From: Aequorivita sp.
Lineage (GTDB): Bacteria; Bacteroidota; Bacteroidia; Flavobacteriales; Flavobacteriaceae
Direction: 5' to 3'
NCBI GenBank assembly: GCA_034676445.1
Contig: JAUCCE010000002.1
Coordinates: forward strand, 997,573 to 1,037,572
Length of the DNA stretch: 40,000 nt
Shown: positions 1 through 40,000 of the stretch, piece after piece
How the letters are laid out: the number at the start of each line of letters is the position of its first letter
Numbering within the stretch: position 1 is the stretch's first letter
Notes under the pieces: model-generated
Seen by the model: only the letters and a program-made list of their open reading frames with translations
What the model was told of the DNA's origin: nothing
Database searches by the model: none
Made by a program: the position numbers and the translations under genes

Positions 1-462
1 CACATAATTTATGCGGGCGGTCTCCGTATTGGCGAAGTGATCCGGTTGCGTGTAACCGATGTTCGCAGTGCTGATGGCTACATTTTTATTAAAGACAGCA
101 AAGGCAAGAAGGATCGGCATACGGTGCTTAGTCCCTTTCTTTTGGAACTATTGCGGGAATATTATAAGGAACATAAGCCCAGCTACTGGCTCTTTGAAGG
201 CCAGGACGGTGGCCAATATTCTGCAAAAAGCATTCAAAACATTTACCGAAAAGCAGTTAAGGAGACCAAGAGCAATCCGTGGAGCACGCCACATACCCTC
301 CGGCATTCCTTTGCCACCCACTTAATGCAGCAAGGAGTGAATATTCGGTATATTCAAAGTGCTTTGGGCCATTCCAGCAGCAAAACCACCGAAGTTTATA
401 CCCGGGTATTGGGAATAAGCAATAAAACCTTAAAAAGTCCTTTGGATACGTTATTTGAATAG
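1..462 (+). CDS. tyrosine recombinase (Xer/phage-integrase fold), C-terminal ~153 aa; 5' end outside the window
   Basis: Frame 1 is open from nt 1 (HIIYAGGLRIGEVIRLR...). Catalytic-domain motifs GLRIGE, KGKKDRHTVL, HTLRHSFATHL and LGHSSSKTTEVYTRV (Tyr nucleophile); ends ...SPLDTLFE*. Only ~58 aa between KDR and HTLRH, so no IntI-type extra segment. Confidence 0.9.
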   Translation, partial: HIIYAGGLRIGEVIRLRVTDVRSADGYIFIKDSKGKKDRHTVLSPFLLELLREYYKEHKPSYWLFEGQDGGQYSAKSIQNIYRKAVKETKSNPWSTPHTLRHSFATHLMQQGVNIRYIQSALGHSSSKTTEVYTRVLGISNKTLKSPLDTLFE

Positions 463-507
463 GTTACATTTGATAAAGCGAAATTTCTCCGGTTTGCTCC
501 GTCCAAA

Positions 508-564
508 GTCAATATAAACGACACAAATCGCTCTGAAACTTCGTTTATAGACATGTCGCCTGCT
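508..564 (+). other. candidate attI-like or degenerate attC junction: hairpin plus variant core GTCGCCTGCT
   Basis: Arms gtcaatataaacga (508-521) and tcgtttatagac (541-552). 555-564 GTCGCCTGCT is the reverse complement of 1043-1052 AGCAGGCAAC except T->C at core position 3. Right arm resembles the family C right arm cgtttatacgagacGTT. Confidence 0.4.
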
Positions 565-611
565 ATTTGAAAGAAAAACCACTAATCGAATAATTAAACA
601 AACAAATAAAT

Positions 612-710
612 ATGAGCACCTTTTATAATAAAGAAACTAAGAGAATCACTTGGATTTCTTTGGTCATAATTTTATTCGTTTTGCTAATAATAAAGTTTAT
701 AGTAAAATAA
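612..710 (+). CDS. possible 32-aa hydrophobic peptide (MSTFYNKETKRITWISLVIILFVLLIIKFIVK) in cassette 1
   Basis: ATG-to-TAA ORF read by eye (below the ORF-track cutoff); single predicted TM helix; no homology evidence. Confidence 0.25.
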   Translation: MSTFYNKETKRITWISLVIILFVLLIIKFIVK

Positions 711-1045
711 TCTCTAACAATCAAAGACGATTTAAAAAAAAAAGATTTTTGGTCGATTGGGAAAGAAGAAAAAGTTGAGCGGAAAAACTGCGGAACCAAG
801 AAAAAAGGGATTTCGGCACTTTTGGCATCGGACGGGATTTTGGAGAAAGACCATTTTTAGTCGGTTAAGGTTCGTGAAAGAAGAAAAAAGTTGCTCGGAT
901 TTTAACAAACTGTTTCCGAAAGAGATTTAGGAAAGTCGAGTATCGGAAGCGTAAAACCGACGAAAGCCGTTTTCTTTTTGCGATGGTCTGTGAAAGAAAA
1001 AAAGCGGAACGCAAGGAAAACGGAGGGGGACCGCAGGAAAACAGC

Positions 1046-1241
1046 AGGCAACAAGGTATAAAAAAAATAGGGCAATTAAGTGCTAAGCCCAATGTTTTAG
1101 AATATTTACGAGGTCGCCAAATCTTCTGATTTGGCTTTTAGAATAAAAATATAAAACAAAATGCAAAAGATTTGGCTTGTGGATAATCCGAAAGGTAATT
1201 GTTTATTTTCAGCCCTACTTCTTTTATACTAAACGTTGCCA
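1046..1241 (+). other. attC-like site, family A (A1)
   Basis: R'' AGGCAAC 1046-1052 and R' GTTGCCA 1235-1241. Arms tataaaaaaaatagggc / gccctacttcttttata pair; central gccaaatc-tt(c/t)t-gatttggc hairpin. Four family A copies in the window. Confidence 0.85.
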
Positions 1242-1254
1242 CCAATTTGAATAA

Positions 1255-2406
1255 ATGACGAAAGTGAAATTCATATATCTATTTTTTATACTAGCAATTT
1301 TCAGTTGCAAGTTGGATAAAAAGAATGTACCGAATAACTTGATTGGTGAATGGAGTAAAATCGACGAAATAAAACGTAAGGATTCTCCTCCGCCGCCATT
1401 CAATGAACCTTTCGGTATTGGATTTACAGAAGACAGAATTGAGTTTTTTAATGGTTTCAAACGGTTTGACCAAGATTCTATTTCAAGAAAACGACACTTA
1501 AACTATAAAGGAACATTTGCTGATTACAAAGTTCAAGTGGATAGTATATTTATTCTTGACCCATTTAATGAAAAGTGGGAGTTTAAATGGAAAATAACGA
1601 AAAATTTATCTGACACTTTAATTCTAACATCCAACGATTCCACATCTATAAAGCTTGAAAGAATTAACAACAGCAAATCAAATATAAATTTTGACCAAAT
1701 TATATTCTCTAGTTCCTATTGTTATGGTTCTTGTCCAGTAATTGACATTTCAATTGATAACAAGAATAAGGTATATTATCAAGGGGAAGATTATGTAAAT
1801 CCTCTAGGAATTTATGAATCATCCATTGACAACCTCAAAACAAAATATATATTTTCAAAGTTCGGAAATGCAAATATTGATAGTTTACTAAATAATTATA
1901 GAGCAAACCATACCGATGACCGAACTATTACAACAACATTTGTTAAAAATGGTAAAATAGTAAAAACCATTCGCGACTATGGTAAAACTGGTCCAAAAGA
2001 ATTGGTTTGGGCTTATGTTCCAATAGAAAATTTACATACTCAAATTGAACTCGATAGTTTAAAAAAGAATCAATTTCATCATTTTAAAATTGAGTTTGGT
2101 AATTTTCACAACAATCATCATTTTTTGCCAATCGAAAAGTCGGAAAGCTTTTTTTTATGGACAGAACTTAGTAAATCAAAAAGAGTATCCGAAAAATTCA
2201 ATTCTAAGTACTCCATCACATATTGGCAGCCTGAATCAGATGAAAATGGAAAACAACAATACGAAATTGATAGAATTGAAACTGATGGAAGATTTTTTAA
2301 ATTTTATTATAACAAACACGAATCAGTGACTTATGATTTAGGATATGATTTTATCAAAAGAAATTATAAGGAATCTGATTTTTATGAGAATTCAAATAAT
2401 AATTAA
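1255..2406 (+). CDS. hypothetical secreted protein / probable lipoprotein (383 aa), cassette 2
   Basis: Long ORF with an N-terminal signal-like MTKVKFIYLFFILAIFSC (Cys after the hydrophobic core). The CYGSCPV segment is reminiscent of DUF6438-type proteins (weak recollection). No function assignable. Confidence 0.75.
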   Translation: MTKVKFIYLFFILAIFSCKLDKKNVPNNLIGEWSKIDEIKRKDSPPPPFNEPFGIGFTEDRIEFFNGFKRFDQDSISRKRHLNYKGTFADYKVQVDSIFILDPFNEKWEFKWKITKNLSDTLILTSNDSTSIKLERINNSKSNINFDQIIFSSSYCYGSCPVIDISIDNKNKVYYQGEDYVNPLGIYESSIDNLKTKYIFSKFGNANIDSLLNNYRANHTDDRTITTTFVKNGKIVKTIRDYGKTGPKELVWAYVPIENLHTQIELDSLKKNQFHHFKIEFGNFHNNHHFLPIEKSESFFLWTELSKSKRVSEKFNSKYSITYWQPESDENGKQQYEIDRIETDGRFFKFYYNKHESVTYDLGYDFIKRNYKESDFYENSNNN

Positions 2407-2705
2407 AAAAAACTGGTGGCAATAACTAAGCATTCGTGTGGTCGGAACGACCCAACATGAATGCAGTGTTGACTGAACCGGTTTTTGTCGGTTTGCCCTA
2501 TGGGGATTGGTCTAGTTTGGGATGGATCTTTAGGAGTCGGTCTTTCCTGATTTGGGATCGTTGACCTCTTTTTTTGCTAAGGAATCAATGTGTACTGTTC
2601 ATTTGTAGTTTCTCTTCTCTGCTTTTCAGGTCTGTCAGGCCGTTTTCTTCCCCCGAAGTTTCGGGGTGGCCATAGGAGTCCCGTTACGTCGGGATTCACG
2701 TTTTT

Positions 2706-3860
2706 TTAAATGGGTCTGTTTAACTGTTTTTTGATCTGTTCTTGCCAGTGTTGCGGTGGTCCCCGGGCGGGGAAGGTCGCGATGGTGACCAGGTTGCCTT
2801 TCTTGCATGCCGGACACTTGCGGTGCATCAAAGGCTCTGTTTCCGCAAGCTCTGGTTTGCCAACCACTTCTTGTAATTCTGGGATAATAGTTCGCTTATA
2901 ATAACTGCTCAAGATGCCGTAATGCCTGATACGGGTAAACCCCTTGGGCAGGATATGCAATGAAAACCGCCTGATAAACTCGGCATCGGGCAGGCCGAGT
3001 ATCGACTTTTTGCCCCCTTGCCGATAATCCTTTACCATAAACGTTACTTTTCCATCTTCCAGGCTTTTTAGCCGATGGTTGCTTATGGCGATCTTATGGG
3101 TATAGCGACCGAGGTATTCCACTACCTGTGAGGGCCCAAAGAATGGACGTTTGCAATAGACCACCCAGTTGTGCCTGAACAGGCTTTCGTAAAATGAAGG
3201 GGGCTTTGATTTCCCCAGTTCCTTGCGCAGGCCAGCTACAAAACGGGCCCTAAAGACCTTGCCCATTGCCTTTACAGGGAACAGGTAGCGTGCCGTTCGG
3301 CAGCCAGGCTTTCCCTTGCTTTTGGCATGTTTCCATTTGCCGGATTGGGTGATCCCGCCCCCCGGGACGATGCAGTGCAGGTGTGGGTGCAACGAGAGGT
3401 TCTGGCCCCAGGTGTGCAGGATGGCGACCATGCCCATCTTGGCGCCCAAGAACTTGGGGTTGGCACCAAAATCCCCAATGATGCCCCAGGCCGTTTTGAA
3501 CAAAAGGTCGTACACCAATTTTGGCTCGTACAGACATAATTGGTTCAGTTCACAGGGCAGGGTAAAGACCACGTGGAAGTAAGAAACGTTCAATAGATCT
3601 GCCTCCCTTGCCCGGATCCATTCTTCCTTCCTGTGTCCCTGGCACTTGGGGCAATGACGGTTGCGGCAGCTGTTGTAACTGAGATGGAGCTTATGGCAGG
3701 TAGGATTGTCGCAACGGTCTATGTGGCCGCCCAGGGCCGCGGTGCGGCACTTGCGAAGGGCGTGCAGGGTGCGTGCTTGCCAGCTGTTGGCACAAAGATC
3801 GGCAAGGCTCTCCCTGTTGCGCTCCAATACGTGCGCTACTTCATGATCGGGACAGGACAT
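2706..3860 (-). CDS. IS91-family (HUH, Y2) rolling-circle transposase
   Basis: N-terminal Cys-rich zinc-binding region (CDNPTCHKLHLSYNSCRNRHCPKC), HUH-like LHPHLHCIVPGGG, Tyr pair in VVEYLGRYTHK. 384-aa ORF; start overlaps the upstream recombinase stop. Confidence 0.9.
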   Translation of the reverse strand: MSCPDHEVAHVLERNRESLADLCANSWQARTLHALRKCRTAALGGHIDRCDNPTCHKLHLSYNSCRNRHCPKCQGHRKEEWIRAREADLLNVSYFHVVFTLPCELNQLCLYEPKLVYDLLFKTAWGIIGDFGANPKFLGAKMGMVAILHTWGQNLSLHPHLHCIVPGGGITQSGKWKHAKSKGKPGCRTARYLFPVKAMGKVFRARFVAGLRKELGKSKPPSFYESLFRHNWVVYCKRPFFGPSQVVEYLGRYTHKIAISNHRLKSLEDGKVTFMVKDYRQGGKKSILGLPDAEFIRRFSLHILPKGFTRIRHYGILSSYYKRTIIPELQEVVGKPELAETEPLMHRKCPACKKGNLVTIATFPARGPPQHWQEQIKKQLNRPI

Positions 3861-3862
3861 CC

Positions 3863-4765
3863 CTATTGGCCATAAAGCCTATCCAGCGGACTGAATGGCC
3901 TTTGCCTACCCGATTGTGCCACATGAAGGTAGATAAGCGTAGTCTGGATATCCGCATGCCCCAAGAGGTCTTTCACGCTCATAATGTCCAGGCCCATTTC
4001 CAAGAGATGGGTGGCATAAGTGTGGCGCAGAATATGGGCGGTGATCTCCTTTGGGATCCCGCTTTGCTTGCGGGCCTCACGTACGATCCATTGTATTCCC
4101 TGTGAGGAAAGCTGTGCAGGACTGCCTGTTTTATCATTGCCGGTAAAGCACCAGGTAGTGGGGTTTTCCGCCAAGAAGTACTTCTTTAGACCACGGATTT
4201 GCATCTCGGACAGGGGAACATACCGGTCCTTGCGTCCTTTGCCCTGGCGCACGTGCACCATCTTCCTGTCAAAGTCCAGGTCCCTGCACTGTAGGTTGCG
4301 GAGTTCAAAATTGCGGAGCCCACAACCATAGAGCATCGCAAGTATCAATCGGTGCTTGAGTAATTTAGGGGTCTTCAGCAGTTGTTTTATCTCCCTTTGG
4401 TTCAACACAACGGGGAGTTTCTTGGGGCGTTCAATGGAAGGAAGTACCACCCGCATTTCTTTCATGCCAAAGACACGGTAGGCATAGCGAAGACCATAGA
4501 CGGTGTGCTTGAAAAAACTGTCCGAAGGGGTCTTGTGCTGTGACTTTAAAACGTGCAGATAGTCCAAGATTCTGTTCCTCATCGAGCTCCAGTGGGCTAC
4601 AGTTAAAATGGAGTGCGATGTGTGCCAAACAGCGGGCATAGTTGGTAAGGGTGCTCTGGCTTTTGCCAGCGAGCTCAACAGATCGTTTGAGTTTGTGGTA
4701 GAGTGTTGCAAACTCTGGAACGGAAATAATTGCCCTTTGGATAAGGGTGTCATTTTTTTTTTCAT
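3863..4765 (-). CDS. tyrosine recombinase/integrase, translationally coupled to the IS91-family transposase
   Basis: GLRNFEL, GKGRKDRYVPL, HILRHTYATHLLE, LGHADIQTTLIYLHV motifs; ends ...SPLDRLYGQ*. Same architecture as the recombinase at 1-462. Confidence 0.9.
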   Translation of the reverse strand: MKKKMTPLSKGQLFPFQSLQHSTTNSNDLLSSLAKARAPLPTMPAVWHTSHSILTVAHWSSMRNRILDYLHVLKSQHKTPSDSFFKHTVYGLRYAYRVFGMKEMRVVLPSIERPKKLPVVLNQREIKQLLKTPKLLKHRLILAMLYGCGLRNFELRNLQCRDLDFDRKMVHVRQGKGRKDRYVPLSEMQIRGLKKYFLAENPTTWCFTGNDKTGSPAQLSSQGIQWIVREARKQSGIPKEITAHILRHTYATHLLEMGLDIMSVKDLLGHADIQTTLIYLHVAQSGRQRPFSPLDRLYGQ

Positions 4766-4854
4766 AATATTGAGTATTAGATTAAACCTTAATTCCTAAA
4801 GGTAGTGAATCGTGACATAACTGTCCCGTGAAGCTACCTTTAGGTTTAGTTCAA

Positions 4855-5045
4855 CACTGTATAAAAAAAATAGGGCAAGCAAGTGCTAAACCCAATGTTT
4901 CAAGCACATTTGCGAGGTCGCCAAATCTTTTGATTTGGCTTTAGAACAAAAATATAAATTAAAAATGCAAAAGATTTGGCTTGTGGATAATCCGAAAAGT
5001 AATTGCTTATTTACAGCCCTACTTCTTTTATACTAAACGTTGTGG
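4855..5045 (+). other. attC-like site, family A (A2), right part; its R'' is split by the IS91-family insertion (left part 2417-2422)
   Basis: c-actgtataaaaaaaatagggcaagc...gccctacttcttttatactaaacGTTGTGG; R' GTT at 5039-5041. Confidence 0.85.
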
Positions 5046-5125
5046 GAGAGTTTATAGAGGTAAAAGTTGGAGTAAGCAATACTCAAAAATCGTCTGAAAA
5101 TGGGTTCTGGAATCTCAGCAAAAAT

Positions 5126-5377
5126 GAAAACACGGTTTTTAGGCTGTGGAATCCCAAAATCCCATCTTGGGCAGTTTTGTGTTTGCTAAAGGAGGCTCCT
5201 GTCGGATAGCAACTGGACGCAGAGGTTTTGTTTCGGCATTTCTTTCGAAGTTGGTGCTGTGGGATTTTGGGATTCCGTCAAAGGCAATCGCTTATTTTCT
5301 CAAGATAGTAGAGGGCGCAACGTATGAAGATTTTTTAAGTAGGTGTCTATTTGCGAAGGATTAAAAACCGTGTTTTC
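5126..5377 (+). repeat. nested long-range inverted repeats inside ORF-less cassette 3 (candidate structured RNA/DNA element)
   Basis: Outer 16-bp perfect pair 5126-5141 / 5362-5377 and inner 17-bp perfect pair 5148-5164 / 5260-5276. The only ORFs here are a 68-aa ORF starting in attC A2 and a 72-aa ORF without support. Confidence 0.5.
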
Positions 5378-5433
5378 GGCAAACTTTTGAGGTCATTTCC
5401 TCTCCGCGATGGTCCGTGACCTGGAAAACCCTC

Positions 5434-5620
5434 CCACAACACCAGCTATAAGCAATGCGGGATAAGTGCCAAACCGGAAAGCAGTTGTATATTTACGAGG
5501 CCGCCAAAACTTTTTGGCGATTAGAATAATAAGAAATTAAAGAACAAAAGTTTTGGCTTAGTGCAAATTCGAAAATTATTGCATTTTTGCCCCGCACTGC
5601 TCATAGCCGAGACGTTGTGG
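5434..5620 (+). other. attC-like site, family B (B1)
   Basis: R'' CCACAAC 5434-5440 and R' GTTGTGG 5614-5620. Arms gctataagcaatgcggg / ccccgcactgctcatagc; central cgccaaaactttttggcg palindrome. 187 bp. Confidence 0.85.
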
Positions 5621-5983
5621 GCTATGTAGAAGGAATTCCAATAAAACGGAATCGACACTCAAAAATTGACGTTCTTACCAATAAAAAACGAACTAAATCC
5701 AGCGGAACCAATTGCGGGCGGATTAAAGAAAAAATGTCGGAAAGATTTTTATCCGAACTGAAAACCGTTCAGCGGACTTAAAAAAGTAGCGGATAAAAAA
5801 GAGAAAGATTTCCAATCATTGCGTCGGACTTTTATCAGCGGAACGCAAGCAACAGCGGAAAAGAAAGCTTATTTGCGAAATCTGGGTTTTAATCATCAAA
5901 GACAAGTGAATTTCTGCGATGGCTGGTGAAAGAGAAAAAAGGAAAACGGAATCAGAACGCAAGCAGAATATAAAAAACACAGC

Positions 5984-6170
5984 CCACAACATTAGCTATA
6001 AGCAATGCGGGATAAGTGCAAAACCCGAAAGCAGTTGTATATTTACGAGGTCGCCAAAACTTTTTGGCGATTAGAACAATAAGAAATTAATGAACAAAAG
6101 TTTTGGCTTGTTGCGAATTCGAAAATGATTGCATTTTTGCCCCGCACTGCTCATAGCCGAGACGTTGTGG
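5984..6170 (+). other. attC-like site, family B (B2)
   Basis: AGCCCACAAC 5981-5990 complements 5614 GTTGTGGGCT; R' GTT at 6164-6166. Confidence 0.85.
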
Positions 6171-6195
6171 GCTATGTGAAAAAAATAAATCATAA

Positions 6196-6378
6196 ATGGA
6201 TTTTATAAATCTAACTGTCGGAATTCTACTAATTACACTTGGGATTTTTCTAATTGTATTCTATAAAAAACTAAAAACTAAGAATAAAAGAGGAGGTTTA
6301 TCATTTAAATTACAAACAGCTGGAATTGGCGCTTTGATTATTGGAATCGGTTTAATCATAAGGGAATTTTGGAAATAA
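6196..6378 (+). CDS. small membrane protein (60 aa, two hydrophobic helices), cassette 5
   Basis: ATG ORF 30 nt after the cassette start: MDFINLTVGILLITLGIFLIVFYKK...TAGIGALIIGIGLIIREFWK. No homology evidence. Confidence 0.45.
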   Translation: MDFINLTVGILLITLGIFLIVFYKKLKTKNKRGGLSFKLQTAGIGALIIGIGLIIREFWK

Positions 6379-6630
6379 AATTATGGAAAAGAAAATTCTT
6401 AATTGAAGGAACCGATTCAGCGGAGAAGGAAAAAATTTCTAAACAATACCGAAAAGAATGTAACAATTGCGTCTGACCTTTATCAGCAGAACCCAAGCAA
6501 CGGCGGAAAAGAACCCTTATTTGCGAAATCTGTGTTTTAATCATCGAACGCAAGTGATTTTCTGCGATGGCCATTGAAAGATAAAAAAGGAAAACGTAAG
6601 CAGAACGCAATCGGAGCGAGCAAACACAGC

Positions 6631-6817
6631 CCACAACACAAGCTATAAGCAATGCGGGATAAGTGCCAAACCGAAAAGCAATTGTATATTTACGAGGTCG
6701 CCAAAACTTTTTGGTGATCAGAATAATAAGAAATTAAAGAACAAAAGTTTTGGCTTATTGCGGATTCGAAAATGATTGCATTTTTGCCCCGCACTGCTCA
6801 TAGCCGAGACGTTGCCT
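6631..6817 (+). other. attC-like site, family B (B3)
   Basis: AGCCCACAAC 6628-6637 complements 6164 GTTGTGGGCT; R' GTTGCCT 6811-6817. Confidence 0.85.
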
Positions 6818-7121
6818 GTCATTTAAGGAAATAAATCATAAAGAAAAAATGTCCGGTTTTTCAATTTTTTTCGGACAATTAAGCGGAATAGGATAACATA
6901 GCGGAATCGAGTAAAAAGACTTTCAATCAATACGCAAGCAACGACGGAATCGGTCCGATGCCTTGAGCAACAAAGCGGAGCAACGCCGAAACTTTAGCTT
7001 GTTTGCGGAATTTAGAAAAAGAAATAAAATTTCGGAAACCTCTGACAAAGTCGAATTCCAATGACCAAGCAGTTACAGAGCGGAATAATGATGGAGACAG
7101 CGCACAAAAACGCCAGGCAAC
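6812..7121 (+). repeat. ORF-less cassette, diverged member of cassette family X (roughly 90% identical by eye to the 11764-12076 unit, with an indel)
   Basis: Starts TTGCCTGTCATTTAAGGA and ends CAGGCAAC like the X copies. Alignment by eye shows scattered substitutions and a 1-nt indel near 7005-7030. Confidence 0.8.
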
Positions 7122-7301
7122 ACAAGCTATAAGCAATGCGGGATAAGTGCCAAACCGAAAAGCAGTTGTATATTTACGAGGTCGCCAAAACTTTTTGGCG
7201 ATTAGAATAATAAGAAATTAAAGAATAAAAGTTTTGGCTTATTGCGAATTCGAAAATGATTGCATTTTTACCCCGCACTGCTCATAGCCAAAACGTTGCC
7301 A
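7115..7301 (+). other. attC-like site, family B (B4)
   Basis: CAGGCAAC 7114-7121 complements 6811 GTTGCCTG; R' GTTGCCA 7295-7301. Confidence 0.85.
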
Positions 7302-7315
7302 CCAATTTAAAAAAG

Positions 7316-7918
7316 ATGCCGATATTTATATATTCAGCCTTATTTCTGCTCATTATTTTATTGATAAAATTGTTGTTTGACAGAAAACGAAATTGCGGTT
7401 TTAGAATACTAGCAATTTTTGGAATCATTATCGGACTTAGTTTATTGGGATTAAATCATTTATTTAATAAAGCATTTGGTGCTTCAACGCCAGTTAATAT
7501 TCGAACTGAAAATCTGACCAGCGAAAATTTAAAAATTTATTCGATTAAATTCTGGGATAATACCTGGAACGGTAAAAGGAATTTTGTCAATTACGACACA
7601 GAACTGAAACCAAATGAAAAATCAAATGACTTTTGGTTTGAGAATGACGGAACGACAGAATTCTGGGTTGTGGCAAAAAACAATAATAATGAGATAGAAT
7701 ACTTAAATATCGTTACCGAAAACGACAGGGAATTTGTTTTTAAAATAAGAGAAAATCAAAATATTGATTTACAGAAAAAACAAATAGCCCAACAATTAAC
7801 AATGAAAGCAGACAAAGAAGAACAAATCAAAAGTTATGCAATATGGGCAAACATCATATTAATCGGACTTCTGACAATAAGTTTGGTGGATATTAAAACT
7901 GGTGGCAACAAGGCATAA
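7316..7918 (+). CDS. hypothetical membrane protein (200 aa), cassette 7
   Basis: First ATG inside the cassette (the track ORF start at 7256 lies in attC B4). N-terminal TM helices and a C-terminal TM helix. The stop lies inside attC C, read through R'' (..KTGGNKA*). Confidence 0.7.
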   Translation: MPIFIYSALFLLIILLIKLLFDRKRNCGFRILAIFGIIIGLSLLGLNHLFNKAFGASTPVNIRTENLTSENLKIYSIKFWDNTWNGKRNFVNYDTELKPNEKSNDFWFENDGTTEFWVVAKNNNNEIEYLNIVTENDREFVFKIRENQNIDLQKKQIAQQLTMKADKEEQIKSYAIWANIILIGLLTISLVDIKTGGNKA

Positions 7919-8031
7919 ACGCAATAGCGGGTAAGTGCAAAACCTGAAAGTATTTTATAAATCTAAGATCAGTTATAAACCGAAAAGTCAGTGCGTCAAT
8001 CCCGCTACTGCGTTTATACGAGACGTTGTAG
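7903..8031 (+). other. attC-like site, family C (129 bp)
   Basis: GGTGGCAAC 7901-7909 complements 7295 GTTGCCACC. Arms cataaacgcaatagcggg / cccgctactgcgtttata; R' GTTGTAG 8025-8031. Confidence 0.8.
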
Positions 8032-8043
8032 CACATTAAAAAA

Positions 8044-10167
8044 ATGAAAACAATACTCATAATACTAATTGTATTTGGAATGCAAAATGTATTCAGCCAA
8101 TCTGATACTTATAATTTAGGGTTTGAAAAAACAATAAGAGATAATACAATATCAGATTGGAAGAAAAAAAATGACGGTATAGATATAACGTTAGATTCCA
8201 TCACTAAATTTCAAGGAAAATATTCACTTAAAATAAGTTCCAACGATAAAAAAGACATTGGTATTTTAGGAATCGAAAATATAATCAATAAATCTTTTGA
8301 GGGAAAAGAAATTGAATTGAACGGTTATCTCAAATCTGAAAATATACAAAGCGCATATATTTATTTAATTGTTGGGGATGAAAAAAGTCAATTTTCATTT
8401 GCTATGAGTCCTACAATCTCTGGAACTACGGATTGGAAAAAACTCACCGTAAAAATCCCATATACCTCGGAATCTAACAAAATCACAATTGCTTGCAACA
8501 TCGACGGCTCTGGAAAAGTTTGGCTAGATAATTTGAGTTTAAAGATTGATAACACTAATATTAATGTACTAAAGTCAATAAAACAAAGCAGTGTTTTCGA
8601 TTCAGAATTTGCTTTAAATGAACTTTCCGAAAAAGAAGTAAATAAATTACAATTGCTAGGAAAATTGTGGGGTTTCTTAAAATATTATCATCCAAAAGTA
8701 GCAACTGGAGATTATGATTGGGACAAACAGTTATTTCAAATGTTGCCATTAATAAAAGAGGATGACTTCGATTCAAAATTGGAAGAATGGGTTGCATCAT
8801 TAGGAAATTTGCAAATTCAAATGACAATAAAAGCACATCAAAATATAAAATTTTCTTCAGATTTTAAATGGTTCAATAACAAGTTTATCACTCCAAATTT
8901 AAAGAATCAGTTAACGAGTATTACAAAAGCAAAAAGACCAGAAACTAATTATTATGTAAACATTCCTCAAGAAATACCTAGTCCAATATTTCAAAATGAA
9001 AAGATATACAGTACCATAAATTATAATGATGATGGCATAAAACTTTTGGCACTTTTCAGATATTGGAATTACATTGAATATTTTTATCCTTACAAATACT
9101 TGATTACCTCCGATTGGAATTCTGTTTTAAAAGAATTTATCCCAAAAATTCAAAAAGCTAAAAATGAAACAGAATACACACTTTGTCTTGCAGAACTGAT
9201 CGCAAGAACTGAAGACACGCATCACTTCATTATCCGAAACAAAATTCTTGAACAGTATTTCGGAGAGTTTAAAGTACCTATTTCAACGCAGTTTATTAAC
9301 AATGAACTTGTAATCCTAAATTCTTATTCCAAAAACTTAAAGGATGGAGATATCATTCAAAAAATAGACAGCCTATCCACAAAAACACTCAGAGAAAAAT
9401 ATATGAAATATTCTGTAGCTTCTAATTTACCCACAACGCTAAGAGAGGTTGCTAAAAAAATAATCCGAACCAATAGGGAAAATGTTGAGCTGACTATATT
9501 AAGGGATGGAATAGAATTTAAAACAACAGTCAATACTATTCCCTTTAACGAGCAATTCATAGGAATAAAATCTTCGGAGCAGATTAAAGAACTTACCCCC
9601 GATATTGGTTATTTAAATACTAAATATTTGAAGTTTGAAGATTATGATTCTATTTTTTATAAATGGCAAAATAAAAAGGCGATCATATTTGATCTGAGAA
9701 ATTATCCAAAGGAAAATTTTATCAAATTATTACCCTATCTTCACGAGAAGCCAATAAGTTTCTTCAGGTCCACCTCTACAAGTTTACAAAGACCCGGTTA
9801 TTTTTCCTTTGAACCAATAATAAATTTTGAAACAAAAAATGGATATCAGTTTAATGGAAAAATAATTGCACTTGTAAATAATGAATCGCAAAGTAAATCG
9901 GAATTTAATGCCCTCGCACTAAAATCTTATTCAAAATCAACAATTGTAGGAAATCAAACAGCAGGTACAGATGGTGATGTTACACAGATAGTATTGCCGG
10001 GAAATGTACAAACTGAAATGACAGGAATCGGTATTTATAAATTAGACAAAAGCGAAACACAAAAAGTGGGCATAAAACCTGATATTGTCATAAATCCAAC
10101 GGTAAAAGATATAAAAAATAATGAAGATGTTATTTTAGAAGCTGCAATTAGAGAAGCATCAGAATAA
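8044..10167 (+). CDS. S41-family (C-terminal processing/tail-specific type) peptidase, secreted, 707 aa, cassette 8
   Basis: Signal peptide MKTILIILIVFGMQNVFSQ. The C-terminal block IIALVNNESQSKSEFNALALK...TIVGNQTAGTDG...GIKPDIVI matches the S41 catalytic-domain pattern from memory. Confidence 0.75.
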   Translation: MKTILIILIVFGMQNVFSQSDTYNLGFEKTIRDNTISDWKKKNDGIDITLDSITKFQGKYSLKISSNDKKDIGILGIENIINKSFEGKEIELNGYLKSENIQSAYIYLIVGDEKSQFSFAMSPTISGTTDWKKLTVKIPYTSESNKITIACNIDGSGKVWLDNLSLKIDNTNINVLKSIKQSSVFDSEFALNELSEKEVNKLQLLGKLWGFLKYYHPKVATGDYDWDKQLFQMLPLIKEDDFDSKLEEWVASLGNLQIQMTIKAHQNIKFSSDFKWFNNKFITPNLKNQLTSITKAKRPETNYYVNIPQEIPSPIFQNEKIYSTINYNDDGIKLLALFRYWNYIEYFYPYKYLITSDWNSVLKEFIPKIQKAKNETEYTLCLAELIARTEDTHHFIIRNKILEQYFGEFKVPISTQFINNELVILNSYSKNLKDGDIIQKIDSLSTKTLREKYMKYSVASNLPTTLREVAKKIIRTNRENVELTILRDGIEFKTTVNTIPFNEQFIGIKSSEQIKELTPDIGYLNTKYLKFEDYDSIFYKWQNKKAIIFDLRNYPKENFIKLLPYLHEKPISFFRSTSTSLQRPGYFSFEPIINFETKNGYQFNGKIIALVNNESQSKSEFNALALKSYSKSTIVGNQTAGTDGDVTQIVLPGNVQTEMTGIGIYKLDKSETQKVGIKPDIVINPTVKDIKNNEDVILEAAIREASE

Positions 10168-10173
10168 AACGTG

Positions 10174-10369
10174 CTACAACAATGTATAAAAAAAATAGGG
10201 CAAGCAAGTGCTAAACTCGATGTTTCAGGCACATTTGCGAGGTCGCCAAATCTTTTGATTTGGCTTTAGAACAAAAATATAAAACAAAATGCAAAAGATT
10301 TGGCTTGTGGAAAATCCGAAAGGTGATTGCTTATTTACAGCCCTACTTCTTTTATACCAAACGTTAGCT
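10174..10369 (+). other. attC-like site, family A (A3)
   Basis: GTGCTACAAC 10171-10180 complements 8025 GTTGTAGCAC; R' GTTAGCT 10363-10369. Confidence 0.85.
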
Positions 10370-10397
10370 GCAAGGTAAAAAGACGAATAAATATAAA

Positions 10398-10916
10398 ATG
10401 AGTAACGAAACTCCAATGATAAACATTCTGACTTACCAACTTCCTTACAAGTTGACAAATCAGATATATAATGAATATCAAAGTCGACTCAAAGAAGCCA
10501 CCTATCTAATCGTGAATTACAAAACTTACAGCGCTTTAAGTCAACATATTAATACTGTCGAGCTATTTCTTTCTCTATCAATTTTCCATAAAAGAGTAAT
10601 AACTAACCTTGATGGAGCAGTTAAATTTTACGGTACGGTAACTAAAAAAGGACAAACGGACACAATTCAGATTGGTGGATATAAAATGACAGGAGATGAA
10701 AAGAATAAAATTCTTGCAGTTGTAATGAACTACAATCAACTACTTGAGAAATTTTCCATTCCGCCAGTAGTTATGGAATATTTCGAAACACGAGAGTTCT
10801 TGAAAAAATTGATTGTATATAAATCTGAAATTGATAATGACAACAACAACCAAAAACCAAAAGGGAAAAAAAGCAACAGAGACAACCAAGAAGACGACCT
10901 CGACATCCCCTTTTAA
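10398..10916 (+). CDS. hypothetical protein (172 aa), first gene of two-ORF cassette 9
   Basis: ATG ORF 35 nt after the cassette start. Acidic/basic low-complexity tail (NDNNNQKPKGKKSNRDNQEDD). No recognisable motif. Confidence 0.55.
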   Translation: MSNETPMINILTYQLPYKLTNQIYNEYQSRLKEATYLIVNYKTYSALSQHINTVELFLSLSIFHKRVITNLDGAVKFYGTVTKKGQTDTIQIGGYKMTGDEKNKILAVVMNYNQLLEKFSIPPVVMEYFETREFLKKLIVYKSEIDNDNNNQKPKGKKSNRDNQEDDLDIPF

Positions 10917-11643
10917 AAGTCATACGCAGTTTGAGAAAGAAATTAGAGAATTTGCAAATAAGTATAAAACTATTGTTGTTAATCAAGCAAAAAGAACAAG
11001 TGACTATTTCGAAATGACCTGCTACAATTATATCATAAGATTCTACGAAAACAATGGATATGACGTGTCAGTTGAAAATTTACAATCAGGTAAGTACAGG
11101 TATAAATGCTCTCCTTCAGGAATACAATCAAATTTTTCTCATTTTTTAGTTAGTAAAAAGGTAAAGAACAGAAGAAAGAATTTTGAAATACAACATAACG
11201 TTGCTATTCAAAGCTCACAAGATGATGAGATATTTACTACTCCTGACATAGCAATTATCAAAAAAGGAAAAGTAAAATATACCAAAGACTACTACGACAC
11301 CAAAACAACATTCTCGTATGTTGAAAACAAGAACTTAATTTCATTCTGTGAAGTAAAACAGTTTAATCCATTCCCTGAATTATTGTTCAATTTTATTGGA
11401 GTAGTAAATGAGCTGAAAAAGGAATATATGACTGATGAAGGTAAAGATGAATCACCGCCACATATTGCTCCAAGCTTGATGATATCAGGAAAGCCAAATA
11501 AACAAACTAAAAGAATTAGAGAATCACTCGAAAACAGGTACTGTATTAATATATTTTATGATTTGTTTTATAGTGCAACTTATACTTTTTCAAAGGGAAA
11601 TGTAAGTCAAATACGAAACACAGGAAAAAAACCCAGCAGCTAA
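10837..11643 (+). CDS. PD-(D/E)xK-type nuclease-like protein (268 aa from ATG 10837; alternative ATG 10813), second gene of cassette 9
   Basis: Motif series YFEM ... TPDIAIIKKG ... FCEVKQ fits E / PD / (D/E)xK restriction-endonuclease-like geometry. Overlaps the upstream ORF by 80-104 nt in the +1 frame. Stop TAA lies inside R'' GCTAAC. Confidence 0.55.
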   Translation: MTTTTKNQKGKKATETTKKTTSTSPFKSHTQFEKEIREFANKYKTIVVNQAKRTSDYFEMTCYNYIIRFYENNGYDVSVENLQSGKYRYKCSPSGIQSNFSHFLVSKKVKNRRKNFEIQHNVAIQSSQDDEIFTTPDIAIIKKGKVKYTKDYYDTKTTFSYVENKNLISFCEVKQFNPFPELLFNFIGVVNELKKEYMTDEGKDESPPHIAPSLMISGKPNKQTKRIRESLENRYCINIFYDLFYSATYTFSKGNVSQIRNTGKKPSS

Positions 11644-11769
11644 CAATGTATATAAAAAATAGGCGAAATAGTAGTAAATTCAAGGGTTTTGAACTCGTAT
11701 CAAACTTTGTGCTTAACCGAAAGTTTTGTGCTTCGAAATCGCCTACTTTTCATATACTAACCGTTGCCT
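11638..11769 (+). other. attC-like site, family D (D1, 132 bp)
   Basis: GCAGCTAAC 11636-11644 complements 10363 GTTAGCTGC. Arms tatataaaaaataggcga / tcgcctacttttcatata; R' GTTGCCT 11763-11769. Confidence 0.85.
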
Positions 11770-12069
11770 GTCATTTAAGGAGATAAGATCATAAAGAAAA
11801 ATGTACGTTTTTTTCGTTTTTTTTCGGACACTTGAGCGGATCTGAACAACATAGCGGAATCGAGTAAAAAGACTTCCAATCAATACGCAAGCAACGGCGG
11901 AATCGGTCCGATGCCTTGAGCAACAGAGCGGAGCAACGCCGAAACTTTAGCTCGGTTGCGGAATTTCGGGAAAGAGAATAAAATTTCGGAAACCCACTGA
12001 CAAAGTCGGCTTCCAATGACCAAGCAGTTACTGTGCGGAACAATGATGGAAACAGCGCACAAAAACGCC

Positions 12070-12258
12070 AGGCAACATCGGTTATAAGCAATGCGGGATA
12101 AACGCTTAATCCAAAAGCAGTTGTATATTTGCGATGCCGCCAAAATTTCATTTTGACGACAACAGAAAAATAAAGTAAAAAATAAAATTTTGGCTTATTG
12201 CGAGCTCGAAAATGATTGCATTTTTGCCCCGCACTGCCCATAACCCAGCCCGTTGCCT
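12070..12258 (+). other. attC-like site, family B variant (B5)
   Basis: CAGGCAAC 12069-12076 complements 11763 GTTGCCTG; R' GTTGCCT 12252-12258. Confidence 0.85.
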
Positions 12259-12558
12259 GTCATTTAAGGAGATAAGATCATAAAGAAAAATGTACGTTTT
12301 TTTCGTTTTTTTTCGGACACTTGAGCGGATCTGAACAACATAGCGGAATCGAGTAAAAAGACTTCCAATCAATACGCAAGCAACGGCGGAATCGGTCCGA
12401 TGCCTTGAGCAACAGAGCGGAGCAACGCCGAAACTTTAGCTCGGTTGCGGAATTTCGGGAAAGAGAATAAAATTTCGGAAACCCACTGACAAAGTCGGCT
12501 TCCAATGACCAAGCAGTTACTGTGCGGAACAATGATGGAAACAGCGCACAAAAACGCC

Positions 12559-12747
12559 AGGCAACATCGGTTATAAGCAATGCGGGATAAACGCTTAATC
12601 CAAAAGCAGTTGTATATTTGCGATGCCGCCAAAATTTCATTTTGACGACAACAGAAAAATAAAGTAAAAAATAAAATTTTGGCTTATTGCGAGCTCGAAA
12701 ATGATTGCATTTTTGCCCCGCACTGCCCATAACCCAGCCCGTTGCCT
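12559..12747 (+). other. attC-like site, family B variant (B6)
   Basis: Identical to B5, shifted by 489 bp. Confidence 0.85.
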
Positions 12748-13047
12748 GTCATTTAAGGAGATAAGATCATAAAGAAAAATGTACGTTTTTTTCAATTTTT
12801 TTCGGACACTTAAGCGGATCTGAACAACTTAGCGGAATCGAGTAAAAAGACTTCCAATCAATACGCAAGCAACGTCGGAATCGGTCCGATGCCTTGAGCA
12901 ACAGAGCGGAGCAACGCCGAAACTTTAGCTCGGTTGCGGAATTTCGGGAAAGAGAATAAAATTTCGGAAACCCACTGACAAAGTCGGATTCCAATGACCA
13001 AGCAGTTACTGTGCGGAACAATGATGGAGACAGCGCACAAAAACGCC

Positions 13048-13236
13048 AGGCAACATCGGTTATAAGCAATGCGGGATAAATGCTTAATCCAATAGCAGTC
13101 GTATATTTGCGATGCCGCCAAAATTTCATTTTGGCTACAATAAAAAAATAAAGTAAAAAATAAAATTTTGGCTTATTGCGAGTCCGATGATGATTGCATT
13201 TTTGCCCCGCACTGCCCATAACCCAGCCCGTTATAG
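13048..13236 (+). other. attC-like site, family B variant (B7)
   Basis: R'' AGGCAAC 13048-13054 and R' GTTATAG 13230-13236. Confidence 0.85.
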
Positions 13237-13239
13237 CCA

Positions 13240-14439
13240 ATGCAAAAACAAACAATGAACAACAAGAATATACTAATATCAGGTGCAGGAATAGCAGGAG
13301 TAACGCTTGCATTTTGGTTAAAAAAATTTGGTTTCAATCCAACTATAATTGAGATTTCACCCACTTTGCGTGAAGGTGGTTATGCAATAGATTTTATGGG
13401 CGCAGGGTTTGACGTAGCCGAGAAAATGAACATTATTTCTGATTTAGAAAAAGCTGACCTTAACATTTCAAATGTCGCATTTGTGGACAAAGACAATAAT
13501 GAAAAAGGTAGTATGAATTATCAAAAAATTAAGAAAGTGCTTAAAAATAGAGCATTCACCATACTTCGTAGCGACCTAGCAAAAATTATCTATAAAAGTC
13601 TTGACAAAGAAACCGAATTTATTTTTGGAGACACTATAAAAAAAATTGAACAAGATGAAGAAAAAGTATTGGTAACAATGAAAATTGGTTTAACGCGTAC
13701 ATTTGACTTGCTTGTAGGCGCAGACGGTTTGCATTCTATTGTTAGGAAATTAATTTTTGGCGATGAATCTCAATTTGAAAAATATTATGGGTATTATACT
13801 TCTTCTTTTACCATAGACAATTTTGCAAAAAAAGGAAGAGCGTTTTCAATGTTTAATGTACCCAACAAACAAGTGGCAGTCTATTCCATTAAAGAAGAAA
13901 AAGTAGCATCATTTTTCATTTTTACATCAGCAGAAAAATTGGATTATGAGCATCACGACATTGAAAAGCAAAAGCAAATACTGAAGAACGAATTTTTGAA
14001 TGTAGGTTGGAAATGTAATGACTTACTTTCAAAAATTGACACCACTACAGATTTCTATTTTGACTCAATAAGCCAAATAAAAATGGAACAATGGAGCAAA
14101 GGACGTGTTTCTTTGGTAGGAGATGCTTGCTACTGTCCATCGTTATTATCAGGAAAAGGTTCGACATTGGCAATGGTAGGTGCTTATATTCTTGCAGGAG
14201 AATTAAAACTTGCAAATGGAAACTACAAAACAGCTTTTGAAGAATATGAAAAATTGTTGAAACCATTTATGGAAAAGAAACAAAAATCAGCTCAATCCTT
14301 TGCCAAATCATTTGTTCCAAAAAGCAATTTTGGCATTTGGTTGAGGAATCAAGCATTCAAATTAATGTCTTTCCCCCTTTTAACTAATATATTATTCAAT
14401 CAGTTTAAAGACAAGGGACTAAATTTAAAAGAGTATTGA
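13240..14439 (+). CDS. FAD-dependent (class A flavoprotein) monooxygenase, 399 aa, cassette 13
   Basis: N-terminal Rossmann GxGxxG (ILISGAGIAGVTLAF), ADG motif (LLVGADGLHSIVR), C-terminal GD motif (VSLVGDACYCPSLLSGKGSTLAM). The ATG overlaps the R' flank; alternative ATG at 13255. Confidence 0.85.
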   Translation: MQKQTMNNKNILISGAGIAGVTLAFWLKKFGFNPTIIEISPTLREGGYAIDFMGAGFDVAEKMNIISDLEKADLNISNVAFVDKDNNEKGSMNYQKIKKVLKNRAFTILRSDLAKIIYKSLDKETEFIFGDTIKKIEQDEEKVLVTMKIGLTRTFDLLVGADGLHSIVRKLIFGDESQFEKYYGYYTSSFTIDNFAKKGRAFSMFNVPNKQVAVYSIKEEKVASFFIFTSAEKLDYEHHDIEKQKQILKNEFLNVGWKCNDLLSKIDTTTDFYFDSISQIKMEQWSKGRVSLVGDACYCPSLLSGKGSTLAMVGAYILAGELKLANGNYKTAFEEYEKLLKPFMEKKQKSAQSFAKSFVPKSNFGIWLRNQAFKLMSFPLLTNILFNQFKDKGLNLKEY

Positions 14440-14454
14440 CAAAAAGAGCACTGG

Positions 14455-14585
14455 CTATAACAATGTATATAAAAAATAGGCGAGATAGTACTAAAATCCA
14501 GGGCTGTGGCTCGTATCAAAGTTGGTGGTTAATTGAAAGTTTTGTGCTTCGTAATCGCCTACTTTTCATATACTAACCGTTACCT
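14455..14585 (+). other. attC-like site, family D (D2)
   Basis: TGGCTATAAC 14452-14461 complements 13230 GTTATAGCCA; R' GTTACCT 14579-14585. Confidence 0.85.
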
Positions 14586-14656
14586 GCAAGCTGAAGAAAC
14601 CAGATAACATTTGAAAAAATTGTACCTTTACGTAAGTCAATAGTGATAAATAAAAT

Positions 14657-15493
14657 ATGGCAAAAAAGAACCAATCAAAAAGATTAACGACTCAACACAA
14701 AAAGTCTAAAGGAGTTATAGGAATATTTGGAGATATAGCAAAATTACACGACTTAAACGTTGGAACAATATCAAAACTTGTCATTGAACAACTTGAAAAA
14801 GAATATCCTCAATTAACCTTTCGTTACAGGAAAAATATTAGAAAAGAAGAGATCAACAAAGCTTTACAAAAAATAGATGAAGATTTAGGACAGACTCTTT
14901 TCGTCTCAAATTCAAGTATAAGACCTGATGGTGGAATAATTGAAGTCAAAGATGATGATGACAATTGGAGAATAATTTTGGTAACAGAAGCAAAACATCA
15001 GGGAAAAGACATTGATAATATTCTAAAAGGAAATTTAGTAGGGACATCCAATAATCAAGATTTAATGGCTGCTGGAAATGCAATAGAAAGGTCACATAAA
15101 AACATATCTGAAATTGCGAATTTTATGCTATCAGAATCTCATTTCCCGTATGTTCTATTTCTTGAAGGTTCAAATTTTCTAACTGAAACCATTTCAATTG
15201 AAAGACCTGACGGAAGAATTGTAAAACTTGAATATAATTCTGGAATATTAAATAGAATGGATAGGCTGACTTCCGCAAACTATGGAATGCCGATTAATAC
15301 AAACTTATGTGAAAATAAGTTTGTCAAACCTAAAGATAAAACAATTATGCTTCAAGCAACTTCCATTTATACACAAGGTAAAGGTGGGAAATGGGATGCA
15401 AAAGAAATGCTCGATATTATGATTGAGGTTTCTAAAACATCTCTTAAAGTTTTAGGAAGTGATATATTTAAACAAATAACAGAAAATAAATAA
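14657..15493 (+). CDS. type II restriction endonuclease, EcoRI family
   Basis: Collinear with my recollection of R.EcoRI along the full length: GVIGIFGD, LFVSNSSIRPDGGIIEVKDD, TEAKHQGKD (PD...EAK centre), MAAGNAIERSHKNISEIANFMLSESHFPYVLFLEGSNFLTE, NSGILNRMDRLT. Confidence 0.9.
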   Translation: MAKKNQSKRLTTQHKKSKGVIGIFGDIAKLHDLNVGTISKLVIEQLEKEYPQLTFRYRKNIRKEEINKALQKIDEDLGQTLFVSNSSIRPDGGIIEVKDDDDNWRIILVTEAKHQGKDIDNILKGNLVGTSNNQDLMAAGNAIERSHKNISEIANFMLSESHFPYVLFLEGSNFLTETISIERPDGRIVKLEYNSGILNRMDRLTSANYGMPINTNLCENKFVKPKDKTIMLQATSIYTQGKGGKWDAKEMLDIMIEVSKTSLKVLGSDIFKQITENK

Positions 15494-15502
15494 GAATTAT
15501 TA

Positions 15503-16597
15503 ATGGCAAGAAAAGCAACAAATAAATTATTACAAAAAGCTAAAAAATCAAAAAGTGATGAGTTTTACACTCAACTTTCTGATATAGAAAGTGAATTGCA
15601 ACATTACAAAAGCCATTTTAAAAACAAAGTGGTTTATTGTAATTGCGATGACCCTTCAATTAGCAATTTCTTTAATTATTTTGCTTCAAACTTCAAGGAA
15701 TTAGGACTAAAGAAATTAATAGCTTCCTGTTACAGAAAGCAAGAAATAGACTTGTTTAACACAGAAAAAACTGAAAATGGTTTTTATTATGAGTACACAG
15801 GTACAGAAAAAGAACACATTAAACTAAGCTCAACAGACATAATCCATTTTAAAGGAGATGGAGATTTTCGAAGTGCAGAAAGTATCGAACTACTAAAACA
15901 AGCAGACATTGTAGTTACAAATCCACCATTTTCACTTTTCAGAGAATACGTTGCCCAACTCATAGAATACGACAAAAAATTTTTAACAATCGGTAACATT
16001 AACGCAATTACATATAAAGAAATTTTTAAACTAATAAAAGAAAACAATGCGTGGTTGGGAATAAATCTTGGTAGAGGCATTTCGGGTTTTATAGTTCCAG
16101 AACATTACGAACTTTATGGTACTGAAGCCAGAATTGACAGCTTTGGGAATAGAATTATTTCACCAAACAATTGTCTATGGCTTACTAATTTAGACACTTC
16201 TAAACGACACGAAGATATAGTTCTTACAAAAAGATATTATGGAAACGAAATAGAATATCCTGAATATGACAACTACAATGGTATAAATGTCAATAAGACT
16301 AAAAACATTCCATTAGATTATAAAGGTTTTATGGGAGTTCCTATAACATTTTTACATAAGTTCAATCCTGACCAATTTGAAATAATTAAATTCAGAAAAG
16401 GAAATGATGGGAAAGATTTGTCGATAAATGGAAAATGTCCATATTTTAGGATTTTAATTAGAAATAAACGAATACAATCGAAATTAATTGAGAAAGAACA
16501 AAGCCAGCAGGTAACAATGTATAAAAATAATAGCGGCATTAGTGCTAAATCCAAAGTAAACGAGTCCAAAAAAAGTCTGTACTTAACTGAAAAATAG
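15503..16597 (+). CDS. N6-adenine DNA methyltransferase, M.EcoRI family
   Basis: MARKATNKLLQKAKKSKSDEFYTQ, VVYCNCDDP, IVVTNPPFSLFREY (NPPF motif), GFIVPEHYELYGTEARID... match M.EcoRI from memory. The last ~90 nt of the ORF run through attC F (R'' at 16509). Confidence 0.9.
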   Translation: MARKATNKLLQKAKKSKSDEFYTQLSDIESELQHYKSHFKNKVVYCNCDDPSISNFFNYFASNFKELGLKKLIASCYRKQEIDLFNTEKTENGFYYEYTGTEKEHIKLSSTDIIHFKGDGDFRSAESIELLKQADIVVTNPPFSLFREYVAQLIEYDKKFLTIGNINAITYKEIFKLIKENNAWLGINLGRGISGFIVPEHYELYGTEARIDSFGNRIISPNNCLWLTNLDTSKRHEDIVLTKRYYGNEIEYPEYDNYNGINVNKTKNIPLDYKGFMGVPITFLHKFNPDQFEIIKFRKGNDGKDLSINGKCPYFRILIRNKRIQSKLIEKEQSQQVTMYKNNSGISAKSKVNESKKSLYLTEK

Positions 16598-16638
16598 TGC
16601 ATTTTAACCCGCTACTATTCTTATACTAAACGTTGCCT
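16509..16638 (+). other. attC-like site, family F (130 bp)
   Basis: GCAGGTAAC 16507-16515 complements 14579 GTTACCTGC. Arms tataaaaataatagcgg / cccgctactattcttata; R' GTTGCCT 16632-16638. Confidence 0.8.
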
Positions 16639-17121
16639 GTCATTTAAGGAGATAAGATCATAAAGAAAAATGTACGTTTTTTTCGTTTTTTTTCGGACAC
16701 TTGAGCGGATCTGAACAACATAGCGGAATCGAGTAAAAAGACTTCCAATCAATACGCAAGCAACGGCGGAATCGGTCCGATGCCTTGAGCAACAGAGCGG
16801 AGCAACGCCGAAACTTTAGCTCGGTTGCGGAATTTCGGGAAAGAGAATAAAATTTCGGAAACCCACTGACAAAGTCGGCTTCCAATGACCAAGCAGTTAC
16901 TGTGCGGAACAATGATGGAAACAGCGCACAAAAACGCCAGGCAACATCGGTTATAAGCAATGCGGGATAAACGCTTAATCCAAAAGCAGTTGTATATTTG
17001 CGATGCCGCCAAAATTTCATTTTGACGACAACAGAAAAATAAAGTAAAAAATAAAATTTTGGCTTATTGCGAGCTCGAAAATGATTGCATTTTTGCCCCG
17101 CACTGCCCATAACCCAGCCCG
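16633..17121 (+). repeat. fourth (dispersed) copy of the 489-bp ORF-less cassette X + attC unit
   Basis: Same minus-strand ORF translations as copies 1 and 2; R' to R' distance 16632 to 17121 is 489 bp. Confidence 0.9.
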
Positions 17122-24573: not shown

Positions 24574-26241
24574 TTAGAACAGACCTTCAATAATTCCATC
24601 TTTATCAATGCTAATCCTTTCGGCGGCCGGGGTAGTTGGTAATCCTGGCATCCGCAGCATACTACCCGCAATGGGAATAATAAATCCGGCACCCGTTGCT
24701 ATTTCAAACTCTCTTATATAAATATCGAAATGCTCGGGCCGTCCCACTAACTTCTGGTCATCACTAAAACTTTTTTCTGTTTTCGCTATACATACAGGTA
24801 AACCTCCATAGCCCATTGCTTCATATTTATTCAATTGCGAGATAGCCAAATCACTTAAAACCACATTTTCTCCTCCATAAATGGTTTGACATATCTTTTC
24901 CATTTTGGTTTCTATGTTGTCATCGAGATTGTAGGTGGGCTGAAATTGGTTGACACAAGAATTTGCGGCCTTTATAACTTCTCCAGCCAAAGCCAAACAC
25001 CCGTTTCCTCCTTTTTCCCAACCGGAGCTCAAGGCTACGGGAATGCCCAATTTTTCACAATGGTCCTCCACGACTTTTATTTCAGCTTCCGTATCAGATT
25101 TAAAGGCGTTTATGGAAACCACAATAGGAATACCAAAACTTTTTAGGCTGGCAATATGTCCATCCAAATTGGGAAGTCCTCTTTTAAGAGCTTCTACATC
25201 CTCTTGGGTAATTTCTTTTAACGATTTTCCGCCGTGATATTTTAAGGCTCTTATGGTAGCAACCAGGACCACGGTTTTAGGAGAAATCCCAGCTGCGCGA
25301 CATTTAATATTCAAAAACTTCTCTGCGCCAAGATCGGAGCCGAATCCAGCTTCGGTTATTGTATAATCGCTAAGGGTCATCCCCATTTTTGTGGCTACAA
25401 TAGAATTCGTTCCTTGTGCAATATTGGCAAAAGGGCCACCGTGGATAATTGCGGGATTTCCTTCCAGGGTTTGAACCAAATTAGGTTTTATAGCATCTTT
25501 CAGCAGTACGGCCATAGCGCCCTGTGCATTTAGATCTCTTGCGAATATCGGCTTTCCTTCAAAGGTATCGCCCACATAAATATTCCCACATCTTTCTTTT
25601 AAGTCTTCTAAATCGGAGGCCATACACAGAATCGCCATAATCTCGGAGGCTGCAGTAATATTAAAACCCGTTTCTCTTGAAACTCCGCCAGCGCCTCCGC
25701 CAAATGCGGTCTGGATATTCCGCAGAGCGCGATCATTCATATCCATACAGCGTTTCCAAACTACAGTTTTAGGATCAATGCCAAGGGTTCTCGATTTACT
25801 TTGAATATTATTTTCTATAAGAGCAGAAAGAAGGTTGTTGGCTTTTTCTATCGCGTGGAAATCTCCCGTAAAATGCAAGTTGATATCCACCATAGGAATA
25901 ACCTGGCTCCACCCGCCACCGGCAGCGCCACCTTTAATGCCAAATACGGGCCCCAAACTAGGTTCCCTAATTACCGCAACGGCTTTCTTGTTTAAAATAT
26001 TGAGCGCATCCACAAGGCCTATAGAAGTTGTTGTTTTTCCTTCGCCGGGAGGAGTTGGCGTAATTGCAGTAACTAAAATGAGATTGTTCTCTTTTATTTT
26101 TTCCTCATCAATAATTTCTAAAGGAATTTTTGCTTTGTCATTCCCGTAATACTCCAGCTTCTCTTCAGGAATTGCCAATTTTGCCGCTATTTCTCGAATG
26201 TGCTTAGGGGTAACACTTTGTGCAATCTGTATTTCTGTCAT
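24574..26241 (-). CDS. fhs: formate--tetrahydrofolate ligase
   Basis: 555-aa ORF; TPTPPGEGKTTTSIGL P-loop and full-length collinearity with FTHFS. Confidence 0.95.
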   Translation of the reverse strand: MTEIQIAQSVTPKHIREIAAKLAIPEEKLEYYGNDKAKIPLEIIDEEKIKENNLILVTAITPTPPGEGKTTTSIGLVDALNILNKKAVAVIREPSLGPVFGIKGGAAGGGWSQVIPMVDINLHFTGDFHAIEKANNLLSALIENNIQSKSRTLGIDPKTVVWKRCMDMNDRALRNIQTAFGGGAGGVSRETGFNITAASEIMAILCMASDLEDLKERCGNIYVGDTFEGKPIFARDLNAQGAMAVLLKDAIKPNLVQTLEGNPAIIHGGPFANIAQGTNSIVATKMGMTLSDYTITEAGFGSDLGAEKFLNIKCRAAGISPKTVVLVATIRALKYHGGKSLKEITQEDVEALKRGLPNLDGHIASLKSFGIPIVVSINAFKSDTEAEIKVVEDHCEKLGIPVALSSGWEKGGNGCLALAGEVIKAANSCVNQFQPTYNLDDNIETKMEKICQTIYGGENVVLSDLAISQLNKYEAMGYGGLPVCIAKTEKSFSDDQKLVGRPEHFDIYIREFEIATGAGFIIPIAGSMLRMPGLPTTPAAERISIDKDGIIEGLF

Positions 26242-26691
26242 AGAATTATTGTTTTAATAAGTGGAATAAAGGTAAAGTTTCAGCAAACGAAATTATATGA
26301 CGATTGTCATCCCCCTCAGACCGACCGAAGACTTTAAAGATCCCAACATTAAGCCTAAGAACTACGCAGATTAAAATATTGGATAGTTTCGGGATTTTTG
26401 CCGTGCAGCTCAATGATACTGCTTAAAATTCCTACGAACACAGTTTGTGGTTATTCAGTTAATTAATTCCACTTACCGCTTTTTATAAATAGTTATAAGG
26501 GTTTTCAATTATTGAAAAAAGAGGATTAAATGCATATTGAATAAATTGAAAAAAGCTTTTCCCAACCGAAAAGATGACTTCCAACCCTTAATAGGAATGG
26601 GGAATTCGGAGTATAAGGCAAAAAAAAATCTCAGACTTTCGTAAATTTACTTATCAATGGGAGGACGAGATGATACAAAAAAGATTGTTTC

Positions 26692-27260
26692 TTGGTTCCA
26701 ATGAAGATTGGGAACTCTAAAGTAAAACCAATGAGAAATGACCTTAACAAATATCGAAAACGAGACCCACGATTAAACTACCGTGGATCGTCTCCTTCAA
26801 GAATGGACAATTTGACGGATGCAGTATTTGGAATTGCAATCGCATTGGTGGTTTTTTATGTTTATCCTCTTCGCTTCCTCTCCCTTTTTTAACTAGTATC
26901 TTTTTTCAAGTCGATGTGGGATTGATTATTGAAGAAAGTCAAATGCCTTATTTAATGATTTATTACGGCTTTGTTCTTTTCGCCTTGAATTTCGTGCTTT
27001 TCTTTTTCTATTATATAGCATACCGAAATGGAGAAAAATTAGATTTGAGTCCATTCGAAATTTTCAACACAAGATTACAAATGATCAAACTCGTAATCAT
27101 ATTTACGATTCCTCTTATTTCAATTCTTGTTACAATAATTTTTATGAATCATTCGTCAGCATTAGTAACGACTCTAGGTGGTTTAGCCTATTTTCTGTAT
27201 GGTCCTACTATTTTCATTTGGTCTCGGGGATATAAGAAAAAATCGAAAGCGTGGAATTAG
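26692..27260 (+). pseudogene. DUF1211/TMEM175-like membrane protein split into two frames (26692-26892 and 26916-27260)
   Basis: The first ORF carries the family N-terminal signature RMDNLTDAVFGIAIALVV and stops 12 codons later. A second multi-TM ORF continues in another frame. T6 run at 26852-26857. Confidence 0.35.
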
Positions 27261-27299
27261 TATCGGAATAGGTCATTTCCGAACGGGCCTTAAAAAATA

Positions 27300-27335
27300 A
27301 AAACCCTCCCAACGCGAATTGGGACGGTTTTTATT
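27300..27335. terminator. possible bidirectional stem-loop terminator between convergent genes
   Basis: ccctcccaa (27304-27312) / ttgggacgg (27319-27327), flanked by an A-run upstream and a T-run downstream. Confidence 0.4.
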
Positions 27336-27356
27336 CATTTTTTAAATATTTCTTAC

Positions 27357-27590
27357 TCAGTGCCTCTTTCCAGTTAAGCCAAATATTTTATTGACAACCT
27401 TAAGATAGAAGGCTCTTTTTATAAATGCACCAACTGTTCCGGCAATCAAGTTTATTGGAGAAAAAGTTTCACTTATTGTATCCTTGGCATTCCTTATACT
27501 AAGTTTAAATTCCTCTTTATCTATCTTCGATTTAAGCCGTAGATATTTTAGATCGGTTTCTATTTCTTCAAAACTGGTATAATGTTTCAT
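27357..27590 (-). CDS. hypothetical small protein (77 aa), last gene of the YtxH operon
   Basis: ORF co-oriented and closely spaced with the two upstream genes; no motif recognised. Confidence 0.5.
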   Translation of the reverse strand: MKHYTSFEEIETDLKYLRLKSKIDKEEFKLSIRNAKDTISETFSPINLIAGTVGAFIKRAFYLKVVNKIFGLTGKRH

Positions 27591-27669
27591 TCGTATCTAA
27601 ATATTTGATTTTAAGGAAATCGAAAGTTCCTTATTTCAATGGTGAAATACTTGGCAAGCATTTTTGAAG

Positions 27670-28113
27670 TTATTCTAAAATACTTTCATCTTTCATTAAT
27701 TTCTCTTCCTGAAGAGCAGTGAACTCCACAACCTCTCGTCGGGCAAGGTCTTTGGGATCAATATCATCTTCGTCGTAAAATAATCCGGAAAATTTATGAA
27801 GCATGCCCCGCTCGATGAGTTTTCTTCCATAGACAAACATAAAAATCAGGACTATTCCATAAAAGCCTCCGATCAGCAAAAACCCCACAAACGTCTGCTC
27901 AAACAGGGTTCCCAACCATAAGGCCGCCCCAATTGAAAGGAAAAGCATTACGAATAGGGAAAGACTTCCATATACCAATAGATTAACCAAAGATATAGCG
28001 CCCTTCATTGAGGATTTGAACAAGCGGAGTTTGTAATACTCCATAGTGCTCAGTCCGAAATCCTCAATTCGATCGGTTACGTTGTGTAAACTTCTGGAAA
28101 TGTCCTCAAACAT
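27670..28113 (-). CDS. membrane protein (holin-X/DUF1469-like, 147 aa)
   Basis: Two central TM helices. Synteny with a YtxH gene is typical of Bacteroidota as I recall. Start is 3 nt after the upstream stop. Confidence 0.6.
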   Translation of the reverse strand: MFEDISRSLHNVTDRIEDFGLSTMEYYKLRLFKSSMKGAISLVNLLVYGSLSLFVMLFLSIGAALWLGTLFEQTFVGFLLIGGFYGIVLIFMFVYGRKLIERGMLHKFSGLFYDEDDIDPKDLARREVVEFTALQEEKLMKDESILE

Positions 28114-28115
28114 TA

Positions 28116-28493
28116 CTATAGAGTAGTTTTTTGGGCTGTGGTTTTAACTTGGTCCACTTTTGTATCAATTTGAAGCTTGGCGTTTTGTTTTCTCAAAGCC
28201 TCCAATTTGTCTTCCATTGCCAATAAGATTTCATCAGCCTTATAACTAGCAGAAGAAAGGGTTTCGCTAAGTTTTTCTTCAAAACTCAACCTTGCCATCT
28301 GAGCTTTTTCACTAAGATTTTGACTAGTTTCCTTAAACTGTTTGCTCAGTCTTTTTTGGGTTTTTTTTGCCTCTTTACTGAGTTTGTCCCGTGTTTCTGA
28401 ACCTTTGTCCGGAGCATAAAGTATTCCTAATCCTGCTCCTATTACTACTCCTGTTAAAAGTGCAATTAAGGTTTGACCTGTATTTGATGCCAT
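28116..28493 (-). CDS. YtxH-domain protein
   Basis: From ATG 28493: MASNTGQTLIALLTGVVIGAGLGILYAPDKGSETRDKL... is the YtxH N-terminal signature; coiled-coil rest. Confidence 0.75.
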   Translation of the reverse strand: MASNTGQTLIALLTGVVIGAGLGILYAPDKGSETRDKLSKEAKKTQKRLSKQFKETSQNLSEKAQMARLSFEEKLSETLSSASYKADEILLAMEDKLEALRKQNAKLQIDTKVDQVKTTAQKTTL

Positions 28494-28817
28494 AATTCTA
28501 TTTTTTATAGTGGTTAATAATGTCAAAGATAGGCAACCAGCGCTCCTCTAGTTGTTAACAAGCGGTTAATAAAGACTCCCCAATACACAAGAAAACCTTA
28601 AAAATTTCAATAAAATTCAATGTATTAAACAAATAGGGAAATGCCATCTCCATAATCTGTTATAAAACCAGTAATCTTCAAATGGCAGTTGACAGATTCA
28701 TCAGAATGAAGGATAATTTTCAGGATTAAACCATCTATAGTAAATACGATGAAGTCCAATAAAAATAGTTTCGCAATATACGGTTATAGAAAAAATATCC
28801 TTCCTCGTAAAGATGTT

Positions 28818-30497
28818 CTATTCCGAAATCTTTGCCCAGGAATCACGTAATGGGACGGTGCGATTGAAAATAATATTGTCCGGACTCGAATCACGGTCTA
28901 TCACAAAATAACCCAATCTCTGAAATTGGAACTTATCCTCAGCTACTGCAGTTTTTACACTAGGTTCCGCATATCCTGTGACGACGGTCAAAGATTCTGG
29001 GTTTACAAATTCCATAAATCCCTTTTCTTTAACAGTATCTGGAGATGCTTCGGTAAAAAGCCGATCGTATAAACGCACTTCAACAGGAATGGCATGCTCG
29101 GCAGAGACCCAATGCAAAGTTCCTTTCACTTTTCGCAAAGATGCTTCAGAACCGCTTCCACTTTTACTATCGGGATCGTAGGTGCAATGGATTTCGGTGA
29201 TATTTCCTTCTGAATCCTTAACTACACTTTCACCTTTAATTATATAGGCGTTTTTAAGTCGGACCTCTTTTCCAATGGTCAATCTAAAAAATTTCCGGTT
29301 TGCTTCTTCCAAAAAATCATCCCTCTCTATCAACAATTCTCTAGAAAATGGCACTTCACGATATCCTGCACTTTCATCCTCTTGATTGTTTTCGGCTTCA
29401 AGCATTTCGGTTTTCCCTTCGGGATAATTGTCAATTATAAGTTTGACAGGATCCAATACGACCATAATTCGCGGTACTTTTTTGTTCAAGTCTTCACGCA
29501 CATTGAATTCCAAATGGGAAACATCAATAAGGTTCTCGCGTTTTCCAACTCCGATGCTATCTGCAAAATTTCTAATGGATTCTGGGGTATAACCTCTTCG
29601 GCGCAATCCAGAAATAGTAGGCATTCTGGGATCATCCCAACCGGTAACAACTCCAGCAGCTACCAGTTCGGCAAGTTTTCGTTTGCTAACAACGGTATGA
29701 CTGAGATTTCTGCGGGCAAATTCACGCTGTTTAGGGCGCAATTTATCATCATCGACCACTTGGTCAAGGAACCAATCGTAAAGCTCTCTATGGGGCAGGA
29801 ATTCAAGCGTACAAAAGGAATGTGATACCTGTTCTATATAATCGCTCTCACCGTGGGTCCAATCGTACATTGGAAAGATTTTCCAATCTGTTCCCGTACG
29901 ATGGTGGGTTTTGTTTACAGTTCTATACATAACTGGGTCCCGCATCAACATGTTTGGCGATTCCATATTGATTTTTGCTCGAAGTACGTGTTCACCTTCT
30001 TTGGTTTCGCCGTTCTTCATCTTTTCGAGCAAATCCAAATTTTCTTCTACAGAACGATCCCTAAACGGGCTTGGTCTTCCTGGGGTATTGGGAGTTCCTT
30101 TCTGTTCTGCAATTGCTTCCGAAGTTTGGGAATCCACATACGCTTTTCCGTCCTTTACCATTTGAACCGCCCAATCGTATAGTTGCTGAAAATAATCGGA
30201 AGCATATCGTTCTTCGGCCCATTTAAAGCCCAACCATTTGATGTCGCGTTTTATGGCATCAACAAATTCCTGCTCTTCTTTGGCAGGATTAGTATCATCA
30301 AACCTCAGATTAACAGGAGCATCGTATTTTAGACCCAAACCAAAGTTTAAGCAAATCGAAGACGCATGCCCTATATGCAAATATCCATTTGGCTCCGGTG
30401 GAAAACGAAAGCATAACTGTTCTCTTTTATATCCTGTTCGTAAGTCTTCCTCTATAATGTGTTCAATAAAATTGAGTGGTGTTGCTTCTTTTTCCAT
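28818..30497 (-). CDS. glnS: glutamine--tRNA ligase
   Basis: 559 aa; class I HIGH (PEPNGYLHIGHA) and VSKRK (KMSKS-type) motifs; full-length GlnRS collinearity. Confidence 0.95.
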   Translation of the reverse strand: MEKEATPLNFIEHIIEEDLRTGYKREQLCFRFPPEPNGYLHIGHASSICLNFGLGLKYDAPVNLRFDDTNPAKEEQEFVDAIKRDIKWLGFKWAEERYASDYFQQLYDWAVQMVKDGKAYVDSQTSEAIAEQKGTPNTPGRPSPFRDRSVEENLDLLEKMKNGETKEGEHVLRAKINMESPNMLMRDPVMYRTVNKTHHRTGTDWKIFPMYDWTHGESDYIEQVSHSFCTLEFLPHRELYDWFLDQVVDDDKLRPKQREFARRNLSHTVVSKRKLAELVAAGVVTGWDDPRMPTISGLRRRGYTPESIRNFADSIGVGKRENLIDVSHLEFNVREDLNKKVPRIMVVLDPVKLIIDNYPEGKTEMLEAENNQEDESAGYREVPFSRELLIERDDFLEEANRKFFRLTIGKEVRLKNAYIIKGESVVKDSEGNITEIHCTYDPDSKSGSGSEASLRKVKGTLHWVSAEHAIPVEVRLYDRLFTEASPDTVKEKGFMEFVNPESLTVVTGYAEPSVKTAVAEDKFQFQRLGYFVIDRDSSPDNIIFNRTVPLRDSWAKISE

Positions 30498-30647
30498 GTA
30501 TGAATTTATAAGACGGCAAATTTACCAAAAAATACCATGCAATGAATTCTAAGGTAAACAAATAGACTTTTATCTGATTTTAGATAAATCCTGCATCCAA
30601 ACCTGCATTTGTATTACTTTTGTCATCTGAAAATTAAAACACGCAAC

Positions 30648-31004
30648 GTGGACAGTATAAAATTAAAAAACATCCGTCTTTATGCCTATCACGGTTGTTT
30701 GGACGAAGAAGGACACATCGGTTCTGACTATGTGGTAAACCTGAAAGTAAAAGCTGATTTGACCAAAGCCTCAAAAAGTGATTCCCTAGCAGATACGGTG
30801 GACTACGTTGAACTCCAAAACATTGTTCGGAACGAAATGGCCATTAGGTCGAAACTTTTGGAACATGTTGCCGATCGAATTATGAATTCAGTTTTAGAAA
30901 AAGTTAATTCGGTAAAAGAAGTGGAAGTCAGCGTTGCCAAAAAGAATCCGCCAATTGGTGGCGATGTGGCCGAAGTGCGCGTAACTATGAAGAAGAAACG
31001 GTAA
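30648..31004 (+). CDS. folB: dihydroneopterin aldolase
   Basis: From GTG 30648: VDSIKLKNIRLYAYHGCLDEEGHIGSDYVVNLKV..., typical FolB; 118 aa. Confidence 0.85.
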   Translation: MDSIKLKNIRLYAYHGCLDEEGHIGSDYVVNLKVKADLTKASKSDSLADTVDYVELQNIVRNEMAIRSKLLEHVADRIMNSVLEKVNSVKEVEVSVAKKNPPIGGDVAEVRVTMKKKR

Positions 31005-31153
31005 ATTTAATTTAAAATCGCCGAATTCAACTTAATCTTTTATATTTGCAATCTGATTGGGGAAATCTCCCTGGAGAGATTCCTACCGAAGTTTATCCTG
31101 AGCCTGCCTACCTGCGGTTAGCAGGCAGGCGAAGCCGAAGGGCAGGAATTTAG

Positions 31154-31224
31154 GGCATCGTGGCCGAGTGGCTAGGCTCAGCTCTGCAAAAGCTGCTACA
31201 GCGGTTCGAATCCGCTCGATGCCT
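31154..31224 (+). tRNA. tRNA-Cys (GCA)
   Basis: Hand-folded cloverleaf: acceptor GGCATCG/CGATGCC, anticodon stem CAGCT/AGCTG with loop CTGCAAA, T arm AGCGG-TTCGAAT-CCGCT, 4-nt variable loop. Confidence 0.9.
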
Positions 31225-31230
31225 CTGAAA

Positions 31231-31259
31231 CCTTCAACTTTTAAGTTGGAGGTTTTTTT
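31231..31259 (+). terminator. rho-independent terminator after tRNA-Cys
   Basis: ccttcaactt / aagttggagg stem followed by T7. Confidence 0.7.
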
Positions 31260-31271
31260 ATTGACAAAATG

Positions 31272-31350
31272 TACAGCGGTTCTCCCGAAGCCTCGGGACG
31301 CTCGATGCCTCAAAACCTTCAACTTACGAGTTGGAGGTTTTTTTTTTTTT
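31272..31350 (+). repeat. partial duplicate of the tRNA-Cys 3' part plus terminator
   Basis: tacagcggttc...gctcgatgcctc + aaccttcaactt-acg-agttggagg + T12 mirrors 31197-31259. The T-loop is replaced by tcccgaagcctcggga. Confidence 0.7.
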
Positions 31351-31546
31351 AAATTTATAGTGACTCTAATTGAGTAGGGAATGCTTCATATTCTTCAAAA
31401 GTAATTTCAAAACTAGATATTTTCCATTTGTCAGGTTGAGCGCAGTCGAAACCTATTGATTGTCAATAACAAATAGTCTGCGACTTTAATTTATCTCGAT
31501 GGAAACCGAAAGGCTTGATTAACTGCTCTTTTGTAGATATCTTCTC

Positions 31547-32260
31547 TTATTGTGGCACATCAACCGGAGGAACCGGCTTTTCCAGAGGTTGTTGTTGCCC
31601 AGGAATTCTTTCAAGTCCCGCTTCCATTCCTTTGGGGAAAATTCCTTGAAACAATAAAATAACACCAAAAACCAAAATTAAAATACTGACCCATTTTTTG
31701 GTTTTGAATATAAACCGAGGGGTCATCCTGTTTTTCAGTCGCTTTGCCAACAACATTTTTAAAAGATCGGTTACAAAAAAAGTAGCCAAAACTGTTACAA
31801 CGAATAACAAAATCCCGTTATCAGTGGAAGTCAATGCATTTGCCATAATTAAAACGCCGATCCAGCCAGCCAAAACTCCAAAATTCACGAAATTTAGAAG
31901 AAAACCCTTTAAGAATAATCCACCAAGATTCTTTTTTACGTTTACGGCGTAATGCTCTCGGACTATTTTAAAGATGGATTTATTGGTTCGGATGTAAGAT
32001 ATGATTCCGTAAGCTATTAAAATTGCTCCTCCAAAAATCAACAATCCAGGATCATGTTTAACCTTTTCCAGTATTTTACTGGTACTGAAAAAAGCAATTA
32101 GAATAAAAAGTATGTCCGCAAATAGAGCTCCCAGATCAAAGAAGATAGCCGCTCTAATACCTTTGGTAATGGCAGTTTCAATCAAGGTGAAAAAAACAGG
32201 TCCAACAGCGAAGGCCATTAAAAATCCATAAAACGCTGCATAGAGTAAGCCGTCAAACAT
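31547..32260 (-). CDS. LysE/RhtB-family amino-acid exporter
   Basis: 237 aa, 6 TM; N-terminus FYGFLMAFAVGPVFFTLIETAITKG fits the LysE-family signature. Confidence 0.8.
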   Translation of the reverse strand: MFDGLLYAAFYGFLMAFAVGPVFFTLIETAITKGIRAAIFFDLGALFADILFILIAFFSTSKILEKVKHDPGLLIFGGAILIAYGIISYIRTNKSIFKIVREHYAVNVKKNLGGLFLKGFLLNFVNFGVLAGWIGVLIMANALTSTDNGILLFVVTVLATFFVTDLLKMLLAKRLKNRMTPRFIFKTKKWVSILILVFGVILLFQGIFPKGMEAGLERIPGQQQPLEKPVPPVDVPQ

Positions 32261-32477
32261 AGTCGGGTAAAAATACGAAGTTTTTTATGATAATATATTG
32301 TGAGGGAGAGATTGTGCTATAAGATGGTGTAATGGTTAAGAAAGGTTATTTCACAGAGGATCGCAGAGAAAGCGCCGAGGTTCACAGATAGTATGGGATT
32401 TTGAATAAAGATCAGACACAATATAAAACTTCTGTCTGTTAATTTTATGAGACCCGCCGAAACGAGTCCTAATATTC

Positions 32478-34550
32478 TCAGTTTTTATTATGCCCCAACA
32501 TCGTAAAATCCAAATGTTTCTTCACTAAATCTGCATTTTTTACTTTTACATAAACTTCATCCCCAAGTCGATATACCTTGTTGGTGCGTTGGCCGATTAC
32601 TGCATATTCATCCCTATCAAATTCATAACGGTCATCTTGCAAATCCTGCAACCGGACCATTCCTTCGCATTTATTGGAAATAATCTCTATATAAATTCCC
32701 CATTCGGTAACTCCTGAAATAACACCCAAGAAATCTTCATCCTTATGATCCTGCATGTATTTTACTTGCATATATTTTACACTGTCCCGCTCTGCATTTG
32801 TGGCCAAGTTTTCCATATCGCTACTATGCGCACATTTTTCCTCATATTCCTCTTGATTAGCGGATTTTCCGTTTTCTAAATAATGCTGCAGAAGTCGGTG
32901 CACCATAATGTCCGGATAACGACGGATGGGTGAAGTAAAGTGGGTATAATAATCAAAAGCAAGTCCGTAGTGACCTATGTTATTGGTTGTGTACAAAGCT
33001 TTGCTCATACTTCGAATGGCGAGTGTATCGATTAAATTCTGTTCCTTTTTTCCTTCAACATCTTTTAAAAGTTTGTTCATAGACGTTGCTGTGGAATGAC
33101 GGTCTTTGGTATTCAACTTATAACCAAAACGCTTTATAATATTTTCCAAAGCGGCAATTTTTTCATCATCCGGTTCGTCGTGCACCCTATAAACAAAAGT
33201 CTTTTTTGGCTGTTGTTTTCCTACGAATTCCGCAACGCTTCTGTTGGCCAAAAGCATAAATTCCTCAATCAATTTATTGGCATCCTTACTTTCCTTAAAG
33301 TAAACACCTTCCGGATTGCTCTTTTCATCCAAAATGAATTTTACTTCAACTTTATCAAATGAAATGGCTCCCGCACGCATCCTTTTTCTACGCAACTTTT
33401 TTGCAAGCGAATCCATTTCCAAAATAGCTTGTGCTATATCGTTTTGAATGGTATAAGATTCATCTGTAATTGAAATATTTGAAGGAATATTATGTATTTC
33501 TTCTGTAGGATTTTCTATGATGTGTTGCGCTTCTTCATAAGAAAAACGTGCATCACTAAGGGTAACCGTTTTACCAAACCATTGGTTTATAACTTCTGAT
33601 TTTTGGTTCATTTCAAATACCGCCGAAAATGTATATTTCTCTTCATTGGGACGAAGCGAACAGGCATTATTTGAAAGAATTTCTGGTAGCATAGGAACAA
33701 CCCTATCTACCAAATAAACAGAAGTTGCACGCTCATAAGCTTCATCGTCCAGATCGTTTCCAGGAGTAACATAATGTGATACATCCGCAATATGAATTCC
33801 TATTTCATAGTTTCCATTATCAAGTTTTTTAAAGGAAAGTGCATCATCAAAATCTTTGGCATCTTTTGGATCTATCGTAAAAGTCAAAACATTCCGCATA
33901 TCGCGACGTTTTTTTATTTCCGAAGCTTTAATGGAAGTATCAATTTTGTTGGCATAATCTTCAACTTCCAACGGAAAATCATACGGAAGACCATATTGGG
34001 CAAGGATAGAATGGATTTCAGTATTGTGTTCTCCTGGCATTCCAAGAACTTTAATAACACTACCAAAAGGAGAATCGGCTTTTTCTGGCCAATCTTCCAT
34101 TGCCACCAATACTTTTTCACCGTTTTTAGCTCCGTTTATTTTATTCTTCGGAATAAAAATATCGGTGTACATTTTATAGTCGGTAACATCAACAAAGGCG
34201 AAATTTTCCTGCACCTGGATAGTTCCCACAAATTCGGTTCGTTTCCGTTCAATAATTTTGGTTACCTCTCCTTCAGACTTACCGCCCTTTTTACGCTTAA
34301 AGACATAAACTTCAACAATATCCCCATTAAGAGCTTTGTTCAGATTTTTACTGCTCACATAAATATCCTCCTCTAAATCCTCAACAATAATATAACCTTG
34401 GCCACGGCCAGCAATATCAACTCTTCCTGTATAATAGTTTTGTGAAGGCGTAAGAATATATTTGCCCCGTTCAATTTCCTGAATGCTTCCTTTACCTTGT
34501 AAATCCTTAAGTTTTTTTATGATTTGATTCCTGCTGCTGGCATCATCCAA
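32478..34550 (-). CDS. rnr: ribonuclease R (in-frame part; apparent native N-terminus up to 34674 is out of frame)
   Basis: RNB catalytic domain (DPKDAKDFDDAL, HFTSPIRRYPD), cold-shock-like and C-terminal S1 domains. See the finding on the A10 tract at 34648-34657. Confidence 0.9.
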   Translation of the reverse strand: MDDASSRNQIIKKLKDLQGKGSIQEIERGKYILTPSQNYYTGRVDIAGRGQGYIIVEDLEEDIYVSSKNLNKALNGDIVEVYVFKRKKGGKSEGEVTKIIERKRTEFVGTIQVQENFAFVDVTDYKMYTDIFIPKNKINGAKNGEKVLVAMEDWPEKADSPFGSVIKVLGMPGEHNTEIHSILAQYGLPYDFPLEVEDYANKIDTSIKASEIKKRRDMRNVLTFTIDPKDAKDFDDALSFKKLDNGNYEIGIHIADVSHYVTPGNDLDDEAYERATSVYLVDRVVPMLPEILSNNACSLRPNEEKYTFSAVFEMNQKSEVINQWFGKTVTLSDARFSYEEAQHIIENPTEEIHNIPSNISITDESYTIQNDIAQAILEMDSLAKKLRRKRMRAGAISFDKVEVKFILDEKSNPEGVYFKESKDANKLIEEFMLLANRSVAEFVGKQQPKKTFVYRVHDEPDDEKIAALENIIKRFGYKLNTKDRHSTATSMNKLLKDVEGKKEQNLIDTLAIRSMSKALYTTNNIGHYGLAFDYYTHFTSPIRRYPDIMVHRLLQHYLENGKSANQEEYEEKCAHSSDMENLATNAERDSVKYMQVKYMQDHKDEDFLGVISGVTEWGIYIEIISNKCEGMVRLQDLQDDRYEFDRDEYAVIGQRTNKVYRLGDEVYVKVKNADLVKKHLDFTMLGHNKN

Positions 34551-34782
34551 TTGTAGTTTTGCAGCAATCTGTTTGTAGGTATAGGGTTTTGAATGATCCT
34601 TCCGAAGAATGTTAAGTATGGTTTGGGAAAGATTTTCAATTTTATTATTTTTTTTTTCTTTTATGTTTTGGCATAGTTTGTTCTAATTATCGTAAAAGTA
34701 CTACTTCTCAAGCAATAGCGAGTTTAGATTAGCAAAGTTTTATTACCTTAGTGAGGCTTCTCAACTCCCTTAAAAAGAATAT

Positions 34783-35022
34783 ATGAAGAACTTTCAGACC
34801 ATCGCAATTTTTCAATATCCTGCAGAGTATGCCGTACTTAAACTGCTGTTCGACCAAGAGGAGATTCGATATTTTTTTCAAAATGAAACTATGATCAGTG
34901 TATTTCCATTCTATTCCAACGCTATTGGAGGAATTAGACTGCAGGTTCATATTGACGACATAGAAAGAGCTGAGGAAATAATAAAAGGTTTTGACAATCC
35001 TTCAAATTTGAAAATCGTATAA
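34783..35022 (+). CDS. DUF2007-like small protein (79 aa)
   Basis: MKNFQTIAIFQYPAEYAVLKLLFDQEEI...GGIRLQVHIDDIERAEEII matches the DUF2007 pattern from memory. Confidence 0.6.
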   Translation: MKNFQTIAIFQYPAEYAVLKLLFDQEEIRYFFQNETMISVFPFYSNAIGGIRLQVHIDDIERAEEIIKGFDNPSNLKIV

Positions 35023-35176
35023 AAAGTTACTTAATTCCCCGGCTCGAACTCAAAGTACTGCCACGAATTCCACTAATTTACACGAAGTACTTTCATTGTC
35101 GAAAAAGCGGCACAATCAGCATGACTTTAAATCTCACTAATATAACAGACCTGCCTGTCGTGCCTGCCTGTCGTGC
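35021..35176 (+). repeat. intergenic repeat copy a (tactgccacgaattccactaattt family) ending in 2 x 13-mer ctgcctgtcgtgc
   Basis: 35021-35116 is repeated at 35623-35718 (offset 602). 13-mers at 35151-35163 and 35164-35176. Confidence 0.8.
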
Positions 35177-35622
35177 CTTTGACAGGCAGGCCTGGGCAGA
35201 CAGGCTCCTGACTTCCGCAGATTTTTGAGTACTTAGAAGATGTAATCTATAACATATTAGCTATCAGCCTGTTTATTCCAATAGAGTTTCTATTTTGGGT
35301 GCCCTTGAATGTTTTTTGATTATTTGAATTGAAAAAAGTTGAACTCCACTGAAGTTCTAAATACAGATGGATTCGTTTTTCCCGAATAAAACCTTTATTT
35401 TATTTTGGTTGTATTCGAGGTTATCAATATTAAACCTCTTCGACGTTAGTGGTTACGGGTATTTTTATTTTTTGTGGCATGACCCAGAATGGGTCTAATA
35501 TGGATAACCCCGCACAAACGTAGGGCAGTGCGGGGTTATAATGCATCCATCCTACAGAACCCCGCAGTGGGTTCAACATTTAAAACTTTCTTTAATCTGG
35601 GTGTCCAAGTGCGGAAGTCAGG

Positions 35623-35745
35623 AAAAAGTTACTTAATTCCCCGGCTCGAACTCAAAGTACTGCCACGAATTCCACTAATTTACACGAAGTACTTTCATTG
35701 TCGAAAAAGCGGCACAATTTAAATCTCACTGACCTGCCTGCCGGC
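35623..35745 (+). repeat. intergenic repeat copy b, ending in the palindrome gcctgccggcaggc
   Basis: Direct repeat of copy a, minus a 10-nt segment (cagcatgact). Confidence 0.8.
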
Positions 35746-36609
35746 AGGCTTTTGGTCTATTTTAGGAACCTTTGTTCAAAGGGTTTAATTATATATATAA
35801 ATCCATTTAAATATAACTTGTTGATTCATAACCTAGTATAAACTTAGTTGGTCCATAGATTTTTGGACGGAAAACAAATGACCCCATGAAATTAGGGGTC
35901 CTATTTCTTAAATCATTTTCTAAAGTCACTCTTTTTTAGTTGTCAACATATATAAATACATTATTTGTTTTTTTATAAATTCTTAAAAGAAAAATGATGA
36001 TGATGATGGCTTGTTAATATCGAGGATAACTTTTTCTGATTTTATTTTGAAATCAACTTATTGCTACTTAGTAAGAGGTTGTTAACATATAATTAGAAAT
36101 CAAACCTCTATTTACTAAAGAGATAGCCTGAGTAATCAACAGCTGTGAACAACTCATTTTCATAGTTATTATTGAACAAGTTTTTAATAATATCATGTTT
36201 GTAACAGCTAAATTTATTCTCATAAGTGGACAGTAAATTTTGGTTACTAAATTTGCTTTCTAATAAAATTAAACCCTATTAAAATTTAAATCCATATCTG
36301 CAATTTTAATTGTTGTAATTCAGTAAACAAATATCAACAGTCTTGTTAACTAAATATTAAGAATTCGTTAAGAAGTTATAACGCTCTGATTTTATGGTTT
36401 TAAACGGTAGAATTTTTTGTTGATAGCAAGATTGGATAAAGGAATTGTAAACTTAAATTTTTGGATTTGGGAAAGGAATTCAGGGAAACTAATAACTAGT
36501 ATAGAGGAAGGAAGGTCGATCATCTAACTACTTCTATAAAAAATTAAATATTCAATAAGTTATATATTTGACTAAACGCTTTTGTATCCAATGTGGTAAG
36601 TCCATTCAA

Positions 36610-36830
36610 AACAGACTGCAAGCCTGCCTGCCAAAGGCCTGCCTGCCAAAGGCACGACAGGCAGGCACGACAGGCAGGCACGACAGGCAGGCACGACAGG
36701 CAGGTCTGTTACATTCGTGCAATTCAAAACTACGCTATTTACGCATCCATTTTATACAGTTGAGTGTATTTGTGAAAATTAGTGGAATTCGTGGCAGTAT
36801 TTGAGCACTCAAGTGAGATAAAGTTCGCGA
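36610..36830 (-). repeat. inverted partner of repeat copy a, with tandem 15-mers (x2) and 13-mers (x4)
   Basis: gcctgcctgccaaag x2 (36622-36651) and gcacgacaggcag x4 (36652-36703). Then gtctgtt, and aaattagtggaattcgtggcagta (36776-36799), the reverse complement of 35056-35079. Confidence 0.8.
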
Positions 36831-36969
36831 TCTCGGGCTGATTCGAGTGGAGGACTTATGTCTTACGACTATCAGCGGTTTTTACATCTTGGTCGGATAG
36901 GACTATTTTAAAATATAAGTCTAGAAATTTCGGACTCTGAAATTATTATCTTTGGAGAAAAGTAAGACT

Positions 36970-37401
36970 ATGAAAATTTCCATTGGAAACGACCACGCAG
37001 GCACGGAGTATAAATTTGAGATTGTTCAATTTCTAGAAAAGGCTGGACATAAAGTAATCAACCACGGTACTGATTCCGAATCCAGTGTGGATTATCCTGA
37101 TTTTATTCACCCTGTTGCCAACGATGTTGAAAACGGATCTTCAGATTTAGGTATTATAATATGTGGCAGTGGCAACGGTGCGAATATGACGGCAAATAAA
37201 CATCAAAAAGTTCGCTCTGCTTTATGCTGGACTAAAGAAATTACAGCTCTCGCGCGACAACATAACGATGCGAATATTTTAAGTATTCCCGCACGTTTCA
37301 CCAGCAAAACCCAGGCGATTGATATGGTAAAAACTTTTCTTGAAACAGATTTTGAAGGCGGTCGTCACCAAAACCGAGTCGATAAAATAGCTTGTTCATA
37401 A
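36970..37401 (+). CDS. rpiB: ribose-5-phosphate isomerase B
   Basis: From ATG 36970: MKISIGNDHAGTEYK...IIICGSGNGANMTANK...RHQNRVDKI, the RpiB/LacAB signature. Confidence 0.9.
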   Translation: MKISIGNDHAGTEYKFEIVQFLEKAGHKVINHGTDSESSVDYPDFIHPVANDVENGSSDLGIIICGSGNGANMTANKHQKVRSALCWTKEITALARQHNDANILSIPARFTSKTQAIDMVKTFLETDFEGGRHQNRVDKIACS

Positions 37402-37541
37402 ACGAAGAAATTTTCCAATTCTACATGTCGAAATTAATCATTCCCAAGAATTTCTTTATTTTGAAATATGAACGGGTAAAAATTCCTTTCAGAAAGTTAG
37501 AAAATATTTTCTTTCAAAAATAATCTTACCGATAAAAACCT

Positions 37542-37982
37542 ATGGAAATAGAAGTAAAAAGTTTTGAAGAGTTAAGCAAGAAGGAATTATACGACTTGCT
37601 GCAGCTTCGAAGTGAAGTTTTCGTAGTTGAACAGGATTGTGTATATCCTGATATTGATGGAAAAGATGAGAGTGCCTTACATATTTTAGGTTGGGAGGAT
37701 GACAGGTTGGTCGCTTATGCCCGCTGTTTTCAAGCTGGAGATTATTTTGATCAAGCAGCGATTGGTAGAATCTTGGTCCGTGAAAATTATCGCAAATTAG
37801 GTTACGGTCATCAAATTACCAAAGCTGCGATCAAGGCCATTAAATCCAAATTTAAAGCGGATACAATTAAGATATCGGCTCAAACTTATTTGGTTATATT
37901 TTATGAAAGTCACGGTTTCAAAACTACCGGAAATCGTTATATGGAAGATGGAATCCCGCACATTGCGATGATCAAATCTTAA
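37542..37982 (+). CDS. GNAT-family N-acetyltransferase (ElaA-like)
   Basis: ELYDLLQLRSEVFVVEQDCVYPDIDGKD...RKLGYGHQI...FYESHGF fits ElaA-type GNAT. Confidence 0.85.
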   Translation: MEIEVKSFEELSKKELYDLLQLRSEVFVVEQDCVYPDIDGKDESALHILGWEDDRLVAYARCFQAGDYFDQAAIGRILVRENYRKLGYGHQITKAAIKAIKSKFKADTIKISAQTYLVIFYESHGFKTTGNRYMEDGIPHIAMIKS

Positions 37983-38241
37983 AACAATCATTTTATTCTA
38001 TTTCCTTTTTAGGGTTTGCGTAAGTCGGAATTTTAATTAAAAGTCAAGATTATAATCTCCTGTTGGGCGGGGCAGGTCCCAATCCTTTTGACTCACGATC
38101 CATAAAGGGAGTTTATATTCGTCGATTAATTAAAGGTAGGAATTGTTCATTCTCCACTTTAGAGCCTGTCCCGAACTTGCTTCGGGAGTTCGGGGGTCCA
38201 AACCAGGTTTCCCTTATAGAAAAACCTTTCCAACCATAAAC

Positions 38242-39756
38242 CTACCCCATAACCTCCATCGCTCTTCCAATTCGAGAAATACTTTCCTCTTTGCCTAAGA
38301 TTGAGATTATATCAAACACTTCCGGACCTTTCATTTCGCCGACCAATGCTAATCGCAAGGGCATCATAACTTTTCCGAAACCTATATTTTCCGAAGTAAT
38401 CCATCCTTTTACTGCCTCGGAAACTTTTTCACTTGAATAATCATCCAAACTTTCCAAAATGTCAATCACTTTTTGAAGTATTTCAGGAGTTTCTGGTTTG
38501 AAAGCTTTACTTGCTGCTTTTTCGTCGAAGTCTTTTGGTGCTTCAAAAAAGAAGTTTCCCTGCTCCCATAAATCACTTACAAAGGTTGACCGTTCTTTTA
38601 AGAGAGATACTATCGCTGGTATGTTGAGGTCTTTGGTCGAAATGTCTTTCTTTCGAAGAAATTCTTTAAACTCCTCAGCTAATTTTTCATTGTCAAGCTT
38701 TTGAAAATATTGATTCTGGAACCATTTTGTTTTTTCGGGATCGAATTTAGCGCCTGCTTTATGAACTCGCTCCAAATCGAAATCATGAACCAATTCATCC
38801 AAATTGAAAATTTCTTGTTCGGTTCCAGGATTCCAGCCTAAAAAGGCGAGCATATTCACTACTGATTCTGGTAAATAACCATCTTCACGATATCCCGAAA
38901 ACACATCTCCATCACTGGTTTTCCATTGTAGCGGAAATACGGGGAATCCCATTTTATCGCCATCCCTTTTGCTGAGTTTTCCATTACCCGTAGGTTTTAA
39001 AATCAACGGTAAATGTGCGAATTCAGGAGCATCCCAACCGAAGGAACGGTATAGTAAAATGTGCAACGCCAACGAGGGCAACCATTCTTCTCCTCTAATT
39101 ACATGGGTTATTTTCATTAAATGGTCGTCGACAATGTTTGCCAAATGATAGGTAGGCATGCCATCGCTTTTAAAAAGCACTTTGTCATCCAAAATATTGG
39201 TTTCAACCTGCATTTCCCCACGGATAATATCTTTTAAGTGAAGGGTTTCCTCTTCGGGCGATTTAAACCGAATCACATATTCCTCGCCATTTGAAATTTT
39301 CTGCTCCGTTTCTTCCGAAGAAATGGTAAGTGAGTTTTTCAACTTTAGACGGTTGTGCCAATTGTAGATAAATGTTTTTCCTTTTGCTTCGTGATCTTTT
39401 CTATGTGCATCGAGTTCTTCTGCGGTATCAAAGGCGTAATAGGCATTCCCTGATTCGATCAGTTCATCTGCATATTCCCTATAAAGTGCCTTTCGCTCAC
39501 TTTGGCGATATGGACCCACCTCTCCTTCTTTCCCAATTCCTTCGTCATACGGGATGTTTAACCATTTCAGAGCCTCGATTATATATTCCTCAGCTCCTTC
39601 TACAAAGCGGTTTTGGTCGGTGTCCTCAATTCGGAGTAAAAAATCGCCACCGTGTTTTTTTGCAAATAAATAATTGAATAAAGCCGTACGAACACCTCCA
39701 ATATGTAAAGGTCCGGTAGGGCTGGGTGCAAAACGTACTCGAATTTTTTGTGACAT
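38242..39756 (-). CDS. gltX: glutamate--tRNA ligase
   Basis: 504 aa; RFAPSPTGPLHIGG (HIGH) and KLSKR (KMSKS); full-length GluRS collinearity. Confidence 0.95.
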   Translation of the reverse strand: MSQKIRVRFAPSPTGPLHIGGVRTALFNYLFAKKHGGDFLLRIEDTDQNRFVEGAEEYIIEALKWLNIPYDEGIGKEGEVGPYRQSERKALYREYADELIESGNAYYAFDTAEELDAHRKDHEAKGKTFIYNWHNRLKLKNSLTISSEETEQKISNGEEYVIRFKSPEEETLHLKDIIRGEMQVETNILDDKVLFKSDGMPTYHLANIVDDHLMKITHVIRGEEWLPSLALHILLYRSFGWDAPEFAHLPLILKPTGNGKLSKRDGDKMGFPVFPLQWKTSDGDVFSGYREDGYLPESVVNMLAFLGWNPGTEQEIFNLDELVHDFDLERVHKAGAKFDPEKTKWFQNQYFQKLDNEKLAEEFKEFLRKKDISTKDLNIPAIVSLLKERSTFVSDLWEQGNFFFEAPKDFDEKAASKAFKPETPEILQKVIDILESLDDYSSEKVSEAVKGWITSENIGFGKVMMPLRLALVGEMKGPEVFDIISILGKEESISRIGRAMEVMG

Positions 39757-40000
39757 GGAATTTGAATTTTATTAGGGTTGCAAAGATACAATTCTCTTTT
39801 TATCCATTTGCGTTTTGATTAGGTCGTTCTTGGTATATATCCTTTTGTTCCGAAATAATTGTTTGTATCTTTAGAAAATGAAAACGTGAATTTTTTGAAT
39901 TTGTGAAATGTATATTTGTAAATCTTCGAGCATATTGCTTCGACTAATATGAACCAAAATTTGTTGTTATGTTAAATCTTGCTATTATTGGTCCCATGGG

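What the first reader, a model, noticed from the sequence alone, without database searches (positions are those of the whole stretch)
1..564. Array-proximal tyrosine recombinase is not a canonical IntI: co-oriented with the cassettes and lacking the IntI extra segment
Seen: the recombinase gene ends at 462 on the same strand as all cassettes, and the first junction site starts 46 nt later. There are ~58 aa between the KDR and HTLRH boxes. As I recall it, class 1 IntI has about 100 aa there, because IntI proteins carry a family-specific extra segment (ALER region) needed for attC recombination. The region here (LLREYYKEHKPSYWLFEGQDGGQYSAKS) looks Xer-like. It has the same architecture as the recombinase carried by the IS91-family element at 3863-4765; both end ...SPLD.L. 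Inference, three options. (a) A non-IntI recombinase services this array, which would be a new integron-like system. (b) The array is an orphan cluster and this gene is a relic of an IS91-type element that lost its transposase. (c) The true intI lies upstream of nt 1.
Basis: partly seen in the sequence, partly recalled or inferred. Interest (0 to 1): 0.8.

Follow-up and report, generated by a model that had tools for sequence, protein, structure and literature searches.

The report
Integron-like array with a non-IntI recombinase
A chromosomal gene-cassette array in a flavobacterium has all the hallmarks of an integron, but the recombinase at its head lacks the segment thought essential to integron integrases and carries a different extra domain, so it looks like a second, largely undescribed version of the integron.

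Summary
Window 1-462 (+) is the last 153 aa of a tyrosine recombinase with a complete catalytic set. It has 58 aa between KDR and HTLRH, against 100 in IntI1, and it is co-oriented with the cassettes.

It is not a relic, and no canonical intI was found near it. In 80 related loci (Flavobacteriales, Cytophagales, Saprospiraceae) the same ~376-aa protein heads an array. A conserved ~60-nt hairpin site ending in GTT lies 30-150 nt after its stop codon. Cassettes occur only downstream.

The cassettes are integron-type. Each starts GTTNNNNNN and ends with the complementary NNNNNNAAC, which opens a 120-190-nt imperfect palindrome. This holds for 16 of 16 cassettes in the window. In 38 of 47 testable loci the first cassette pairs with the recombinase-proximal site in the same way.

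Stem mismatches are A·C on the top strand, hence G·T on the bottom, 165 times against 9. That argues for a folded bottom-strand substrate.

The protein scores nearest to IntI and archaeal XerA but misses the IntI cut-offs. It lacks the I2 insertion and has an N-terminal domain that is weakly HARP-like.

The closest described system is rAID-1 of Bacteroidales. Homology to it could not be tested.

This is a new variant of a known kind. Recombination has not been shown experimentally.

The parts
1..462 (+). C-terminal 153 aa of the array-proximal tyrosine recombinase. The window cuts the gene; relatives are ~376 aa.
   Evidence: PF00589 at E 8.5e-36. Best NCBIfam hit is TIGR02249 at 124 bits, below the cut-off of 265, in two stretches that skip the IntI insertion. 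The closest relatives are Aequorivita at 91-95% identity. The stop falls 8 codons earlier than in those relatives.
497..557 (+). Primary (attI-like) hairpin site. Stem 513-521 / 541-549, spacer GACAT 550-554, core GTC 555-557. Relatives have GTT at the core.
   Evidence: Perfect 9-bp inverted repeat. A homologous site is visible after the stop codon in nearly all 80 loci. Compensatory changes are seen in the distal stem. GTCGCCTGC at 555-563 is complementary to the first cassette's R'' GCAGGCAAC at 1044-1052.
555..24290 (+). Array of about 20 co-oriented cassettes, followed by housekeeping genes on the other strand.
   Evidence: In 16 of 16 cassettes, at least 5 of the 6 variable R-box bases are complementary between the cassette's own 5' start and its own 3' R''. 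There are 11 distinct hexamers. Beyond 24.3 kb lie FTHFS, GlnRS, a tRNA, RNase R and GluRS.
1044..1237 (+). attC-like site 1: R'' GCAGGCAAC ... GTT.
2415..2422 (+). Left part (GGTGGCAA) of the R'' of attC-like site 2, split by the IS91-type element.
2423..4854 (-). IS91-family element (Y2 transposase 2706-3860, IntI-like recombinase 3863-4765) inserted at AA^C of the R'' box. It is a parasite of the array, not part of its machinery.
   Evidence: Y2_Tnp, Zn_Tnp_IS91 and PF00589. The same element (82% identity) is inserted at the same R'' position of a different attC in L011.
4855..5041 (+). Remainder of attC-like site 2.
5432..5616 (+). attC-like site 3
5982..6166 (+). attC-like site 4
6629..6813 (+). 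attC-like site 5
7113..7297 (+). attC-like site 6
7901..8027 (+). attC-like site 7. Its L' half, GCGTTTATAC, resembles that of the primary site.
10172..10365 (+). attC-like site 8
11636..11765 (+). attC-like site 9
12068..12254 (+). attC-like site 10, in the first of three tandem copies of a 489-nt cassette.
12557..12743 (+). attC-like site 11
13046..13232 (+). attC-like site 12
14453..14581 (+). attC-like site 13
16507..16634 (+). attC-like site 14. It ends the two-gene EcoRI-type restriction-modification cassette.
16937..17123 (+). attC-like site 15
17883..18077 (+). attC-like site 16
18809..18816 (+). Left part (GCCGCTAA) of the R'' of attC-like site 17, split by a group II intron.
18817..20673 (-). 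Group II intron inserted antisense at AA^C of the R'' box.
   Evidence: The ORF at 18898-20175 (-) has RVT_1 and GIIM domains. Rfam RF02001 and RF01998 match at 20262-20557 (-).
20674..20795 (+). Remainder of attC-like site 17.
22846..23004 (+). Last recognisable attC-like site, with a degenerate R''.

Best explanation
Window 1-462 is the 3' end of the cognate integrase of an integron-like cassette platform typical of Bacteroidota outside the Bacteroidales.

The enzyme is a 'simple' tyrosine recombinase of ~376 aa. Its core-binding and catalytic domains are about as close to integron integrases as to archaeal XerA. It lacks the IntI-specific I2 insertion. It carries an extra N-terminal ~75-aa alpha/beta domain, possibly a HARP-like reader of DNA structure. 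Its gene reads in the same direction as the cassettes.

Directly after its stop codon lies a short hairpin site of the form R''-like box / stem-loop / TATAC-N5 / G|TT. This site serves as the insertion point, the role attI plays in integrons.

Each cassette is a circularisable unit that ends in a 120-190-nt imperfect palindrome (R'' NNNNNNAAC, spacer, L'', variable loop, L', spacer, G|TT). Exchange happens at or next to G|TT, so each cassette's first bases are complementary to its own R''.

Shown here: the anatomy, the exclusive 5' position of the recombinase, the crossover position, and the strand asymmetry of the stems.

Inferred: this recombinase catalyses the exchange. The substrate is the folded bottom strand, as in integrons, with strand choice set by G·T (bottom) against A·C (top) pairs rather than by extrahelical bases read by I2. 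The N-terminal domain helps to recognise the folded DNA.

In this particular window the platform may be decaying: the core is GTC instead of GTT and the stop is 8 codons early.
For: 1. Family and position. 282 relatives were found in species-representative genomes, and 80 loci were fetched. 69 of 80 frames are open for at least 360 aa. A conserved hairpin site follows the stop codon in nearly every locus. Compensatory changes occur in 5 of 10 stem pairs.

2. Polarity. attC-like sites number 66 in 634 kb upstream against 187 in 333 kb downstream. Cassette start/end complementarity links number 0 upstream and 78 downstream.

3. Insertion point. In 38 of 47 testable loci, each with a different hexamer, the 6 nt after the primary GTT are complementary to the R'' of the first cassette. 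In the window, 16 of 16 cassettes obey the rule, against 42 of 256 non-adjacent pairs.

4. Crossover. Two copies within one genome (L029 and L032) are identical up to ...ACTGATGTT and diverge right after it. Nine contigs end 0-2 nt after the primary GTT, one of them from an isolate.

5. Cassette mobility. Window cassette 5039-5613 is the first cassette in L011, at 81% identity over 575 nt. attC types are shared across genera.

6. Strand asymmetry. In 86 distinct sites there are 165 top-strand A·C pairs (bottom-strand G·T) against 9 of the reverse kind, p = 3e-38. With DNA parameters the bottom strands fold at -437 kcal/mol in total, the top strands at -401.

7. Not IntI. TIGR02249 gives 124-208 bits against a cut-off of 265, in two stretches that skip ~182-238. 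In 2a3v, residues 183-246 face 21 residues. The KDR-to-HTLRH spacing is 58 against 100.

8. Still IntI-like. The top Foldseek match of the model is 2a3v_A (E 4e-17), followed by XerA. The SPLD C-terminus is shared with IntI1.

9. No canonical intI lies within 10 kb on either side in any locus.

10. Parasites typical of attC sites. A group II intron and an IS91-type element both sit at AA^C of an R'' box, antisense to the cassettes.
Against: Nothing here shows catalysis; every link between protein and sites is comparative.

The window holds only the C-terminal 153 aa. Its N-terminal domain, upstream partner gene and upstream 10 kb are inferred from relatives. The source contig could not be found.

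Whole genomes could not be scanned, so a canonical IntI elsewhere that acts in trans is not excluded.

Nine of 47 loci gave no match between the first cassette and the primary site. My site finder is crude. The attC sites are related by descent, so the p-value overstates independence.

The A·C / G·T asymmetry could instead serve to weaken hairpins in the sense mRNA.

The HARP assignment is weak. The best Foldseek E-value is 0.05. The Pfam HARP hit reaches the cut-off only in one paralogue.

The primary site of this window has GTC rather than GTT.
Confidence: 0.75

Rival explanations
1. Option (b): the array is an orphan cluster, and the gene at 1-462 is the remnant of an IS91-type element (recombinase plus Y2 transposase) that lost its transposase.
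For: The IS91-linked recombinase at 3863-4765 has the same I2-less architecture and the SPLD end, and is 34% identical. Such elements do insert into these arrays: in the window, in L011 and in L016.
Against: None of the 80 loci has a Y2 transposase next to this gene. The family has a conserved N-terminal domain that the IS91-linked protein lacks. Its position relative to the primary site is fixed. A divergent partner gene is conserved in 59 of 76 loci, and secA is syntenic in one clade. The IS91-type elements lie antisense inside attC sites, not at the head of arrays.
Confidence: 0.03
2. Option (c): a canonical intI with its attI lies upstream of nt 1 or elsewhere in the genome and services the array. 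The gene at 1-462 is then a passenger, or a cassette-borne or accessory recombinase.
For: The cassettes and their AAC/GTT boxes look so much like integron cassettes that a true IntI would be the default expectation. The window does not show the upstream region.
Against: A search with a validated IntI1 finds no other IntI-like gene within 10 kb on either side in any of 80 loci. The upstream side is ordinary chromosome, with no cassette links. The first cassette abuts the site just after this gene's stop in 38 loci. IntegronFinder surveys found only In0 elements and a single complete integron (Salinibacter) in Bacteroidetes (PMC9024848). The stems show no conserved bulged bases of the kind the I2 segment reads.
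Confidence: 0.07
3. The recombinase does service the array, but by ordinary double-strand, two-step (Xer/Cre-like) exchange at the short AAC/GTT core boxes. The long palindromes would then be something else, such as terminators, promoters or binding sites for host factors.
For: The protein lacks the I2 segment that specialises IntI for folded single strands (PMC4792948 abstract). Its best sequence match among solved structures is XerA, which acts on double-stranded DNA. The circle junction of the IS91-type element is a small palindrome of a double-strand type.
Against: The A·C / G·T asymmetry of 165 against 9 means only one strand can form the full stem, which has no obvious role in duplex recombination. 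Distal stems co-vary while loops are free. A group II intron of the kind that targets folded attC sites sits at the R'' box.
Confidence: 0.15

Closest known systems
Integrons (IntI, attI, attC cassette arrays), especially sedentary chromosomal integrons and the 'inverted integrase' group of Treponema (from memory)
   Same: Arrays of co-oriented, mostly single-gene cassettes. Each cassette ends in an imperfect palindrome bounded by an inverse core ...AAC and a core GTT... . The crossover is inferred at G|TT, so each cassette start is complementary to its own R''. The stems are strand-asymmetric. attC types and cassettes are shared between genomes. The cargo includes restriction-modification and other defence-type genes. 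A group II intron is inserted antisense in an attC. The recombinase is a simple tyrosine recombinase with an IntI-like core and SPLD C-terminus.
   Different: The recombinase lacks the I2 / additional domain and scores below TIGR02249 and NF011946. It has an extra N-terminal domain. It is co-oriented with the cassettes and immediately upstream of them. The insertion site is itself a short attC-like hairpin, not a linear attI. The attC-like sites are long (120-190 nt) with G·T / A·C asymmetry instead of conserved extrahelical bases. A divergent zinc-ribbon partner gene is conserved. The hosts are Flavobacteriales, Cytophagales and Saprospiraceae, where complete integrons are essentially unreported (PMC9024848).
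[quoted passage not shown] 2019, bioRxiv 10.1101/471110; 10.1101/2025.05.03.651265)
   Same: [quoted passage not shown] Intergenic motifs are repetitive and were described as integron-like. The host phylum is Bacteroidota.
   Different: rAID-1 is defined in Bacteroidales by at least 44% identity to BF9343_RS08045 and by a cargo of orphan immunity genes. Here the hosts are other orders and the recognisable cargo is general: DUF6438, S41 peptidase, FAD monooxygenase, an EcoRI-type restriction-modification pair, HNH, and cNMP-binding regulators. Homology of the two recombinases could not be tested. In the text I could read, the rAID papers do not describe hairpin sites, G|TT crossovers or the absence of I2.
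The 'integron-like' subgroup of simple tyrosine recombinases (Smyshlyaev et al. 2021, PMC8138268) and archaeal XerA (4a8e, 5hxy)
   Same: Two-domain core (SAM-like core-binding domain plus catalytic domain). [quoted passage not shown] XerA is the best sequence match among solved structures (137 bits, one continuous stretch).
   Different: No function or site has been assigned to the insertion-less members. XerA resolves chromosome dimers at dif and has neither the N-terminal domain nor an adjacent array.
Tyrosine recombinases linked to IS91-family (Y2 HUH) transposases, such as the one at 3863-4765
   Same: I2-less IntI-like core and SPLD C-terminus. 34% identity to the fragment. Their insertions are associated with AAC/GTT boxes of attC-like sites.
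   Different: They are coupled to a Y2 transposase, lack the N-terminal domain, and are inserted antisense inside attC sites as mobile parasites. They are not at the head of arrays.

Membership tests
Integron integrase (IntI) | Tyrosine-recombinase catalytic residues R-K-H-R-H-Y | tested here: met
   R9, K37, H98, R101, H124 and Y133 are present in the window fragment. They are invariant in the family alignment.
Integron integrase (IntI) | IntI-specific additional domain (I2 helix, ALER region) between the K box and the HxxR box | tested here: not met
   The spacing is 58 aa against 100 in IntI1. VchIntIA residues 183-246 face 21 residues. TIGR02249 positions ~182-238 are skipped.
Integron integrase (IntI) | Score above the curated cut-off of TIGR02249 (265 bits) or NF011946 (435 bits) | tested here: not met
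   TIGR02249 gives 124 bits for the fragment and 185-208 bits for the longer relatives tested. NF011946 gives 89-135 bits. The IntI1 control scores 508.6 and 799.5 bits.
Integron integrase (IntI) | Encoded next to the insertion site of an array of attC-bounded cassettes | tested here: met
   True in the window and in 38 of 47 testable loci. Cassette links are found only downstream.
Integron integrase (IntI) | Recombines the folded bottom strand of attC by reading extrahelical bases | not testable with these tools
   The stems show strand asymmetry but no conserved bulges. Biochemistry is needed.
Integron (the system) | Cassettes bounded by an imperfect palindrome with inverse core ...AAC and core GTT..., with each cassette start complementary to its own inverse core | tested here: met
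   16 of 16 cassettes in the window and 78 links in related loci.
Integron (the system) | A linear, non-palindromic attI next to a divergently transcribed intI that carries the Pc promoter | tested here: not met
   The primary site is a hairpin with covarying stem pairs. The recombinase gene is co-oriented with the cassettes and upstream of them. Promoters were not analysed.
rAID-1 (Ross et al. 2019) | 5' recombinase at least 44% identical to B. fragilis BF9343_RS08045 | not testable with these tools
   That sequence is in none of the collections I could reach. The paper states that homologues above 50% identity are confined to Bacteroidales.
rAID-1 (Ross et al. 2019) | Two or more co-directional downstream genes with GC of 41% or less, and repetitive intergenic motifs | tested here: met
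   About 20 cassettes on the + strand. Most 1-kb windows of the array have 29-42% GC; higher values fall in the IS91-type element and the group II intron.
rAID-1 (Ross et al. 2019) | Cargo of orphan immunity genes against interbacterial toxins | tested here: inconclusive
   Pfam finds DUF6438, Peptidase_S41, FAD_binding_3, EcoRI endonuclease and methylase, HNH, cNMP_binding, DUF4386 and DUF998. Several cassettes gave no hit. No immunity-specific profiles were run.
XerC / XerD | Score above the equivalog cut-offs TIGR02224 and TIGR02225 (about 330 bits) | tested here: not met
   105-189 bits.
IS91-linked recombinase | Adjacent Y2 (IS91-family) transposase within one mobile unit | tested here: not met
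   There is no Y2_Tnp gene after 462; the next 790 nt are non-coding cassette DNA. In all 80 loci the gene is followed directly by the hairpin site and cassettes.

The most novel reading that the evidence does not exclude
A family of I2-less tyrosine recombinases with one to four HARP-like N-terminal domains runs a true single-strand, integron-type cassette system across Bacteroidota, and rAID-1 of gut Bacteroidales is one branch of it. Strand choice would be written in G·T / A·C asymmetry of the hairpin rather than in extrahelical bases. The I2 domain would then not be a prerequisite for integron-type recombination, and the system would be either a sister or an ancestor-like form of the integron.
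Probability: 0.4. Interest if true: 0.9.

Novelty: new variant of a known kind. Interest (0 to 1): 0.82.

Why it matters
Integron integrases are defined by an extra domain that lets them recombine folded single-stranded attC sites. Detection tools such as IntegronFinder require that domain. As a result, Bacteroidota are recorded as almost devoid of integrons.

If this family really services these arrays, three things follow:
- A large reservoir of mobile cassettes in marine and soil Bacteroidota has been invisible to surveys.
- The I2 domain is not the only solution for cassette recombination. That makes the evolutionary step from Xer-like enzymes to integron integrases directly testable with a natural I2-less system.
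- The poorly understood rAID arrays of gut Bacteroidales gain a concrete mechanistic model: a hairpin primary site, a G|TT crossover and a bottom-strand substrate.

The consistent targeting of the R'' box by a group II intron and by an IS91-type element with its own IntI-like recombinase also points to a small ecosystem of parasites on these sites.

Tried and rejected
- Source of the window. An exact 48-nt search of the metagenome collection found nothing. An exact-protein look-up of the cassette-2 protein found only a 1,215-nt contig with the same cassette and the same IS91 junction. The region upstream of nt 1 therefore remains unseen.
- rAID-1 homology. I could not obtain BF9343_RS08045. 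Cluster look-ups of distant representatives returned no organism names.
- Partner protein. The zinc-ribbon partner gave only sub-threshold Prok-RING_1 and zf-FCS hits.
- P0009 loci (L001-L004). At first these suggested the recombinase sits in the middle of arrays. There the gene is N-terminally truncated (217 codons open), so it is a decayed copy.
- Rfam has no family that matches the junction sites.
- Literature. Searches for an integron-like system with such a recombinase in Flavobacteriia, or for HARP-domain recombinases, found nothing beyond rAID.
- My regular-expression and hairpin finders misplace the primary site in about 15 loci. Counts that depend on them are lower bounds.
Full report
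**1. What is at 1-564**

Frame 1 of the + strand is open from nt 1 to a TAG at 460-462. It encodes 153 aa that match the tyrosine-recombinase catalytic domain PF00589 at E 8.5e-36. The catalytic residues R9, K37, H98, R101, H124 and Y133 are all present.

It holds a perfect 9-bp inverted repeat, TATAAACGA (513-521) and TCGTTTATA (541-549). This is followed by GACAT and then GTCGCCTGC (555-563). All plausible genes up to about 24.3 kb are on the + strand.

There are 58 aa between KDR and HTLRH here and 62 in the IS91-linked recombinase at 3863-4765. IntI1 has 100. I recalled the IntI1 sequence from memory and validated it: it scores 799.5 bits on NF011946 (cut-off 435) and 508.6 bits on TIGR02249.

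**2. The array is made of integron-type cassettes**

The intergenic regions are 120-190-nt imperfect palindromes. Each has the same plan:
- a box NNNNNNAAC (R'');
- a 3-5-nt spacer;
- a 14-18-bp stem half (L'');
- a variable middle;
- the other stem half (L');
- a 5-7-nt spacer;
- GTTNNNNNN (R').

A simple finder recovers 17 such sites between 1044 and 18077. Two more lie beyond.

The decisive feature is that the six variable bases after GTT at the start of each cassette are complementary to the six bases before AAC at the end of the same cassette. This holds at 5-6 of 6 positions for 16 of 16 cassettes, with 11 different hexamers. Among non-adjacent pairs only 42 of 256 reach that level, and those reflect duplicated cassettes. 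This pattern is expected if cassettes are circularisable units exchanged at or next to G|TT, as in integrons.

A 489-nt cassette occurs three times in tandem (11763-13229), once more at 16632-17120, and in diverged form at 6811-7294.

The array ends near 24.29 kb. Beyond it lie formate-tetrahydrofolate ligase, GlnRS, a tRNA, RNase R and GluRS on the other strand. The element is therefore chromosomal.

**3. The recombinase is not a relic**

A search of one genome per species found 282 relatives, and the best 80 loci were fetched. They come from:
- Aequorivita (91-95% identical; the likely source genus);
- Gelidibacter, Psychroflexus, Algibacter, Mariniflexile and other Flavobacteriales;
- Algoriphagus (Cytophagales);
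- Saprospiraceae.

The open frame is at least 360 codons in 69 of 80 loci. The full-length protein is about 376 aa. It has three parts:
- a conserved N-terminal ~75-aa beta-beta-alpha-beta-beta-alpha-beta domain with no Pfam match;
- a SAM-like core-binding domain (PF13495);
- the catalytic domain.

None of the 80 loci has a Y2 transposase beside the gene. A divergent ~118-aa CxxC...CxxC protein is encoded directly upstream in 59 of 76 loci. secA is syntenic in the Algibacter clade.

**4. A conserved primary site, and cassettes only downstream**

In nearly every locus a short hairpin site follows the stop codon by 30-150 nt and ends ...TATAC-N3-6-GTT. In the Algibacter group the proximal stem TATAAC / GTTATA is invariant. 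The distal stem varies with compensatory changes in 5 of 10 predicted pairs, for example A-U 7, G-C 7 and G-U 4 at one pair.

attC-like sites are five times denser downstream than upstream: 187 in 333 kb against 66 in 634 kb. Start/end complementarity links number 78 downstream and 0 upstream.

In 38 of 47 loci where a downstream site was detected, the hexamer after the primary GTT is complementary to the R'' of the first cassette. The hexamer is different in almost every genome. The window behaves the same way: GTCGCCTGC at 555 pairs with GCAGGCAAC at 1044-1052.

Two copies in one genome (L029 and L032) are identical up to ...ACTGATGTT and diverge immediately after it. Nine contigs, eight from MAGs and one from an isolate, end 0-2 nt after that GTT. 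An assembly graph breaks in this way where the next sequence is variable.

Window cassette 5039-5613 is the first cassette of an Aequorivita MAG, at 81% identity over its full 575 nt. attC types are shared between genera.

**5. No canonical IntI nearby**

A tblastn search with the validated IntI1 against all loci hits only the array-proximal recombinase, weak unrelated fragments, and two IS91-linked recombinases that lie inside arrays (L011, L016). The IntegronFinder 2.0 survey reports only In0 elements and one complete integron (Salinibacter ruber) in Bacteroidetes (PMC9024848). Whole genomes could not be scanned here.

**6. What kind of recombinase**

NCBIfam ranks TIGR02249 (integron integrase) and NF040815 (archaeal XerA) first and about equal, then XerD and XerC. 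All are below their cut-offs. The IntI profile always aligns in two pieces that skip ~57 positions.

Among solved structures, phmmer gives three matches:
- XerA 4a8e: 137 bits, one stretch;
- VchIntIA 2a3v: 120 bits, two stretches, with IntI residues 183-246 facing 21 residues;
- XerA 5hxy.

An AlphaFold model (pLDDT 79.8) matches 2a3v_A best in Foldseek (E 4e-17). XerA follows closely.

The C-terminal ...SPLD.L motif is shared with IntI1. Smyshlyaev et al. noted that the IntI insertion is 'not fully conserved' within their integron-like subgroup (PMC8138268).

The family is thus an IntI/XerA-like simple recombinase without I2. It is not a member of IntI by any curated criterion.

**7. Strand asymmetry**

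In 86 distinct linked sites, the non-Watson-Crick positions of the 14-bp L stem are overwhelmingly A·C on the top strand, which means G·T on the bottom strand. The count is 165 against 9 of the reverse kind, and 81 of 86 sites lean this way. With DNA parameters, 14 of 16 window sites fold better as the bottom strand. The stems have no conserved bulges.

I read this as evidence that the bottom strand folds and is the substrate, as in integrons, but with a different strand-choice device. The sites are related by descent, and weakening of mRNA hairpins is an alternative pressure. This step is therefore inferred.

**8. The N-terminal domain**

A profile of the domain finds only 135 clusters among 1.84 billion representatives. 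Some are 470-790-aa recombinases with two to four tandem copies of the domain ahead of the same core.

The domain model (pLDDT 82) has no significant PDB match. It does give repeated weak matches to the XPB damage-recognition domain and the MutS mismatch-recognition domain. One paralogue reaches the Pfam HARP cut-off (E 1.4e-5), and 5 of 26 family members give sub-threshold HARP hits. From memory, the HARP, XPB DRD and MutS domain I folds are related readers of DNA structure (Mason et al. 2014).

A domain that reads DNA structure in place of I2 would fit the substrates. This is a lead only.

**9. Parasites of the sites**

A group II intron (RT/maturase ORF, Rfam D1-D4 matches) lies antisense at 18817-20673, exactly between AA and C of the R'' GCCGCTAA|C.

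The IS91-type element at 2423-4854 is also antisense and also at AA^C, here of GGTGGCAA|C. The same element sits at the same position of a different attC in L011. Its joined ends would form the palindrome TTAGTT-CAAT-AACTAA. This suggests that its own IntI-like recombinase integrates it.

**10. Comparison and verdict**

In how it works, this is an integron. By membership, the recombinase fails the defining IntI features, and the insertion site is a hairpin rather than an attI.

The nearest described system is rAID-1 of Bacteroidales. It has a co-oriented 'XerD-like' recombinase, a conserved motif right after the recombinase stop codon, and integron-like intergenic repeats. I could not test homology to it. 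The hosts and the recognisable cargo differ.

I found no paper that describes these sites, the crossover, the loss of I2 or the N-terminal domain.

I rate this a new variant of a known kind. Confidence that this recombinase family is the cognate enzyme of the arrays is 0.75. Confidence in the single-strand mechanism is lower.

In this window the platform may be decaying: the core is GTC and the stop is 8 codons early.

Noticed in passing
window 18817-20673 (-): A group II intron splits an attC-like site exactly between AA and C of its R'' box, antisense to the cassettes. It has an RVT_1 + GIIM ORF at 18898-20175 and Rfam RF02001/RF01998 matches at 20262-20557. From memory, group IIC-attC introns sit in the same way in classical integrons.
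   Followed up: partly
window 2423-4854 (-); L011 ~12947-15346: An IS91-family element (Y2 transposase plus its own I2-less IntI-like recombinase) is inserted at AA^C of an R'' box. An 82%-identical copy sits at the same position of a different attC in another genome. The joined ends would form the palindrome TTAGTT-CAAT-AACTAA. This hints that the recombinase, not the HUH transposase, chooses the target.
   Followed up: partly
L005-L084, about 110 nt upstream of the recombinase start, opposite strand (e.g. L006 8864-9217): A ~118-aa protein with an N-terminal CxxC...CxxC zinc ribbon is encoded divergently next to the recombinase in 59 of 76 loci. It gives only sub-threshold Pfam hits (Prok-RING_1, zf-FCS). 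It may be an accessory or regulatory factor of the system.
   Followed up: partly
proteins P0287, P0294, P0295, P0296, P0302, P0306: Larger recombinases of 470-790 aa carry two to four tandem copies of the family's N-terminal domain ahead of the same SAM-like and catalytic core that ends in SPLD. Their genomic contexts were not examined.
   Followed up: no
window 11763-13229, 16632-17120, 6811-7294: A 489-nt cassette with no convincing sense ORF is present three times in tandem, once more 3.4 kb further on, and once in diverged form. The long ORFs of 150-181 aa on the opposite strand (11789-12241 and others) are probably spurious. Cassettes 1 and 3-5 also lack sizeable ORFs.
   Followed up: no
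window 14579-16631 and 17154-17900: One cassette carries a complete EcoRI-type restriction-modification pair: endonuclease 14657-15493 (PF02963, E 6e-148) and methylase 15503-16597. The cassette starting at 17121 encodes an HNH endonuclease. This is defence-type cargo, as in chromosomal integrons.
   Followed up: partly
window 13240-14439: A cassette encodes a FAD-dependent monooxygenase (FAD_binding_3). Whether it is related to the Tet(X)-type enzymes of flavobacteria was not checked.
   Followed up: no
window 460-462 and 555-557: Compared with Aequorivita relatives, this copy has a TAG 8 codons before the usual stop and GTC instead of GTT at the core of the primary site. The platform may be inactive in this genome.
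   Followed up: partly
L054 (Persephonella MAG), L055 (Deltaproteobacteria MAG): Two contigs filed under non-Bacteroidota MAGs carry a typical family member with its primary site. The L054 contig is 1.8 kb long; the L055 contig (197 kb) ends exactly at the primary GTT. Mis-binning is a likely explanation but was not checked.
   Followed up: no
L085 (Logan SRR24770527, 1,215 nt): A short-read contig from another dataset consists of window cassette 2 plus about 14 nt on each side, including the IS91 junction. The same arrangement therefore exists in that sample, and the assembly breaks at the cassette boundaries.
   Followed up: yes
window 36650-36714; 35021-35116 and 35623-35718: Outside the array there are about 4.5 tandem copies of a 13-nt unit (AGGCACGACAGGC) and a perfect 96-nt direct repeat spaced 602 nt apart.
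   Followed up: no
L001-L004 (ENA metagenome contigs): An N-terminally truncated copy of the recombinase (217 codons open) lies between co-oriented genes. An attC-like sequence is upstream and a primary site is 143 nt downstream. It looks like a decayed or rearranged platform.
   Followed up: partly

Follow-up and report, generated by a model that had tools for sequence, protein, structure and literature searches.

Gene-less integron cassettes of Aequorivita-type Flavobacteriaceae: a mobile family with a possible cis-acting regulatory function

A stretch of 40,000 nt of Aequorivita DNA (the window) carries five copies of a unit, X, that is made up of a non-coding body of 306 nt and an attC site of about 190 nt. 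X is a family of gene-less integron cassettes confined to Aequorivita-type Flavobacteriaceae; its identity as a cassette and its non-coding status are very probable. The explanation that we favour, with somewhat less than even confidence, is that of a mobile gene-less cassette with a cis-acting regulatory or promoter function.

The repeated unit and its attC sites

An initial annotation had placed a 489-bp unit at 11764, 12253, 12742 and 16633, and a diverged homologue from 6812. All of these were recovered by Tandem Repeats Finder (period 489, 3.0 copies, 98% matches at 11761-13232) and direct comparison. The cassettes X1 (11764..12252), X2 (12253..12741, in tandem with X1) and the dispersed X4 (16633..17121), all on the + strand, are identical at 489/489 nt; the annotation had described identity across the minus-strand ORF translations. 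The third tandem copy, X3 (12742..13230, + strand), for which substitutions had also been reported, differs from X1 by 18 of them and by zero indels. The diverged copy, Xdiv (6812..7295, + strand), is 484 nt long including its attC, has an identity to X1 of 92% for the body and 74% for the attC, and represents a diverged sublineage; its attC is of the type found in the neighbouring cassettes c1-c3. Variants of X3 are common to a copy in an Aequorivita MAG (L001). X3 is an older allele; the derived allele represented by X1, X2 and X4 has recently been amplified to three identical copies, beside X3 and Xdiv.

The attC is of family B and has the same layout in each copy. In X1 it extends over 12070..12258 of the + strand and consists of R'' (AGGCAAC, 12070-12076), L'' (GGTTATAAGCAATGCGGG, 12080-12097), L' (CCCCGCACTGCCCATAACC, 12227-12245) and R' (G|TTGCCT, 12252-12258), arranged as the imperfect inverted repeats R''-L''...L'-R' of a bottom-strand hairpin. 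As single-stranded DNA, the bottom strand folded with z = -4.4 and -4.1, and 0/200 shuffles folded as well. The length of this attC, about 190 nt, is unusual. All 11 copies compared (those of the window plus L001, L002, L003, L007 and L009) begin with |TTGCC and finish with ..CG|, and the exact G|TT cut recurs in nine different left/right sequence contexts from five sources. The proposal that X is an attC-bounded cassette is thus borne out, as the attC elements were located, the bottom strand folds and the G|TT boundaries are exact. These boundaries, together with the occurrence of three identical copies in two places of the array, show site-specific mobilisation, and the G|TT core is the point at which site-specific recombination moves the entire unit. 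New copies would have been formed by excision as a circle followed by reinsertion at attC sites, with unequal crossing-over as an alternative route to the tandem pair.

Around X, the cassette array covers at least 24 kb, with cassettes of the same orientation (ORFs on the + strand) separated by attC sites of families A, A' and B, which are found repeatedly between about 1050 and about 23000. One attC of the array contains a reverse-oriented group II intron. X3 ends 10 nt before the start codon of a FAD-monooxygenase cassette, X4 is flanked by an EcoRI restriction-modification cassette and an HNH-protein cassette, and the terminal X copies each lie directly upstream of a coding cassette, with a leader of 10-33 nt. 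Neither an integron integrase nor the adjacent IntI and attI of a complete integron was found within the window. The sole tyrosine recombinase there (3863-4765, minus strand) reached 164.6 bits against TIGR02249, for which the cut-off of the integron integrase test was 265 bits, and it forms a pair with an IS91 transposase, the two lying in a GC-rich insert. Clusters of attC sites without an integron integrase are known as CALINs; an intI gene may lie upstream of the window.

Reading frames and distribution

X is gene-less in the sense of Boucher 2006 and Blanco 2024, by which sense ORFs do not exceed 70 aa and none of the frames resembles a protein. Inside the body, sense ORFs reach 23 aa at most, the + strand, described before as full of stops, contains 3-6 of them in each frame, and Pfam searches of the six frames of X were negative. 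The minus-strand ORFs of 150 aa (11789..12241) and 87 aa do start inside the attC, at 12241 and 12143, respectively. The longer one is called by gene callers in other assemblies, which allowed the homologues to be traced, and a protein search with it returned X copies only. When five pairwise comparisons were summed, the synonymous to non-synonymous counts over the six frames ranged from 11:48 to 21:38, the open antisense frame giving 11:48, and the variable columns were distributed by phase as 6/13/11. No codon-type substitution pattern was detected in any of the six frames among five independent homologues, X being conserved over its whole length without a synonymous-site pattern. The 150-aa antisense ORF is not under coding selection. 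This supports the view of the initial annotation that an ORF-less sequence is conserved at the nucleotide level; the intact conserved ORF that would speak against it was looked for in the homologues, and none with a codon-type pattern was found.

A 1-nt indel had also been held responsible for a change of frame between the diverged and the recent copies. The frame shift was confirmed, but not the single indel: compared to X1, Xdiv has 1-nt deletions at alignment columns 46, 213 and 233, the latter two being 20 nt apart, and as a result its 69-aa ORF spans all three minus frames of the other X copies.

In a scan of 185,579 species genomes, matches were found only in Aequorivita and in one related Flavobacteriaceae bacterium. 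The JGI metagenome scan gave 2 matches, both of the c2 type described below, and no plasmid or phage matches to X were found. Most genomes have one X copy only, compared to five in the window and two in L003, an independent metagenome scaffold in which X is duplicated. X is present in at least four species-level lineages, with three alleles in one array, and paralogy within the array is accompanied by genus-confined close homologues.

Sense-strand motifs and candidate functions

Identity between sublineages was 91-94% in the body, 66-80% in the 5' part and 71-77% in the attC. The best-conserved part of the body is a 39-nt block, AAAAAGACTTCCAATCAATACGCAAGCAACGGCGGAATC (11866..11904, + strand), with three variable columns among full-length X copies and a sequence in the short L007 variant equal to that of X1. 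Its core, TTCCAATCA..CAAGCAAC..CGGAA, is also present in cassette c2 (5615-6164, + strand), which is gene-less and has 10 CGGA on the + strand, whereas cassette c3 (6165-6811, + strand) has the CAAGCAACGGCGGAA part only. Both are distant relatives that have the X module (in c3, its CAAGCAAC..CGGAA part) and a family B attC in common with X.

The body contains eight CGGA motifs on the + strand, starting at 11825, 11837, 11855, 11898, 11929, 11959, 11987 and 12036 (array 11825..12039), interleaved with three R''-like GCAAC boxes (11891, 11920 and 11933) and two TTCCAAT motifs (11874 and 12011) of the same strand. As the initial annotation had stated, there are six GCGGA, all on the + strand, where fewer than one would be expected by chance: in the 313-nt body the expected number was 0.57, the minus strand had none, and 0/2000 dinucleotide-preserving shuffles reached six. 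CGGA occurred eight times on the + strand and once on the minus strand (expected 1.9), and GCAAC four times against 0.6 expected, always oriented as R'' and followed after 1-4 nt by CGGA (by CCGA in the case of the box at 11933).

Among full-length X copies, 4/50 motif columns were variable compared to 65/242 of the others (p=0.002), and 9/50 compared to 145/242 when the short L007 was included (p=4e-8), with some bias in both tests from the definition of the motifs on one aligned sequence. In L007, 6/8 CGGA, every GCAAC box and the 39-nt block have survived the divergence or deletion of the sequence that separates them. In the c2 family, the CGGA columns were no better conserved than the rest (9/40 variable versus 90/336). 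The preferential conservation of the motifs in X argues for function, and selection probably acts on them, as judged from the alignments; part of the identity between species could come from recent horizontal spread instead of purifying selection. The body would then be maintained by selection on short sense-strand motifs (CGGA x8, GCAAC, TTCCAAT), with neither a protein nor a stable RNA fold as the target.

According to the explanation that we favour, the motif array would be a cis-acting protein-binding platform, and X would supply or modulate sense transcription into promoterless cassettes that start 10-33 nt past its attC. The Bacteroidota promoter consensus has TTG at -33 and TAnnTTTG at -7. 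The sole match of the unit to this -7 box, TATATTTG (12124..12131, + strand), is perfect and lies on the sense strand of the amplified lineage, which counts for a promoter role. However, it is located inside the attC, a -33 TTG at the proper spacing is absent, and other X lineages have TATATTTA in its place. No properly spaced -33/-7 Bacteroidota promoter was found in the conserved body, a sigma-70 scan gave no sense-strand site above chance, and with a promoter in the attC it would be unexplained that conservation is highest in the body. A regulatory or promoter role is a tentative guess that we make because there is experimental precedent for this class: most gene-less Vibrio cassettes carry sense promoters, which cannot be identified in silico, and promoter activity of Treponema gene-less cassettes is cited in the same work (Blanco 2024, PMC11014356).

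Rather unlikely, in our judgement, is that X is a selfish, hyper-mobile cassette whose body holds candidate accessory binding sites for the recombinase and is for this reason excised and reinserted more often, so that copy number would reflect a transposition-like drive and not a benefit to the host. These sites would be the GCAAC direct repeats, the same pentamer as in the R'' core AGGCAAC, with the CGGA (or CCGA) that follows them. Their excess, R'' orientation and strong conservation are in line with this, as are the three 100% identical copies with exact core boundaries at two array positions and the duplication of X in L003. The restriction to the genus is in keeping with co-evolution with a cognate integrase, and attI1 offers an analogy, as it carries direct-repeat accessory IntI1 sites. 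Against this stands the single copy of most genomes; moreover, the repeats would be single-stranded and outside the folded attC, a location at which IntI is not known to bind, and no role of CGGA in integron recombination is known. The same option was listed for Vibrio cassettes (Boucher 2006, PMC1382264).

It is unlikely that X, c2 and c3 constitute a class other than genes or promoters, namely a copy-number-tunable mobile protein-binding module. With its CGGA and R''-like GCAAC, the array could in that case be a decoy or platform to which the integron integrase or a host regulator binds, and the cell would set the dose of the module through cassette amplification.

That X is a functionless passenger, a junk cassette with a motif richness left from its origin and an apparent conservation due to recent horizontal spread plus gene conversion, seems improbable to us. 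X is non-coding, unstructured and without database match, the CGGA columns of the c2 family are not specially conserved, and in Vibrio, paralogous cassettes have been proposed to undergo gene conversion (Boucher 2006, PMC1382264). Nevertheless, rates differ within the unit, with far stronger conservation of the body than of the 5' part and the attC, and L007 has kept most of the motifs, with diverged or deleted sequence between them. In addition, X persists in several species-level lineages and as different alleles in one array, although useless cassettes are easily lost through excision (PMC11014356).

Improbable as well is a trans-acting sense RNA that, like CsrB or RsmZ, would act as a protein sponge through its GGA motifs, with the cassette copies setting the dose. 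The strand bias of CGGA fits a single-strand reader, the motifs are conserved between variable flanks, and their density, about one per 30-40 nt, is like that of CsrC-type sponges. However, the GGA triplets are not preferentially unpaired in any of the 8 variants (partition function; unpaired probability 0.26-0.42 compared to a sequence mean of 0.45-0.57). The fold showed no excess stability (z = +0.41 sense, -0.76 antisense), and the best hairpin is absent in L007. Only one of 75 predicted pairs was compensatory (covariation term +0.92). X has no terminator-like site, no recognisable promoter of its own and no Rfam match, either at the gathering threshold or at E<=5, and to our knowledge CsrA is generally absent from Bacteroidota. 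The initial annotation had offered either very active excision and reinsertion or selection on dosage, with the cassette as an sRNA, a protein-binding decoy or a promoter, for example. Of these, mobilisation is upheld by the boundaries and the identical copies and motif conservation speaks for a function; folds, covariation and unexposed GGA lend no support to a structured sRNA.

Finally, it is very improbable that the tandem copies were created by the assembly or that X is a protein gene, decayed or unrecognised. The junction between the identical X1 and X2 can be checked by reads only, but at least one tandem pair is real because X3 and X2 differ at 18 sites; a short-read MAG contig, 99.7% identical, ends 50 nt inside the X4 attC, as expected of a true multi-copy repeat; two copies are independently present in L003; and identical tandem repeats are collapsed, not invented, by assemblers. 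The 150-aa frame is open in 6/7 aligned copies, representing 4/5 independent lineages, but it is antisense and starts inside the attC, its substitution counts are about neutral, it has only X copies as homologues and no Pfam match, and the nucleotide sequence of Xdiv is conserved despite three frame-shifting deletions.

Comparison with known systems

Among flavobacteria, X corresponds to the conserved non-coding cassettes that Vibrio carries in multiple copies, a class already described as paralogous, genus-restricted and more than 80% conserved (Boucher 2006, PMC1382264). Both lack ORFs, are repeated within one array, have homologues within the genus only, with >80% nucleotide identity over the whole length, and show no synonymous-site pattern; the Vibrio families were read as selfish or regulatory. 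In contrast, X belongs to another phylum (Bacteroidota, Flavobacteriaceae), is unrelated in sequence, has the unusually long attC and reaches five copies, compared to up to 45 in Vibrio families. The sense-strand CGGA/GCAAC array is conspicuous in X and undescribed for the Vibrio families.

Like the promoter cassettes (PMC11014356), X is gene-less, of a similar size (about 490-670 bp), part of a long array and located directly upstream of promoterless coding cassettes. Its promoter activity is putative, and it differs from them in the Bacteroidota promoter consensus and in that its only -7 match lies in the attC, outside the conserved body.

With the CsrB, RsmY and RsmZ sponges, X shares the many GGA motifs of a single strand, irregularly spaced by 12-50 nt, but in X the triplets are outside exposed loops and in a CGGA instead of an ANGGA context, no promoter, terminator or Rfam match accompanies them, and the phylum probably lacks the partner protein. 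The core-like GCAAC direct repeats, all in the orientation of the recombination core, resemble the accessory repeats DR1 and DR2 of attI1, although these putative sites of X are located in the cassette body, upstream of the attC, and not in an attI.

A repeated gene-less unit in a cassette array

Tandem Repeats Finder resolved the segment 11761-13232 into 3.0 copies with a period of 489 and 98% matches, and the repeat finder also placed a fourth copy near 16.6 kb and a further, diverged copy near 6.8 kb, so the 489-bp repeat reported in the initial annotation is real and as described. When the units were compared base by base, those at 11764 (X1), 12253 (X2) and 16633 (X4) were alike at all 489 nt, and the "several substitutions" attributed to the unit at 12742 (X3) amounted to 18, with zero indels. 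No internal tandem substructure was found in this gene-less cassette (X) by the same program (score 30). In the diverged copy (Xdiv, 6812-7295) single nucleotides are deleted from the body at three alignment columns (46, 213 and 233), and its 69-aa minus-strand ORF consequently crosses each of the three frames seen in the other copies. The proposed frame shift between diverged and recent copies is thus present, but it is caused by these three deletions and not by one indel.

Short-read assemblies of this array fragment at its repeats, as judged from two sources. A contig of the short-read MAG GCA_034675165.1, 99.74% identical to window positions 17072-35301, breaks off 50 nt into the X4 attC, which is what a genuine multi-copy repeat at that place would produce, and Logan contigs with 100% identity break at attC repeats.

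Plus-strand ORFs form a low-GC array in the window from ~1 to 24.3 kb, with imperfect palindromes of several families recurring between them; the array terminates just short of a housekeeping block on the opposite strand (formate-tetrahydrofolate ligase, GlnS, RNase R). In its 3' 190 nt, each X unit has the anatomy of an attC site (R'' AGGCAAC, L'' GGTTATAAGCAATGCGGG, L' CCCCGCACTGCCCATAACC, R' G|TTGCCT), and the bottom strand, as ssDNA, folds far better than shuffled sequences (z = -4.4 and -4.1). All eleven X copies found, from nine contexts in the window and five other loci, begin with |TTGCC and end with ..CG| whatever flanks them, a pattern characteristic of integron-type site-specific recombination at the G|TT crossover. 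No blastn match indicated a plasmid or phage origin of X.

The X attC belongs to a family (B) of ~190 nt, well above the usual attC length of roughly 57-141 nt. Family B sites were also located at 5418-5614, 5968-6164, 6615-6811 and 7099-7295, in addition to the four X attC. In the window, all cassettes with a family B site are gene-less or nearly so, and outside the X1-type copies the sites contain a perfect internal hairpin, TCGCCAAAA-CTT-TTTTGGCGA.

No integron integrase was found within the window. A 300-aa tyrosine recombinase (3863-4765), which resembles integron integrases and Xer recombinases, scored 164.6 bits against an integron integrase cut-off of 265 bits. It adjoins an IS91-family transposase (384 aa) in a minus-strand insert (2706-4765) with 54% GC that interrupts the ~33%-GC array, and it was rejected as the integrase of the array both for its score and as part of the IS91 unit. 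Ten larger ORFs scanned from neighbouring loci gave no integrase-family match, and the contigs reached through proteins of the window were short or stopped at the repeats. Therefore, the array is either a CALIN (a cluster of attC sites without an integrase) or the distal end of a chromosomal integron with intI upstream of the window.

Several variants are common to X3 and the copy in an Aequorivita MAG and are missing from X1, X2 and X4, from which the latter three are read as a derived allele that, by sequence comparison, has recently grown to three identical copies. X1 and X2 lie immediately upstream of X3 and X4 is 3.9 kb off amid unrelated cassettes, with all junctions exact at the core. 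The dispersed X4 would require site-specific excision and then reinsertion, and the tandem pair could have arisen in the same way, with more than one insertion at the attC that ends at 11763, or through unequal crossing-over.

Relatives of X and neighbouring elements

The antisense 150-aa ORF was used as bait for homologues, since gene callers annotate it, and among 5.8 billion proteins it matched four clusters, each made up of X copies. In a second search, a degenerate DNA pattern of the module shared by X and its distant relatives was run against 185,579 species genomes, with matches only in Aequorivita viscosa, A. capsosiphonis, an Aequorivita MAG and "Flavobacteriaceae bacterium LMO-SS05", a set that does not include the organism of the window itself; a scan of JGI metagenomes added two matches, both of the type of the neighbouring cassette c2. 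Full-length X identity was 95.7% for the MAG, 87% for A. capsosiphonis and 86% for two ENA metagenome contigs, whereas LMO-SS05 holds a short variant of 413 nt. One ENA contig (L003) contains X twice, in a purely gene-less run X-c1-X-c1-c2. In the MAG EA07-05 (L001, 5373-5980) X comes first among the cassettes. The flank to its left, ..GGTTATATCCATG|TTGCC, is not an attC, and upstream lie ~600 nt of non-coding DNA and divergently oriented non-cassette genes without an integrase; this array therefore appears to start at a non-attC site. A literature search on Aequorivita or Flavobacteriaceae integrons yielded nothing relevant and, to our knowledge, almost nothing is known of cassette arrays in Bacteroidota.

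Three cassettes lie immediately ahead of Xdiv. The gene-less c1 (5046-5614) forms a long nested near-perfect hairpin at ~5125-5390 (RNA fold z = -2.2), and an 82% homologue is present in two copies in L003, adjoining the X copies. Cassette c2 (5615-6164) represents a second conserved gene-less family, with ten sense CGGA motifs, partly spaced ~17-18 nt; homologues with 89-92% identity occur in A. viscosa, A. capsosiphonis, two contigs of JGI metagenomes and, in two copies, an Aequorivita MAG, and the family covers loci L003, L004, L005, L008, L009, L010 and L011. Cassette c3 (6165-6811) is chimeric: a 60-aa ORF (6196-6378) with two predicted hydrophobic helices is joined to a 347-nt stretch that matches the 3' part of c2 at 89% identity. 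Its product could be a small, perhaps toxin-like membrane peptide accompanied by a non-coding partner.

Defence-type cassettes surround the X copies. Those of the window (14657-16597 and 17154-17900) encode an HNH-domain protein and, as two genes in one cassette, an EcoRI endonuclease and methylase; the related arrays (L001, L008) have nucleases of the Mrr type. Another attC of the array is interrupted, between flanks ..GCCGCTAA and CATTGTATAAGCGTAATGCGGG, by a minus-strand group II intron (~18810-20677; RT/maturase 18895-20175, Rfam D1-D4 20262-20557) that runs opposite to the cassettes, like the group IIC introns that target attC sites in reverse orientation. An ORF-poor element of ~1.7 kb (~35020-36800) has ~53-nt inverted ends that hold 13-nt tandem repeats (CCTGCCTGTCGTG / AGGCACGACAGGC). 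A stretch of 96 nt recurs exactly in it, in direct orientation, at 35021 and 35623, and the element is a candidate non-autonomous mobile element.

Coding potential, RNA folding and conserved motifs

The sense strand of X has 3-6 stops in each frame. One antisense frame is open in most copies, with 11 synonymous to 48 non-synonymous changes summed over five pairwise comparisons; the six frames ranged from 11:48 to 21:38 and none was better. The variable columns of the alignment showed no 3-nt phase, and Pfam searches of X in six frames gave no match. A protein-coding role was rejected, as stop maps and substitution counts in six frames with five homologues revealed no coding frame. Two smaller candidates were also discarded: a sense mini-ORF after AAGGAG (14 aa in X1), whose frame, length and sequence differ between lineages and whose ATG is lost in the related locus L002, and a 21-aa TTG ORF (11916-11981) that is open in all variants, yet changes mostly non-synonymously. 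As no homologue carried an intact, codon-constrained ORF, and as the sequence stays conserved around the frame-shifting deletions of Xdiv, the non-coding, nucleotide-level interpretation of the initial annotation stands.

Single-sequence folds gave z-scores of +0.41 (sense) and -0.76 (antisense). In the alignment fold only 1 of 75 pairs was compensatory, the covariation term was positive, and the hairpin with that pair is absent from the short variant. A structured RNA was rejected on these grounds, which disfavours the structured sRNA among the functions first suggested (sRNA, protein-binding decoy or promoter cassette). Rfam yielded no match for X at the gathering threshold or at E<=5. Within the window, no antisense target exceeded chance except the module common to c2 and c3, and a resemblance of CGATTCCGC to a tRNA T-arm was dismissed, as it is without a complementary stem.

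The excess of GCGGA, for which fewer than one had been expected by rough estimate, was borne out: the body has six on the plus strand and none on the minus strand, against a mean of 0.57 in dinucleotide-preserving shuffles, 0 of 2000 of which reached six. CGGA occurs eight times on the plus strand and once on the minus strand (1.9 expected). Between two sublineages identity was 91-94% in the body (columns 89-313), 66-80% in the AT-rich 5' part and 71-77% in the attC, values that horizontal spread could inflate. Variable columns made up 4 of 50 within CGGA/GCAAC motifs and 65 of 242 elsewhere in the body (one-sided Fisher p=0.002), or 9 of 50 and 145 of 242 with the short variant added (p=4e-8), the motifs being defined on a sequence inside the alignment. 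At several sites the CGGA core is fixed while the preceding bases vary freely (GG, GT, GA or AA before CGGAATCGG); AGCGG is the Chi site of Bacillus, and a Chi function was rejected since the conserved core is CGGA and the bases ahead of it are variable. In the c2 family, CGGA columns are no better conserved than the remainder.

CGGA, or CCGA in a single instance, comes 1-4 nt after each GCAAC box; GCAAC is also the pentamer of the R'' core in the X attC and in other attC sites of the array. The short variant, which lacks 58 nt between two CGGAA motifs and is diverged elsewhere, retains 6 of 8 CGGA sites, all GCAAC boxes and an unaltered 39-nt block (11866-11904 in X1). The core of this block is also found in c2, and its CAAGCAAC..CGGAA part in c3.

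Possible roles and comparison with known cassettes

Our analysis tentatively favours X as a regulatory or promoter cassette in a broad sense, a cis-acting, motif-based platform for protein binding that would feed or modulate sense transcription of downstream cassettes. This reading is preferred because such a role of gene-less cassettes has experimental support: sense promoters were found in most of 30 gene-less Vibrio cassettes, and these were not predictable in silico (Blanco et al., PMC11014356). Start codons of promoterless cassettes lie 10-33 nt after X3, X4 and Xdiv. No sigma-70 sites above chance were detected on the sense strand of X. The sense strand of the amplified lineage has a perfect Bacteroidota -7 box, TATATTTG, which sits in the attC without a -33 element and reads TATATTTA in other lineages.

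A selfish, hyper-mobile cassette with R''-like accessory boxes would be consistent with the identical copies and the GCAAC repeats, and it is judged somewhat less probable than the regulatory reading. The case for a protein-sponge RNA, with which strand bias and GGA density agree, is weakened by the pairing of the GGA triplets, by the lack of a promoter or terminator of its own and by the absent Rfam match; a CsrB-like sponge in particular was rejected, as the triplets are not exposed. A mere passenger is made less plausible by the rate heterogeneity along the unit and by what the short variant retains.

If the motifs do bind the integrase or a regulator, they would add a new layer to array expression or reshuffling. 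The CGGA and GCAAC motifs, the 39-nt block and a natural short variant together offer a compact target for testing if cassettes of this kind act as regulators or decoys or are selfish.

By every criterion that sequence can address, X is one of the gene-less paralogous integron cassettes, a category already known. Non-coding cassettes account for 6-49% of Vibrio superintegrons. They were described as paralogous, genus-restricted and more than 80% conserved in Vibrio (Boucher et al., PMC1382264), where most were shown to be promoters only recently (PMC11014356). In contrast to the known gene-less cassettes, X is new in its sequence family, host phylum, very long attC and explicit CGGA/GCAAC motif array, and it falls outside the Csr/Rsm sponge family and every Rfam family. 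The same syndrome as in Vibrio (gene-less, genus-restricted, conserved and amplified) is present in Flavobacteriaceae, which suggests that it is common to large cassette arrays in general.
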